Under the pieces are notes generated by a model that searched no databases, was not told where the DNA came from, and saw only the letters and a list, made by a program, of their open reading frames with translations. Of a stretch of DNA of 64,000 bases, positions 1-64,000 are shown piece after piece. The DNA is from Spirochaetia bacterium (GTDB lineage: Bacteria; Spirochaetota; Spirochaetia; SZUA-6; Bin103), in the NCBI GenBank assembly GCA_965203905.1, contig CBDBDQ010000005.1:7456001-7520000 (forward strand). The letters run 5' to 3'. How positions within the stretch are numbered: the stretch's first letter is position 1; each line of letters starts with the position of its first letter. The position numbers and the translations under genes are program-made.

Positions 1-192
1 GAAGCGGCCGTGGAATGCCATTGCCTCCAGCATGTGGCTGAAGAATGGCACCGCGGTGTCGATACGGACGCTCCCGCGCCGATCCAACTCCACGGCCAGC
101 GTGATCCGGGTCTCCTTGGTGTTGCGCTCCAGGCGTGCGCTGCGCTCCGGGCAAGCGCCGCGCGGCTCGCCGGCTACCTCGCTCTGTGCCAT
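1..192 (-). CDS. hisB: Imidazoleglycerol-phosphate dehydratase, 5' part (runs off window start)
   Basis: Manual translation from ATG at 192, with GGAGGAG immediately upstream: MAQSEVAGEPRGACPERSARLERNTKETRITLAVELDRRGSVRIDTAVPFFSHMLEAMAFHGRF. The R-x-T-x-ET and PFFxHML..HG motifs are typical of HisB. Not in the ORF track. Confidence 0.9.
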   Translation of the reverse strand, partial: MAQSEVAGEPRGACPERSARLERNTKETRITLAVELDRRGSVRIDTAVPFFSHMLEAMAFHGRF

Positions 193-227
193 CTCCTCCG
201 CTGCTCCTTCCGTGGTTCGGGCGCCGG

Positions 228-1001
228 TCAGCCGACGCCCCCGTTGCCGGTGAGTCGTCCGACCACCGCCTCCACCTCCCGGTAGTGCACTTTATAATAC
301 GCGGGGTTGGCGATCAGCCGGACGCGAATCGGTGCCAACTCCGCCACCACTACCAGGTCGTGGGCGGCCAAGGTGCGCCCGGTCTCCACGATATCGACGA
401 TGAAGGGCGCCAGTCCCAACACCGGCGCCAGCTCCACCGAGCCACTGAGCCTGACCACCTCGACCGGAATCCCCCGGTCATGAAAGTAGGCACGCGCCTG
501 AGCGGGGTACTTGGTCGCTACCTTGACCCCGCCGGGCCGGTCGTAGGCGGGGGGCGCGCCGCGCGTGGTCACCAGACACATGCGACTGGCCCCGAACGGC
601 AGCGTCGCCAGGCGGTAGAAGCGGTGACGACTCTCGGCGATCAGGTCGTCGCCACAGATGCCCAGGCCCGCAATGCCGTGACCGACGTAGGTCGGCAGAT
701 CGTGATTCTTCACCAACAGAAAGCGCAGGCGGTACACCTGCTGCACGGCACCGTCATCCAGCAGCGGCTGGTAGATATCGAAGAAATCGAGCACCGGTGT
801 TTCCAGCGGCAGGTAGCCCCACCCGGTGAACAGCGAAAAGATGCGTCGCACCAGCTGGTGATGTACGTACGCGTCCTCCAGGTGCAGGCTCTCGGCGCCG
901 CGCGGCAACTGCAAGCCGCGAGCGGTAGCCCGCGCACCGGCATGCGGCAGCGTGCCACCGTGGCGCGAAGCACCACTTGAGAATGCGGGGATTGCGATCA
1001 T
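228..1001 (-). CDS. hisG: Chimeric HisZ N-terminus / short-form ATP phosphoribosyltransferase (HisG) lacking its N-terminus; possibly a pseudogene or assembly chimera
   Basis: Residues ~30-92 (LQLPRG...WGYLPLETPVLDFFDIY...VYRL) are HisZ/HisRS-like. The rest (FLLVKNHDLPTYV..GLGICG, VATKYP, LSGSVELAP, DIVETGRTL) is HisG-like, but the N-terminal ALPKGR segment is missing. Start uncertain. Confidence 0.75.
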   Translation of the reverse strand: MIAIPAFSSGASRHGGTLPHAGARATARGLQLPRGAESLHLEDAYVHHQLVRRIFSLFTGWGYLPLETPVLDFFDIYQPLLDDGAVQQVYRLRFLLVKNHDLPTYVGHGIAGLGICGDDLIAESRHRFYRLATLPFGASRMCLVTTRGAPPAYDRPGGVKVATKYPAQARAYFHDRGIPVEVVRLSGSVELAPVLGLAPFIVDIVETGRTLAAHDLVVVAELAPIRVRLIANPAYYKVHYREVEAVVGRLTGNGGVG

Positions 1002-1026
1002 GCGAGTTCGGGGGTGGCGCGCGGAT

Positions 1027-1536
1027 CTACCAGTGCTCGTATGCGACGATGTCGGAGAGCGACTTGCGGACTCGCGCAGGTGGTTCCTGGTCGGTGTACC
1101 CGAGCGCCAGCATGATCACCACGCGCATGGCGTGGGGAACACTGAGGAGGTCCTGGACCTCCTGCTCGTCGAACGTGGTCATGGCGCTCGAACCGATACC
1201 CTCATGGGTGGCCTGCAGCATCATGAAGGCGGTGGCAATGCTCAGATCCACCGGATGGGAGAGCTGACCATTCGGCATCCGATAATCGATATTCGTGGTA
1301 CAAATCGCTATGATGATCGGCGCCGTAGCGATTTGTTCTGCCCCGAACGCAGCATTTGCGAGCCGGTCACGGAGATTCGATCTGCTGACTACGATGAAGC
1401 GCCACTCCTGTCGATTCTTGGCCGACGGCGCCAGGCGCCCGGCGTGCAGAATACGCTCGAGAGGTTCGCGACCAATTTGACGTGGAAGGAAGCGCTTGGC
1501 ACTCCATCGTGCCGTTATCGCCGGAAGAATATCCAT
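1027..1536 (-). CDS. Nitroreductase family protein
   Basis: C-terminal 169 aa of ORF 1027..2775: MDILPAITARWSAKRF, AGRLAPSAKNRQEWRFIVV, MLQATHEGIGS, LALGY. Confidence 0.88.
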   Translation of the reverse strand: MDILPAITARWSAKRFLPRQIGREPLERILHAGRLAPSAKNRQEWRFIVVSRSNLRDRLANAAFGAEQIATAPIIIAICTTNIDYRMPNGQLSHPVDLSIATAFMMLQATHEGIGSSAMTTFDEQEVQDLLSVPHAMRVVIMLALGYTDQEPPARVRKSLSDIVAYEHW

Positions 1537-1581
1537 GGTGCGCACGGTAAGAGTCGAGTCCCGGCAGCATAGTCTATCCGA

Positions 1582-3876
1582 ATGCGCTGTGCAATAACGC
1601 CACGGTGCGCCGGCGCCGCGGTCGTGGTCTGCATTCTGATAGCGCTGACGCAGACCCTCGGCGCACAGCAGGCGCCGCAATCCGGGGACGCCGCCTGGCA
1701 CGCTGCATTCGACCGCGACATGGAGTACCTGTCCGCGCTCAAGCCGCGTGCGGAGGGCGCCAGCGCCGAGTTCCACGCCGCCGAGTACATCCAGCGCCGT
1801 CTTGCCGCGATGGGGCTGGCGCCGCAGTTGCGCATTCTGAACGACCCCCTCTCCGCCACCGTCGAGGCGGTCGTCCCGGGGGCACTCCCCGACTCGCTGC
1901 TGGTAGCGGTGCCGCTGGCACCGCCGGCACCGGCGCCCGGCGACCCGATCGCCGCCTGGCGGCGGCTGGGCGAGCCCACGGTCTCCGGCATCGCGCCAGC
2001 CGTGGCGCTCGGCTTCGCGCGCAGCCTGGCCGGCGCCTCGCGGCCACCACCCGTCACGGTGCGCTTCCTGTTCCTCGGAGCGGAGCACGGCGCCGCCGAG
2101 CAGGGATACCCCGTGGGCAGCCGCAAGTTCCTGCAGGAGTTCCAGGTGGGGGCGCCGGTAGCGGTGCTGTACCTGGATCTGCGCGGCATTCCCAGCCACC
2201 TGGTACCCTACGCGGGCGGCGCCGGCATCGCGTCTCCGCCGTGGCTCTATGACCGGGTGGTGGCCGCGCTGCAGGCGGCCGGCAGCCCGCTGCGCCTGAC
2301 CCGCGCCAACACCATCCATCTGGTGCGCCTCGGCCTGACCCCCCGATCGCTGCTGGCGCCGTTCCACCAGGCCGGTCTTCCGGGGCTGCTGCTGGCCGGC
2401 CAGTATCGGCCCCTCGACGACGCCGAGAGCCTGTTGTGGCCCGGCCGCATGCAGGAGTTCCTGGTGTTGCTGCTGGCGTCGTTCGGCGACGGGGTACCGG
2501 ATGACTGGGGTCGCCACTACCTGCTGTTCAACCGGCCGCGGGCGCCGCTGATCGTTACCGAGCCCGACTACGTGAGAGCGCTGATCGTCGTCCTCGGCCT
2601 GGCGATCACCTACCTCTTCGCCGTGTCGTCCCGGCTGCGTTTCTTCCTGGCTCCGTTGTGGCGCGACCTGTGGCGCATACCGCTGCTGGCTGCGGTCACC
2701 TTCGCCGCGATCAGTGCCGGCACGGTGGCGGTCGGGCTGCTGCCGATGCTGCGGGGCACGCCTACGCTGTGGCACGAGGCACCGCTACTGTTCGTGACGT
2801 TGAAAGTGGCGGTGGCTCTCCTGGCGGCTGCTGTGCTGCGTTACCTGGCTGCCGCGCGTTGGCTCCCGCAGCCTCGACGGCAGCCGGTCGCCAGATTCCA
2901 CTGGGCAGCTGCCGTGGTGTTGCTGTTTGCCCTCGGTGCCGGCGCGGCGACGCTCAACATCGCGCTGGCCTTCCCGCTGGTGTGGGCTCTCATGTGCGCT
3001 CTGCTGGCCACCACCTCCGCCAACCCCTGGATCAGGCTGCTCTGGATTGTGCCGGCGCCGTTGTGGATCGTCGCGCCGGCGCGTGGGCTGCTTACGTTGC
3101 CCGCGCTTCCGTTCGTGGAGCTGGTGCTGTTCGCGTCACCCGGAATCGACCTGCTGGCGACCGCGGCGGTGATGCCGTTCTGGCTGCTCTGGCGCGCCGC
3201 GGCAGGCGGCCTGCGGCGGAGCCGGAGAAGGCGTCCGGGCTACGGCCGGCGAGTGGCACTGCACGCGTGGACTGCCACCCTGGCGGCACTGGTCGTCGCC
3301 GGAGGCGCCCACGCACTTACCATGAACCTGTACGGCGACGACGGCCTGCAGCCGCTCGCCGCCAGGGCTTCCATCGATCTCGACACCGGCCGCAGCAATC
3401 TGCACCTGTCGAGCCCGGGGCCGATCGGAGCCGTGACCGTGAACCTGGCCGGGGAAGAGCGGACCGTGACCACGCGCGAGCAGGTGTTCACCATACCCAT
3501 GGCTACGGTAACCGGGCTGATGACGTTCACCGAGCGTTCGGAGACCTACCGCGACCGCCACAGCGTGACGTTGGATCTGGCGCCGTTGGGTCAGCCCCGT
3601 GAACTGCGCCTTACCCTGGAGTCGGACGACGCCTTCGCACTGCTCGATGCCAGCCACCGGTACTGGAAGCTGGACCAGGGCAGGTACTGCCTGCTGGTAG
3701 GGCTGGGCCCGCCCAATCCGCTGCCGGTGCAGCTTACCGTACCCCGCGACCTGAAGCTGGTGCTGCGTTTCGACTGGGTGTATGACCAGCCGCCGGTGCC
3801 GATCACCGTGCGGGGGGACGACAGGATGGTGGTCACTTCCACCCGCGTGACCGGCTCCATTCCCATCTCGAGTTGA
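1582..3876 (+). CDS. M28-peptidase-like fold membrane protein (probably degenerate active site)
   Basis: Signal peptide, PRAEGASAEFHAAEYI and FLFLGAEHG (M28-like), followed by multiple TM helices and a C-terminal soluble domain. Confidence 0.6.
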   Translation: MRCAITPRCAGAAVVVCILIALTQTLGAQQAPQSGDAAWHAAFDRDMEYLSALKPRAEGASAEFHAAEYIQRRLAAMGLAPQLRILNDPLSATVEAVVPGALPDSLLVAVPLAPPAPAPGDPIAAWRRLGEPTVSGIAPAVALGFARSLAGASRPPPVTVRFLFLGAEHGAAEQGYPVGSRKFLQEFQVGAPVAVLYLDLRGIPSHLVPYAGGAGIASPPWLYDRVVAALQAAGSPLRLTRANTIHLVRLGLTPRSLLAPFHQAGLPGLLLAGQYRPLDDAESLLWPGRMQEFLVLLLASFGDGVPDDWGRHYLLFNRPRAPLIVTEPDYVRALIVVLGLAITYLFAVSSRLRFFLAPLWRDLWRIPLLAAVTFAAISAGTVAVGLLPMLRGTPTLWHEAPLLFVTLKVAVALLAAAVLRYLAAARWLPQPRRQPVARFHWAAAVVLLFALGAGAATLNIALAFPLVWALMCALLATTSANPWIRLLWIVPAPLWIVAPARGLLTLPALPFVELVLFASPGIDLLATAAVMPFWLLWRAAAGGLRRSRRRRPGYGRRVALHAWTATLAALVVAGGAHALTMNLYGDDGLQPLAARASIDLDTGRSNLHLSSPGPIGAVTVNLAGEERTVTTREQVFTIPMATVTGLMTFTERSETYRDRHSVTLDLAPLGQPRELRLTLESDDAFALLDASHRYWKLDQGRYCLLVGLGPPNPLPVQLTVPRDLKLVLRFDWVYDQPPVPITVRGDDRMVVTSTRVTGSIPISS

Positions 3877-3878
3877 GC

Positions 3879-5108
3879 ATGACGCCGGCGGCGGCCATCC
3901 AGACGTTCCATCTCGACTTCGACGCGTTCTACGCGTCGGTAGAGCAGCGCGACAACCCGGAGCTGCGCGGCCGTCCGGTAGTGGTGGGGGCGGCCCCCGG
4001 CGGTCGCGGCGTCGTATCCGCGTGCTCCTATGAAGCGCGCGCCTTCGGCGTACACTCGGCGATGCCGGTGTCGGAGGCGGTGCGACGCTGTCCCGATGCG
4101 GTATTCCTGCCGGTACGCATGGCGCACTATGCTGCGGTGTCGCGGCAGGTCATGCGGCTGCTGGCTACATTCAGCCCCGTCGTGAGCCCCATCTCCATCG
4201 ACGAGGCGTTCATGGAGGTCGCGGGGCTGGAACGCCTGTGGGGGCCGCCGCAGGAGCTTGCGGAGCGGATTCGCCGCGCGGTGCGCGAGCGCTGGCAACT
4301 CACGATTTCCATCGGCGGCGCCGCCACCCGCTACTTCGCCAAGCTGGCTTCGGCGCGCAGCAAACCGGACGGTGTGTTGCTCGTGCCTCCGGGCAGCGAA
4401 CGCAGCTTCCTGGCCCGGCTCGAGGTGCGTGAACTGTGGGGCATCGGTGCAACGTCCGAACGGCGGCTGGCACGCCACGGCTTGACCAGGGTCGAGCAGC
4501 TCCTGCGGCTGGACCGGGCCACGGCCGCGGCGCTGGTAGGGGAGGGGCTGAGCCGCTACCTGCTCGCCATCTGCGCCGGCGACGATCCCGGACCGTTCGC
4601 GCCCCAACGGCGCAGCCACTCGTTGAGCAGCGAGACCACGTTTCCCGCGGATACCGCCGATCGCGTGGTACTTGAGCGCACCCTGCTGCGGCTGGCCCAT
4701 CGCCTCATGGAGCGCATGTTCGCCGGTGCGTGGGAGGCCAACACCGTGGTGCTCAAGGTACGCGACCACCGCTTTCGCACCAGCACGGTGCGGCGGAGTC
4801 TGAATCGCCCGGTGGCTTCCGCCCAGGAGACCTTCGAGGTGGCACGTCAGCTTCTGCAACAGCGCTGGGATGGGCGGCGGCCGCTGCGACTGCTCGGCAT
4901 CGGTTTCGCCCACGCGGCAAGGCACGAATACACTCAGGGAGAGCTGTTCGACTCGAAGGCGCAACGAATCCGCCAGGTGGAAGAGACGGTAGCCCGGCTC
5001 CGCACGGGCAGCCGGGGCCCCTCGATCACGAAGGCGAGTCTGCTCGGCACCCGCTCGCTGCGGCCCGGTGCCGGCGACGCGCGGCCTCCGGGCGCCATGC
5101 CGGAATAG
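3879..5108 (+). CDS. dinB: DNA polymerase IV
   Basis: HLDFDAFYASVE, SACSYEARAFGVHSAMP, SIDEAF, AKLASARSKPDG, LRLLGIG. Confidence 0.95.
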   Translation: MTPAAAIQTFHLDFDAFYASVEQRDNPELRGRPVVVGAAPGGRGVVSACSYEARAFGVHSAMPVSEAVRRCPDAVFLPVRMAHYAAVSRQVMRLLATFSPVVSPISIDEAFMEVAGLERLWGPPQELAERIRRAVRERWQLTISIGGAATRYFAKLASARSKPDGVLLVPPGSERSFLARLEVRELWGIGATSERRLARHGLTRVEQLLRLDRATAAALVGEGLSRYLLAICAGDDPGPFAPQRRSHSLSSETTFPADTADRVVLERTLLRLAHRLMERMFAGAWEANTVVLKVRDHRFRTSTVRRSLNRPVASAQETFEVARQLLQQRWDGRRPLRLLGIGFAHAARHEYTQGELFDSKAQRIRQVEETVARLRTGSRGPSITKASLLGTRSLRPGAGDARPPGAMPE

Positions 5109-5134
5109 CGCAGGGGGGTCGGCCCGGCAGAGAG

Positions 5135-5926
5135 CTAACCGCCTGCGCTGCGCACCTCGGAGATGTAGCTGCCGTCCATACCGTCGACCCTCTGCACCCA
5201 GGCGAGAAACTTCTCAGCTTCCACCCGACTGGCGTAGGGGCCAACCCGGACGCGGAAGAATACCGCGGCTCCGGAGGTGCGGGTGGTGACGCGGCTGACG
5301 ATGCCCTGGTCGCTGAGCCGCTGGCCGAGAGCGTCGGCGCGGCTGCGACTGGCGAAGCTTCCGACCTGTACCCAGAATTCGCGCAACGGCGCCGCCGGAG
5401 TGAGCTTCGCCAGCGGGGCCGCGCGCACGGTCGCCGGTCGGGTGGACGAGGCGGTCGTGGCGGACGCATCATCGCCGGCGGCCGGGGCCGCGGGGGTTCG
5501 GGCGCCGCTGGTGGGGATCGCCCGTACCGCCGGCGTCGTGGCGGGAGCGGCGGGGGCCTGCATATCCACCGTTACCCGGGGGATCGGCTGTCGCGCCGGG
5601 GCGGCCGCCGCCGCGTCATCCGCGGCGCCCGTGGGGCGGACCTCGGTGCCGGTCGTGGCGCCGTCAACCCCCTGACCGGTGAGGGTGCCCTGGTCAGCGC
5701 CCGCGAGCGCGCCTGCGCCAGGGGTGTCGCGCCCCTCCTGCATGGACACCGAGTGCGCGGCCACATACTGGAACGCCGCGCTCCCGTCCCGCATGCGCGG
5801 CAGTGCAAGGTCGTTGCGTGCGCTCGAGTCCACCGGACTCAACCAGTAGAGTCCCCCGGTCAGGACCACGACCAACAGGAGGCCGACTCCTCCCATCACC
5901 CACCAGAGTCGATTTCGTGAATCCAT
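5135..5926 (-). CDS. SPOR domain-containing membrane-anchored protein
   Basis: N-terminal TM helix, Ala/Pro/Thr-rich linker, C-terminal FWVQVGSFASRSRA...FRVRVGPYASRVEA. Confidence 0.88.
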   Translation of the reverse strand: MDSRNRLWWVMGGVGLLLVVVLTGGLYWLSPVDSSARNDLALPRMRDGSAAFQYVAAHSVSMQEGRDTPGAGALAGADQGTLTGQGVDGATTGTEVRPTGAADDAAAAAPARQPIPRVTVDMQAPAAPATTPAVRAIPTSGARTPAAPAAGDDASATTASSTRPATVRAAPLAKLTPAAPLREFWVQVGSFASRSRADALGQRLSDQGIVSRVTTRTSGAAVFFRVRVGPYASRVEAEKFLAWVQRVDGMDGSYISEVRSAGG

Positions 5927-6030
5927 GTGGTACCCCCTGCCGCAGCATGGTTTCCGTACCCTTCAGTATCGACCCGGCGGCGGCGCTACTTGACAACGGG
6001 CGGTTGCCATCGCAGCCCCGAACACCCCGC

Positions 6031-7539
6031 TCAGCCGGCAGCAAACGCAGCGCTCAAGTGCTTCCGTTCGCCAACGGGGAATTCCACCCCGGTGAACAGG
6101 CGGAACTGCTCGTAGGCCTGGCCCAGCAGCATCTCCCCGCCGGTGACGACCTGGCAGCCGGCCTGTCGCGCACGCTGAATCAGCGGCGTGTTCGGGGGCG
6201 TATAGACGATGTCGTATACGATTTCGTGTCCGCCGAGCGGGACCGCGGCGATGGGATCGTGGGCCGCGCCGGCATGCATCCCGACACTGGTGGCCTGCAC
6301 GATCAGGTCGCAGTAGCGGGCGACCTGCCGCGGCAGATCGGCGGCGGACAGCGCGACGAACGCGGCACCCATCTCGGAGGCGAGACGCTGCGCCCGTTGC
6401 GGATTGCGGTTGGCGACGAGCACCTCCACTCCCGCTCCGCGCAGCGCCCACACGATCGCGCGGGCAGCACCACCGGCACCGACCACCGTGGCGCGACGCA
6501 CGCGCCCGGCCGCCAGCGCCGGCTGCAGTGGAGCCAGGAAGCCCGCGATGTCGGTGTTGTAGCCGGTCCATCCGCCCTGCTCCCATACCAGCGTATTGCA
6601 CGCACCCGCCCCGCGAACCGACGGGTCGGTCCGCGCCAGCAGGGACATCACCGTCTCCTTGTGGGGGATGGTCACCGACAGCCCACGGACCCCCAACGAC
6701 GGCGCCAGGCGCAGGAATTCGGCCGCCACGTCCACCCGGAACGGCACGTACACACCTGCAATCCCGACCGCGGCCAGACCCCGATTGTGCACCTCCGGCG
6801 ACCGGGAGTGGGCCACCGGGTTGCCGATGAGCCCGAATACCGGGGTATCCGCTCCCAGGGAGTGGAACCGGTAGCGGTGCTGCATGGTAAACGGATCGAG
6901 CTGTCCCGGTGCCGCATGGCTCAAACCCGCCGAACTGACCGAGGTAAAGGTCAACCAGGAACCGAGTCGCGCCGCCAGCAGCCGGCTCGGCAGGCCGTAG
7001 TCTCCCATGCCGAGAACGATGCGGGGCGCCGGCACGGCACGGGCGGCGGCCACGATGCGTCCCAGGTCGGCGACGCCGTGCGGCGTAACGGCCAGCTTGG
7101 GGATCTCCCGGGCACTGCGCGCCAACCCGCGCAGCAGCCCTTCCAGGTTGGCCGGCGTTGCCTCCAGATCGTGCAGCGAGCGAATCACCCGTGGGCCGCG
7201 CCGCGGAAGGGCTACCGCGCCGGTGGGAAGATCCGCCTCCAGGTCGAGGTAGCGGTAGGCGGCAGCCGCTGCCTTCCGCAGCAGCTTCCGACGCGTCGTT
7301 TCAGGTGCCGGCCAGCTCCCGCCGTCGCGGCGCCGGCGGATGGTACACAGCGCCGGCAGCGGACACTCCAGCGCGAAGCGCGCAATGCCCGCCCACTGCG
7401 ACGGGTGCAGCAGGTCCACCCGCAACTCGACCATGTCCACCAGGCCGTGGCAACGGCGCACCTGGGCCAGGTTCTCGGCCAACGTGGGTGCGGTCAGACA
7501 CAGGCACAGCAGCGGACGGTTCAGCAGCGGACGGTTCAC
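6031..7539 (-). CDS. aroE: Bifunctional type I 3-dehydroquinate dehydratase / shikimate dehydrogenase
   Basis: N-half VELRVD, CTIRRRRDGG, SLHD, IPKLA, APGQ (AroD). C-half GNPVAHSRSP, SVTIPHK, NTDIAG, GAGGAA, ATSVGM, DIVYTP (AroE). Start GTG 7539 or TTG 7548. Confidence 0.93.
   Translation of the reverse strand: MNRPLLNRPLLCLCLTAPTLAENLAQVRRCHGLVDMVELRVDLLHPSQWAGIARFALECPLPALCTIRRRRDGGSWPAPETTRRKLLRKAAAAAYRYLDLEADLPTGAVALPRRGPRVIRSLHDLEATPANLEGLLRGLARSAREIPKLAVTPHGVADLGRIVAAARAVPAPRIVLGMGDYGLPSRLLAARLGSWLTFTSVSSAGLSHAAPGQLDPFTMQHRYRFHSLGADTPVFGLIGNPVAHSRSPEVHNRGLAAVGIAGVYVPFRVDVAAEFLRLAPSLGVRGLSVTIPHKETVMSLLARTDPSVRGAGACNTLVWEQGGWTGYNTDIAGFLAPLQPALAAGRVRRATVVGAGGAARAIVWALRGAGVEVLVANRNPQRAQRLASEMGAAFVALSAADLPRQVARYCDLIVQATSVGMHAGAAHDPIAAVPLGGHEIVYDIVYTPPNTPLIQRARQAGCQVVTGGEMLLGQAYEQFRLFTGVEFPVGERKHLSAAFAAG
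7507..7536. repeat. Perfect 15-bp tandem duplication (CAGCAGCGGACGGTT x2)
   Basis: Read directly; encodes NRPLL-NRPLL at the AroDE N-terminus. Confidence 0.9.
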
Positions 7540-7600
7540 AGATGGCAAGGTTATTGCGGAGCGGCACCTCGGACCGCGCGCGGCTTCCTAACGCGGCGTG

Positions 7601-8944
7601 CTACCGCTCGGCCGGCGGCTCAACGTCAACCTCCTTGGGAGGTATGTACAGCTGCCAACCGGGAAAGATCAGGTCCGGATCCTGGATCAGCTTGCGATTC
7701 CGGTGCCAGATCTTGGGCCATAGCCACGCGTTCCCGTAGATGAAGTCGTACTCGGCGATACGCCACAGGGACTCACGGCGCTCGGGAATCAGGCGCACGG
7801 TATAGGTAGTCATGACTGCCAGCGCGGCGTAGGCGTCGCCGTAGCGCTGGGCCCGCTGGAAGTAGCCGGCCGCACGCCGGTAGTCGCCGCCATTGCGCTC
7901 GGCCACGCCGAGCTGCCACAGCTCCTTGGCCCGTTGCAGCAGAGCATGTTGCGGCACCTGCTCGACAGCGGTGTCAGCCATGCTCGGCGGCGAGGCGGCG
8001 TCCTCGCTCAGGAAGCGGTCACCTTCCCACGGCACCGGATCGACCACGATCTCCTCATCCGTGATGATGGTCAGCAAGGAGGCACTCTCCAGCTCGCTCA
8101 TGACCACGTGCATCAGCTCGTCGACCCGCTCACGCGTCATTTCAGCGCCCATCTCGACATCGGCCGCCCTGAGTGCCGTCCGCCCCGCCTCCCGCGCCGC
8201 TCCGAAATCACGCTCCGCGTCGTCCAGCACGTAGTGTTCGAGCAGCGCCATCTTGCCCTTCTCGTACAGCTCGTTCATGCGGGCGACCTGCATCGCGTCG
8301 GCTTCGGCGGCGGTATCCAGCCGGTCCTGAAGCATCTCGGTGGCACGCTTCAGCTCCAGCACCCGCGCAAGTTGCGCGGCGACCGTATCACGCAGGTTCT
8401 GCATCCCACGGATCACGGCAGCGGCGGCATCGGAGCCATCGGCCAGCAGACCGCTGTCGAACAGCTCCTTGACGCGTGCCACCTCGGCTTCCACGTCGGC
8501 GTACTCTTCAGGAGTGAAGCGATCGACCTGGTTGTCCTTGAGCTCCTGTACCAGGAGATCCATCGTCAGAACGAGCTGTCGGCGTGCCAGCCCCAACGAG
8601 TTCCGATAGGCCTCGTCGGCCTTGAGCCGGGCACGGGTAGCCGCGGCACCGGCACCCTCGGGATCGCTGCTCTGCAGCCGCTCGCCTTCCTCCAGGGCAG
8701 TGCGTGCCTCCCCGAGGACGAACGGATCGTAAGTCTCCGCGCCCGCCTCCGCGGCACGCGCGATCGCTACCCGCGCCTGCCGCAACGCCTCGACCACGGC
8801 TACCGTCTGGCCGCCGTCGGCGGTCTCGGACGGAACCGCCAGCAACTCGTCCGGGGAAGGCTCGGGGGTAGTCCTGCAGTACACGAGCGCCAGCGCGAAC
8901 AGAACTGCGGCTACCAGCCTGGCGCCCCTCAATCGATCCCCCAA
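7601..8944 (-). CDS. LysM peptidoglycan-binding lipoprotein
   Basis: Hydrophobic leader ending ALVYC, helical body, C-terminal YTVRL..RESLWRIA..IYGNAWLWPKIW..NRKLIQDPDLIFPGWQLYIP. Confidence 0.85.
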   Translation of the reverse strand: MGDRLRGARLVAAVLFALALVYCRTTPEPSPDELLAVPSETADGGQTVAVVEALRQARVAIARAAEAGAETYDPFVLGEARTALEEGERLQSSDPEGAGAAATRARLKADEAYRNSLGLARRQLVLTMDLLVQELKDNQVDRFTPEEYADVEAEVARVKELFDSGLLADGSDAAAAVIRGMQNLRDTVAAQLARVLELKRATEMLQDRLDTAAEADAMQVARMNELYEKGKMALLEHYVLDDAERDFGAAREAGRTALRAADVEMGAEMTRERVDELMHVVMSELESASLLTIITDEEIVVDPVPWEGDRFLSEDAASPPSMADTAVEQVPQHALLQRAKELWQLGVAERNGGDYRRAAGYFQRAQRYGDAYAALAVMTTYTVRLIPERRESLWRIAEYDFIYGNAWLWPKIWHRNRKLIQDPDLIFPGWQLYIPPKEVDVEPPAER

Positions 8945-8966
8945 TGCAAGCTACTCGCTACGCGCG

Positions 8967-10082
<1,116 letters not shown>

Positions 10083-10142
10083 ATTCTTGCCCCTCGCTCC
10101 GGCCACGCTGAAGCGTGCCTGACTATCCCATAGTATGCGCTC

Positions 10143-10171
10143 ACAGTAACGCAGCGGCGCCAAAGTGTCAA
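10143..10171 (-). promoter_or_regulatory. Sigma70-type promoter for the MalK-like gene
   Basis: Minus strand TTGACA-N17-TACTGT. Confidence 0.65.
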
Positions 10172-10199
10172 ACGGCCTGTGCCCGCGCCGCACTGCGGG

Positions 10200-11453
10200 T
10201 TACGGTATGTCGACGCTGCGGCGCCAGCGGCTGAGCGCCTCCGCCAGGCCGGGCTGTCGGCCGTCCGCCGGAGCCCCGGCGGCTACCGCGGCGCGCAGCC
10301 ATGGTCGCACCACCTGCTCCTTCGCCTCACCCCAGTAGACCGGCGCCGGTGGCGGCAGCCGCAGCAGGTCGGCAGCGGGCAGGCGCCCGATCAGGAACCC
10401 GTGGGTGCGCGGCAGAATACGCTCGCTGACCTCGCGCAGCACGGGAAACCCACCGGCCAGACCGAAGCCGCGCAAGCGCTTGAACGCGGCGGTGTCCAGC
10501 AACCGCGCCTGGACCTCCGGCTGGTATATCCAGCTCAGGAACAGGCGCGCTCCGGCGGCGTTGCCACCCGCCACGGGAATGGCGAATGACGAGTAGCCTT
10601 CCAGCACCGGAATGCCGCCCTCCAGCGCCAGCCAGCGAAAGTCGAGCAGCTCCCGCTTCGGCTCCGGGAGCAGGGCGAAGCTGGCGATATCGCTCAGATA
10701 CATGCGCACCCGTCCTTCCAGCACCAGTTGATACAGCGGGCGATGAAAGTAGGTGTCGGTGAACTCCCGGTCGCTGGCGATGCCGCCGTGACTGCTGCGA
10801 ATCCAGTCGCGGGCGGCTGCCGCCGCTTGCGCCACCGCAGCGGCGTCGATGTTCACGTGGCCGTCGGCGGTGGCGGCGAAGCCGGCGCCGAAGGACTGTG
10901 CGAGGTAGTAGACCAGGTCGACGTCCCACAGCGGTGAGAAGCCGACGCGAGTGACGCGCTCCGGCGTACCGGTGACGTACTCCTCACCAAGGCGGCGCAG
11001 TTCCTCCGCGGTCAGCACGAACTGGTCGATCGCGGGCGGTGCCGCCGCACGTGCGAACACGACCACCGGCAGATTGAAGGCAAACGGCAGGGTAACCCGC
11101 CGGGCGTCGGCCTGGTCCGCCGCCTCCAGCCCCGGAAAGAACGAGGCGTCCGCCACCTGGTCCTGCAGACCTCGATCCAGGGGCAGCAGCAGGCGCTGCA
11201 GCTCCGGACTTGCGAGCCAGGACCCGAACACCAGATCGGGAGCCTCGGCGCCGCGCAGCAACGCCTGTGCCGGCTGCGCCACGTAAGTCAACTCCACCTT
11301 CACCGGCCCCGCCGCCGCATTGAAGGTCTCTACGTAGGCGGCCAGCTCCGCGCGGTCGCTCCACAGCTCGACGATGGGCTGCATCCGGTCGCAGGCGCCC
11401 GCCGCCAGCAGCAGCGCCGCCCACAGGGCTCCGTGGAGGCGTAGCGGGCGCAC
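10200..11453 (-). CDS. Extracellular solute-binding lipoprotein (family 1-like)
   Basis: GTG start 11453, leader ALLLAAGAC, YVETFNAA..VKVELTY, APDLVFG, LPFAFNLPVVVF, FLSWIYQPEVQ. Confidence 0.75.
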   Translation of the reverse strand: MRPLRLHGALWAALLLAAGACDRMQPIVELWSDRAELAAYVETFNAAAGPVKVELTYVAQPAQALLRGAEAPDLVFGSWLASPELQRLLLPLDRGLQDQVADASFFPGLEAADQADARRVTLPFAFNLPVVVFARAAAPPAIDQFVLTAEELRRLGEEYVTGTPERVTRVGFSPLWDVDLVYYLAQSFGAGFAATADGHVNIDAAAVAQAAAAARDWIRSSHGGIASDREFTDTYFHRPLYQLVLEGRVRMYLSDIASFALLPEPKRELLDFRWLALEGGIPVLEGYSSFAIPVAGGNAAGARLFLSWIYQPEVQARLLDTAAFKRLRGFGLAGGFPVLREVSERILPRTHGFLIGRLPAADLLRLPPPAPVYWGEAKEQVVRPWLRAAVAAGAPADGRQPGLAEALSRWRRSVDIP

Positions 11454-11460
11454 CCGCCGC

Positions 11461-12759
11461 TCAGCTTCCCGCGAGCCCCTGCGCGGCGGCGTAGATCTCG
11501 GCAAACAGCGCCTCCAGGTCGTCATGCGCCACGGTGGAAAACGCCACCCGCAGGTAGTCGTCGCCCACCGAAATGGTGCCGACGCCACGCTCGCGCAACA
11601 GCTTGCGCCGCAGCGTCTCCGCCTTGCCGTCCGCCACCCGCAGGGTGAGGAAGTACCCGGAGTTGAACGGCAGCGGCTGCAGCGGACCAGCGGCGCCCGA
11701 GCGGGCGGCGAGAATCTCCCGCACGCGCCGGTAGCGCACCGCGATCGCCTCCAGGTTGGCGGCACGGTCGGCATGGTAGGTGCCGGTCTGCATCCCGCGC
11801 AGCAGCAGGCTCTGGGTCAACATGCCGGAGCTGGACACCGACGAGCGCACGGCCCCCATCAGCTTCTGCTCCAGCGCGGTGTAGTGGGAAGCACTCAGAC
11901 CGCGCGCCGCCAGCGTGAGGAACCCGAGGCGAAAGCCCCACACGTAGTTTTCCTTCGTGGCGCCGTCCACCTTGACCGCGAGCAGCCCCTCGTGGGCCTG
12001 GTTGAGACGGGCGAACAGCGACTCGTGGCAGCTCTCGGCTTCGTAGAACAGGCCGAAGTAGGCGTCGTCGCAGATCACCACCAGCAGCACCCCACGCGCG
12101 GCGGTTTCTCGCAACGCGTCCGCCAGGGCCGCCATCTCGGCGTCGTTCGGGGTGTAACCGGTCGGGTTGTTGGGGAAGTTGAGGAGCAGGACCACCTTGT
12201 CTCCGGCGGGTGTCCGCTCCAGCGCCGCGGCCACAGCGGCTACGTTGAAGCCTCCCTCCGGGGTAAAGAAGGGAACCGTCTCGAGCTGCGCCTGACGCCG
12301 TTCCTCCATCACCAGGCGGTAGTTGCCCCAAAACAGATCCGGCACCACGACGCGGTCGCCACGCTCCACCAGCAGGTCGGCGGCTATGGTGATGCCGTGG
12401 GTGAGCCCGGCGGTCACCAGGGGCAGTGAGACCGGCCCCTGCAGGCTCGGGTTCTTCTCCTGCATCTCCCGCAGCCAGGCCCGCCGCAGGTCCGGCAGGC
12501 CCGCGGTCGGGGCATAGGCAAAGATCGCCGCGGGATCGAGCTCCGGTATCAAGGCTCGGATACCGTCGAGATAGAGCGGCGTGGCACCGTCGGTGGCGAT
12601 GCCCACCGTGGCATTGAAGCGATGCGCGTGCTGCGTCGCCTCGGCAGTCTGCGCCACCACTCCGCGCGGGAAGTAGAGACGGCGTCCGAAGTCGGACAGC
12701 AGGCGCGGCACAGCGGTGGCGGCGAGCGTACGGTTGAGATCCTCGGCAATGGGGTTCAT
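11461..12759 (-). CDS. PLP-dependent aminotransferase class I/II
   Basis: FNATVGIA, YAPTAG, FWGNY, NFPNNPTGYTP, CDDAYFGL, KVDGATKE..WGFRLGF. Confidence 0.92.
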   Translation of the reverse strand: MNPIAEDLNRTLAATAVPRLLSDFGRRLYFPRGVVAQTAEATQHAHRFNATVGIATDGATPLYLDGIRALIPELDPAAIFAYAPTAGLPDLRRAWLREMQEKNPSLQGPVSLPLVTAGLTHGITIAADLLVERGDRVVVPDLFWGNYRLVMEERRQAQLETVPFFTPEGGFNVAAVAAALERTPAGDKVVLLLNFPNNPTGYTPNDAEMAALADALRETAARGVLLVVICDDAYFGLFYEAESCHESLFARLNQAHEGLLAVKVDGATKENYVWGFRLGFLTLAARGLSASHYTALEQKLMGAVRSSVSSSGMLTQSLLLRGMQTGTYHADRAANLEAIAVRYRRVREILAARSGAAGPLQPLPFNSGYFLTLRVADGKAETLRRKLLRERGVGTISVGDDYLRVAFSTVAHDDLEALFAEIYAAAQGLAGS

Positions 12760-12790
12760 TACGCTGACTGTTGGCGGAATGGCGGGACGT

Positions 12791-12828
12791 TTGTCAACGC
12801 CATCCAATCCAAGCTACATTTCGGTATT
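12791..12828 (+). promoter_or_regulatory. Putative sigma70 promoter of the NifA-like gene with an overlapping degenerate operator
   Basis: TTGTCA (12791-12796)-N18-TACATT (12815-12820); GCTAC-N6-GTATT (12813-12828) resembles the enhancer palindrome. Confidence 0.4.
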
Positions 12829-12830
12829 GA

Positions 12831-14387
12831 ATGTCCTCTGCCGTCTCTCCCGCCGAGGTCCGTAGCGAGGTAAGCGAGCTCAGCCTGCTGTTCGAGATCA
12901 GCCGCATCCTCGACTCCAGCCTCAACCTGCGCGACGTGGTGCACCCGGTGCTGGAGGCTCTGGGGCGACACATGGGGATCCGTCTGGGAGTGCTGACCCT
13001 GCTGAACCGGGCCACCGAGCGCATCTCCATCGAAGCCGCGTTCGGACTGTCGGAGAGCCAGCAGCGGCGCGGCCGGTACAAGATCGGCGAAGGGATTACC
13101 GGCGGCGTGGTGCAGTCCGGCGCCCCCGCCATCGTGCCCAAGATCGCGGACGAGCCGGCCATGGTGCATCGTACCGGTGCCGCCAGCAATCCGGATCTTG
13201 CCGAGCTCTCCTTCATCTGCGTGCCAATCAAGTCGGGCAATTCAGTAATCGGCTCGCTCGGCACCGACAAGCTGTTCCCGCCGGAGGCGCAGTTCGACGA
13301 GGACGTGCGCCTGCTCTCGATCATCGCCTCCATGATCTCGCAGGCGGTCAAGCTGCGGCAGGCTGCGCAGGAGGAACGGCGCCGTCTGTTGGAGGAGAAC
13401 GACCGCCTGCAGGAGGAACTGAAGGATCGGTTCCGGCCCCAGAACCTGGTCGGTAACTCGGAAGGCATGAACAGCGTGTTCCGCCTGGTGGCGCAGGTGT
13501 CCCGCAGCGACGCCACGGTGCTGGTGCGCGGCGAGACCGGCACGGGCAAGGACCTGGTGGCCCACGCGATCCACTACAACAGCGCCCGCGCCACCAAGCC
13601 GTTCATCAAGGTGAACTGCGCCGCGTTGCCGGAATCGGTGATCGAGAGCGAGCTGTTCGGGCATGAGCGCGGCGCGTTCACCGGCGCCGTGGCGACGCGC
13701 AAGGGACGTTTCGAGCTGGCCCACGGCGGGACCCTGTTTCTGGACGAGATCGGCGACCTGTCCTCGGCCACCCAGGTAAAACTGCTGCGGGTGCTCCAGG
13801 AAGGTGAGTTCGAGCGCGTCGGCGGCAACACCACCCAGCGCAGCGACGTCCGCGTCATCGCCGCCACCAACCGCAACCTCGAGGAACTGATCGAGCGGGA
13901 GGAGTTCCGGGCCGACCTCTACTACCGGCTCAACGTATTCCCGATCCACATCCCGCCGCTGCGCGAACGCAAGACCGACCTGCTGCTGCTGGCGGACCAC
14001 TTCGTCGCCAGGTACGGCCGCGAAAACCACAAGGACATCAAGCGCATCACGACCCCCGCGATCGACATGCTGATGAGCTACCACTGGCCCGGTAACGTGC
14101 GCGAACTGGAAAACTGCATCGAGCGGGCAGTGCTGCTGAGCAACGACGAGGTGATTCACGGCCACCACCTGCCGCCGACCCTGCAGACCGCGGACGCGAG
14201 CGGCACCACGCCCAGCGGCAGCCTGCAGGGCACCATCAACGCGATCGAGCGCGAGTTGATCCAGGACGCCCTCAAGTGGGCCAAGGGGAACATGGCGCGC
14301 GCCGCACGGTCGCTGCAGATCAGCGAGCGCATCATGGGCCTGCGGGTGCGCAAGTTCCGAATCGATCCCACCACCTACAAGAGCTGA
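12831..14387 (+). CDS. NifA-like sigma54-dependent transcriptional activator (GAF-AAA+-HTH)
   Basis: N-terminal GAF (GEGITG.V, SFICVPI), Q-linker, GETGTGK, ESELFGHERGAFTGA, FRADLYYRLNV, WPGNVRELEN, Fis-type HTH. No receiver domain. Confidence 0.93.
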   Translation: MSSAVSPAEVRSEVSELSLLFEISRILDSSLNLRDVVHPVLEALGRHMGIRLGVLTLLNRATERISIEAAFGLSESQQRRGRYKIGEGITGGVVQSGAPAIVPKIADEPAMVHRTGAASNPDLAELSFICVPIKSGNSVIGSLGTDKLFPPEAQFDEDVRLLSIIASMISQAVKLRQAAQEERRRLLEENDRLQEELKDRFRPQNLVGNSEGMNSVFRLVAQVSRSDATVLVRGETGTGKDLVAHAIHYNSARATKPFIKVNCAALPESVIESELFGHERGAFTGAVATRKGRFELAHGGTLFLDEIGDLSSATQVKLLRVLQEGEFERVGGNTTQRSDVRVIAATNRNLEELIEREEFRADLYYRLNVFPIHIPPLRERKTDLLLLADHFVARYGRENHKDIKRITTPAIDMLMSYHWPGNVRELENCIERAVLLSNDEVIHGHHLPPTLQTADASGTTPSGSLQGTINAIERELIQDALKWAKGNMARAARSLQISERIMGLRVRKFRIDPTTYKS

Positions 14388-14414
14388 CTCAGCGCGATCA
14401 CTCCGAGAGAGATC

Positions 14415-14461
14415 CCGACATGCCCGTAGGTGCTGACCCTGCCTTCCTACGCCCACGTAGG
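14415..14461. promoter_or_regulatory. Paired upstream activator sites CC(G/T)AC-N6-GTAGG for amtB-PII
   Basis: CCGAC-ATGCCC-GTAGG (14415-14430) and CCTAC-GCCCAC-GTAGG (14446-14461), 31 bp apart. Confidence 0.7.
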
Positions 14462-14515
14462 CTCTTCGAAGCCATCCCAGAGAGTTACTGAGGAGTCCTC
14501 GTACCTGGTTGTCCT

Positions 14516-14531
14516 TGGCACGGAACTTGCT
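14516..14531 (+). promoter_or_regulatory. Sigma54 (-24/-12) promoter of amtB-PII
   Basis: TGGCAC-GGAAC-TTGCT matches the TGGCAC-N5-TTGCW consensus. Confidence 0.88.
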
Positions 14532-14576
14532 TAAGGATTGACATCACACAAATCCGTGTCAAGGAGGACTTGGAGA

Positions 14577-15923
14577 GTGCGACGTTTCCTGATAACAGCC
14601 GGAGCGCTGTTGGTGTTCGGCGCCGTCTACGGCTTCGCCGACTCGAATTCGAACGCTGTGGCAATCGACACCGTGTGGACCTTGATGGCCGCGGTGCTGG
14701 TGTTCCTGATGCAGGCGGGCTTCGCCATGCTGGAGACCGGATTCACCCGTGCCAAGAATGCCGCCAACATCATGATGAAGAACCTGATGGACTTCTCCAT
14801 CGGCACGCTGGCGTTCTGGGCGATCGGCTTCGGAATCATGTTCGGGGCGGACGCCGCGGGGCTGTTCGGCTCCAGCAAGTTCTTCCTGGCCGGGGCCGTG
14901 GTGGACGATGCGTTCTCCGACTTCACCTTCTGGGTATTCCAGGTGATGTTCGCCGCCACTGCCGCAACCATCGTCTCCGGTGCGGTGGCGGAACGCACCC
15001 AGTTCAAGGCCTACCTGGTCTACTCGGTGTTCATCAGCGGGCTGATCTATCCGGTGGTGGGGCATTGGATCTGGGGCGGCGGCTGGCTCAGCAACCTGGG
15101 GCCCAACGGCGTCATGGACTTCGCCGGCTCCACCGTGGTGCACTCGGTCGGCGGCTGGGCCGGTCTCGCTGGAGCCATGGTGCTGGGAGCCCGCGAGGGC
15201 AAGTACGTCAAGAACGGTGCCAACGGCCGGAGCGGCAAGGTCTTGGTCAACGCCATTCAGGGGCATAACATGCCGTTGGCCGCGCTCGGCGTGTTCCTGC
15301 TCTGGTTCGGATGGTTCGGCTTCAACGCCGGCAGCACCGTGGCCGGTACCGATCTGTCCATTGCGGCCATCGCCGTCACCACCAACCTGGCGGCCGCGTC
15401 GGGAGTGGTCGGCGCGCTGATCGTGGCCTGGATCATCTCCGGCAAGCCCGACCCCACCTTTGCCCTGAACGGCGCCATCGCCGGGCTGGTAGCCATCACC
15501 GCCGGCTGCGCCAACCTGTCGCCGGGCAGCGCCGTCATCGTCGGCTTCCTGGGCGGTGTGCTGGTGGTGTTGTCGGTGCAGTTCATAGACCGGGTGCTGC
15601 ACGTGGACGATCCGGTGGGCGCCATCTCCGCCCACGGCGTGGTCGGTGCCTGGGGCACCATCGCCGTCGGCCTGTTCGCGCAGGAAAAGTTCGGCGGCGT
15701 CAACGGCCTGTTCTTCGGCGGCGGTTTCGGCCAGTTGGGCGTGCAGATCGTCGGCGTGCTGGCGGTGTTCGCGTGGACCTTCGTCACTTCTCTGGTATTG
15801 TTCAAGCTGATCAAGGCCACCGTCGGCCTGCGGGTCAGCCGCAACGAGGAGCTGCGCGGGCTTGACATCGAGGAGCACGGCACCGAGGCGTACACCGATT
15901 TCGAGGTGTACACGACCCGCTAG
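14577..15923 (+). CDS. amtB: Ammonium transporter
   Basis: [71 protein letters not shown] precedes GTG 14577. Confidence 0.96.
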
Positions 15924-15936
15924 AGGAGAGGACTCA

Positions 15937-16278
15937 ATGAAGCTCATTATCGCCTACGTTCAGCCGCACAAGCTGAACGACGTAAAGCAGGAGTTGTTCA
16001 AGGAGGAGGTCGGCAAGATGTCGGTAACCAACGCCTTGGGCTGCGGCCAACAGATGGGTTACACCGAGACCTATCGCGGTGTCCAGATCGAGGTAAACCT
16101 GCTCAAGAAGGTGCGTATGGAGATCGCCGTCAACGACGAATTCCTGGAACGTACCATCGACGCCATCGTGCGCGGTGCCCGCACCGGTGAGATCGGCGAC
16201 GGCAAGATCTTCGTGGTCGAGCTCAATCAGTGTATCCGCATCCGCTCCGGTGAAGTGGGCAAGGTGGCTATCGGCTGA
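15937..16278 (+). CDS. glnK: PII nitrogen regulatory protein (GlnK-like), Ile at position 51
   Basis: [21 protein letters not shown]58, [20 protein letters not shown]; adjacent to amtB. Confidence 0.92.
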
Positions 16279-16313
16279 TCCCCGCGCGGCAGGAGCCGAC
16301 TCCGTTTTTCTCG

Positions 16314-16356
16314 ACCCCGACTCGGTGGCGCCGGAGCCATCGGGTCGGGGTTTCTT
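16314..16356 (+). terminator. Intrinsic terminator after glnK
   Basis: CCCCGACTCGGTGGC / GCCATCGGGTCGGGG stem followed by TTTCTT. Confidence 0.7.
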
Positions 16357-16366
16357 GCGCCCGTCG

Positions 16367-19300
16367 TCAGCGGCCGGCCTCGGTCACGTAGCGCAGATAG
16401 GTGGCACGTACCCGCGCGGTTACGGTCGCCAGCAGGTCATTGAACGCCGACACCGAGGCGCCGGCGCCCATCATGCGCCGCGCCAGCGCCGCCAGGGCGG
16501 CGTCGGAGCTGGGCAGTACGTGCACCTGACGGTCCTCGAACACCTGCAGAGAGTGCTCCAGGCGACGCAGAAACAGGTAGTCCTCCCGCAACTGCGCGGC
16601 GCTGCCGGCGCCGAGCACACCCGCCCGCTGCAGGCCCTCGAGCGCCGCGACGGTGCTGCCGCACACCAACTCCGGATGCTGCACCAGGTGCTGCAGTTGC
16701 AACCCCTGAACCAGGAACTCGAGGTCGCGTATGCCGCCGGCACCCGACTTGATGTCGCGGCCCTGGTTGAGTCGGCGCTGAGCCTGACCGGCAACGGCCA
16801 GATTGCGCAGGCGCTCGATGGTGGCGAAGGCGCGCGCGCCGCGCCCGTCCGGATCGCTCCCGAGCCGGGCGAACGCGGCACGCGCGCGCTGCAACAGGGC
16901 CTGACCGACCGCCCGATTGCCCGCGACCGGGCGCATGCGCAACAGCGCCTGCACCTCCCAGTCGTTGGCCGGCCCCGCGTAGTAGGCGGCCAGAGAGCTG
17001 AGTGACTGTGCCAGCTCCCCGGAGCTGCCGTAGGGACGCAGACGCCAATCGACCCGGTACGCGGCCATCTCGCCACGGTGCGCCGCCAGCGTCGTCCCCA
17101 GGGTGCGGGCCAGCTCCGTGACGCCGTGCGCCAGCTCCGTGCTCCTCGCGGGCGCGAGGCCGCGATCGTCGTACAGGGCCACCAGGTCGATGTCGGAGCT
17201 GTAGTTCAGCTCCTCCGCTCCCAGCTTGCCGTAGGCCAGAATGCACACCCGCTCGCGCAGCTCGGGCCGCTCCGCGGCCAGATCGCGTACCGCCACGTGT
17301 ATGAACGCCTCGGCGACCACGGACAGCTCCCGCATCACGTCGGTGACGGGGGCCTGCAGGCAGTAGTCCCGAATCGCGATCCGCAGGATCTCGCGCCGCC
17401 GCAGGATGCGTAGCCGCGGCCGCCAGAATCGGCGCCCGCCCAACTCCTTCACCACGTCCTGCAGCCGGCGCCGCCGGCGCAGTCGCTCCGGTTCGGTAAC
17501 CCAGTCGAACAGCTCCGGACTGCGCACCAGGGCATCCGCCAGGAATTGACTGGTGGCGAAGATCCGAATCAACAGCTCCAGACGCGTCGGCTGCCGCATC
17601 AGGGTACGGAAGTGGTGGCCCGGCTCGTCCAGTGCGGCGACGTAGCGTTCCCAGTTGTTGAGAGCGCGGTCGGGATCGGACTGGTGCGCCAGTTCGTCAC
17701 CGGCGAGCACGGCCAGACGGGCGAACTCCATGCGGTCGGGCGCGCGGGAGGCCAGGCGCACCACATTGGCCGCCGCCCGTTGCGGATGGGCGAAGCCCAG
17801 CCGGCTCAGGACGCGGGCCGCGCCGCCGGCGTCGGCACCGTCATCGGTCGGGCTCAAAACCAGGTCGGCGACGCCGGTAATGCTGCCGGAGCCCAGGGAG
17901 CCGTGGCCGAGGTGGGTGTCGATGAAGCCGCGCACGGCAGCGCGGCGGGTCTCCAACTCCAGGTGCAGCCGCTGCGCCGGAGTCAGCCCCGACGCTCCCC
18001 GGTACGCCATGCGCCGCGCCAGGTGGCCGTACTCTACCGCGCCCGGTTCCGGCAGGTAGAGGTCGAGGGCGGACCCGCGCAGGATACGCAACGCGTTGAT
18101 CAGGCGGCGGTAGAAGTCGTATGCGGCGCCCACCTGCTCCGCCTCCAGCTGCGCCAGAATCCCGGCCTGCGCCAACTCCTCGAGGGCCCGGTGTACGCTG
18201 GGAGTGCGCAACGCCGCCCGGTCCGTACCGTAGCGAACCTGCAGCATCTGCACCGCGTACTCCACGTCCACCAGGGCACCGGGACTGAACTTGGCGTTCA
18301 GGCGGCTCTCGGCGTCGTATTCTTCTACCTGGCGGCGGCGCATCCGGTGCACCTCGTCCAGCGGTATGGCACCGGTGCGGTAGACGAACTCGTCGCGCAG
18401 CCGTTCCAGGCGCGCGCCGAGCTCCCGGTCGCCCGCCACGGCGCGCAGCCGGATCAGCGCCAGCCGTTCGTAGGCCAGCGCTTCGCCGCCGGGGCCGTAG
18501 TAGCGGGCGAAACTCTCCAGGCTCACGGCACGCGGGCCGGCCGCCCCGTACGGCCGCAGGCGCAGGTCGACCTCGAAGATCCCGGCCCGCTTGGCACTGA
18601 TGCGGTTGACCGTTTCCTGCACCAGGCGCCCGTAGTACTCGCCGTTGCCGATCTGCTGCGGGCCGGTGGTGGTCCCGTGGTCGCCGTACACGAACATCAA
18701 CTCGATGTCGGAGGCGTAGCCCAGGGCGCTGCCGCCCATCTTGCCGAGTCCCACCACCGCCAGCCGGGTATCGATGCCGCCCAGGGTCCGCGGTATTCCG
18801 AACTGCGGGCGCAGCGCGTCCGCGGCCAACCCCAGCGCGGCGGCAACCACACACTCGGCCAGCCGGGTCAGGCGCGCGGCGAGCTGCGGCACACCCCCCT
18901 CGCGACTGAGCACGTGCTCCAGGTCGATCAGGAACGCCTCCCGATCCTTGAACGCGTTGAGCGCGGCCACCCGGTCGGCCGCGGTGGGCGCCGCCGCCAC
19001 CGCCTCCCGCAGCCGTTGCCCCACGGTGGCGTCGTCACTGAAGCGGTGCCGTTGCTCCGGTTCCAACATCGGCAACAGGGTTTCGAACTGCTGGCGAATG
19101 AAGTCCTCCCACAGGTAGTCGCTGGTGCCGAGGAGCAGTGCCAGCTCACCCATGATGCGGGGGTCGGCCAGCAGATCGAGGAGACGTCCCTCCTCCGGCA
19201 GCCCGAGGATCTGCTCCGTAAGCTGTTCGAAGCGCAGCAACGCCGCGGAGGGGTCGGGCGCCAGGCCCACGAAGTAGGCGAACTGCTTGGTGAGCAGCAC

Positions 19301-20254
19301 CGAGAGCTTGATCTGATTCAACAGCGTGGGATTGGCGATCGCCGCGCCCGCACGATCCACCACATCCACCACGTCCTCTACCCGTCCCGACTCGGTCGTG
19401 ATCCGTACGCGCTGGATGGACACGTCGCGCAACGCCAGCGCGGCACTGAAGCTGTACAGGAACAGCGGCGTATCCTGAGACACGATGCGCATGCGCGTGA
19501 CGGCGCCGCCGTCGGCGGCCACGACGTTGGAAACTTCGATCTGCACCGGATACAGCGCGGGCGATGTGGGCCAGTGGCGCCGGATGGTCTCCGCCACCAT
19601 TTCGCTCACCCGGCGCCGCGCCGCCTCCGGTGCGCTCCGTTCCAGGTCGCCCGCCACCTCCAGCAGGCGCTGCTCCAGCTGCTGGCGCCACGCCTCCACG
19701 CTCAGGGCACCGGCCTCGGCGGAAACGCGCCGGCCGCGGAAGCGGTCGACGATCATCCGCCGCGGTTGCGGCGCTTGCCGCAGGGTACGGCTTCGCCCGC
19801 GCCGCCGGAGGCGGTCGGCGGCCGCGCGCGAGGTGGCTCGCCGCGATGCCCGTGCGGTCGCGCCTGCCGCAGCATGAGAACCTTCATCGACGCTGCGGGA
19901 CTCGCTGCCGTAGGTGAACGCGGTCCCGGAGTCGATGGCGAATCCGCAGGCACCGAGCACGCCGGTGATGAGAGAGAACATGCCCGCGTGGTCGGCGGCG
20001 AGAATCGTGCACGACAGCGCCTCCGCATCGCCGGCGCCTGCCGCGACCGAGCCGGTCTCCGCGGCGGCGGCCGCCAGCACCACCGCCAGCGGCCGGCGGC
20101 CGTCCAGCCGGCTGATCTCGCGGATGTGCGCCACCACCTCGGGCAGGGAGAACTCAGCGTAGTACTCGTCTCCCAGCCGTGCCAGGTGCGCGTCGATGAA
20201 CGGTTCGTCGACTCCGTCGAGCTGCCTGGCGAGCACCTCACGCCGCGGCTTCAT
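16367..20254 (-). CDS. glnE: Glutamine synthetase adenylyltransferase/deadenylylase with N-terminal GlnD-like ACT domains
   Basis: Two nucleotidyltransferase modules (GLGKMGG..LGYASDIEL / VDLRLRPYG and AYGKLG.EELNYSSDIDL / VDWRLRPYG / DIKSGAGGIRDLEF), preceded by two ACT-like segments; next to glnA. Confidence 0.9.
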   Translation of the reverse strand: MKPRREVLARQLDGVDEPFIDAHLARLGDEYYAEFSLPEVVAHIREISRLDGRRPLAVVLAAAAAETGSVAAGAGDAEALSCTILAADHAGMFSLITGVLGACGFAIDSGTAFTYGSESRSVDEGSHAAAGATARASRRATSRAAADRLRRRGRSRTLRQAPQPRRMIVDRFRGRRVSAEAGALSVEAWRQQLEQRLLEVAGDLERSAPEAARRRVSEMVAETIRRHWPTSPALYPVQIEVSNVVAADGGAVTRMRIVSQDTPLFLYSFSAALALRDVSIQRVRITTESGRVEDVVDVVDRAGAAIANPTLLNQIKLSVLLTKQFAYFVGLAPDPSAALLRFEQLTEQILGLPEEGRLLDLLADPRIMGELALLLGTSDYLWEDFIRQQFETLLPMLEPEQRHRFSDDATVGQRLREAVAAAPTAADRVAALNAFKDREAFLIDLEHVLSREGGVPQLAARLTRLAECVVAAALGLAADALRPQFGIPRTLGGIDTRLAVVGLGKMGGSALGYASDIELMFVYGDHGTTTGPQQIGNGEYYGRLVQETVNRISAKRAGIFEVDLRLRPYGAAGPRAVSLESFARYYGPGGEALAYERLALIRLRAVAGDRELGARLERLRDEFVYRTGAIPLDEVHRMRRRQVEEYDAESRLNAKFSPGALVDVEYAVQMLQVRYGTDRAALRTPSVHRALEELAQAGILAQLEAEQVGAAYDFYRRLINALRILRGSALDLYLPEPGAVEYGHLARRMAYRGASGLTPAQRLHLELETRRAAVRGFIDTHLGHGSLGSGSITGVADLVLSPTDDGADAGGAARVLSRLGFAHPQRAAANVVRLASRAPDRMEFARLAVLAGDELAHQSDPDRALNNWERYVAALDEPGHHFRTLMRQPTRLELLIRIFATSQFLADALVRSPELFDWVTEPERLRRRRRLQDVVKELGGRRFWRPRLRILRRREILRIAIRDYCLQAPVTDVMRELSVVAEAFIHVAVRDLAAERPELRERVCILAYGKLGAEELNYSSDIDLVALYDDRGLAPARSTELAHGVTELARTLGTTLAAHRGEMAAYRVDWRLRPYGSSGELAQSLSSLAAYYAGPANDWEVQALLRMRPVAGNRAVGQALLQRARAAFARLGSDPDGRGARAFATIERLRNLAVAGQAQRRLNQGRDIKSGAGGIRDLEFLVQGLQLQHLVQHPELVCGSTVAALEGLQRAGVLGAGSAAQLREDYLFLRRLEHSLQVFEDRQVHVLPSSDAALAALARRMMGAGASVSAFNDLLATVTARVRATYLRYVTEAGR

Positions 20255-20302
20255 CGGTACCTTCAGGGTACGCGAACCGGACCCGCGGAGTCACCTTGTC
20301 GC

Positions 20303-20344
20303 GAAAACGCCAGGAGCCATGCCGCCGCAACGACATGGCTCCTG
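20303..20344 (-). terminator. Probable intrinsic terminator after glnA
   Basis: Perfect 11-bp stem CAGGAGCCATG/CATGGCTCCTG, followed on the minus strand by GCGTTTT. Confidence 0.6.
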
Positions 20345-20389
20345 CTGAGACGCTCTTGCCTGCTGCTTCAGCAGCAGCGCACCGTCACC

Positions 20390-21811
20390 TCAGATGTCGT
20401 AGTACAGGGCGAACTCCCACGGGTGCGGGCGCAGGTCGAGGGCGGTAACCTCGTTCTCCATCTTGTAGTCGATCCAGGTCTCGAGCACGTCCTCGGTGAA
20501 CACGTCCCCCTTGAGCAGGAACTCATGGTCGTCACGCAGCGCTTCCAGCGCCTCCCGTAGCGAACCGGGGGTGGTTCGGACCTTGGCCAGCTCCTCCGGC
20601 GGCAGATCGTAGAGGTCACGGTCCAGCGGCTCGCCGGGATGGATCTTGTTGGTGATGCCGTCGATCGCCGCCATCACCATGGCCGCGAACCCGAGATAGG
20701 GATTGCAGGATGGATCGGGACAGCGGAACTCGACGCGCTTCGCCTTGGGTGAGGTGGAGTACATGGGAATGCGCACGGCGGCGCTGCGGTTGCGGCGCGA
20801 GTAGGCCAGGTTGACCGGTGCCTCGAAGCCCGGCACCAGCCGCTTGAAGCTGTTGGTCGTGGGATTGGTGAAGCCGATGATCGCGGCCGCGTGGGTGAGC
20901 AGTCCGCCAATGGCGTACAGTGCCATCTCCGACAGCCCTGCGTAACCGTCGCCGGCAAACAGGTTGTTGTCACCCTTCCAGAACGACATGTGGACGTGCA
21001 TGCCGCTGCCGTTGTCCTCGAACAGCGGCTTGGGCATGAAGGTGGCGGTTTTGTTGTAGCGGCGCGCGGTGTTCTTCACCACGTACTTGTACTTGAGCAT
21101 GTTGTCGGCCATGGTCACCAGGGGCGCGAAGCGCATGTCGATCTCGCCCTGGCCGCCGGTGGCTACCTCGTGATGCTGCGCCTCGATGAGAACGCCCATG
21201 TCCTCCAGCGTCATCATCATCTCGCTGCGCAGGTCCTGCAGGCTGTCGGTCGGCGGCACCGGGAAGTAGCCTTCCTTGTAGCGCGGCTTGTAGGCCAGGT
21301 TGGGGTTCTCTTCACGCCCGGAGTTCCAGCGCCCCTCCTCCGAGTCGATGTGATAGTAGCCCTCGTGCTCGTTCTGGTCGAAGCGCACGTCGTCGAAGAT
21401 GAAGAATTCCGCCTCCGGCCCGAAAAAGGCGATGTCGGCGAGGCCGGAGGAACTGAGGTAGGCCTCGGCCTTGCGTGCGATGTTGCGCGGGTCACGGGTG
21501 TAGTCCTCTCCGGTCATCGGATCCGAGATGTTGCAGATCATGACCAGCGTCTTGCGGGCCAGGAACGGGTCGATGAAGCCGGTCTCCGGAATCGGCTTGA
21601 CCAGCATGTCGGACTCATTGATCGACTGCCAGCCGCGGATGCTGGAACCGTCGAAGCCGAGGCCGCCCTCGAAATCGTCCTCCGACAGCTCGCGGGCGGG
21701 AATCGAGAAATGCTGCCACAGACCGGGGAAGTCCATGAAGCGCAGGTCGATGACCTCGATCGTTTCCTCGGCGATCAGCTTCATCACATCACCAGGTGTC
21801 TTGAGATTCAC
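20390..21811 (-). CDS. glnA: Type I glutamine synthetase (GSI-beta, adenylylatable)
   Basis: [69 protein letters not shown]; adenylylation motif DLYDL. Confidence 0.98.
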
Positions 21812-21861
21812 TGTTTCCTCCTCATGAATCGCGCGCTAGCGCACTACGTCACCCAAGTATT

Positions 21862-21877
21862 AGCAAGATCCATACCA
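21862..21877 (-). promoter_or_regulatory. Sigma54 (-24/-12) promoter of glnA
   Basis: Minus strand TGGTAT-GGATC-TTGCT. Confidence 0.82.
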
Positions 21878-21919
21878 TGGCTCGAAACCACTCGATACTG
21901 CCTGCATCGCACGCGGAGA

Positions 21920-21967
21920 GCTACATGTATGTAGGGCACCGCGCCAGGATTCCTACCAAATGGTTCG
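21920..21967. promoter_or_regulatory. Paired upstream activator sites for glnA
   Basis: GCTAC-ATGTAT-GTAGG (21920-21935) and CCTAC-CAAATG-GTTCG (21952-21967), 32 bp apart; same motif as at amtB. Confidence 0.65.
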
Positions 21968-22015
21968 ATTCTCGATTCGTTGATCGCCGAGCCAGGGGCG
22001 TGCTATACAACCGAC

Positions 22016-22441
22016 GTGGCAAGTCTATCGAGAACCCTGGCCCTGATCAAACCCGACGCCTTCGACCGCCGCCTAACCGGCAAGCTCATCGACGCCGCCC
22101 TGGAAGCCGGCCTCGCCATCGTGTCCGTAAAGAGCGTCAAACTCAACCGCGCCCAGGCCGAGGCGTTCTACGCGGTGCATCGCGAGCGGCCCTTCTTCTC
22201 GTCGCTGGTCGAATTCATGACCTCGGGCACCACGGTGGCCATGGTCCTGGAGGGAGCGGACGCGGTTGCCCTCTGGCGCCGGGCCATGGGCGCCACCGAC
22301 CCCGCCGACGCGGCGGAGGGCACCATCCGCCGCCGCTTCGCGGAGTCGATAGAACGCAACTGCTGCCACGGCTCAGACTCCGACGCCAACGCCGCCATCG
22401 AAATAGGCTGCTTCTTCAGCGGCGAGGAACTGCTCAGATAG
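22016..22441 (+). CDS. ndk: Nucleoside-diphosphate kinase
   Basis: RTLALIKPDA, FYAVHRERPFF, GATDP..A.EGTIR, NCCHGSDS. Confidence 0.95.
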   Translation: MASLSRTLALIKPDAFDRRLTGKLIDAALEAGLAIVSVKSVKLNRAQAEAFYAVHRERPFFSSLVEFMTSGTTVAMVLEGADAVALWRRAMGATDPADAAEGTIRRRFAESIERNCCHGSDSDANAAIEIGCFFSGEELLR

Positions 22442-22453
22442 CCTGCGGCGGCA

Positions 22454-23338
22454 TCAGACCGCGGACGATGCCGCCGGTACCGCGGTGGCGCGTTGGGCCA
22501 GCACGAAGCCGGTGAGGGCTTGCAGGGCGCGGCGCGACTCGCTCGCGGAGAAGCGGTCCAGGATGGTTCCGGCCAGGCGCGCGTGCTCGCCGGCACGCTG
22601 CACCAGCGCCAGCTCCGTGGCGAGGGCGTCCTGATCCATCTGGTCGTCCATCAACTGGAAGGCCAGTCCGAATTGCAGCCCGAACTCGCCGGCGGCGGCG
22701 ACCTGCGGCTCGGAGCCGCCCCCGACCAGCGCACCTGAAGCGCAGCACGCGGACATCAACGCGGCGGTCTTGCTGCGGATGATGGCGAGGTAGTCGTCCA
22801 CGGTAATCTCCAGGTGATAGCGCTTGATGCCGTGCTGGAAGATCTCCCCCTGGCTCATGCTCTTGGTCACCGCGCAGTACAACTGCACCAGGCGCAGCCG
22901 TTGCTCGGCGGGCAACGGCAGCTCGGCGATCAGACTGAAGAACTGGGCGTACAACACGTCGCCCACCAGCACCGCGATGCTGGTCCCGAATTCGCGATAT
23001 ATCGCGGCGCGGGCGCGGCGCACGACGGCATGGTCGATGATGTCATCGTGAATCAGCGACGCCGCGTGCACCAGCTCCGCCGCCACCGCCATGGTAACCA
23101 GCGGCGAGCCGGGGACGCGCGTGACATCGGCGCCGCCGACCGCACGGCCGCTGAACAGCACCAGCGCGGGGCGCAGCAGCTTGCCCCGCATGGCACTGAG
23201 CGAGGTGACTATCTCCCTGAGGTAGGCGTGGCGCTCGACCAGCTTCTCGTGGTTCTCCGCGAGTGACCGGATCTGCAGCTCTAGCTCGGCCTCGACCAGC
23301 CTCAGGTCCGCCGCGATCGGCCCGTAGATCTGCTCCAG
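22454..23338 (-). CDS. Polyprenyl diphosphate synthase family protein (start uncertain)
   Basis: GKLLRP, ELVHAASLIHDDIID, LVGD, KTAALM, FQLMDDQMD. The coding-like frame extends upstream of ATG 23191 (LEQIYGPIAADLRLVEAEL) with no ATG/GTG/TTG; CTG 23338 is used here as a provisional start. Confidence 0.85.
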   Translation of the reverse strand: MEQIYGPIAADLRLVEAELELQIRSLAENHEKLVERHAYLREIVTSLSAMRGKLLRPALVLFSGRAVGGADVTRVPGSPLVTMAVAAELVHAASLIHDDIIDHAVVRRARAAIYREFGTSIAVLVGDVLYAQFFSLIAELPLPAEQRLRLVQLYCAVTKSMSQGEIFQHGIKRYHLEITVDDYLAIIRSKTAALMSACCASGALVGGGSEPQVAAAGEFGLQFGLAFQLMDDQMDQDALATELALVQRAGEHARLAGTILDRFSASESRRALQALTGFVLAQRATAVPAASSAV

Positions 23339-23371
23339 CGATGGGGGGCTGCAGGGACGAACGACAGACTC

Positions 23372-24592
23372 CTAAAATTCGTCGTAACGGATCATCTCGG
23401 GTTCGACGCCGAGGTCGTAGAGCATCTTCTGCACCGCGGTCAGCATCAGCGGCGGACCGCACAGGTAGTACTCGATGTCCTCCGGCGCCTCCTGCTTGCC
23501 CAGGTACTCGTCCAGCACCACCTGGTGGATGAAGCCCACCGGACCGTCCCAGTTGTCTTCGGGCAGCGGCTCCGAAAGCGCAATGTGGAAGGAGAAATTG
23601 GGAAACTTCTCCTCGATGTCGCGGAAGTGATCCTCGTAGAAGATCTCGCGCTTGGAGCGCGCGCCGTACCAGTAGGAGACCTTGCGCCCGGTCTGCAAGG
23701 TCTGGAACAGGTGGAATATGTGCGCGCGCAACGGCGCCATGCCGGCACCGCCGCCGATGTACACCATCTCGCGCTCGGTCTCCTGGATGAAGAACTCGCC
23801 ATAGGGCCCGGAGATGGTCACCACGTCGCCCGGTTTGCGGGCATACACGTAGGATGATGCGAGGCCTGGCTGTACCTCCATACCGCGCGGCGGGGTCGCG
23901 ATGCGCACGTTGAGCATCACGATGTTGCCCTCGGCCGGATGGTTGGCCATCGAGTAGGCGCGCTGGATCGGCATCGTGTTCTTGGCGTTGAGCGAGAACA
24001 GATTCATTCGCTGCCAGTCTTCGAGGTACTCCTCCTCGATCTGGATGTCCTTGGAAAAGTCGATCTCGTAGGGCGGCACCTCGATCTGGATGTAACCGCC
24101 GGAACGGTGATTGAGCTCCTCGCCCTCGGGCATGCGCAGCACGAACTCGCGGATGAAGGTGGCGACGCTGTCGTTGGAGATCACCTCGCACTGCCACTTG
24201 TTGATCGAGAACACCTCGTCCGGGACCTGCACCTGCATGTCGTCGCGCACCTTGACCTGGCACGACAGCCGCCAGTTCTCCTTGGCGTCGCGGAAGTTGA
24301 TGTGCTGCTGCTCGGTCGGCAGGATGTCGCCGCCGCCGTCCAGCACCTGGCAGCGGCACACGCCGCAGGTACCGCCGCCGCCGCACGCCGACGGCAGCAT
24401 GACCCCGTTGCTCGACAGGGTATTGAGCAGAGTGCCCCCGGCGTCGGTCTCGATCGCGCCTTCCTCGTCGCCGTTGATCGTGATCTTGATCTTGCGCTGC
24501 GGGCGCAGCCGCGCCTCGGCCGCCAGCAGGGCGACCGTGAGCAATCCGATCACTACGGGGAATACGATAATGCTTCCGAATACCTGCAACAT
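23372..24592 (-). CDS. nqrF: Na+-translocating NADH:quinone reductase subunit F
   Basis: SACGGGGTCGVC 2Fe-2S motif, RAYSMANHP, GGGAGMAP, YYLCGPP. Confidence 0.97.
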   Translation of the reverse strand: MLQVFGSIIVFPVVIGLLTVALLAAEARLRPQRKIKITINGDEEGAIETDAGGTLLNTLSSNGVMLPSACGGGGTCGVCRCQVLDGGGDILPTEQQHINFRDAKENWRLSCQVKVRDDMQVQVPDEVFSINKWQCEVISNDSVATFIREFVLRMPEGEELNHRSGGYIQIEVPPYEIDFSKDIQIEEEYLEDWQRMNLFSLNAKNTMPIQRAYSMANHPAEGNIVMLNVRIATPPRGMEVQPGLASSYVYARKPGDVVTISGPYGEFFIQETEREMVYIGGGAGMAPLRAHIFHLFQTLQTGRKVSYWYGARSKREIFYEDHFRDIEEKFPNFSFHIALSEPLPEDNWDGPVGFIHQVVLDEYLGKQEAPEDIEYYLCGPPLMLTAVQKMLYDLGVEPEMIRYDEF

Positions 24593-24604
24593 CTTCGCTG
24601 CTCC

Positions 24605-25216
24605 CTACAGTTGAATGCCGGAAAACGCCATGAAGCCGATCGACATGAGTCCGGTGAGCAGCATCGTCATCCCCAGGCCGCGCAACGCCGGCGGCACGTT
24701 GGAATAGCGGATCTTCTCGCGAATCGAAGCCAACGCGATGATGGCCAGGGCCCAGCCTACTCCCGACGACAGCCCGAACACCACCGACTCGCCGAAGTTG
24801 TAGCTGCGCTCCACCATGAACAGTGAACCTCCCAGGATCGAACAGTTCACCGTGATCAAGGGCAGGTAGATGCCGAGCGCGTGGTACAGGCCGCTGGAGG
24901 TCTTCTCGATCACCATCTCCACCAGTTGCACCATGGCCGCGATCACGGCGATGAAGGCGATGAAGTTGAGGAAGCTCAGGTCCACTTCCTGCATCGCCGG
25001 GCTGACCCAGGCCAGGCTGCCCGCCTTGAGCAGGTACTCGTGCACCACCCAGTTGATCGGCATGGTGATGCCGAGCACGAAGATCACGGCGAAGCCGAGG
25101 CCGATGGCGGTCTTGACCTGCTTCGACACCGCCAGGAACGAGCACATCCCGAGGAAGAAGGCCAGCAGGATGTTCTCGACGAAAATCGCCTTGAGCGCCA
25201 GGTTGATCAGTGCCAT
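24605..25216 (-). CDS. nqrE: Na+-NQR subunit E
   Basis: [37 protein letters not shown]. Confidence 0.96.
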
Positions 25217-25219
25217 CGC

Positions 25220-25894
25220 CTAAGCCTCCTCGGTGTAGCCGCTCATGCGGCGCTGGGCCCAGATCAAAAGGCCCATCAGGATGAACGCCCCGGGGGCGAG
25301 CACCATCAATCCGTTGTCCACGTAACCGGCGTCGTACAACCCCTGCGGGATCACCTGCACTCCGTAGATCTTGCCACTTCCGAACAACTCTCTGCAGAAT
25401 CCGACAGCGAGGATCACCAGGGCGTAACCGACGCCGTTGCCCAGGGCGTCCAGCACGCTGGGCCACGGCTTGTTGCCCATCGCGAACGCCTCCAGCCGGC
25501 CCATGATGATGCAGTTGGTGATGATCAGGGCCACGAACACCGAGAGCTGGCGCGACACGTCGAAGGCGTACGCCTTGAGCACCTGGTCCACCAGCACCAC
25601 CAGCGATGCCACCACGGTCATCTGCACGATGATGCGCACGTTGTTGGGAATCAGCTTGCGCATCAACGAGATGATCAGGTTGGCCGACACCAGCACGAAG
25701 ACCACCGCGATGCCCATCACCAGCGACGGCTTGACCTGAGTGGTCACCGCCAACGCCGAGCAGATGCCGAGCACCTGGATGGTGATCGGGTTGTTCTCCG
25801 ACAGCGGATCCCTGAGCACCGTCCGGTTCTGCGGTGAGAACAGGGGCTCCCGTTCCTTGACCGGTGCCTGGGTTTGTACCTGGGGTTCTGCCAT
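25220..25894 (-). CDS. nqrD: Na+-NQR subunit D
   Basis: NNPITIQVLGICSALAVT, LIITNCIIMGR. Confidence 0.96.
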   Translation of the reverse strand: MAEPQVQTQAPVKEREPLFSPQNRTVLRDPLSENNPITIQVLGICSALAVTTQVKPSLVMGIAVVFVLVSANLIISLMRKLIPNNVRIIVQMTVVASLVVLVDQVLKAYAFDVSRQLSVFVALIITNCIIMGRLEAFAMGNKPWPSVLDALGNGVGYALVILAVGFCRELFGSGKIYGVQVIPQGLYDAGYVDNGLMVLAPGAFILMGLLIWAQRRMSGYTEEA

Positions 25895-25913
25895 GAGCTT
25901 GCCTCTCCCTCTC

Positions 25914-26660
25914 CTATCTCGCCTGGGTCTCGGCCCGTACGCGTGTGATGTAGGGCGCGTAGATTGCCAGTTTTTCCTGCAGCAGGTTGGTCACACCGCG
26001 GCCGGTTATGCTGGCGCCGCTGATGCCGTCCACCGCGTAGGTGTGATCGGCGGCGTTGGAGAATACGTCCGCCACCTTGCCCTTGACGACCTGGATCGAA
26101 CGCAGCGCACTGCCGTCGAAGATGCGCTTGCCCACGAAGTTGTCCTGAAACCAGGCCTGTTCGATCTCAGCGCCGAGTCCGGCGGTCTCGCCGTGCTTGT
26201 AGAAGGTGATGCCTTTCACGGTGTCCAGATCGTCCTCCAGCGCCAGGTAGCCGTACAGGGTGGACCACAGCCCCTGGCCGTACACGGGGATGGCGTAGAC
26301 GCTTGCCTTGCCCCCCTCGGTGACCACGAATACCGGCAGTCGCCAAGCGGCCGGGTCGGGGTTCTCCAGCTCTTCCTCCAGGTCCACCCCGTCCGCGCTG
26401 GAGCCGGGAATCACCTTGCCCTCGTGATCCACCAGGAAACTCTCCACCGAGTCGTCGTAGAGCTGGTTGATCTCCTCCGGCTCCAGCTTCTGTTCGCGCT
26501 CCATCAGGCCGACCGCCTTGAGGATGTTCTCGCGTATGTTGCGCTGCTCGTTGGCCTGCTGCGGCTCGCGCAACGAGGTGGCGGCGAAGGAGAGCACGAA
26601 GCCCCAGAACACCGTGATGATCAGCACGAACACCACCGAATAAACTTTGCTGCGATTCAT
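25914..26660 (-). CDS. nqrC: Na+-NQR subunit C
   Basis: GQGLWSTLYG, HGETAGLGAEI, flavinylation-type motif VDGISGASIT. Confidence 0.93.
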   Translation of the reverse strand: MNRSKVYSVVFVLIITVFWGFVLSFAATSLREPQQANEQRNIRENILKAVGLMEREQKLEPEEINQLYDDSVESFLVDHEGKVIPGSSADGVDLEEELENPDPAAWRLPVFVVTEGGKASVYAIPVYGQGLWSTLYGYLALEDDLDTVKGITFYKHGETAGLGAEIEQAWFQDNFVGKRIFDGSALRSIQVVKGKVADVFSNAADHTYAVDGISGASITGRGVTNLLQEKLAIYAPYITRVRAETQAR

Positions 26661-26670
26661 GGCCTTACGC

Positions 26671-27897
26671 TCACTCCGCCACCGGCGCGCCGGCCGGCGT
26701 CGCAACCGGCGCCCGCGCCAGCCGTTTCTTGACGTTGCTGCGCACCACGAAGTGGTCGATCAGCGGGGCGAACATGTTCATGAACAGTATCGCCAGCATC
26801 ACCCCTTCGGGAAACGCCGGGTTGATGATCCGAACCAGGATCGACAGGACGCCGACCAGGAACCCGTAGATCCACTTGCCCATGTCCGTGGCGGCCGCGG
26901 AGACGGGATCGGTGGCCATGTAGGCGAGGCCGAAGGCGAACCCGCCCAGGGTCAGGTGGTAGTGGATCGGCAGTGCCAGGAAGTGGCCCGGGTGGGGCGC
27001 TGCGAGATTGAGGACCGCGGCCATCACCACGCCGCCGATCAGCATCGACAGCATGATGCGCCAGCTCCCTACCCCGGTGATCAGGAGCAGGCCGATACCG
27101 AGCAGAATGGCCAGCGTCGAGGTTTCGCCGATACTGCCGGGGATGAGGCCGATGAAGGAGTTCCACCAGGTTACTCCCTGAGCGGCGAGGACATCGACGA
27201 TCGGCGCCTCGGCCCCCTCCGCGACCACGGCCAGCGGGCTGGCCGACGAATAACCGTCCAGCGCTACCCAGACCCGGTCGCCGGAGATCTGTGCCGGGTA
27301 GGCGAAGAACAGGAAGGCCCGCACCACCAGCGCCGGATTGAAGATGTTCATGCCGGTGCCGCCGAAGATTTCCTTGCCGATGATCACCCCGAAGGTGGTG
27401 GCCACCGCGAGCTGCCACCAGGGGATGGTGGGCGGCACGATCAGCGCGATCAGGAAGCCGGATACCAGAAAGCCCTCGCTCACCTCGTGGCGGCGGATCA
27501 CCGCGAACAGGAACTCCCAGCCCAGCCCCACGGCGTAGGTGACGATCAGGATCGGCAGGAAGCGAATCAGCCCCTGCACCACGGCCTGGATCAAAGTGAA
27601 GTCGACCCCCATGGCGCATGCCTCGGCGCCCGCCGCCATGCATTCCGCCAGCAGGCGCTGGTAGCCGATGTTGAAGATGCCCACCAGGGTGGGGGGAATG
27701 AGGGCGAAGATCACGGTCACCATCATCCGCTTGGAGTCGAAGTCGTCGCGGATGTGAGCGCCCGCCCGGGTACGGTTGGGCAGCACGAAGGCGAGGGTCG
27801 CGAAGGCGTCGTACGCCGGGTACAGGCGCTCCAGCTTGCCTCCCTTCTCGAACAGCGGTTCGACCCGCTCTAACAGCCCCTTCAGCAACTGCTGCAC
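26671..27897 (-). CDS. nqrB: Na+-NQR subunit B
   Basis: FEKGGKLERLYP, GKEIFGGTGMNIFNPAL, FFAYPAQISGD, GSIGETST, MATDPVS. Confidence 0.96.
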   Translation of the reverse strand: MQQLLKGLLERVEPLFEKGGKLERLYPAYDAFATLAFVLPNRTRAGAHIRDDFDSKRMMVTVIFALIPPTLVGIFNIGYQRLLAECMAAGAEACAMGVDFTLIQAVVQGLIRFLPILIVTYAVGLGWEFLFAVIRRHEVSEGFLVSGFLIALIVPPTIPWWQLAVATTFGVIIGKEIFGGTGMNIFNPALVVRAFLFFAYPAQISGDRVWVALDGYSSASPLAVVAEGAEAPIVDVLAAQGVTWWNSFIGLIPGSIGETSTLAILLGIGLLLITGVGSWRIMLSMLIGGVVMAAVLNLAAPHPGHFLALPIHYHLTLGGFAFGLAYMATDPVSAAATDMGKWIYGFLVGVLSILVRIINPAFPEGVMLAILFMNMFAPLIDHFVVRSNVKKRLARAPVATPAGAPVAE

Positions 27898-27933
27898 GTT
27901 ATCCTGCTCCTGTGGCCACGGCCAGCACTCCGG

Positions 27934-29280
27934 CTACGTTTCGCGCTCGATGAAATCGAGGCCGCGGCGGGTAATCTCCTGCCACTCGATCTTCGAAGGG
28001 CAGATGTACTCGCAGAGGGCAATGTCCTCCTCCGCGATCTCGTGAATGCCCAGTCCCTCCATCTCGGGGATGTCTTCGGCGAGGATGCTCTTCATCAGGA
28101 ACTCCGGGTACAGGTCCATCGGCAGCACGTCGCGATAGATCCCGGTGGCGATGAAGGCGCGTTCGCCGCCGTGCAGCCCGGTGTGCTTGTGCACCGGCCG
28201 CGACGGCGCCAGCCAGGAGGAGAGGAAGGTGCGTGAGCGGCTGCCGGCCTTGAACCCCGGCAGCACCCAGCCCATGAGTTCCGGTTCCACCACCTCCGGC
28301 AGCAGGGTGAGCGAGCTGTCGAAGAATCCGAGGAAGCCTGCCGGTGTAATCTGCCTCCCGGTAAGGGGGTTTCCCGAGATGTAACGGGTCGTGGCCGGGT
28401 CCGCCACGTCACCGGTGAGCACGTCTACCTGGGCCCCGTGCACGGTACGCAGGTAGCGCGGGCGCGGCGCCGAGGAGCCGGCCAGCGCGACCGTCACCTG
28501 CGGATCGAGGGTGCCGGTGGCGAACAGTGCGCCGATCATCAGCACCCCCTTGAGGGGACAGGTCCAGACCACGTCGTAGCGCCCGGCGATGGGTGCGAGG
28601 TGATGGATGTGGACGCCGACGTTGCCGGCGGGATGGGGGCCGGCGAAGGTGTGCACCTGAACGTTGGCCGGCGCCAGGTCGGGCAGCGCCGGACCCTCGG
28701 GAGCGACGCCCACGTGCACGGTGCCGGGGGTGAGGGCGGCCAGGGCCGCGATGCCAGCGGCGAAGTGATCCTCGCGGCCGGCCAGCAGCCGCTCCGGCTG
28801 CGCCGCCAGCGGCGCGCTGTCCATGACCGAAACGAAGATGTCGCGCGGCACGTTCTCGGGGCTCGCCAGGCGTGCCAGCGGGCGCTGCACCAGGAACGGA
28901 AACAGTCCGGAGCGCAACAGTGCGGTGAGCACCTCTTCGCGCCCGGCGCCGGGACTGGGCACTGCGAACGACTCGGCGCCGGCGTCGCCGTCGGTGCGGA
29001 TCACCACCTCCTGGATGGCGCGCCGGGCGCCGCGGTTCACGTTCACCACCATGCCGCTGGCGGGCGCGGTGAACTGCACCGTCGGGAAGGTCTTGTCGTG
29101 AAAGATGGGGGTGCCGAGCTTGACGCTGGCGCCTTCCTCCACGTCCATGCGGGCGATCAGGCCATGGAAGTCGCTCGGCTTGACCGCCACCGACGCCGGT
29201 GCCGGTGCGTCCTCCAGTTCCTGGTCGGGCACACCCTCGAGCGGAATGTCGTAGCCGCGCTTCAGCTTAATCGTTGCCAT
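27934..29280 (-). CDS. nqrA: Na+-NQR subunit A
   Basis: MATIKLKRGYDIPLEG, GPHPAGNVGVHIH, EEDIALCEYICPSK. Confidence 0.96.
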   Translation of the reverse strand: MATIKLKRGYDIPLEGVPDQELEDAPAPASVAVKPSDFHGLIARMDVEEGASVKLGTPIFHDKTFPTVQFTAPASGMVVNVNRGARRAIQEVVIRTDGDAGAESFAVPSPGAGREEVLTALLRSGLFPFLVQRPLARLASPENVPRDIFVSVMDSAPLAAQPERLLAGREDHFAAGIAALAALTPGTVHVGVAPEGPALPDLAPANVQVHTFAGPHPAGNVGVHIHHLAPIAGRYDVVWTCPLKGVLMIGALFATGTLDPQVTVALAGSSAPRPRYLRTVHGAQVDVLTGDVADPATTRYISGNPLTGRQITPAGFLGFFDSSLTLLPEVVEPELMGWVLPGFKAGSRSRTFLSSWLAPSRPVHKHTGLHGGERAFIATGIYRDVLPMDLYPEFLMKSILAEDIPEMEGLGIHEIAEEDIALCEYICPSKIEWQEITRRGLDFIERET

Positions 29281-29479
29281 TCGGTCTCTCACTCCGGCTC
29301 AGCCGGACGCTGATTCCGCCGTCTGCCGCCCGCACCATCAGCATGCCCCGAGGAGCGCGTGTCGAGAACTCTGCTTGTCGGCGCATGTTGATCAACTTCA
29401 CACGGGTGGTCGACGTTCGACGGGGTTAGCGGTGGATCGTTCCGGCGGCATCTGCGCGCCACATCCCACTGCTGGTTAA

Positions 29480-29508
29480 TATATAGGGAATAACGTCGGC
29501 GTGTGCAA
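29480..29508 (-). promoter_or_regulatory. Putative sigma70 promoter of the nqr operon
   Basis: Minus strand TTGCAC-N17-TATATA in a locally AT-rich stretch. Confidence 0.55.
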
Positions 29509-29574
29509 CCGCCCCTCAGCCCGGAAACGCCGGAATGCCGGAACCAGCGGCTCCGCGCGTCCGGAGGGGCAGGA

Positions 29575-30552
29575 TCAAGCCCGCAGGTGGCCGGCGAGGC
29601 GTTGGACGGCCGCGTCGATCGCCGCCCTTCCCGGCATCGAGGGCTGGGCGCCCGCGTGCTGCACCGAGAGCGCGGCGGCGGCCGTGGCGCGCTGCAGGGC
29701 CGCGTCGGTGGCGGCGCCGGCGGCCAGCGCGGCAGCGAACACACCGCAGAAGCAGTCACCGGCACCGACGGTATCGACCGGGGTTACCGGCAACGCCGGC
29801 TGCCGGTGCAGCTCGGCGGTACCGCCGACGCCGCGGCGTGCCCACAGGCAGCCCTCCGCCCCCAGGGTAACGATCAGGTTGCGCACCGTCCCGTTGGCGC
29901 CCACCAGGGCGCGGGCGGCGGCGGCGATCTCCTGCGGGCCGGCGATCGGCTGCCGCTCGGCGCGCAGCGACGCCAGCTCCAGCTCGTTGACCAGCACGAA
30001 CTCCGCGGCCGAGAGCACGTCCGGCGGCGGAACGGCGGCGGGAGCCGGCGCCAGGTTCCACACCACCCGGGCGCCCGCCGCGTGCCACCTGCGGGCGCAG
30101 GCGAAGGTGGTCGCGGGAGCGATCTCGTTCTGCAGCAGCAGCACTGCCGATGCCGCCCGCGGCGGCGCCACCCGCTCGGCGCCGAACTGCTGATTGGCGC
30201 CGGGTGCCACCACGATCTGATTCTCACCGTGCGCGTCGACCACGATGAGCGCGACTCCCGAGGGATATTCGGGCAGGGTCAGGAGGCCGCCGGCGGCCAC
30301 CCCCGCCTGCTCCAGGCTGGCGCGGCCGGCGCGGCCGAAGGCGTCGTCCCCCACCGCGCCGTAGAACGCGGTGCGCGCCCCGGCACGGGCGGCGGCCACC
30401 GCCTGGTTGGCCCCCTTGCCGCCGGCAAACTGGGAGAAACGCTCGCCGAACAGCGTCTCGCCGCCGGTCGGCAGCCGTTCCACGTAGACCACCAGATCCG
30501 TGTTGATCGATCCCACCACGTAGACACCGGTGGGAGCGCCGCCACCTCTCAC
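29575..30552 (-). CDS. rbsK: Ribokinase / PfkB family sugar kinase
   Basis: VVGSINTDL, GGKGANQAVAAAR, LLQNEI, VTLGAEG, VDTVGAGDCF. Confidence 0.88.
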   Translation of the reverse strand: MRGGGAPTGVYVVGSINTDLVVYVERLPTGGETLFGERFSQFAGGKGANQAVAAARAGARTAFYGAVGDDAFGRAGRASLEQAGVAAGGLLTLPEYPSGVALIVVDAHGENQIVVAPGANQQFGAERVAPPRAASAVLLLQNEIAPATTFACARRWHAAGARVVWNLAPAPAAVPPPDVLSAAEFVLVNELELASLRAERQPIAGPQEIAAAARALVGANGTVRNLIVTLGAEGCLWARRGVGGTAELHRQPALPVTPVDTVGAGDCFCGVFAAALAAGAATDAALQRATAAAALSVQHAGAQPSMPGRAAIDAAVQRLAGHLRA

Positions 30553-31499
30553 GCCGGCGGCTCCACGCGCAGGTCGTCCTTTTCGCCGTGATAGCGGGTT
30601 ACGATCGCTCCCGGTGCCACGTCACGGGTCACCCAGGCGTTGGCGCCGATGATCGCGCCGCGGCCGAGCCGGGTGCGGCCGAGGATGGTGGCACCGGAGT
30701 AGATGATGACGTCGTCCTCGACGATCGGGTGCCGTGGCACACCCTTGATCGGCTGGCCGTGGGCGTCCAGGGGAAAGCTCTTGGCGCCGAGCGTGGCGCC
30801 CTGGTAGATACGTACGTTGCGGCCGATCTCGCAGGTCTCGCCAACTACCACCCCGGTGCCGTGATCGATGAAGAAGCTCTCGCCGATGGCGGCTCCCGGG
30901 TGGATGTCGATGCCGGTGGTGCCGTGGGCATGCTCGGACATGATGCGGGGAATCAGGGGGATATCGAGCAGATACAGCTCATGGGCAATGCGATGCTGGA
31001 TGATCGCCTGGACCCCGGGGTAGCTGAAGATCACCTCGTCGCGGCTGAGCGCCGCCGGATCGCCGTTGTAGGCGGCCTCCACGTCGAGCAGCACCAGCCG
31101 CTGCAACTCCGGCAGCCGCGCCAGCAGGCGGTTGGTGGCGGCGGCGGAGCGCTCCTCGTTGCGGTGGCGCAGGTGCTCGGGGGTGCCGGCGCCGTCACGG
31201 TCCTGCCAGTGGGCGAACACCAGCCCGCGCAGGATCTGCTCCTGCAGGTGGCGCAGCTTCTCCTCCAGGATGGCGCCGATGTGAAAGCTGAGTCCCTCGG
31301 TCATCTGCACCAGGCCGAAATAGCCGGGAAACAGGGCCGAGCGCAGCCCCTCCAGCACGTCGATCAGCACCGGACGCGAGGGCGGCTCGAAGCCGACGCC
31401 GGCGGCGCGGCGCGCGCTCACCGACGGACTGGCGCAGAGTCGGTCCACGATGTCGCCTATGGAGACGTTCGCGCACCTTGCCTGACCGGCCCCTGCCAT
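30549..31499 (-). CDS. cysE: Serine O-acetyltransferase
   Basis: GDPAA, SYPG, TGIDIHPGAAIGESFFIDHGTGVVVGET, RHP. Confidence 0.92.
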   Translation of the reverse strand: MAGAGQARCANVSIGDIVDRLCASPSVSARRAAGVGFEPPSRPVLIDVLEGLRSALFPGYFGLVQMTEGLSFHIGAILEEKLRHLQEQILRGLVFAHWQDRDGAGTPEHLRHRNEERSAAATNRLLARLPELQRLVLLDVEAAYNGDPAALSRDEVIFSYPGVQAIIQHRIAHELYLLDIPLIPRIMSEHAHGTTGIDIHPGAAIGESFFIDHGTGVVVGETCEIGRNVRIYQGATLGAKSFPLDAHGQPIKGVPRHPIVEDDVIIYSGATILGRTRLGRGAIIGANAWVTRDVAPGAIVTRYHGEKDDLRVEPPA

Positions 31500-31506
31500 G
31501 CCGGCT

Positions 31507-31535
31507 GTTGTAGACGAGCACCCGCCGGCGGTCAA
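31507..31535 (-). promoter_or_regulatory. Sigma70 promoter for cysE, probably leaderless
   Basis: TTGACC-N17-TACAAC, 7 nt before ATG 31499, no Shine-Dalgarno. Confidence 0.6.
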
Positions 31536-31640
31536 GCGGGGGCGGAGATTGGAGGTGGAGATGGATGAGATGGTCGCACGGCGATGCGTGATGCTTGATG
31601 CTGGACATCACGCCCGTCTCCCTGGCACGCTGCTGGTCCG

Positions 31641-31865
31641 ATGAGGACCACCCTGAACATCTCCCCCGAAGCGATGGCAAAGGTGCGTCAGCTCGCTCGG
31701 CAGCGGGCCAAGCCTCTGGGCGACATCGTGTCGGAGCTTGTCCTGCAGGCAACGCAGCCGCAGCAGGCACCGGCGGTCAGGAACGGGGTGCCGCTGTTTC
31801 CCGCGCAGCCGGGCGAGCCTCCCGACCTGGCGCTGACCAATCGGTTGCGGGACGCCGAGCCGTGA
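31641..31865 (+). CDS. Type II antitoxin (VapB-like)
   Basis: MRTTLNI...VRNGVPLFP; its stop overlaps the PIN gene start (GTGA). Confidence 0.82.
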   Translation: MRTTLNISPEAMAKVRQLARQRAKPLGDIVSELVLQATQPQQAPAVRNGVPLFPAQPGEPPDLALTNRLRDAEP

Positions 31866-32299
31866 GCTACCTGTTGGATGTCAACTTTCTGGTCACGCTG
31901 TTCGATCCCCGGCACGTCAATCATGAACGCGCTCACACCTGGTTCGCCGCGCACGCCGTGCAGCGCTGGGCGACCTGCTCGATCACCGAGAGTGGCTGCG
32001 TACGCGTGCTGTCGAATCCCTCCTACCCTACGGTGTCGGCGACCCCGGCGGAGGTGATCCACCGCTTGCGGCGCTTCTGCGCAGCCGGCGGACACAGCCT
32101 GTGGCCGGACGACGTCTCGCTCCGAACCAGCTTCGACGACAACGCAGCCGCTCGCCTGCAGGGCTACCAGCAGGTCACCGACTTCCACTTGGTGGCGCTG
32201 GCGGCGCGGCACGGCGGCCATCTGGTCACCTTCGACGGCCACCTGCAGCGCTCCCTCGCCGGCACCTCCCTGGCGCCGAGCGTGGTGCTGGTCAAGTGA
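31862..32299 (+). CDS. PIN-domain toxin (VapC-like)
   Basis: YLLDVNFLVTLFDPRHVNH, TCSITESG, QVTDFHLVALA..HGGHLVTFD. Confidence 0.9.
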   Translation: MSYLLDVNFLVTLFDPRHVNHERAHTWFAAHAVQRWATCSITESGCVRVLSNPSYPTVSATPAEVIHRLRRFCAAGGHSLWPDDVSLRTSFDDNAAARLQGYQQVTDFHLVALAARHGGHLVTFDGHLQRSLAGTSLAPSVVLVK

Positions 32300-32321
32300 T
32301 CGCACGTTACCCGAACCGGCG

Positions 32322-33236
32322 ATGACCGAGGCTGACGCGATAGCAGCCTCGGCACGGCCGCTAACGGAGCCTGCGCTGCGGGTTGACTTGCGTGCGCTCG
32401 GACTGCGCAGTGGTATGACCGTGCTGGTGCACTCGTCTCTCAGCTCCCTGGGTTGGGTCTGCGGCGGGTCGACGGCGGTGATCCGGGCGCTGTTGGCGGC
32501 AGTAGGTTCCGACGGCACCCTCGTGATGCCGGCCCACTCCGCGGGGTCCGATCCGGCCGGCTGGGAGAACCCGCCTGTGCCGCGGTCTTGGTGGGGCACG
32601 ATCCGGGCGACCATGCCACCGTTCGATCCGGCCACCACGCCGACGCGTGCGATCGGAGTGATTCCCGAGCAGTTCCGCACCTTGCCCGGAGTGGACCGCA
32701 GCTTCCATCCGACCGGGTCGTTCACTGCGCGTGGGCCGCTGGCCAAGCGTATCACCGCGGAGCAACGCCTGGAAGACCCGTTCGGAGAGCGATCACCACT
32801 CGCCGCGATCTACGAAGCGGGCGGCTGGATCCTGCTTCTGGGGGTCGGCCATCGGCGTAGTACCATGCTGCACTTGGCGGAGCGCCGGGCGCTGGGCCCG
32901 AACCAGGAGCGGGTGCGGAACGGTGCTTCGCTGCTCGTGGACGGCGCCAGACGGTGGGTGAGCTTCCTTGAACCCGACGTGGACGAATCCGACTTCGAGC
33001 AGGTCGGCAGCGCGTTCGAACGTCAGGACAAGAGCACGAGGAAACAGCCCATCGGGAGTGCCCGTTGCACTATGCTGCCGGCACCGGCCTTGGTCGACTT
33101 CGCCGTGCCCTGGTTCCGGGAGCGGAACCACGCAGGCCTCATGGCAACCACTGTCGCTGCACTGATGCCGCAGCCTCGGTGCGTCGCGGTGCCGGATCTC
33201 TCACAGATCGCTGGAGCTCACGGCGGAGTTCATTGA
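32322..33236 (+). CDS. AAC(3) family N-acetyltransferase (YokD-like)
   Basis: LVHSSLSSLGWVCGG, GTLVMP, GVIPEQFR, RSFHP..SF, ILLLGVG...STMLHLAE. Confidence 0.88.
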   Translation: MTEADAIAASARPLTEPALRVDLRALGLRSGMTVLVHSSLSSLGWVCGGSTAVIRALLAAVGSDGTLVMPAHSAGSDPAGWENPPVPRSWWGTIRATMPPFDPATTPTRAIGVIPEQFRTLPGVDRSFHPTGSFTARGPLAKRITAEQRLEDPFGERSPLAAIYEAGGWILLLGVGHRRSTMLHLAERRALGPNQERVRNGASLLVDGARRWVSFLEPDVDESDFEQVGSAFERQDKSTRKQPIGSARCTMLPAPALVDFAVPWFRERNHAGLMATTVAALMPQPRCVAVPDLSQIAGAHGGVH

Positions 33237-34872
33237 TCGGCGGCTCCCACAACACGTCGAGCGCGGCCGTCACGTCCAGCGGCTCGCCATACCACTCGGG
33301 AGTAGCGGTGTGCGGCCCGATGCTGATGCCGGCCGCCGCCAGCCGCGCCACGGTCGGCGCCAGCGGCTCCCCGGCTCCCTCCCAGCGCGGCGCCGGCGCC
33401 ACCGCCGGCAGTGGCTCGCCATCCGGGCGCAGGAACCGGAACTGCCCGGCACCGTCGGCGACCACCTGAAAGCCCTCTTCGTGCAGCGCGCGGTGGTGGA
33501 AACGACACACCTGGACCAGGTTACTGAGCTTCGTCTCCCCGCCGTCCGCCCAGTGCACGACGTGATGGGCGTCGCAGTGCCGCGAGGTGCAGCCGGGGAA
33601 CTGGCACTGGTTGCGATCCCTGCTCTCAAGCGCACGGCGCAGCGCGGTCGGGATGGTGCGAGTGCGCCGGCCCACGTCGAGCACTCCACCGTCGGCGCCG
33701 TGGTGCAGCACCACGAGGCCCGCATCGCAGGCGACCCGGCGCGCCGTCCGCGCGCCAACGTGGAGCCCACCGGCCTGCTCGATCACCGCTTGGCCGGCTT
33801 CGGGATCGGACACCGGGGCGGCCCGGTCGCACCCGCACGTCGCCGCGGCACGGTGGGGATCGCCGGCGCGCTCGATCAGTGCATGGCCGGCATCGAGGTC
33901 GGCCGCCGAGGCCACCTGGTCGCGACCGTGCGTCGTCGGGCCGTGGGGATCGCCGGAGCGCTCGATCGGTGCCTGGTCAGCGGCGTCCGCCGCCGGCTCG
34001 TCGGGTTCGGAGGCGGCTTCGTTGCCAGGCGCAGTTTCCGCGGAAACGTGTCGCGCGTCGGGGGCCGCCTCTGGGGAGGCAAGCCCGGCCGCGTCCACGT
34101 GCACCGTCACCTGGAAGCGGTCGCCGGCAGTGCCCGGATCGAGGCCGCCGGCCGCGCTCTCGGCCACCAGCCCCAGCGCATCCGCGCGCCGCTGCCCGAT
34201 GCCGCTGTCCTGGTCGTCCGCGGACGCCGGCACCTGCTCCAGCGCCGCCTCCAGGGCGCGCAGCACCACCGCGCCAACCTCCGGCGTCAGCCGCGCGCGC
34301 AGCACCAGCATGCCGTCGTCGTCCACCCGCGTGCTCAGCATGCGCCGCGCCAGGCGCAGCTTCTCGGCATCGGGCTGCGCCGCTCGGTCGGCCTCGCGCC
34401 AGGCCCGCACCAGCCGCTCCACCTGTGCGGCCGTGGCGCCACAGGCGACGGCGATCAGGCGTGCTTCGGTGGCCGGCGTCGCCACCCTCGTGAGGGCGCG
34501 TACGATCGAGTAGGAAAGGCGGCCGCAGGCCATGGCGGCGCTGAGATGGTTCAGGTCCGCGAGCGCCGCCGCGACGCGCAGCTTCTCACGCGCGGCGCCG
34601 AGGTCGAGCCCGATGCGCCAGTTGAGCCAGTGGGCGCAGGAGCGGAAGCCCTCCCAGCCGTGGCGGCGATCGAACTCGCGCAGGTCGCACAGCAGCTCGT
34701 AGTTGGCGGCCTGGATGCGGGCGGAGCGCTCGGCGATGCGGTTGCCGAGCAGGTCCAGGTCGGGCGCCACCAGCGCGCCGGCCAGCGGCGCAACGGGGTG
34801 CTGGATGATCGGCGGATCGGGGCACGCTGCCTGGGTCGGCTGGCGTGGCACGGTGCTCGTGTCGGATGCCAT
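33139..34872 (-). CDS. DUF222 domain HNH endonuclease
   Basis: SCAHWLNWRIG, GRLSYS.VRALTRVA, RRADAL, RRVACDA, LDVGRRTRTIP..LRRAL..RD..CQFPGC...CDAHHVVHWADGGET.LSNLVQVCRFHH. Confidence 0.92.
   Translation of the reverse strand: MASDTSTVPRQPTQAACPDPPIIQHPVAPLAGALVAPDLDLLGNRIAERSARIQAANYELLCDLREFDRRHGWEGFRSCAHWLNWRIGLDLGAAREKLRVAAALADLNHLSAAMACGRLSYSIVRALTRVATPATEARLIAVACGATAAQVERLVRAWREADRAAQPDAEKLRLARRMLSTRVDDDGMLVLRARLTPEVGAVVLRALEAALEQVPASADDQDSGIGQRRADALGLVAESAAGGLDPGTAGDRFQVTVHVDAAGLASPEAAPDARHVSAETAPGNEAASEPDEPAADAADQAPIERSGDPHGPTTHGRDQVASAADLDAGHALIERAGDPHRAAATCGCDRAAPVSDPEAGQAVIEQAGGLHVGARTARRVACDAGLVVLHHGADGGVLDVGRRTRTIPTALRRALESRDRNQCQFPGCTSRHCDAHHVVHWADGGETKLSNLVQVCRFHHRALHEEGFQVVADGAGQFRFLRPDGEPLPAVAPAPRWEGAGEPLAPTVARLAAAGISIGPHTATPEWYGEPLDVTAALDVLWEPPINELRRELQRSVRDPAPRRTEAAASVQRQWLP
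33770..33985. repeat. Imperfect ~90-93 bp internal repeats in the DUF222 gene
   Basis: CTCGATC at 33778, 33871, 33961; protein units IERSGDPH, IERAGDPH, IEQAGGLH. Confidence 0.75.
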
Positions 34873-35219
34873 GAGGCGATGGTACACCCGGTTTTCGGAG
34901 GCCCCTCCTGGCCCCCGGGCTGGCCGTTGGGGCCGGTTTGGCGGTTTCTGATGCAATGCGGTCACGGCGGGCCGGGAGCGCGGGCTGAGGGTGGAACGTG
35001 AGCGAATTTGGGAGGGTCGCGGGACCGACGACATTTTGCCTGTCAGAACCCTGTCAACCCCCTGAAGGCCAAATTAGGCCAAAAATCCAAAGATTTTTCT
35101 CTCGCGCACTCACCCCTCGTTCCACACCGGGACCCGTTTCGCCAGCCGCATCTACCGGCAGCGGCGTCGGGGAGAGCGCGCGGAGTACGTGAGGATCGAA
35201 TCCTCTGAGCGAGCATCGT

Positions 35220-35990
35220 TCAATCTGCCCATCCTCTGGCGCGCATCAGCCGGCGGATCGCCGGCGCCGCGGAGTCGGCCTGCGCGACGCTCCCGCCGGT
35301 GACAACGAAGACGGAGAACTGCTCACTGATGCACCCCGCCGGACAGTCGCCCCACGCGTTGCGAAACACCAGGTACCAGTCACCGTTCACCCGCGCCGCC
35401 GCGATGTCCGGGCCGTCGCCCACAGGCGCATCGGGCTCCGCGTAGCTCACCCCGTCCAGTCTCGCATACGCCGCGGCCGCCGCGACGACGTTGAGCTCGG
35501 GGCCGAAGCAGAAGATGACCCCGAGCGGCTCCAGGAGCCTGGCGCCGCGCAACCCCAGCTTGGCGTTAAGGGTGTCCAACTCCCGATCGCCGGTACGCAG
35601 CGTCATCACCCCGCCGGCGGGATCGAACATGCCCCGCGCCCGCTGCAGCAGCGGCGGCTCCAGCCCAAGGATCAGCATGGACGCGCGATACTGCTCGCGG
35701 GCATGAACTCCGGCAACTTCGGGGTATGCCGCGCGCACCAGTCGCAGGGCGTCCGCGATCTCACGCTGCATCTCGTCCCGGGTTGAGAGATCGATCAGTA
35801 GCTGACCGCTGTCGCGACGCACCATCCGGTCCGCGAGAATGACGGCATCGGAGGGCCGGCTCACGGGAGCTGGGCAGGGGGTCGGCTCTTGCCGTGGAGT
35901 CTCGGTCTCGCCGAGGCCGGCAGCCCAGGCGCTCTGCAGACTGGCGATCGCCACCACGGCGCAGGCAATGGCGGTGCCCGCACAGGTCAC
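35220..35990 (-). CDS. Exported hypothetical protein with WGDCPAGC motif
   Basis: GTG start overlaps the SGNH stop; hydrophobic leader ending AWA; protein-like sequence in the C-terminal part of ORF 35220..37121. Confidence 0.7.
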   Translation of the reverse strand: MTCAGTAIACAVVAIASLQSAWAAGLGETETPRQEPTPCPAPVSRPSDAVILADRMVRRDSGQLLIDLSTRDEMQREIADALRLVRAAYPEVAGVHAREQYRASMLILGLEPPLLQRARGMFDPAGGVMTLRTGDRELDTLNAKLGLRGARLLEPLGVIFCFGPELNVVAAAAAYARLDGVSYAEPDAPVGDGPDIAAARVNGDWYLVFRNAWGDCPAGCISEQFSVFVVTGGSVAQADSAAPAIRRLMRARGWAD

Positions 35991-37003
35991 GGCAGCGGAA
36001 TCTGCGCCGCCACCCGTTCCAGAAAGTGCTCGGCCATCAGCTCGATGCCGTCCGCGTCGGGGTGGCACTGATCCTCGGCGTAGCGGGCGATTTCGTCCAG
36101 GCTGAACAGCTTGAGCCCGTTGAAGTGGTACAAGTTGCGGTCGCCTCGCCGCACCAGGCGGTGGTGGGCGTCTTCGATGTCCGCGCGCATGCCCTGGATC
36201 GTGTACCCCACCACGTTGGGTGTGGTCTCGTGCGGCGGGTAGCCGATCGGCGAGATCAGCGCCAGCGGGGTGTCGGGATGGCCCTCGCGAATGATCTGCA
36301 CCAGGCCGATCACCGCGGCCTTGAAGGTACGGGCGGACAGCGCGCCGCTGCCCATGCAGTTGATGCCCAGCTTGAGCGAGATGAAGTCGGCGGGCAGGTC
36401 GCGGATGGTCATGCCCAGCATCGGCTCCAGGCAGCAGTTGCCGCCGAAACCCAGCGAAGTGAGGTGCAGCCCACGCCGCCGCGCCACGATCGCCGGCCAG
36501 GTACGCGCCGGACTGTGCGCCCGCCGGCAGTGGGTCAGCGAGCTGCCATAGGTGATCCACAGCGGACGGGGGTCGGGAGCCGGCTCGCAGGAACAGCCCG
36601 GACTCACGGCCAGACCGGTGATCTCGATCGGGCTGGTGTGCGGCAGCCACAATTCCACCACCTTGGCGGCGGCGGGCAGCCCGCCGAAGGTCGCCGCCGT
36701 CGCGCCGGGGGCTACCTGAACGGTGGCGGCCAACTCGCCGTCGAGCGTCAGGTCGAGACTGTGGCCCGCCTGCATCGGCTCTCCCCGGAGCGGCAGGAAC
36801 TGCAGTGCGACCGCCGGAGCATCGGTCGTGAAGCGCAGCCGCACGCCGCTGCTCTCCATCGCCCGCCCGATCAGCGCGTCGCCCGGAGCCGGATACAGCT
36901 CCAGCCGGTCGTGGGGCAGCCGCCAGGGCCGCAGCGCTGCATCGACCCGTTGCACCGAAACGGCACCCGAGAAGAAACTCTCGTCGAGCGAGATCCCTTG
37001 CAT
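35987..37003 (-). CDS. SGNH/GDSL hydrolase family protein
   Basis: YGSSLTH (block I), SLGFGG, KLGIN, DQCHP. Confidence 0.88.
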   Translation of the reverse strand: MQGISLDESFFSGAVSVQRVDAALRPWRLPHDRLELYPAPGDALIGRAMESSGVRLRFTTDAPAVALQFLPLRGEPMQAGHSLDLTLDGELAATVQVAPGATAATFGGLPAAAKVVELWLPHTSPIEITGLAVSPGCSCEPAPDPRPLWITYGSSLTHCRRAHSPARTWPAIVARRRGLHLTSLGFGGNCCLEPMLGMTIRDLPADFISLKLGINCMGSGALSARTFKAAVIGLVQIIREGHPDTPLALISPIGYPPHETTPNVVGYTIQGMRADIEDAHHRLVRRGDRNLYHFNGLKLFSLDEIARYAEDQCHPDADGIELMAEHFLERVAAQIPLP

Positions 37004-37070
37004 GACGGCCAGGGTACCACACCGGCAGCGGACACCGCGCCGCCGGGCCGCCGCCGGCGGCGGCCCGCCG

Positions 37071-37099
37071 TTGACCGGCTGGGGTCAGGGTATTACGCT
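37071..37099 (+). promoter_or_regulatory. Sigma70 promoter of the opp operon
   Basis: TTGACC-N17-TACGCT; AAGGAGG before ATG 37148. Confidence 0.65.
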
Positions 37100-37147
37100 C
37101 GCTTGATGAGACGGAGTGCAATGCGCCGCCTCAAGGAGGATCGCTGT

Positions 37148-38749
37148 ATGAATGGTATGAGTAGAATGTTTGGGGTGATCTGCGCGTTGTCGTTGATCTT
37201 CACTGCCGCTGCTTTCGCGGCGCCAGCTGGGGAATCGGCCGCCGGCGCCGCGCGTGCCGACCTCAACCTCGCGCTGCCGGGCGACCCCGGCAACTTCGAC
37301 CCGGCGACCAACTGGCTGCACATTCTCGCCGCGCAGCAGTTCCTGACTCTGGTGGACTGGGACTACAACCGGTCGGAGCCGGTCGCCAACGCCGCAGAGT
37401 CGTGGGCCATCTCGGACGACGGCCGCACCTACACCTTCACCCTGCGCGAGGGGCTGGTGTGGTCCGACGGGCAGCCGGTGACGGCCGCCGACTTCGAATA
37501 CTCGTTTCAGACCATCGTCGACCCGGACAGCGCGACCCCGTTCTCGTATCGCGCGTTCATCATCGAGAATGCCGCCGCGGTGAATGCCGGCGAGCAGCCG
37601 GTGTCGGCGCTCGGCGTGCAGGCGGTGGACGACCGCACCCTGACCATCACGCTGACCGAGCCGGCCACCTGGTTCCTCTCCTCGCTCAGTTCCATGGGCC
37701 ACAGCGTGCCGCGCTCGGCGCGCGAGGCGCACGGGGCCGACTGGGTGGCGCCCGAGAACATCGTGGTCAACGGCCCCTACCGGCTGGTGGAAGCGGTGCC
37801 GGAGGACCGCTACGTGCTGGAGCGCAACGACGCCTACTTCGACGCCGCCGGCGTCGACATCCCGCGGTTGACGTTCTTCGTGGTCGAGGATGCCTCCACC
37901 CAGCTGGCGATGTACGAGGCGGGCGAGCTGGACTTCATCGAGTCGATACCCCCCGGAGAGCTGGACCGCGTCAGCGCGGATGACGTGCTCGGGCCCGAGT
38001 ACTACAACGGTCCGCGCTTCGTGGTGTACTACTACTTCTTCAACGTGACCAAGGCTCCGTTCGACAACGTGCTGGTGCGCAAGGCGTTCGCGGCCGCGCT
38101 GGACAAGGAGACGGTAACCGAACGGATCACGCGCGGCGGCGAAGTGCCCGCCGGCACCATGACGCCTCCCGGCTCCACCGGTCACGTCGCCAACGAGGTC
38201 GGCATCGGCATCCCCTACGACCCGGAGCAGGCCCAGGCCTGGCTGGCGCAGGCGGGCTACCCGGACGGCCAGGGCCTGCCGGAGATCGAACTGGGCTTCA
38301 ACGCCAGCCAGCTGCACCAGAACATCGCCCAGGCGATTCAGAAGATGTGGCAGGACACCCTCGGCGCGAACGTGTCGTTGCGCAGCGTCGAAGGTCGCGC
38401 CTACTCGGTGAACGCGGCGCAGGGCGCCCACAACGTGTGGCGCATGGGCTGGGGCATGGACTACCCCGATGCCCACAACATCCACATGGAGCTGTTTCAC
38501 AGCAGCGTCGGCCAGCCGGCCACGTTCAAGAACGCGGAGTACGACAGCATCATCGAGCGCGCCGCGGTGGAACGCGACCTGGCCACCCGCCAGCAGTTGT
38601 ACCAGGACGCCGAGCGCATCCTGGTGCAGGATGAGGCGGGGATAATCCCGATCTACTGGTACGCGGACAATTCGCTGACCAAGGGCTACGTGGAACGGCC
38701 GGTAACGCCGCAATTCATGAAGCTGTTCAAGGAGTGGATGATCAACTGA
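37148..38749 (+). CDS. oppA: Oligopeptide ABC transporter substrate-binding protein
   Basis: AESWAISDDGRTYTFTLR..WSDG.PVTAADF, NGPY, PFDNVLVRKA, WGMDYPD. Confidence 0.92.
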   Translation: MNGMSRMFGVICALSLIFTAAAFAAPAGESAAGAARADLNLALPGDPGNFDPATNWLHILAAQQFLTLVDWDYNRSEPVANAAESWAISDDGRTYTFTLREGLVWSDGQPVTAADFEYSFQTIVDPDSATPFSYRAFIIENAAAVNAGEQPVSALGVQAVDDRTLTITLTEPATWFLSSLSSMGHSVPRSAREAHGADWVAPENIVVNGPYRLVEAVPEDRYVLERNDAYFDAAGVDIPRLTFFVVEDASTQLAMYEAGELDFIESIPPGELDRVSADDVLGPEYYNGPRFVVYYYFFNVTKAPFDNVLVRKAFAAALDKETVTERITRGGEVPAGTMTPPGSTGHVANEVGIGIPYDPEQAQAWLAQAGYPDGQGLPEIELGFNASQLHQNIAQAIQKMWQDTLGANVSLRSVEGRAYSVNAAQGAHNVWRMGWGMDYPDAHNIHMELFHSSVGQPATFKNAEYDSIIERAAVERDLATRQQLYQDAERILVQDEAGIIPIYWYADNSLTKGYVERPVTPQFMKLFKEWMIN

Positions 38750-38834
38750 GCGCACGCGGGCGCGCCCGGCGCCGCAGGCGACACGCGGCCAGCGCGCCGG
38801 TGAGCCTGCCGCCGCGGCGCGCCGAGCGATTCTC

Positions 38835-39761
38835 GTGCTGACCTACCTGCTGCGCCGCCTGTTGTGGCTGGTGCCGGTGCTGCTGGTGATCTCGGTGGTC
38901 ACCTTCTTCCTGATGCACTCGATCCCGGGCAACCCGTTCGACCAGGAGGACAAGCCGCTGCCGCCGGAAGTGGTCGCCCGGCTGGAGGCGCACTACCACC
39001 TGGACGAGCCGGTGTGGCGGCAGTACCTCCGTTATATGGGCGGTGCCCTGCGCGGCGACCTCGGTCCCTCCTACCTGTACAAGGACCGCAGCGTGAACGA
39101 GATCATCGCCCGGCACTTCCCGGTATCGTTCGTGCTCGGTGCGCTGGCCCTGGGCGTGGCCGTGGTGATTGGCGTGCCGCTCGGCATCGTGTCCGCGCTG
39201 CGGCAGAACACGACCGCCGACTACGTGGCGATGTTCGTGGCCGTGTCGGGGGTATCGGTGCCGGCGCTGACCCTGGGGCCGCTGCTGATCTGGGGGCTGG
39301 CGCTGCAACTGGGACTGCTGCCGGTGGCGCGCTGGGGGTCGTGGCAGCAGGCGGTGATGCCGGCCTTTACCCTCGGCATCGGTCAGGCCGCCATCCTCGC
39401 CCGGCTGACGCGAGCCAGCATGCTGCAGGTGATCCGCGAGGACTACGTGCGCACGGCGCGCGCCAAGGGGGTACGCGAACGGCGGGTGATCGTCCACCAC
39501 GCGCTGCGCAACGCCCTGATCCCGGTGGTGACGGTCCTCGGTCCGCTGTTCGCGGCGCTGGTGACCGGATCCATGGTAGTGGAGCAGATCTTCGCCATCC
39601 CGGGCCTCGGCGATTTCTACGTGGGGGCGGTGGGCGATCGCGACTACCCGGTGATCATGGGCACCACGCTGCTGTATGCGGCGGTACTGGTGATCGCCAA
39701 CCTGGCGGTGGACCTGGCCTACTCCTGGATCGACCCGCGCATCCGCCTGGAGGCGTCGTAG
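38835..39761 (+). CDS. oppB: Oligopeptide ABC transporter permease
   Basis: YLLRRLL, GDLGPSY, DYVRTARAKG, HALRNALIP, DPRIR. Confidence 0.93.
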   Translation: MLTYLLRRLLWLVPVLLVISVVTFFLMHSIPGNPFDQEDKPLPPEVVARLEAHYHLDEPVWRQYLRYMGGALRGDLGPSYLYKDRSVNEIIARHFPVSFVLGALALGVAVVIGVPLGIVSALRQNTTADYVAMFVAVSGVSVPALTLGPLLIWGLALQLGLLPVARWGSWQQAVMPAFTLGIGQAAILARLTRASMLQVIREDYVRTARAKGVRERRVIVHHALRNALIPVVTVLGPLFAALVTGSMVVEQIFAIPGLGDFYVGAVGDRDYPVIMGTTLLYAAVLVIANLAVDLAYSWIDPRIRLEAS

Positions 39762-39762
39762 C

Positions 39763-40733
39763 GTGCCCGGCGCCGGCGGCGCGCGGCCGGAGGTCACCGC
39801 GGCGCGCCGCAAGCCCGGCCGCGGCGGCGAGAGCCTGTGGATTGACGCCTGGCGGCGGCTGCTCGGCAACCGGCTCGCGGTAGCCGGCGGCGCCGTGGTG
39901 GTGGTGCTGCTGGCGGCGGCCGCGCTGGCACCGCTGCTTGCTCCGAGCCACTACGCCGCCGGCGACTTCGAGGCTACCTTTGCGCGGCCGGGCGGCGAGT
40001 TCGTGCTGGGAGCGGACTTCCTTGGCCGCGACCTGCTGTCGCGGCTGATCTACGGCGCGCGCATCTCCCTGACCGTGGGGATCCTGGGGGCGCTCACCGC
40101 GTTCCTGATCGGGGTCGCCTATGGCACCGTGGCCGGCTATGCCGGCGGCCGCGTCGACAACGCGATGATGCGTATCGTCGACATGCTGTACGCATTTCCG
40201 AGCCTGTTGTTCATCATTCTGCTTCTGGTGGTGTTCAAGCTCGGCTTTGGCCAGCGCGAGGACCCGAGCGCCGTGGTGCGCGCGGTGGTGTCGGTGGACC
40301 GCGCCATGGGCGGCATGCTGTTCATCCTGGCCGGGATCAGCTTCACCTCGTGGGTGGGTCTGGCGCGGCTGGCGCGCGGCATGGCGCTGTCGCTGCGCGA
40401 GACCGAGTTCGTGCAGGCCGCCCGCGCCCTCGGCGCCCGGCCGGAACGCATCATCGTGCGCCACCTGCTGCCCAACCTGGTCGGCCCGGGCATCGTGCAG
40501 GTGACCCTCATGATCCCCGGACTGATCGCCACCGAGGCGTTCCTGAGCTTCATCGGACTCGGCGTCGATCCGCCCACGCCCAGTTGGGGTGCGATGATCT
40601 CCGAAGGCATCTCCAGCATGCGTTCCCACCCGCACCTGGCCATCTTTCCCGGCATCGCCCTGGCGGTGACCATGCTGTGCTTCAACTTCCTGGGCGACGG
40701 ACTGCGCGACGCCCTCGATCCGCGGATGAAGGT

Positions 40734-40737
<4 letters not shown>
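39763..40737 (+). CDS. oppC: Oligopeptide ABC transporter permease
   Basis: [53 protein letters not shown]. Confidence 0.93.
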
Positions 40738-42857
<2,120 letters not shown>

Positions 42858-42900
42858 CCGGCCACGCAGACGCCGGGCCCGGTGCGTCGTCCTGGCCGTC

Positions 42901-43956
42901 CTAACAGCGGCAGTGTGAGGTCAACTCCTGGGCCCGCGCGAGGAAGTGGCGCATGAGGGCGATGTTGCCCTCGATGTCGTCCCAGTGGGCAAGCTGCACC
43001 GTGGAGTGCATGTAGCGCACCGGCACTCCGATGGTGCACGCCAAGGCGCCGGAGCGGGTGCGCTGCATCGCCGATGCGTCGGTGCCGCCCCACATGGTCA
43101 CCTGGTAGGCGATCTGGTGACGGCGCGCGGTATCCACCAGCAGGTGATAGAGCGGGCGGTCCGAGATGGTGAGCCGGTCGAAGCGATAGATGCCGACCCC
43201 GGCTCCGAGTCGGGTGTACTGCAGATCGTCGCGCGCGTAGGGGACGTCCGACGACACCGAACCGTCCAGGGCCACACCCACGTCCGGATCGATCTCGTAC
43301 GCGGCGACGGCGGCGCCGCGCACCCCGACCTCCTCCTGCGTGGTACCGACCGCGTAGAGGTCCACCGCCAGGTCGCCCAGCTCGCGAAACATCTCCACCA
43401 GTACGTAGACGCCTATCCGGTCGTCGAAGTTGCGCGCCACCACCACGCGGTCGTTCAGGGTGGCGAAGTGCGCGGCCAGGGTGACGTAGTCCCCAATCTC
43501 CACCCGCGCGCGCACCGTGTCGCCGGGCAGCCCGGTGTCGAGCACCAGTTGCTCGAGCGGGGTGACGCGGCGCCGCTCGTCGTCGCTCTCGATCCAGTTG
43601 GGGATCGGGGCAAACACCGCGCCCACGCGCTGGCGGCCGTGGATCGTTGCCCGCTGCGACACCAGGGTACGCGGGTCGAAGCCGCCCACCGGCTGCACCC
43701 GGATGAAGCCGCGTTCGTCGATCGCCTTCACCATGAACCCGATCTCGTCCATGTGGGCGGCCACCATCACCTTCAGCGGCGGCGAATCGCCCCTGCGTCG
43801 AGTCGCTCGGCGCACCGCGATCAGGTTACCCAGCCGGTCGACGCGTAGCTCGTCGGCGTGCGGCGCCATCTCGTTCCGCGCCAGATCGCGCACCTCGTCT
43901 TCCCAGCCCGACACCCCCGGCGCATCGCACAACGCGCGCAGCAACCTCTCGTTCAT
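42901..43956 (-). CDS. M42 family metallo-aminopeptidase
   Basis: APGVSGWE, AAHMDEIG, FDDRIG, TQEEVG.RGA, GGTDA, RYMHS. Confidence 0.92.
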   Translation of the reverse strand: MNERLLRALCDAPGVSGWEDEVRDLARNEMAPHADELRVDRLGNLIAVRRATRRRGDSPPLKVMVAAHMDEIGFMVKAIDERGFIRVQPVGGFDPRTLVSQRATIHGRQRVGAVFAPIPNWIESDDERRRVTPLEQLVLDTGLPGDTVRARVEIGDYVTLAAHFATLNDRVVVARNFDDRIGVYVLVEMFRELGDLAVDLYAVGTTQEEVGVRGAAVAAYEIDPDVGVALDGSVSSDVPYARDDLQYTRLGAGVGIYRFDRLTISDRPLYHLLVDTARRHQIAYQVTMWGGTDASAMQRTRSGALACTIGVPVRYMHSTVQLAHWDDIEGNIALMRHFLARAQELTSHCRC

Positions 43957-44093
43957 GAGTCCATCTTTACCCCAGACCGAGAGAACTTCACATACGGCCG
44001 GGGCGGTTGGCCCGCTACGCAGCCCAGGCCCTGTTTTGCCGCTGGCTGCGCTCGGCCCTTATCTTCGCAATGGAGAAAGCGAAGAGGCCACGG

Positions 44094-46733
<2,640 letters not shown>

Positions 46734-46752
46734 CGTTCGACGCTCCCGGTAC

Positions 46753-47510
46753 TCATGGAGACAACAAAACGATTTGCCCCTTGGTCACGTCACTGTAGCG
46801 ACCGTCAAGGGCGTCACGGAGCTCGCTCTCGGGTTCTCCAATAGCCTTGAAGATCCAGGCAAACATTGTCCGCAAGGAAGAGCACGTGTCTTCTCGCGAC
46901 AGCACATGGCATATCGAGAGCCTCCCAATGATCCGGCACCCGTCTTCTACCACGTCAAAGCCGGGACACAGGTTCTTCATTCGACTCTTTGGATTATCGA
47001 TCGTCTCGACGTCTCCATCATAGTCATCGAGTTTGGTGTTGAGTGCTGAATTGATGGCCTGGCTGTCCGCAAAATAATAGGCTTCGAGCATGTTGACCAG
47101 AAAGTGCACCGATGCTCGCCGCGACTGACTTTCGGTGAGAATCGTATCGAGCGCGAGGCGATAGCGATCGAATATCTCTACAGCGCTGTTGGACCGGTCC
47201 GCTTCGAGATCATCCACCAGGATGAGAAATTTATCATCGGACGAGAGGTAACCACGAGCTGGTAAACCAATCTCGGCTTCGTCCCTGTCGGGGATCTTCT
47301 TGCCCTGTCCGACCATCTTAAGAAGGCGTTTTTTTACGTAATCTGAGATCGTTGACCGATCCTTCGGATCACTCCGAAGGTGCACATTCCGGTTGCTGCA
47401 GCCAACCGGAAGAAATCCGGCAAACAATTCTCTTCGGTCTTTCCGGTGACGATCAGGCCGAACCGAATGAACCGCCAAGGAGAACCGGTGTCTCCATCGG
47501 AAAAGCTCAT
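46753..47510 (-). pseudogene. DUF4276/RloB-like protein, frameshifted near 47329-47336
   Basis: Frame 1 from ATG 47510 (FGLIVTGKTEE...GQRSQIT*) stops at TAA inside an A7 run. Frame 2 continues KKRLLKMVG...ILVDDLE...MLEAYYFAD...ETIDNPK. Confidence 0.72.
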
Positions 47511-48691
47511 ACCTCGTTCGCTTCGGAGATGGCTGGTCCCTGCCTTGCAATCGCTTCCGCCATGTACAGCGAACCAGCGGCATAGTCCGCGAGCAAATCC
47601 TGAATCTCGCTGATCTCGGACAGGCGATCGAACCTCGCGCGACCATCTTCCACTCCCGCGACCAAGACCTCGTGCGGCTCGAACTGGCTGATCAGAACTG
47701 GCGAATGCGTCGCGAGAAACACCTGCTTGTTCCACTTCTCGGCAGCAAGCTTGACAGCCCGCGCAAACACCACTATAGCCCACGGATGTAACGAAGTTTC
47801 CGGCTCGTCAAACAATAGGACCGACTCCCGATGCCCCTCCGAAAACAAAGCAAGGAGCAGAAGAAGCAGTTGCACGACCCCATCGGAAACGCCAGATGCA
47901 AGTATACCATCGCGTCGTCCTTTCTCCATGAAGCTGGCGTATACCGATGTCGGCCCCGTCTGTTCGAGCTCGATGTCATCGAACAGAGGGAATGCTTCAG
48001 CCATGTGGCGCATGACCGTAACGTAGCGCTCATCACGATTTCGCTTGTCTTGAAGGTTCCTGAGCACGGACCAAGCGTTGTTTCCAGGGTCCCAAAGCCT
48101 CGTGTGATGACTGCTCTCTGATCCTGTCCGCTTGAGGAGACGCAGGTTGAATAACCGTGAATGGTACAAACGAACGTAGCGGAGCAACCGGTCGAGATGC
48201 CCCGCCTCTTCGTCGCCATGATTGAAATCCAGGAAGAGGCCGAGGGTCAGCTTTTCCGGTTCGCGTAAAGGAATTTGCTGTGCCTGTCCGATTTCGGTAT
48301 GAAACAGTGAGGCCTGGTCCGAACCCGGCTTCCTCTCGATGAGTGCCATGTTGCGCGAAGATGACGACAGCCGCTCACCCGGAAATGGATCGATCCTACC
48401 CGCTGAGAGACTAAACGAGACGCCGTACGTGATGTCGCCATCGGTCAGGTCGAGTGCGATGCGCTGGTTCTCGACGGCTCCATCCCAGAGAATACCAATC
48501 CCGTGGTCGCGCTCGGAAGACGCAACTTCCACACCGCGGATCGCACAATCTCGAAAGAAATAAATTGAATCGAGCAGCGTAGACTTGCCAGCTCCGTTTG
48601 GCCCGAACACAACATTGATAGGGCCCACAGGGAGCTCGACGTTGGCGAGAGCGCGATAGTTCTGCACGCGAATACTTGAAAGTCCAGCCAA
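47507..48691 (-). CDS. AAA/ABC-type ATPase (AAA_21-like) of a putative defence/TA pair
   Basis: IRVQNYRAL, GPNGAGKS, VSDG signature, LLFDEPETSLHP, LATHSP; GGAGGT before TTG. Confidence 0.88.
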   Translation of the reverse strand: MAGLSSIRVQNYRALANVELPVGPINVVFGPNGAGKSTLLDSIYFFRDCAIRGVEVASSERDHGIGILWDGAVENQRIALDLTDGDITYGVSFSLSAGRIDPFPGERLSSSSRNMALIERKPGSDQASLFHTEIGQAQQIPLREPEKLTLGLFLDFNHGDEEAGHLDRLLRYVRLYHSRLFNLRLLKRTGSESSHHTRLWDPGNNAWSVLRNLQDKRNRDERYVTVMRHMAEAFPLFDDIELEQTGPTSVYASFMEKGRRDGILASGVSDGVVQLLLLLLALFSEGHRESVLLFDEPETSLHPWAIVVFARAVKLAAEKWNKQVFLATHSPVLISQFEPHEVLVAGVEDGRARFDRLSEISEIQDLLADYAAGSLYMAEAIARQGPAISEANEV

Positions 48692-48865
48692 TAGATTACC
48701 TCCACTGTCTTGATCTGCGATGCCAGCTCCCGTTGCGAAGTAGGAATCTCGTCCGCCGCCAAGTGGCTGAGTCGAGAGTATACTAGTTCACGACAAGTCC
48801 CGCAGGATCTGCCGAGCACGTGCTCGCGCGGCGCCTAATCTCCGCGACTGCGCGCAGACGGTATG

Positions 48866-49495
48866 CTATTTGCTGGAGCGCGCGCGCTTCAGCAGTGGTG
48901 CCACGATGCGATAGCCGAGCAGGAGCGCCCCGGCGACCATGTAGGCCGCGAGCTGGAAGGTGATTTCCTTGACTTGCAGCAGGTAGTGCACGACGCCGAG
49001 GATGAGCGCGGGATGCACCAGCCAGTGCAGCACGCGCCAGCGCTTGCCCAGGGCGCGGATCCAGCCCGTGGTGGAGGTGATCGCCAACGGGATCAGCAGC
49101 AGGAACGAAGCCAGCCCCACGATGATGAACAGCGACTCGGTGACGTCGATCAGCATGAACTCCAGGTTCAGCCGGAAGTCCAGGTACGCGTACACCAGGA
49201 GGTGGACGCAGACGTAGTAGAACGCCGCCAGGCCGAGGGGCCGGCGATAGGTAATGAGCCAGTTCCAGCCGGTCAACTCGCGCGCCGGCGTGACGGCGAG
49301 CGTGACCAGCAGCAGCCTGATGCCCCAGTTCCCGGTGTCGAGGGTAAAGTCCCCGATCGCGTCCACCCCGAACTGGTCGGTGTAGTAGCGCACCAGGGCC
49401 ACCGCCAACGGCACCATGGTCAGCGGCAGGACCACGAACTTGGCGCGCTTGGCGACCTGCGTCGGACTCCGCCGTTTCCGTTTCGCGTCCGCCAT
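48866..49495 (-). CDS. msrQ: Methionine sulfoxide reductase heme-binding membrane subunit
   Basis: TG.WG..LL.VTLAVTP, RRPLGL.AF.Y..VH, PLAITS, LG..WR.LH, VVHY. Confidence 0.92.
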   Translation of the reverse strand: MADAKRKRRSPTQVAKRAKFVVLPLTMVPLAVALVRYYTDQFGVDAIGDFTLDTGNWGIRLLLVTLAVTPARELTGWNWLITYRRPLGLAAFYYVCVHLLVYAYLDFRLNLEFMLIDVTESLFIIVGLASFLLLIPLAITSTTGWIRALGKRWRVLHWLVHPALILGVVHYLLQVKEITFQLAAYMVAGALLLGYRIVAPLLKRARSSK

Positions 49496-49507
49496 CGGTC
49501 CCGCGGC

Positions 49508-50479
49508 CTAGTGGAACTTGATCAGGTCCATTCCCTCATACATTGAGGCGACCCACTCGCCGTAGCCGTTGAACTTCACCGTCTCGCGCCGACCACCGAC
49601 GCCGATGAGGTTCTCCAGGCGCTGGCTCCAGCGGGGATGGGACCGCTCGGGATTCACGTTCGAGTAGAAGCCGTACTCGTGCGGGGCGGCCATGGTCCAG
49701 GTACTCACCGGCTCCTCTTCCACGAACTCGATCTTGTTGATCGACTTGATGCTCTTGTAGCCGTACTTCCAGGGCACCACGATGCGGATCGGCGGGCCGT
49801 TGGGCGTCTGCAGCACATCGCCGTACATCCCCACGGTGACCAGCGTCAGGTCGTTCATGGCCTCGTCCATGCGCAGCCCCTCGACGTAGGGATAGCGGAT
49901 GGAACGGATGGCACGCGGCATCTCCTTGGCGTCGTAGTAGGTCTCGAAACGGAGGTACTTGGCGCGTGAGGTGGGCCCGTAGTCCTTGATCAGCTGGTGC
50001 AGCGGGAACCCTACCCACGGAATGATCATGGCCCACCGCTCGACGCAGCGCAGTCGATAGATGCGCTCCTCCAGCCTGTCGCGGTACCTGGCAATCAGGT
50101 CCTGGACATCGATCACGCCCGGTTTGTCCACGTGGCCGCCGATGTTGATCCGCCACGGACTGATGGTGAATCCCTCTTCTCTCCGCGGCCTGCGGCTCGA
50201 GGTCACGCCGATTTCGTAGAAGTTGTTCTTGTTGATCGCCTGCTTCAGCGTGTTCGGCGTCTCCTCGGAGTCGTAGATGCTGCCGGGAAGGCCTGGGAAC
50301 GCTCCGTTCTGGGCGAAAGCGCGCTGCACGAAGCCGGGAACTGCGGTCGCCAATCCGACGCCGGCGGCCACCGCACCGGTCTTGCGCATGAACTCCCGCC
50401 GGTTGATGAAGTGCTCGCGGTCGGTGATGTCCCACCACTTGATGTCCGCTTGGTAGTCATTGCGGTTACTCGCTGCCAT
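49508..50479 (-). CDS. msrP: Periplasmic molybdo-enzyme methionine sulfoxide reductase catalytic subunit
   Basis: Tat leader NRREF, NNFYE, ERIYRLRCVE.W, YPYVEGLRMDEAM, VPWKYGYKSIK, HPRWSQ. Confidence 0.94.
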   Translation of the reverse strand: MAASNRNDYQADIKWWDITDREHFINRREFMRKTGAVAAGVGLATAVPGFVQRAFAQNGAFPGLPGSIYDSEETPNTLKQAINKNNFYEIGVTSSRRPRREEGFTISPWRINIGGHVDKPGVIDVQDLIARYRDRLEERIYRLRCVERWAMIIPWVGFPLHQLIKDYGPTSRAKYLRFETYYDAKEMPRAIRSIRYPYVEGLRMDEAMNDLTLVTVGMYGDVLQTPNGPPIRIVVPWKYGYKSIKSINKIEFVEEEPVSTWTMAAPHEYGFYSNVNPERSHPRWSQRLENLIGVGGRRETVKFNGYGEWVASMYEGMDLIKFH

Positions 50480-50942
50480 GTGTCACCTCGTTTGCAGCAG
50501 GCGCGACCACCTGGCAGTTGACCCAGCCGGAGTCTCCCTCGGCGTAGGTCTCGCGCTTCCAGATCGGCAGCCGCTGCTTGACCTCGTCGATGATATAGCG
50601 GCAGGCGTCGAACGCCGCGGCGCGGTGCGCGGCGGCCACGCCGACCCACACCGCTATATCTCCTATGTGCAGTATACCGGAACGATGTACGCAGTGGGCG
50701 GCTATCACGTCGAACCTTCGCAGCGCCTCGGCTAGCACCCGCTCACCCTCGGCCTGGGCCAGTTCCGGATACACCTGGTACTCCAGGAGGCGCACGCCAC
50801 GGCCGTCGGCATGGTTGCGCACCCATCCCTCGAACGTCGCCAGGGCGCCGGCGGCGGGATGCGCCAGCCGCGCCTTGAGGGATCCGGGGTCGATCGCGGC
50901 AGCGGCGAGCGTGAAGCGCGCCCCCGGCGGCGAGTCGGTCAT
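50466..50942 (-). CDS. moaE: Molybdopterin synthase catalytic subunit
   Basis: GALATFEGWVRN, HRSG.L.IG, AHRAAAF.AC...D.VK..LPIWKRE. Confidence 0.93.
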   Translation of the reverse strand: MTDSPPGARFTLAAAAIDPGSLKARLAHPAAGALATFEGWVRNHADGRGVRLLEYQVYPELAQAEGERVLAEALRRFDVIAAHCVHRSGILHIGDIAVWVGVAAAHRAAAFDACRYIIDEVKQRLPIWKRETYAEGDSGWVNCQVVAPAANEVTHGSE

Positions 50943-50943
50943 A

Positions 50944-51204
50944 TCAACCTCCGGCCACCGGGGGAATGAACACTACCAGGTCGCCCGCCGCAAGCCGCGT
51001 GTCCCAGTCCGCGAAGCCGGCGTTGATCGCCACCCGCAGCCGCTCCGGCGGCAGCGAAAAGCGATAGCGCTCCCGCAGCTCGGCGTACAGCTCGCCCGCC
51101 GTCGCGCTGGCGGTGACCACCCGCTCCTCGGCACAACCGGCTTCGTCGCGCAGCAGCGCGTAGTAGTGCACGCGCACGTCGTGACCGGCGCCAGGCTCAG
51201 CCAC
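50944..51204 (-). CDS. moaD: Molybdopterin synthase sulfur carrier
   Basis: VHYYALLRD.AG, VAIN, C-terminal FIPPVAGG. Confidence 0.92.
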   Translation of the reverse strand: MAEPGAGHDVRVHYYALLRDEAGCAEERVVTASATAGELYAELRERYRFSLPPERLRVAINAGFADWDTRLAAGDLVVFIPPVAGG

Positions 51205-51712
51205 CGGCCGCCTCGGCGGCCCGGTAGTCGCTCTTGCCGCCGCTCTTCTCCAGCAGGCGCACCTCGCGGATGACAATGTCGTGCGACAGCGCCTTGCACA
51301 TGTCGTAGATGGTGAGAGCCGCCACGGTGGCGCCGGTGAGCGCCTCCATCTCGACGCCGGTCTTGTGCTCTACGGCGGCGGCGCAGGTCACCACCGCATT
51401 GCCGGCAGCATCGAGCTGCACCGTGACGTCACAGCGGTCGAGGCCGATCGGGTGACACAGCGGGATCAGCTCGGCGGTGCGCTTGGCCGCCATGATGCCG
51501 GCGGTGATCGCGGTCTGGAACACCGGTCCCTTGGCGCCATGCAGCTCGCCGTCGTGCAGCAGCGCTCGCACCACATCCGGCAGCACCACCTCCGCGCGGG
51601 CGCGCGCGCGGCGGGCGCTGCGTGGCTTGGCGCCGACATCCACCATCAGCGGCTGGCCGGCAGCGGAGACGTGTGACAACCTCGGTTCAGGCCCGGCAAC
51701 TGGTTCGGACAC
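51197..51712 (-). CDS. moaC: Cyclic pyranopterin monophosphate synthase
   Basis: LSH, MVDVGAK, AGIMAAKRT.ELIPLCHP, TGVEMEALTG, YDMCKA, KSGGKS. Confidence 0.95.
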   Translation of the reverse strand: MSEPVAGPEPRLSHVSAAGQPLMVDVGAKPRSARRARARAEVVLPDVVRALLHDGELHGAKGPVFQTAITAGIMAAKRTAELIPLCHPIGLDRCDVTVQLDAAGNAVVTCAAAVEHKTGVEMEALTGATVAALTIYDMCKALSHDIVIREVRLLEKSGGKSDYRAAEAAGG

Positions 51713-51718
51713 CCGCCA

Positions 51719-52747
51719 TCAGCCCCCGATCTGGTACATCTCGATCTTGCGCTCGCGACTGCGCTGGAAGCGCGTCACCTGGGCACGCTCCTCCGAATAG
51801 CGATCGGTGCGCCGGCGCCAGACGCTGCCGATCAGCTCGGACAGCTCCTCGTCATCGGCGCCGCTGCGCAGAGGCGTACGCAGATCGGTGCCCTTCCAGG
51901 CGAACAGGCAGGTGTACAACCTGCCGTCGGTCGACAGGCGGGCGCGGCTGCAGTCACTGCAGAAGGGCGCGGAAATGGATGACACGAAGCCGATCTCGGT
52001 GCGCGTGCCCGACACCCGGTAGCGCTGCGCCACCTCGCCCCGATACGCCGCGCTCACCGGCTCCAGCGGAAACTCCTCCTCGATGACCGCCTTGAGCTGG
52101 GCGCTGGTCACTACCGCCTCGGGGTCCCAGCCGTTGCGGTTGCCCACGTCCATGTACTCGATGAAACGGATCGCGACGTCCTGGCCGGCGAAGGTACGCA
52201 CCAGGTCGAGCACGCCATGGTCGTTGACGCCGCGCTGCACCACGGCATTGAGCTTGAGCGGCGCCAGCCCGACTTCCTGCGCCCGTGCGATCCCGGCAAG
52301 GACGCGGTCGATGGGGATGCCGAGCCCGTTCATCCGCGCGAACGTTTCCGGATCGGTCGAGTCGAGACTCACGGTGACGCGCTGCAACCCCGCGGTCCGC
52401 AGCGCGTCCGCCTGCTCGGCCAGCAGGTAGCCATTGGTGGTAAGGGCCAGGTCGTCGATCTCCGGAATCTCGGTCAGGGCAGCGATCAGCTCGGACAGTC
52501 CCGGCCGCAGCAACGGCTCGCCGCCAGTCAGGCGCACCTTGGTCACCCCATGGGCCACAAACAGGCGTACCAGACGCTGCACCTCGGCGAAGCTCAGGTA
52601 TTCCGCCGTTGGCAGGAACTGATAATCGTCGCCGTAGGTGTCCTTGGGCATGCAATAGGGACAGCGGAAATTGCAGCGATCGATCACCGAGATGCGCAAG
52701 TCGCGCAAAGGCCGATCGAACACGTCGCGCACCGTGCCGGAGCTCAC
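51719..52747 (-). CDS. moaA: GTP 3',8-cyclase
   Basis: DLRISVIDRCNFRCPYCMP, RLTGGEPL, FCSDCSRARL...G.LYTCL, C-terminal IGG. Start approximate. Confidence 0.95.
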   Translation of the reverse strand: MSSGTVRDVFDRPLRDLRISVIDRCNFRCPYCMPKDTYGDDYQFLPTAEYLSFAEVQRLVRLFVAHGVTKVRLTGGEPLLRPGLSELIAALTEIPEIDDLALTTNGYLLAEQADALRTAGLQRVTVSLDSTDPETFARMNGLGIPIDRVLAGIARAQEVGLAPLKLNAVVQRGVNDHGVLDLVRTFAGQDVAIRFIEYMDVGNRNGWDPEAVVTSAQLKAVIEEEFPLEPVSAAYRGEVAQRYRVSGTRTEIGFVSSISAPFCSDCSRARLSTDGRLYTCLFAWKGTDLRTPLRSGADDEELSELIGSVWRRRTDRYSEERAQVTRFQRSRERKIEMYQIGG

Positions 52748-52775
52748 TGCAAGACTCCGTACGAGCCCGGCAACA

Positions 52776-54029
52776 TCACGATACCGCCCCCGCGGGGCCT
52801 CCGCCCCATCCCAGCGGCTGCCACGGATACAGGGGCACCACGCTGCCGGCGGGAAACTGATCCTCGGCCGCGTCCAGTTCCACGAATCCGTCGGTGCCGA
52901 CCAGCGCAAGAAAGTCGCCCGAGTTCTGCGCCGGCGCCGGCCGCGCGTGCAGCATGCCGCCGGCCGCCTCCAGCAGCACCGGCAGAAACATGGTCAACGG
53001 CGGCGGGAACCGCACCGCTTCGACCAGGGTCGCGTGCTGTGCCGGCGGTGGGACCGCCCCCTCGGCGGCCTCGAGGAACGGCACCACGTAGCGGCGCAGA
53101 CAGGCCATCACCGAGACCGGATTGCCGGGCAGCGCGAACACCCGCTTGCCGGCGCCGGTGCCGCCGATCCACAGCGGCTTGCCGGGCCGCTGGCGCACGC
53201 CGTGCAGATAGCGCTCCACGCCCAAACCCTCGAACACTCCCGGCAGGAAGTCGGCGCTGCCCTGAGACACGGCACCGGTGGTGATCAGCACGTCGTGCTC
53301 GCGCAGGGCATCACCCATGCCGGCCGTGAGCCTGCCGACGTCATCGGGCAGATGCCCCGCATCCACCTGGTAGCCCAGGGCGGCCAGCGCCGCGGCCACA
53401 GTATAGCCGTTGGAACGCCGCACCTGGTGCGCGGCGATCGGCTCGCCCACGTCGATCAGCTCGTCGCCGGTGGAGATCACGGCCACCCGCGGCCGCCGGC
53501 CGACCGCCACCTGGGCGCGGCCCACCGAGGCCAGGACCGCGATGTCCGCCGCCGTGATACGCCGGCCGGGGGTAAGCACCGTGGTGCCGGCACGGGTGTC
53601 GGAGCCCCGCCGGTGCACGTTCTGTCCGGGCACAAGGGGGGCCTCCGGCCGCAGCCACGCGCGTTCGCCTTCCAGGCGCAGGTCCTCGCTGCGGATCACC
53701 GTGTCGCAGCCGGCCGGCAGCACGGCTCCCGTCATGACCCGCAACGCGCCGTGGTCGCGGTCGCTCAGCGTCTTGCGCGGCTCGCCGGCGCGCGCTTCGG
53801 CCTCCAGGCACAGCGGCCGCTGCCCCCGCTCCAGGACGCCGGCGGAGACGGCGATGCCGTCCATGGTGACGCGGTCGTGGGGCGGCAGGTCGCGGTCCGC
53901 CAGCACCGGTTCGCGCAGCACGCGCCCCACCGACGCCATCAGGGCACACTGCTCCGGCGGCAGCGTCACGGCGCGGGCGGTCAGGAGATGATCGACGTCG
54001 GCGACGGAGTTCATGGCGGTGTTGGTCAT
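52776..54029 (-). CDS. moeA: Molybdopterin molybdotransferase
   Basis: PP.DR..MDG, MTGAVLP.G.D, STGDEL, TTGAVS.G..D, QRPGKP, LPGNPVS. Confidence 0.94.
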   Translation of the reverse strand: MTNTAMNSVADVDHLLTARAVTLPPEQCALMASVGRVLREPVLADRDLPPHDRVTMDGIAVSAGVLERGQRPLCLEAEARAGEPRKTLSDRDHGALRVMTGAVLPAGCDTVIRSEDLRLEGERAWLRPEAPLVPGQNVHRRGSDTRAGTTVLTPGRRITAADIAVLASVGRAQVAVGRRPRVAVISTGDELIDVGEPIAAHQVRRSNGYTVAAALAALGYQVDAGHLPDDVGRLTAGMGDALREHDVLITTGAVSQGSADFLPGVFEGLGVERYLHGVRQRPGKPLWIGGTGAGKRVFALPGNPVSVMACLRRYVVPFLEAAEGAVPPPAQHATLVEAVRFPPPLTMFLPVLLEAAGGMLHARPAPAQNSGDFLALVGTDGFVELDAAEDQFPAGSVVPLYPWQPLGWGGGPAGAVS

Positions 54030-54104
54030 ACCAGCGTACTGCCGCGCTCCGGCCCGGGTCAACGAACGTGCACGCCAGGTGCATTTGGATTACGGTGGAT
54101 GACG

Positions 54105-55040
54105 ATGGTACGGCTGGGAGCAGGCGGACTGCTGGTGCGGTGCGTCGTTGCAGCGGTAGTGGCTACCGTCGCCACGATGACGGCCCCGGCGCACGACGTG
54201 CCGGACGAGGTGGCGCGTATTGCGATTGTGTCCGCGTTCGCGCCGGAGCTGGCGCTGCTGCGGGAGGAGCTGTCCGACGCGGCGGTGTACTCGCTGAACG
54301 GCGTGGAGTTCGTCACCGGCACTCTGCAGCGGCGCGAGGTGGTGTTGTTCCTGAGCGGCATCAGCGTGGTCAACGCGGCGATGACGGCGCAGCTCGCAGT
54401 GGACCATTTCGAAATCGAGCGGATCGTGTTCTCCGGCATCGCGGGCGGTGTCGACCCCGCGTTGCGCATCGGCGACGTGGTGATAGCGGACCGCTGGGGC
54501 CAATACCTGGAGCTGGTGTTCGCGCGCGAGGCGGAGGGAGGCTGGCGGACGCCGCCCTTCTTCGACTACCCCTACGCCAACTTCGGCATGCTGTTTCCGC
54601 GCGCGGTCAGCGTGCAGCGCGCCGGCGCCGACGGACCCGAGACCCGGTTCTGGTTTCCGGCGGATCCGGCACTGCTGGCCGCCGCCCGGGTGGCGGCCGC
54701 GGAGGTCGTGCTCGCACGCTGCACCGCGGACGGCACCTGTCTGCGGTATGGCCCCAGGGTCGTCGTCGGCGGGCCGGGAGTCTCGGGCAGCGCCTTCATC
54801 GACAACGCGGAGTTCCGGGAATATGCGTTCGATACGTTCGGCGCACGGGTGCTGGACATGGAGAGCGCGGCGGTGGCGCACGTGGCCTACGCCAACGGGA
54901 TTCCGTTCCTGGCGATCCGCAGCCTGTCCGACCTGGCCGGCGGCGGCGACGGCGAGAATCAGATGGAAGCCTTTCTCGGTCTCGCGGCGGGCAACGCGAC
55001 GGCGGTCGTCAAGGCGCTGCTGCGCGCCCTGCCCGACTAG
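54105..55040 (+). CDS. MTA/SAH nucleosidase (PNP/UDP superfamily) with signal peptide
   Basis: IAIVSAF.PE, LSGISVVNAA, FSGIAGG, DMESAAVAHVA, IRSLSDLAG. Start 54099 or 54105. Confidence 0.85.
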   Translation: MVRLGAGGLLVRCVVAAVVATVATMTAPAHDVPDEVARIAIVSAFAPELALLREELSDAAVYSLNGVEFVTGTLQRREVVLFLSGISVVNAAMTAQLAVDHFEIERIVFSGIAGGVDPALRIGDVVIADRWGQYLELVFAREAEGGWRTPPFFDYPYANFGMLFPRAVSVQRAGADGPETRFWFPADPALLAAARVAAAEVVLARCTADGTCLRYGPRVVVGGPGVSGSAFIDNAEFREYAFDTFGARVLDMESAAVAHVAYANGIPFLAIRSLSDLAGGGDGENQMEAFLGLAAGNATAVVKALLRALPD

Positions 55041-55114
55041 TTCGGCCTTCGCGCGGCTCATGCGGCTGCGGTACCTTGTCCAACAGGCGCCGATGCGCCA
55101 TGTTAGACTAACCC

Positions 55115-56071
55115 ATGCAACAGCGGGACATCGCGCCGTACTGCGAACAGGTTCGCACCATCGAACGCAACGTGTGCGAGGTATTCATCGGCAAGCAGCG
55201 TCAGGTACGGCAGATGCTGATCGGGTTCATCGCCGGTCTGCACGTGCTGATCGAAGACGTCCCGGGGGTCGGCAAGACCACGCTGGCGCGCTGCCTGGCG
55301 GCCAGCACCGGCATCGACTACGGCCGCATCCAGTTTACTCCGGATCTGCTGCCCGGCGACATCGTCGGGATGACGGTGTGGAACAACGAGAACCGCCAGT
55401 TCGAATTCAAGCAGGGTGCCATCATGCACCAGTTCATCCTGGCGGACGAGATCAACCGCGCGTCGCCGCGCACCCAGTCCAGCCTGCTGGAGGCGATGCA
55501 GGAAGGCTCGGTGACCGTGGACGGCACCACCTACCGGCTGCCGGAGCCGTTCTTCGTCATCGCCACCCAGAACCCGGTCACCTTCATCGGCGTGTTCCAC
55601 CTCCCCGAGGGGGAGCTCGACCGTTTCGGCATCTCCCTGTCGATCGGCTATCCCCACAGCGACGACGAGGTTCGTATCCTGGACCAGTACGCGGCGGATC
55701 CGCTGCACGAGCTGCAGCCGGTGGTGCAGCCCGAGGACGTGAAAGAGCTGCGCAGCGTGGTGAGCTCCGTCACGGTCTCGCCCGACGTGCGCCGCTTCAT
55801 CATCGGGCTGGCCAACCAGACCCGCACCAGTTCCCTGCTGCGGCTCGGCATCAGTCCGCGCGCTTCGCAGCACATCATGCTGGCCGCGCAGGCTGAGGCG
55901 CTGATCACGGGCCGCGACTACGTGATGCCGGAAGACGTGATGGCCGTGGCCGGCATCGTGCTCACGCACCGCGTGGTGCTTTCGGCCGAGGCGCGCATGG
56001 AGAACCTGTCCCCGGCGCAGGTGGTGGAGCGGATCCTGCAGCAGGTACCGATACCCACCGGGCTGTCGTGA
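55115..56071 (+). CDS. moxR: MoxR family AAA+ ATPase
   Basis: HVLIEDVPGVGKT, RIQFTPDLLPGD, LADEINRASPRTQSSLLEAMQE, ATQNP. Confidence 0.95.
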   Translation: MQQRDIAPYCEQVRTIERNVCEVFIGKQRQVRQMLIGFIAGLHVLIEDVPGVGKTTLARCLAASTGIDYGRIQFTPDLLPGDIVGMTVWNNENRQFEFKQGAIMHQFILADEINRASPRTQSSLLEAMQEGSVTVDGTTYRLPEPFFVIATQNPVTFIGVFHLPEGELDRFGISLSIGYPHSDDEVRILDQYAADPLHELQPVVQPEDVKELRSVVSSVTVSPDVRRFIIGLANQTRTSSLLRLGISPRASQHIMLAAQAEALITGRDYVMPEDVMAVAGIVLTHRVVLSAEARMENLSPAQVVERILQQVPIPTGLS

Positions 56072-57375
56072 GCAGCCGCCTGGCCCCGACGCCGTTGCAG
56101 TGGGGAGCGCGCCTGGTGGCGCGGTTCCCCTTTACGTTGCGGCTGCGTGCCTGCGGCATCTACCTGTTCGCCATCGTCATCGGCTACCTGGCGGCCGCCT
56201 ACCTGGGGACCTTCTTCGCGGTGTTCGCCACCATGTTCATCCTGCTGCCGCTGATCTCCCTGCTGCTGCTGGTGATCGCCAGCGCCGGCCTGCGCTACAG
56301 CCAGCACTTCAGCAACGAGCAGCCGGTCAAGGGGCAGGAGCTGCAGTATCGCTGCATCATCGAAAACGGCTCCGCCCTTCCCCTGCCGCGGGTGCGGGCG
56401 CTGTTTCGCGCGATTCGTCCCACGGCGGACGCCGCCCACGACAGCGGGAGCGGGGACGGCGCGGCCTCCCAGAGCCTGCTCACCTACCTCCCCGGCCACC
56501 AGTACGTGGAGCGGGAACAGACCGTGCAACTGCCCTACCGCGGCATCTACACCGTGGGGCTGGACCGCATCGAGCTGGGTGACACGCTGCAGCTGTTCAC
56601 GGTGCGCCCCCGCGTCAAGGTGCGGGAGTTCCGGGTCTACCCGCGCATCCTCCCCATCGGCAGCTTCGAACCCGGCTCGGAGCGGCGCCTGGGCACCTCC
56701 GAGGTGGGCTCGCTCGGCACCCTGCCCGACTATTCGCTGTTCAACCAGCTGCGCGAGTACCGGCCCGGCGAATCGGTGCGCCACCTGGCGTGGAAGAAGT
56801 TCGCCAGCACCGGGGTGCCGGTGGTCAAGGAGTACGACTCGACCAGCGAGCCCGCGGTGAGCATCTACGTGGACCTGCGGCCGGTACCGCCCGCCGCCCC
56901 CGATGTGCTGCTGACCGAAGACGTTACCGTGGAAGCCCTGGTGGCACTGGTGAACCACTTCCTGCAGCGCAACCTGCCGGTCACGGTACGTGCCGCGAGC
57001 CGCGAGCTGTACGAGTTCATCGGCGACCACAGCTCGGACTTCGCACGCTTCTACGAGTCTACCTTCGAGCTGCTGTTCGTCAGCGACATCTCCGCCGCGC
57101 GCCTCTACGAGACCCATCTGGAGACCGGCATGAACACCGAGGTCAACTCGATGTTCTTCATCACCCACCTGCTCGACCCCGAAATCCTGCTGCTGCTCGA
57201 AGAGCAGCGCGCCAGCAACTTTCAGGTGACGCTGATCTACAACCAGACGGCGGGGGTGGGAGATACCCACGGCGCCTACTTCAGCCGCCTGCGCGAGCAG
57301 GGCACGCGGGTGGTCACGCTGCGCAGCGCAGGCTCGATCGTCGCCGACCTGGAGGCAGGCCATGAAGAAAGTTGA
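56068..57375 (+). CDS. DUF58 domain protein
   Basis: N-terminal TMs, RG.Y, VYPR, LREYRPGES.RHLAWK...VVKEY. Confidence 0.9.
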   Translation: MSSRLAPTPLQWGARLVARFPFTLRLRACGIYLFAIVIGYLAAAYLGTFFAVFATMFILLPLISLLLLVIASAGLRYSQHFSNEQPVKGQELQYRCIIENGSALPLPRVRALFRAIRPTADAAHDSGSGDGAASQSLLTYLPGHQYVEREQTVQLPYRGIYTVGLDRIELGDTLQLFTVRPRVKVREFRVYPRILPIGSFEPGSERRLGTSEVGSLGTLPDYSLFNQLREYRPGESVRHLAWKKFASTGVPVVKEYDSTSEPAVSIYVDLRPVPPAAPDVLLTEDVTVEALVALVNHFLQRNLPVTVRAASRELYEFIGDHSSDFARFYESTFELLFVSDISAARLYETHLETGMNTEVNSMFFITHLLDPEILLLLEEQRASNFQVTLIYNQTAGVGDTHGAYFSRLREQGTRVVTLRSAGSIVADLEAGHEES

Positions 57376-59521
57376 GTGGTGGTTGTCCGCCGAACGGATC
57401 AAGGCACTGCTGGCGGTGGGGTACGGGGTGGGGATCCCCCTGCTGTTCTGGGCCAACACGCAGTCGTCGCTGGCGCTGTATCTGCTGCTGGCGGTGGTGG
57501 TCCCGATGACGGTGCTGCACGTCAGCCGGGCGCTGGCGCGGGGCGCGCTGCGCGCGACGCTGAGCACGGTCTCGCTGCTGGCGACGGCGGCGTTCGGGGT
57601 GTCGGTGCTGATCGGCATCATCATCACTCCCTTCTCCGCCTACAAGCTGTGGTTCGAGGCGATGGCCGAAGGCACCGGGACCGGAACGGTTTCCAACCTG
57701 TTCACCCTGCTGTCCGCGTTCTTTTCCACCTCCCTGGGAGCCACCTTCATCAGCATGGGCTACGTGTGGCCGCTGCTGCTGTCCGCGGCCTTCGTGTCCG
57801 CCCTGGTCGCGGTAATTCTGCAGGTCACCCCGCTGTACGTGCTTACCCTCGTGGCCGGCCTCGTCTGCGTCTGCTACCTGCTGTTCCGCGGGCGCGAGGG
57901 CAGCTACCGGATCCGGCGCGCGGTGTACGCGAGCGGCCTGTTCGCCGCGGTGCTGGTGAGCGCCACCCTGCTGTCCGGCAGCCGCGCCGCCACCGGCAGC
58001 CAGTTCATCGACGTGACCCTGCATCCGCAGCTGCGCCAGTACGTGTCCAACACCCTGCCACAGTTTCCCCTGCTGTACGGCATTCCCGGCTACGGCTACT
58101 CGTTCCAGGAGCGCTCCCTGGGCGGCTCGCCGGTGCTCTCACCGCTGCCGATTTTCCGGGTGACGGCAGACGTCGACGGTCCGCTGTACCTGAAGACCGA
58201 CGTGTTCGACTACTACGACGGCAAGAACTGGAAGACCACCTTCAAGCCGGAGCACAGCATCTCCCCGGATTCGGTGCTGCTGCGCGGCCGCCCGCGCCGG
58301 CGCGACGCGGCGATTCGGGTGGAGCTGCTGATCGACTTCTACAACAAGCTGCCCTACACCCTGGACGCCAGCGTGTTCCGCTTCGGGCGCAACGTTCCGG
58401 TTCTGGACAACGGCCACTTCCACCGCGGCTTCCAACTGGTCGAGCCGCTGGTGGCGGGCGACGTGCTGTTCATCGAGCGCGACGGCGCGGCAGCCACCGA
58501 GCTGTCGGACGAGGAACGCCGCCGCTACCTGCAGTTGCCGCGCGGGATCAGCCGCGAAGTGCGGGAAATCGCGGCCAGCTTCGAGGACCCCGCGATCACG
58601 CCGCGCCAGCACATGAACGGCATCGCCAACTACCTGTCGGATACCTGCACCTACTCCCTCAACGTGGACAACCTGCGCCGTTCCGAGGATTTTCTGGACA
58701 AGTTCCTGTTCGAGGAGCGGAAGGGCTACTGCGTGCACTTCGCCACGGCGTTCACCGCCCTGGCGCGGCTCAACGGCTACCCGGCGCGCTACAACACCGG
58801 CTTCCTGATCAACTTCCCCGCCGGCAAGGACGAAACCGACGTGACCGGCCTCGCCGCCCACAGCTGGCCCGAGGTCTGGATCGAGGACAGTGGCTGGGTG
58901 CGCTGGGAGGCGACGCCGGCGGTGAACCCCAGCGCCTACAGCAACTTCTTCGACGAGGAAGAGCTGCTGGCGATGTACGGGTTCGAGATGGAGATGGACT
59001 CCTTCACGCTGCGCCAGGTGCAGTCGATCCTCGGCGACCGCGAGCTGGACGTACCGCTGGAGGATGCCGAGGGAGCGCTGGCCGAGCAGCAGGCCTGGTC
59101 GCCGTGGCAGATCGGCGGCGCGGTTGCCGCCGCGCTGGTGCTGGCGCTGCTCGTCTGGCGCGCGATCCGCCGTCTGCGGGCGCAGCCGGTGGCGCGCGAG
59201 TTGCGACCGCTGATCCGCCTGTCGCAGCGCTACGTGCTGCTGGGGCGCACGCTGGGCGTGCCCGATCCGCGCCGCACCGGCTGGGTGGCGTGGCGCGACG
59301 CCTACCGCGAGCGCAGCGCACGCCGGGCGCCGGCCGCGCGGCGCCTGCTGGAGCGGTTCACCACCGTGGTGGCGCAGGCCGTATACGGCGGCCGCCACGC
59401 CACCGCGCGCGACCTGCGCTTCATCCGCGCCGCCTACTGGCGCCTGCTGCGCTACCGCCTGTTCGGTACGCGCCGCGCGCAGACCGCTTCCGAGCCGGCG
59501 TCCGATTCCGCCGCGCAGTAG
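57362..59521 (+). CDS. Transglutaminase-like domain membrane protein
   Basis: Multiple TMs, YDGKNW, GYCVHFATA..L.RLNG.PARY.TGF, AHSWPEVW..GWVRWEATP. Confidence 0.9.
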   Translation: MKKVEWWLSAERIKALLAVGYGVGIPLLFWANTQSSLALYLLLAVVVPMTVLHVSRALARGALRATLSTVSLLATAAFGVSVLIGIIITPFSAYKLWFEAMAEGTGTGTVSNLFTLLSAFFSTSLGATFISMGYVWPLLLSAAFVSALVAVILQVTPLYVLTLVAGLVCVCYLLFRGREGSYRIRRAVYASGLFAAVLVSATLLSGSRAATGSQFIDVTLHPQLRQYVSNTLPQFPLLYGIPGYGYSFQERSLGGSPVLSPLPIFRVTADVDGPLYLKTDVFDYYDGKNWKTTFKPEHSISPDSVLLRGRPRRRDAAIRVELLIDFYNKLPYTLDASVFRFGRNVPVLDNGHFHRGFQLVEPLVAGDVLFIERDGAAATELSDEERRRYLQLPRGISREVREIAASFEDPAITPRQHMNGIANYLSDTCTYSLNVDNLRRSEDFLDKFLFEERKGYCVHFATAFTALARLNGYPARYNTGFLINFPAGKDETDVTGLAAHSWPEVWIEDSGWVRWEATPAVNPSAYSNFFDEEELLAMYGFEMEMDSFTLRQVQSILGDRELDVPLEDAEGALAEQQAWSPWQIGGAVAAALVLALLVWRAIRRLRAQPVARELRPLIRLSQRYVLLGRTLGVPDPRRTGWVAWRDAYRERSARRAPAARRLLERFTTVVAQAVYGGRHATARDLRFIRAAYWRLLRYRLFGTRRAQTASEPASDSAAQ

Positions 59522-59559
59522 CTCCGAACCAGTACGAATACGTACCTTCTGTACGACAG

Positions 59560-60192
59560 ATGGCAGCGATTGAAGACAGGGCACGCGCCCGCGCGGACCG
59601 GAGCGAGAACGGTGTGCGGCGCGTGGCTCACGCGGCGTTCCCGACCCTGTTCGGGGAGTTCACATTGATCGGCTTCGAAGACCGCGAGACCGACAGCGAG
59701 CTCACCGCGGTGGTGCGCGGCAACGTGCGCGGCGCCACCGATTGTCCGGTGCGGGTGCACTCCGAGTGCCACACCGGCGACATCTTCGGCTCCCTGCGCT
59801 GCGACTGCCGCGAGCAACTGGAGGAGTCGCTGCGCTACATCGCCGCGCGCGACTGTGGTGCCGTAATCTACCTGCGCCAGGAGGGGCGCGGGATCGGCCT
59901 GCTGAACAAGATCCGCGCCTACCACCTGCAGGACCAGGGCCTGGACACCGTGGCCGCCAACGAACGGCTCGGCTTCCCGGCCGATGCCCGCGACTACCGG
60001 GTCGCCGCGCGCATCATCGAGCTGCTCGGCATCGCCTCGGTCCGCCTGCTGACCAACAATCCCGCCAAGATCACCGGCCTGCAGCAGGAGGGAATCACCG
60101 TCAGCGGCCGCATCCCGGTCGTGGTGCCCGCCAACCGCGTCAACGGACCCTACCTGGCCACCAAGCGCGCCCGCCTGGGCCACCTGCCGTAG
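59560..60192 (+). CDS. ribA: GTP cyclohydrolase II
   Basis: VRVHSECHTGDIFGSLRCDC, YLRQEGRGIGL.NK, LLTNNP.K. Confidence 0.95.
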   Translation: MAAIEDRARARADRSENGVRRVAHAAFPTLFGEFTLIGFEDRETDSELTAVVRGNVRGATDCPVRVHSECHTGDIFGSLRCDCREQLEESLRYIAARDCGAVIYLRQEGRGIGLLNKIRAYHLQDQGLDTVAANERLGFPADARDYRVAARIIELLGIASVRLLTNNPAKITGLQQEGITVSGRIPVVVPANRVNGPYLATKRARLGHLP

Positions 60193-60200
60193 CTCGACTA

Positions 60201-63200
60201 CTAGCGCAGCGGTTGCCGCAGCAGCGCCAACAACTCGGCGGCGTCGAGGCGACCGGGTGCATCGGCGGCCGCCAGCAGGCGTTCGGCGAGGTCGCGCTTG
60301 TGCTGGTGAAGATCTACGATCTGCTCTTCGATGGTACCCTTCGTGACCAGACGATAGATCGTTACCGGACGCGTCTGGCCAATACGGTGGGCGCGGTCCG
60401 AAGCCTGATCCTCGACCGCCGGGTTCCACCACGGGTCCATGTGAATCACGTAGTCGGCAGCGGTAAGGTTCAGTCCGACGCCGCCCGCCGCCAGCGAAAT
60501 CAGGAACACTTCGCCCTGACCGGCCTGGAAGGCGGCGATACGCTCGCGACGCGCCGCGGCCGCGGTACCGCCGTCGAGATACTGATACGGTACCGCCTGT
60601 TGGTTCAGGTGAGCCTCGATCAGCTTCAGGTGGCCCACGAACTGCGAGAACACCAGCACCTTGTGGCCGTTTGCCAGCAGCTCGGCGAGGGTATCCGCAA
60701 ACATGGCCAGCTTGGAGCTCGGCGGTGCCGCGCCCGGGTGCACCAGGGCGGGGTTACAGCACGCCCGCCGGAGTCGCATCAGATGGGAGAGGATCCGCAG
60801 TCGGCGGTCACCGGCGTCCACGGCGGTGTCGGACATCCCCTCCAGATCCTCTACCGCGCGCAGCCGGAGCGCCTCGTAGAATGAGGCCTCGGCGGACGAC
60901 ATCTCCACGTGCAGGGTGATTTCGGTGCGCGGCGGCAGGTCACGCAGCACCTCCGTCTTCAACCGGCGGAGGATGAAGGGCGCCACCAGCCGCCGCAGTC
61001 GCTCCCGCGCCGCGCTGTCGGCACGCTGCTCGATCGGCGCGGCGAAGACGCGCCGGAAGTGCTGCCGAGATCCCAGCATGCCGGGGTTCAGGAAGCTGAA
61101 CAGCGAGTGCAGATCAGTAAGGTTGTTCTGGATCGGCGTGCCGGTGGTGACCAGGCGAAACCGGGCGTCGAGGCCGCGGGCGGCGCGGGCGCGCTTGGTA
61201 TCGGGATTCTTGATCGCCTGCGCTTCGTCGAGCACCACGCTGTTCCAGGAGACGGCGCGCAGCCGTTCCGCATCGATATGCAGCAGAGCGTAGGTGGTGA
61301 CTACCAGGTCGAACGCAGCGGGCGCCTCGAGCAGCCCGGCGCGCGCCGTTCCGACGCCGACATAGGCTGTCACGTTGAGCCGCGGCGCGAAGCGGCGTGC
61401 CTCGGCGAGCCAGTTGGCGACGACGGAGGTAGGAACCACCACCAGCGCCGGCCCCGCCGGGGCACGCTTTAGCAACAGCGCCAGCACCTGGACGGTCTTG
61501 CCGAGGCCCATGTCGTCGGCCAGACAGGCGCCTGCTCCCCAGCGGCTCAAGCGCGCCAACCAGCGGAATCCGTCTCGTTGATAGGGACGCAGCCTACCTT
61601 GCAGGGTTGGCGGCACTCTCGGGTCGAACTCCCGCGCCTCCCGCAGCCGCTGCTGCAGCGCCTCCCACTGCGCGTCCGCTTCGAGCTGGGTTTCCGCCAG
61701 GAGCTCGCTCAGGGCGAGTGAGCTGAGGGGGTGCACGCGGATCTCGCCGTGCGCCGCCGGCGACGACAGGCCGCGCAGATCGTCCAACTGGCGCCGGAAC
61801 GAGGCAGTCAATGCCAGGAACTCGCCCCCGGTCAGCTCCAGGAATCGAGCGCCCGGTTGCGCGTCGAGCAACGTGAACAACTGCTTCAGGTCCAGGGTAC
61901 GCCGGGGATCGATTGCCAGTTCGCCGCTGGCGCGCAGCCACTCGTCACTGGACTTGATGCGCAGCTTGAGCTGCGCCGGCTCGCCACGCACGACCTTGAA
62001 GGGTTGCCCACGTGGCCACAGACAGCGGGCGCTTGCCGCGGCGAGTTGCTCCAGCAGCTCAAGGGATTGCGCCACTTCGGGCAACTGCAGCGACCATCGC
62101 TCACGATCGATCCCGGTCAGGCGCGGGCAGGCTGCCGCCAGCATCATGGCCGCGGCCCGTTCCTGCTGCAGATCGCGCCGCACCTGCAGTGCTTCGCCGT
62201 CGCGGTACCCGAACACCAGCTCGCTGCCACCCCCGGGAGCAAAGTAGAGCTCGGACTCCGGCAACGGCTCCACCACCAGCGTCGCGGCCAGCCCGGCCGC
62301 GAGCGGCTCAAGCCGGACGCTTGGTTGCGTGTGTCCAGCCACCGGGCGCCCCGCCGGCGCGGCGCCCGGCACGTCGTCGCCACGCACGCGCACGAGCGAC
62401 ACCAGGCCTGCAGCAGCCTCCAACAGGCGCGCCGCGGCCGCTGCGGGAAGCCGCAGACCGCCACGGGGCACCATTTCCCGCAGTCGCTGCTGCTGCCGGG
62501 TGGCGTTCAGCGTCTCGCAGCGCCGGTCGCCGGCCATGTGGGAGTGGTAGCCTGCGCCATCCCAATCATCGGGCAACAGGCGCAGGCAGACGCTGCCGCC
62601 CTGCCGCTCCATCACCAGTTCCGGCGCGCCGCGCACCACTTCGACGGTATCGCCGGCCGCGTTTACGACGCGAGGATGTCCGGCAAGCTCGAACAGAATT
62701 TCGTGCGCTACTTCGTGCATCGGCCAGCCGCGGGCATGATTGTCGATTGCGACCGCGGCGGCACGGTCCTGCGGCAACAGGTCCGCGGCACCGATTGCGC
62801 GCTCGGCGAGCCACTCCTGCGATCGTAGCTGCCCCCTGGTCCACCTGCCGTTGCGCGCGACCTGCTCCTCGTACGCGGCAACTTCCAGACGGCCATGGCG
62901 GTGGCGCAGCTTCCAGGTCAGCCGGCGCCGACGCTCGGCCACGCCGTGTCCGGCAACCGTGCCGGCCTGGCGCCGCGTCACGAACGAAAAATGCTCCAAC
63001 GCCTTGAGCGGTGCTTCCCAGGGGGCGAGCGACGCTACCACCCCGGCCAGGGTTCTGGTGCCGAGCCGGGCGTGCAGCCGCACCGCCTGTTTGCCGGCGG
63101 CGGCATGCGACCGGCCGCCAGCCGGATGCAGATCGGCACGGGGGTCTGCGATGACCGTCAGACACTCCGCCAGAGTCCAGAGCACCCCGCCGGCTGCCAG

Positions 63201-64000
63201 CCGTTCCACGTAGCCATGGAATGCTGCACTGCTTCGGGGCGGGAGTAGCGGTTCGGGTTCGCTCCCGGTCCAGCATCCCGCCAGTCCCAGCAGCAGCATG
63301 TTGAATCCCCGCGTGGCGAAATCGAACGTCCAGGGGTGCCGGCTGCGACCGGTGCGCAGTGCGGCCGCATACTCGACCGCCATCGCGATCGAGGTCGCCG
63401 TACCGGTCCGCGGCACATCGAAAAACGCCTCGAACAGGTTCCGGTCGGCCGGGGAATCGCGCTGCACCAGCGCCAGCAGGGAGAGCGCGAGCGGTGCCGA
63501 CAGCACCGCCCCATGGCGTCCTCGCGGTCCCTCGATGCGCGCGCCGTGGTGGCCTTCGAGGCAGCGCCGTGCGGTCTCGTAGTCGCCGCGCAGCAGGGCG
63601 ACGAGGGCCTGCACGGCCGTGTGCCCGGAGCGCACCGAGGGGTGGTCGCTCCGCTCCCGCGGAACCCTGTCGAACTCCTCGAGCGCGGCATCCATTCGTC
63701 CCTGCAGCACGCGGATGAAGGCGATGTCGGCTGCCTGCGACGGCAGGTCCGCGCCGTAGGCGTAGCAGGCGGCGACAATCGGATCGGCCGGCGCCGCGTC
63801 AAAGATCACCTCGCGCAGGCAGGTGCGCAGCGCCGGTCCCTGGTGGCGTTCGGGCAGGGTGGCAAGCAGGTCGGCAGCGTCGGGGTACGCCAGAAACGAC
63901 CAGCACTCGTCGGGTACCCGGTCCGGAACCGCGGCGAACGTCCCGGATACGGTATTGCAGCGTACTTCCATACGCTCCCAGTCCTGGCGGAAACTGCGCG
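60201..64000 (-). CDS. SNF2-family (DEAH) helicase/ATPase, 5'-partial
   Basis: LRPYQ, LADDMGLGKT, DEAQAIKN, LVFSQF, DPWWNPAVEDQASDRAHRIGQ. The frame stays open to the window end. Confidence 0.93.
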   Translation of the reverse strand, partial: RSFRQDWERMEVRCNTVSGTFAAVPDRVPDECWSFLAYPDAADLLATLPERHQGPALRTCLREVIFDAAPADPIVAACYAYGADLPSQAADIAFIRVLQGRMDAALEEFDRVPRERSDHPSVRSGHTAVQALVALLRGDYETARRCLEGHHGARIEGPRGRHGAVLSAPLALSLLALVQRDSPADRNLFEAFFDVPRTGTATSIAMAVEYAAALRTGRSRHPWTFDFATRGFNMLLLGLAGCWTGSEPEPLLPPRSSAAFHGYVERLAAGGVLWTLAECLTVIADPRADLHPAGGRSHAAAGKQAVRLHARLGTRTLAGVVASLAPWEAPLKALEHFSFVTRRQAGTVAGHGVAERRRRLTWKLRHRHGRLEVAAYEEQVARNGRWTRGQLRSQEWLAERAIGAADLLPQDRAAAVAIDNHARGWPMHEVAHEILFELAGHPRVVNAAGDTVEVVRGAPELVMERQGGSVCLRLLPDDWDGAGYHSHMAGDRRCETLNATRQQQRLREMVPRGGLRLPAAAAARLLEAAAGLVSLVRVRGDDVPGAAPAGRPVAGHTQPSVRLEPLAAGLAATLVVEPLPESELYFAPGGGSELVFGYRDGEALQVRRDLQQERAAAMMLAAACPRLTGIDRERWSLQLPEVAQSLELLEQLAAASARCLWPRGQPFKVVRGEPAQLKLRIKSSDEWLRASGELAIDPRRTLDLKQLFTLLDAQPGARFLELTGGEFLALTASFRRQLDDLRGLSSPAAHGEIRVHPLSSLALSELLAETQLEADAQWEALQQRLREAREFDPRVPPTLQGRLRPYQRDGFRWLARLSRWGAGACLADDMGLGKTVQVLALLLKRAPAGPALVVVPTSVVANWLAEARRFAPRLNVTAYVGVGTARAGLLEAPAAFDLVVTTYALLHIDAERLRAVSWNSVVLDEAQAIKNPDTKRARAARGLDARFRLVTTGTPIQNNLTDLHSLFSFLNPGMLGSRQHFRRVFAAPIEQRADSAARERLRRLVAPFILRRLKTEVLRDLPPRTEITLHVEMSSAEASFYEALRLRAVEDLEGMSDTAVDAGDRRLRILSHLMRLRRACCNPALVHPGAAPPSSKLAMFADTLAELLANGHKVLVFSQFVGHLKLIEAHLNQQAVPYQYLDGGTAAAARRERIAAFQAGQGEVFLISLAAGGVGLNLTAADYVIHMDPWWNPAVEDQASDRAHRIGQTRPVTIYRLVTKGTIEEQIVDLHQHKRDLAERLLAAADAPGRLDAAELLALLRQPLR

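Follow-up and report, generated by a model that had tools for sequence, protein, structure and literature searches.

A cluster of nitrogen genes in a genome without GlnD

How does a bacterium control ammonium assimilation when it encodes neither GlnD nor an NtrBC equivalog? This question is raised by five genes in the window, by which we mean the whole stretch of 64,000 nucleotides that was analysed. The host is a sponge/coral-type spirochaete, a high-GC Spirochaetia bacterium. All elements of the cluster named in a preliminary description were located, in the order GAF-AAA+-HTH sigma54 activator, amtB, PII, GlnE and glnA. On the left, divergent from the activator gene, lies a class I/II aminotransferase gene (11461-12807, minus strand; PF00155 and NF006388, 514.9 bits), the true start of which is probably near 12760, and on the right the cluster is bordered by ndk (21980-22441, plus strand; PF00334, 167.5 bits), divergent from glnA. 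The entire cluster is found in loci L021-L026, L099 and L135, where the aminotransferase gene is syntenic as well, and an aminotransferase homolog directly adjoins ACT-glnE in nine further Spirochaetaceae/Spirochaetales loci.

The genome is estimated to be 98.7% complete with 7.9% contamination, which slightly weakens statements on genome content and leaves the absences unaffected. It carries one copy of rpoN. A profile search of the genome found no GlnD, the sole match to the GlnD model being the ACT region of the GlnE discussed below (21.9 bits), and nifH and nifDK, described before as missing from the window, are absent from the entire genome, window included. Seven EBPs are encoded, and the GAF activator is the only DNA-binding one without a receiver domain. 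There is no NtrC equivalog among them, the top score being 434 against a cut-off of 558.6, a strict one that among the control genomes only E. coli passes and Caulobacter fails. Nor was an NtrB equivalog found, as the kinases adjoining both NtrC-like response regulators stay at or below 102 bits, where the cut-off is 240. The proposed independence of GlnD and NtrBC is thus borne out at the level of the genome. On balance, we lean towards reading the cluster as a core ammonium-assimilation control module that uses sigma54 and operates without GlnD, an NtrBC equivalog or nitrogenase.

PII, glutamine synthetase and a GlnE with ACT domains

The gene for the ammonium transporter AmtB (14577-15923, plus strand; PF00909, 430.7 bits) starts with a GTG that aligns with the ATG of relatives, and is the only one of the four Amt genes in the genome that is adjoined by a PII gene. 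The latter encodes a GlnK-type protein (15937-16278, plus strand; PF00543, 81.7 bits), the single PII match in the genome. In the alignment, its position 51, located in the T-loop, is Ile, in agreement with the Tyr51-less PII reported before, and its ligand residues are invariant within the clade. With no uridylylation at residue 51 and no GlnD, this PII would presumably signal only by binding ATP, ADP and 2-oxoglutarate, and presumably plugs AmtB. The type I glutamine synthetase (GS) GlnA (20390-21811, minus strand; TIGR00653, 655 bits) retains the DLYDLPPEE motif around the adenylylated tyrosine, which we take to be the modification site.

The GlnE of the cluster (16367-20254, minus strand) has 1295 aa with two GlnE and two GlnD_UR_UTase domains. 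Its N-terminal module, residues 1 to ~330 (19265-20254, minus strand), consists of a helical linker, an ACT1 with a disordered insert, and ACT2, and matches the C-terminal part of GlnD models. Pfam ACT matches on this protein itself are weak (E 0.099); comparison with GlnD C-termini using hhalign gave a probability of 98.9% (E 1.5e-17) over 240 columns, the fold is predicted to comprise two beta-alpha-beta-beta-alpha-beta units (pLDDT 84.6), and in structural comparison tandem-ACT proteins come out best (Z 9.8). The GlnD-type ACT domains noticed earlier are therefore homologous to the GlnD C-terminus. The catalytic part (16367-19264, minus strand) contains an AT-like nucleotidyltransferase domain (GYASDIE) followed by an AR-like one (NYSSDIDL), the reverse of the canonical order. 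The C-terminal domain is AR-like (133 versus 83 bits), and the assignment of the first as AT-like is almost tied (119.9 versus 117.2 bits). BLASTP comparison with an AR-ACT-AT form gave E values of 3e-92 and 2e-40, with the order swapped. What is new here is that ACT-GlnE is spread over at least eight phyla as two circularly permuted forms, in both of which the ACT pair directly precedes the AT-like domain. Our search found no paper describing it, and it is apparently a widespread enzyme form that has so far gone unstudied.

In the mechanism that we favour, GS activity would be set by this permuted enzyme, with its tandem-ACT, AT-like and then AR-like domains, and glutamine bound to the ACT pair may directly gate adenylylation of the conserved GS tyrosine, which would shorten the GlnD-PII-GlnE cascade. 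It is possible, and to our mind rather unlikely, that ACT-GlnE does not modify GS under direct gating by glutamine. Its ACT pair might then bind another ligand or serve assembly only, or the substrate of the enzyme might be something other than GS, for example PII or the GS-like paralog, with GS left to a canonical GlnE. As a class, ACT domains recognise a wide range of amino acids, D-x-E replaces D-x-D in the first catalytic domain, and a second, canonical GlnE is encoded in the host genome, so that GS may be modified by an enzyme other than ACT-GlnE. In addition, GlnD was found above its cut-off in 12 of 50 ACT-GlnE genomes, these 12 being Desulfobacterota by their record titles, and below it in one more; among genomes drawn from a 151-genome sample of the phylum, a GlnD-like gene is present in 3 of 19 with ACT-GlnE versus 7 of 15 with plain GlnE. 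ACT-GlnE is therefore not simply a substitute for GlnD, and the proposal that glutamine sensing has moved onto GlnE does not hold as a general rule. Against such a different role stands the gene neighbourhood, as no gene is found near ACT-glnE more often than glnA (within the fetched flank in 32 of 75 loci), and in two of four close relatives ACT-GlnE is the only GlnE. Moreover, the homology covers the entire regulatory C-terminus of GlnD, beyond the ACT fold. It is with this C-terminal region that GlnD senses glutamine, and GlnD-related glutamine-sensing ACT domains have been discussed in the plant and algal literature.

The activator and its putative regulon

The first gene of the cluster (12831-14387, plus strand) encodes a one-component sigma54 EBP of the NifA family of 518 aa, with GAF, Sigma54_activat, AAA_lid_14 and HTH_8 domains; as described before, a domain search detected no receiver domain in this protein. 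It passes the cut-off of the NifA model TIGR01817 (540 versus 528.85 bits), with a match that ends at residue 447 and leaves the C-terminal part uncovered. Full-length homologs with 48-96% identity are present in many phyla, and a homolog adjoins amtB and/or PII in 24-27 of 80 loci from several phyla. The family adjoins amtB-PII both with and without Tyr51 in PII, and ACT-GlnE, Tyr51-less PII and the activator were found to vary together only loosely. Transcription of the activator gene probably starts from a sigma70-type promoter of its own, for which a weak candidate, TTGTCA-18-TACATT (12791-12820, plus strand), lies just upstream of the gene; this site is unique within 12600-22100, yet 0.7 such sites are expected by chance.

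The two sigma54 promoters with a common upstream motif were both recovered. The amtB-PII promoter, TGGCACGGAACTTGCT (14516-14531, plus strand), is kept in all six close relatives and the glnA promoter, TGGTATGGATCTTGCT (21862-21877, minus strand), in L022-L026, and these are two of only 24 TGGYAY-N5-TTGCW sites in 8 Mb. Upstream of each lies an enhancer-like palindrome with the shared motif cCTAC-N6-GTAGg, CCTACGCCCACGTAGG for amtB (14446-14461, plus strand; an equivalent is kept in L021-L026) and CCTACATACATGTAGC for glnA (21920-21935, minus strand). A distal amtB site with 1 mismatch, cCGACATGCCCGTAGg (14415-14430, plus strand), is located 31 bp upstream of the proximal one, an arrangement also present in relatives. 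A weaker candidate for a second glnA site, GAACCATTTGGTAG (21953-21966, minus strand; 2 mismatches), likewise lies 31 bp upstream of the first and has CGACCATTTGGTAG as its counterpart in L024. Promoter and palindrome together are kept upstream of amtB in 6/6 and of glnA in 5/5 close relatives. Genome-wide, CTAC-N6-GTAG occurs 69 times, and only three of these copies precede a strict promoter by 57-112 nt.

When one mismatch was allowed, 5 of 39 TGGYAY-N5-TTGC[ATC] sites had the motif 30-150 nt upstream, against ~1.2 expected by arithmetic from the genome-wide motif density. Behind these five are amtB, glnA, urtA (TIGR03407, 584.5 versus a cut-off of 492.75), narK-nirA, encoding a NarK-like transporter and NirA (NF007126, 747.5 versus 523), and the gene for an Msp-like porin. 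A relaxed search gave no enrichment (95 versus 94 in the control), and the regulon is therefore drawn from strict promoters only. Judged by these sites, the genes behind the putative enhancer form a coherent nitrogen regulon. We infer that the GAF activator binds the 16-bp palindrome, often as two sites ~31 bp apart and 57-118 nt upstream of the sigma54 promoters, and would thereby turn on a nitrogen-scavenging regulon of amtB-glnK, glnA, the urea transporter genes starting with urtA, narK-nirA and the outer-membrane porin gene. Its GAF domain may read nitrogen status via 2-oxoglutarate and/or unmodified PII.

It seems quite improbable that a receiver-type NtrC-like EBP drives the amtB and glnA promoters as a divergent NtrBC system, leaving the GAF activator another or minor role. 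Two full-length receiver-AAA+-HTH proteins, a 452-aa regulator at 4.16 Mb of contig C5 with a 759-aa PAS kinase and a regulator at 4.675 Mb of the same contig, score 434 and 399 bits on an NtrC model whose cut-off is too strict even for Caulobacter, and both of these NtrC/AtoC-like proteins are adjoined by histidine kinases. However, no nitrogen genes are linked to either of them (one adjoins murG), their kinases remain far under the NtrB cut-off, and no NtrC-type site was found upstream of the five promoters. Moreover, the palindrome accompanies the GAF activator gene from relative to relative.

This co-occurrence extends to diazotrophs. Activator orthologs adjoin nifH in the diazotrophic relatives G127 and G154, and in G127 the order downstream of the ortholog is CCTACCAAAACGTAAG, TGGCACACTCCTTGCA and nifH, so that in such relatives nifH may be served by the same activator family and motif. 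That the activator is a nif-specific NifA stranded after nif loss, with incidental adjacency to amtB, is very improbable in spite of its NifA score and these nifH neighbours, given that nifH is absent from 19 of 28 genomes with a strong ortholog, that the gene is intact, with the N-terminal 200 residues 82-96% conserved and the target sites kept in six non-nif relatives, and that adjacency to amtB-PII recurs in several phyla. Since the palindrome precedes urtA, narK-nirA and the porin gene, as well as nifH in a diazotroph, the activator seems to be a master nitrogen regulator of the NifA family across the phylum, and not a nif-specific one; it would act as the general nitrogen regulator of the lineage, an NtrC analogue. 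Of the one-component NifA-type control proposed initially, the sole DNA-binding EBP without receiver and the coherent regulon stand, whereas the system is not defined by the absence of nif: because its family adjoins nifH in diazotrophic relatives, the activator is a true NifA relative with broader use.

Comparison with known systems

The activator shares with proteobacterial NifA the GAF-AAA+-HTH architecture, sigma54 dependence and, in diazotrophic spirochaetes, a place beside nifH. It differs in that there are no nif genes here, the putative targets being amtB-glnK, glnA, urt and narK-nirA, in that the upstream motif is CTAC-N6-GTAG, with no TGT-N10-ACA before any of the five promoters, and in the truncated TIGR01817 match.

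The circuit is not wholly undescribed, as two sources provide precedents, EbpA-RpoN acting on amtB in Leptospira (PMC12655853) and, in Desulfovibrio, a predicted one-component EBP regulon that comprises amtB-glnB and further operons of nitrogen metabolism (PMC4641369). In Leptospira interrogans, EbpA together with sigma54 turns on amtB as well as lipoprotein genes (Hu et al. 2017, as cited in PMC12655853), and EbpA-RpoN is needed under nitrogen limitation (PMC12655853). By this description EbpA resembles our activator as a spirochaete GAF-type one-component EBP acting with sigma54 on amtB, whereas two GAF domains are described for EbpA (PMC12655853) and the 518-aa activator has one. A separate class of ~700-aa frames turned up in the phylum sample, some of them with two GAF matches; its similarity to the GAF domain of our activator reaches only ~1e-42. 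Family f14, which we guess to be Leptospira, is filled by this class; GlnD-like genes are present in the family as well, and GlnE is absent.

The Desulfovibrio vulgaris precedent involves DVU1231-1233, which we take to be amtB-glnB and GS/GOGAT genes. These are classed as nitrogen metabolism and transport, and belong to the predicted operons of the single-component EBP DVU1949 (Kazakov et al. 2015, PMC4641369). The sites of this predicted regulon are 16-bp palindromes with an ACA-N4-TGT core, e.g. ATGACATTTCTGTCAT, with the same geometry as CCTACATACATGTAGC and different half-site flanks, TTGAC versus CCTAC here (PMC4641369). By eye, the recognition helices of the two proteins have R-x-M-G-x-R-[IV]-R in common. 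A further difference is that in Desulfovibrio, according to the same text, amtB is also under an NtrC-type regulator and the nif genes have a regulator of their own (PMC4641369).

Like canonical GlnE, the E. coli ATase, the GlnE of the window contains a pair of GlnE nucleotidyltransferase domains with a GlnD_UR_UTase domain after each of them; it matches the AR and AT domain structures 1V4A and 3K7D at E values of 1e-22 to 1e-38, and the GS substrate motif is present in the GlnA of the host. In contrast to canonical GlnE, it carries a GlnD-type tandem-ACT module, has the order ACT-AT-AR instead of AR-AT and D-I-E as its AT-like motif, and falls below all three NCBIfam GlnE equivalog cut-offs. 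The nucleotidyltransferase and HD domains of the PII uridylyltransferase GlnD are without counterpart in this enzyme or the genome, whereas the linker-ACT1-ACT2 C-terminal region of GlnD is homologous to its N-terminus.

The gene cluster and the nitrogen genes of its host

The host genome (7.99 Mb in 5 contigs; 98.7% complete, with a contamination estimate of 7.9%) holds the window on contig C5 (7456001-7520000), and its nearest public relatives by GlnE similarity are Spirochaetia/Spirochaetales MAGs with 68-89% identity. Domain and model searches of the window bore out every item of the anatomy put forward in the preliminary description. The cluster spans 11.4-22.4 kb and consists, in this order, of genes for a class I/II aminotransferase (11461-12807, minus strand), a 518-aa GAF/Sigma54_activat/AAA_lid/HTH_8 protein, here called the activator (12831-14387, plus strand), AmtB (plus strand), a 113-aa PII (plus strand), a 1295-aa GlnE (16367-20254, minus strand), a type I glutamine synthetase (GS) encoded by glnA (20390-21811, minus strand), and ndk (plus strand), which is divergent from glnA. 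The observation as a whole is confirmed and its interpretation, a nitrogen control circuit independent of GlnD and NtrBC, is partly supported; the functions discussed below, for transcription and for GlnE alike, are those that we infer. RNA-library contigs (three libraries, three studies) resemble parts of the activator, amtB, PII, glnE and glnA (90-99% likeness), and they stem from relatives and reveal neither transcription starts nor transcription. Several sponge, coral and biofilm metagenome runs contained 0.22-0.39 of the sampled words of window positions 12700-22100.

An aminotransferase homolog is located immediately 3' of glnE genes of the same ACT-bearing type at nine loci of other Spirochaetaceae (L043, L044, L046, L047, L048, L053, L057, L065 and L070), the flanks of which are without activator, amtB and glnA. 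This recurrent adjacency suggests a functional tie between the transaminase and this GlnE.

No glnD was found in the host genome, where the best match to TIGR01693 scored 21.9 bits against a cut-off of 519.4 and corresponds to the ACT region of GlnE. Neither did any protein exceed the NtrC cut-off. The best protein reached 434 bits with the NtrC model (TIGR01818, cut-off 558.6), the kinases adjoining the two best receiver-bearing sigma54 enhancer-binding proteins (EBPs) are AtoS/ZraS-like, and of these kinases only the 759-aa one matches the NtrB model at all (102 bits versus a cut-off of 240). The genome therefore likely lacks a functional NtrBC, but because the NtrC cut-off is strict, this part of the claim is not proven. 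There is one copy of rpoN, and there are seven EBPs (five with a receiver, one AAA-only and one GAF protein), four Amt genes and two GS-family genes. The second GS-family gene (5290283-5293253 of contig C5; 2283-5253 of locus L200) has a 294-bit Gln-synt_C match and a weak N domain, and lies directly 3' of a gene for a 532-aa Glu_synthase-domain protein. This may be a gamma-glutamyl-amine synthetase system instead of another GS.

The PII (PF00543, 81.7 bits versus a cut-off of 25) is encoded by the sole PII gene of the genome. As proposed, it is devoid of the uridylylation residue Tyr51; position 51 is Ile in the window and in close relatives, and T, V, F or Q in the wider clade (window PII aligned with 15 clade members). 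The ATP/2-oxoglutarate ligand positions are Q39, K58, G87-K90, R101 and R103; among 16 clade members, Q39, K58, G87, D88, G89, R101 and R103 show no variation, with K90 conserved in at least 90%. At every locus examined, an activator homolog and amtB adjoined this Tyr51-less PII clade (CGQQxGYxExYRGVxxEVNLL), and activator homologs adjoin Tyr51-bearing PIIs too.

The ACT module, domain order and distribution of GlnE

The window GlnE contains a pair of GlnE nucleotidyltransferase domains, both accompanied by a GlnD_UR_UTase match, and resembles both solved E. coli domains. It scored below the NCBIfam GlnE equivalog cut-offs (484.9 versus 625, 423.2 versus 487 and 350.2 versus 724). TIGR01693 aligned to it over model positions 616-842 only, and the nucleotidyltransferase, HD and two-ACT architecture of GlnD was not found in it. 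That its N-terminus bears GlnD-type ACT domains is established by profile alignment, model fold and structural matches. Residues 1-~330 match solely the C-terminal part of GlnD models and are well conserved (28 sequences from several phyla), and hhalign aligned this module to the C-termini of seven GlnD proteins over 240 columns, including the helical linker before ACT1 (probability 98.9%, E 1.5e-17). In the AlphaFold model of the N-terminus (pLDDT 84.6, pTM 0.82) there are two ACT-type units, and a disordered Arg/Ala-rich insert lies in the first. Tandem-ACT proteins were the top structural matches, namely Synechocystis aspartate kinase (Z 9.8 over 167 aligned residues), ACT-like domains (Z 8.4-8.6), CASTOR, the regulatory domain of threonine dehydratase and the mycobacterial L-GDH180 ACT region. 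Foldseek with the whole 350-residue model returned mostly low-TM matches, except for the L-GDH180 ACT region, and VIA-align was clearer (tandem-ACT). These profile and fold comparisons supersede Pfam on the N-terminus alone, which yielded only sub-threshold ACT matches (E 0.099 for the window protein, 2.7e-6 to 0.05 for four relatives).

Canonical GlnE has an N-terminal adenylyl-removing (AR) and a C-terminal adenylyltransferase (AT) domain, whereas in the ACT-bearing GlnE (ACT-GlnE) of the window this order is swapped. The C-terminal catalytic domain fits E. coli AR much better than AT (133 versus 83 bits) and has the motif LNYSSDIDL, like LNFSSDIDL of AR domains. The first catalytic domain is nearly tied (AT 119.9 versus AR 117.2 bits), and its motif LGYASDIE resembles LGYSSDLDL of AT domains. 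In a sample of 151 genomes of the phylum, GlnE domains were present in 34 genomes and the ACT module in 19, which by coordinates comprise 6 ACT-NT-NT layouts, including that of the window, 11 NT-ACT-NT layouts and 2 fragmentary ones. When the window protein was compared by BLASTP with an NT-ACT-NT protein of 1179 aa (genome G189), residues 5-783 aligned to 426-1176 (E 3e-92) and residues 949-1295 to 71-421 (E 2e-40), so that the two forms are circular permutations of each other. In both, the ACT pair immediately precedes the AT-like GYASDIE domain. What favours adenylylation and deadenylylation of GS at the conserved tyrosine as the putative activity of ACT-GlnE is the DLYDLPPEE motif kept in GS and the adjacency of glnA, which lies within the fetched flank of ACT-glnE at 32 of 75 loci.

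A point that speaks against a simple picture is a second, canonical AR-AT GlnE of the host, encoded outside the window (C5:6171472-6173727, at 6.171-6.174 Mb; 5668-9231 of locus L199), which has the motifs NYSSDIDL and then DSDLDL. Among four close relatives, two have this paralog and all four have ACT-GlnE. The N-terminal ~200 residues of the open frame of the paralog appear non-coding (His/Arg-rich).

By record title, full-length relatives of ACT-GlnE occur in Spirochaetes, Desulfobacterota ('Deltaproteobacteria', Desulfobacteraceae, Desulfatiglans and NaphS2), Planctomycetes/Phycisphaerae, Verrucomicrobiota, Kiritimatiellota, Fibrobacterota, Chitinivibrionales, Marinamargulisbacteria and others. 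Databases name these proteins plainly 'glutamate-ammonia-ligase adenylyltransferase', with a precomputed Pfam ACT domain for 10 of 97. GlnD exceeded its cut-off in 12 of 50 ACT-GlnE genomes, all Desulfobacterota, and scored below it in one more, from Kiritimatiellota. The GlnD-bearing genomes with a readable PII keep Tyr51 (loci L027, L028, L030 and L086), and most of the GlnD-less ones are without it, with L034 and L049 among the exceptions. In the phylum sample, GlnD-like genes were found in 3/19 ACT-GlnE genomes, 7/15 genomes with plain GlnE and 16/117 without GlnE; these co-occurrence counts are low, and they come from genomes that share ancestry. The association between ACT-GlnE and GlnD is a trend and no rule, and replacement of GlnD by ACT-GlnE as a general rule is rejected by their co-existence in 12/50 and 3/19 genomes. 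The expected co-occurrence of ACT-GlnE, Tyr51-less PII and activator held in the window clade, where the three are joined, but elsewhere they are not tightly linked. Since the co-occurrence of GlnD, Tyr51-bearing PII, activator and ACT-GlnE varies, the 'system' is a set of three semi-independent modules, physically joined in the window clade.

The activator and its putative operator and regulon

The activator consists of GAF, sigma54-interaction AAA+ and HTH domains and has no receiver. With 355 bits against the NtrC cut-off of 558.6 (TIGR01818), it falls outside NtrC, and it narrowly passes the NifA equivalog model TIGR01817 (540 versus 528.85 bits, residues 16-447). However, NifA is expected to control nif genes, and the 98.7%-complete host genome has no nifH above cut-off and no Oxidored_nitro match. 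TGT-N10-ACA, the UAS upstream of NifA target promoters, did not occur in the 250 nt that precede the five promoters described below, nor did NtrC-like sites upstream of them. A sigma70-like -10 element (window 12791-12830) ends 10 nt before the activator ATG, so that the activator mRNA would be nearly leaderless.

The preliminary description noted two sigma54 promoters with a common enhancer motif, and this was verified. TGGYAY-N5-TTGCW occurs at only 24 sites in 8 Mb, two of which precede amtB and glnA, with the 16-bp palindrome cCTAC-N6-GTAGg at -69 (amtB) and -57 (glnA) and a weaker second palindrome site ~31 bp farther upstream at both. The promoter and a CTAC-N6-GTAG-type site recur at the corresponding position in six close relatives (amtB 6/6, glnA 5/5), although the flanks have diverged. 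Of the 39 sites matching TGGYAY-N5-TTGC[ATC], five are preceded by the palindrome, with no more than 1 mismatch, at a distance of 30-150 nt, where ~1.2 would be expected by our own arithmetic from the genome-wide density of the motif. They precede amtB-PII, glnA, genes for UrtA and two permeases, genes for a NarK-like transporter, NirA and a flavoprotein, and a gene for a 460-aa, very acidic signal-peptide protein weakly resembling treponemal Msp porins (52 bits versus a cut-off of 200); the first four serve classic nitrogen-scavenging functions. A relaxed search, which allowed up to 2 mismatches in the promoter and up to 1 in the palindrome, was uninformative, giving 95 matches versus 94 in the downstream control, and therefore only strict promoters were used for the regulon.

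At the Msp-like gene (C5:2078154-2080248; 2154-4248 of locus L096), a perfect CCTACAAACATGTAGG palindrome and TGGCACGGGCGTTGCT lie ~580 nt upstream, which would leave a long leader, and trpE, trpGD, trpCF, trpB and trpA follow on its 3' side. The ACTACGTCTGAGTAGA palindrome, in identical form and each time separated by exactly 104 nt from TGGAGGCGCGCCTGC, was present at eight or more genomic places, for example C5:345044, 466241, 1397135, 2393387, 5867428 and 6846408, as well as in reverse at 2335332 and 4132560. This pair looks like a multi-copy repeat or insertion element with no relation to the regulon.

Full-length activator homologs (48-70% identity) abound in Planctomycetota, Desulfomonilaceae, Syntrophales, Hydrogenedentota, Lentisphaerae, Verrucomicrobiota, Kiritimatiellia, Acidobacteriota, Myxococcaceae and others. 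At 80 such loci, amtB is adjacent in 24, PII is adjacent in 27 and glnA is present in 14. In the 151-genome sample, 28 genomes contain a strong match to the N-terminal GAF region, mostly in frames of ~490-600 aa. Twelve genomes have nifH over cut-off, nine of them together with a strong activator ortholog, and nifH is absent from 19 of the 28. The ortholog lies directly upstream of nifH in genomes G127 and G154, and a GAF-region match lies within 15 kb of nifH in G093, G193 and G094. The intergenic region between ortholog and nifH in G127 reads CCTACCAAAACGTAAG ... TGGCACACTCCTTGCA ... nifH. On the grounds of the linkage in G127 and G154, the sites in G127 and the orthologs in genomes without nifH, one regulator and operator type would serve nif where nif exists and assimilation genes in the host genome.

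Comparison with known nitrogen control systems

Textbook nitrogen control (GlnD to PII-UMP to NtrBC and GlnE) derives from Proteobacteria, and its parts are missing in most phyla seen here (Spirochaetota, Planctomycetota, Verrucomicrobiota, Kiritimatiellota, Fibrobacterota, Hydrogenedentota, Acidobacteriota and others). Because the activator passes the NifA cut-off, annotation pipelines would call it 'nif-specific', yet in many non-diazotrophs such a NifA-family protein probably acts as general nitrogen regulator, with a definable operator and regulon, and a 'NifA' annotation in metagenomes should not be read as an indication of diazotrophy.

Regulators of this kind have been glimpsed before. 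In PMC4641369, the single-component EBP DVU1949 is predicted to control DVU1231-1233 together with several more operons, which Table 1 of that paper assigns to nitrogen metabolism and transport. The predicted sites are 16-bp palindromes built on an ACA-N4-TGT core, which match those of the window in geometry but differ in the flanks. Leptospira EbpA, a GAF-type EBP, activates amtB with RpoN according to the review PMC12655853, where it is described with two N-terminal GAF domains, whereas the window activator has one. A separate class of ~700-aa frames in our sample, several with two GAF matches, matches the window GAF at about 1e-42 and fills one family of about 4.4-Mb genomes with GlnD-like genes and without GlnE; we suspect that the family is Leptospira and the class its EbpA. 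A two-GAF EBP of ~695 aa also lies 4-6 kb from an AR-ACT-AT GlnE in two genomes (G182:C73:100978-107645 and G189:C1:1201991-1210890), both of which carry GlnD-like genes scoring below cut-off.

Literature searches, with most subscription journals outside their coverage, found no paper pairing GlnE with 'ACT domain(s)', and nothing relevant on NifA-type control of amtB/glnK in non-diazotrophs or Spirochaeta. The one-component GAF regulator of the window is a well delimited case, for which the defined operator, the regulon and the nif link are new. The ACT-GlnE half is the more novel, as a widespread, permuted and undescribed architecture: a large unnoticed GlnE subfamily contains the GlnD sensor module in two permuted arrangements. 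These provide a natural experiment for the coupling between glutamine and GS adenylylation, and for what the central region of GlnE, itself poorly understood, does.

To the following reading we give somewhat less than an even chance. ACT-GlnE would be a self-contained glutamine sensor-effector, in which the AT domain is directly coupled to an ACT pair derived from GlnD and GS is modified according to glutamine without GlnD or PII modification, a coupling that would have survived circular permutation (to give ACT-AT-AR and AR-ACT-AT) across eight or more phyla. In combination with the NifA-family CTAC-N6-GTAG activator as master regulator of nitrogen assimilation, and of nif where present, it would constitute a second widespread bacterial nitrogen-control logic beside the enterobacterial GlnD-PII-NtrBC/GlnE cascade.
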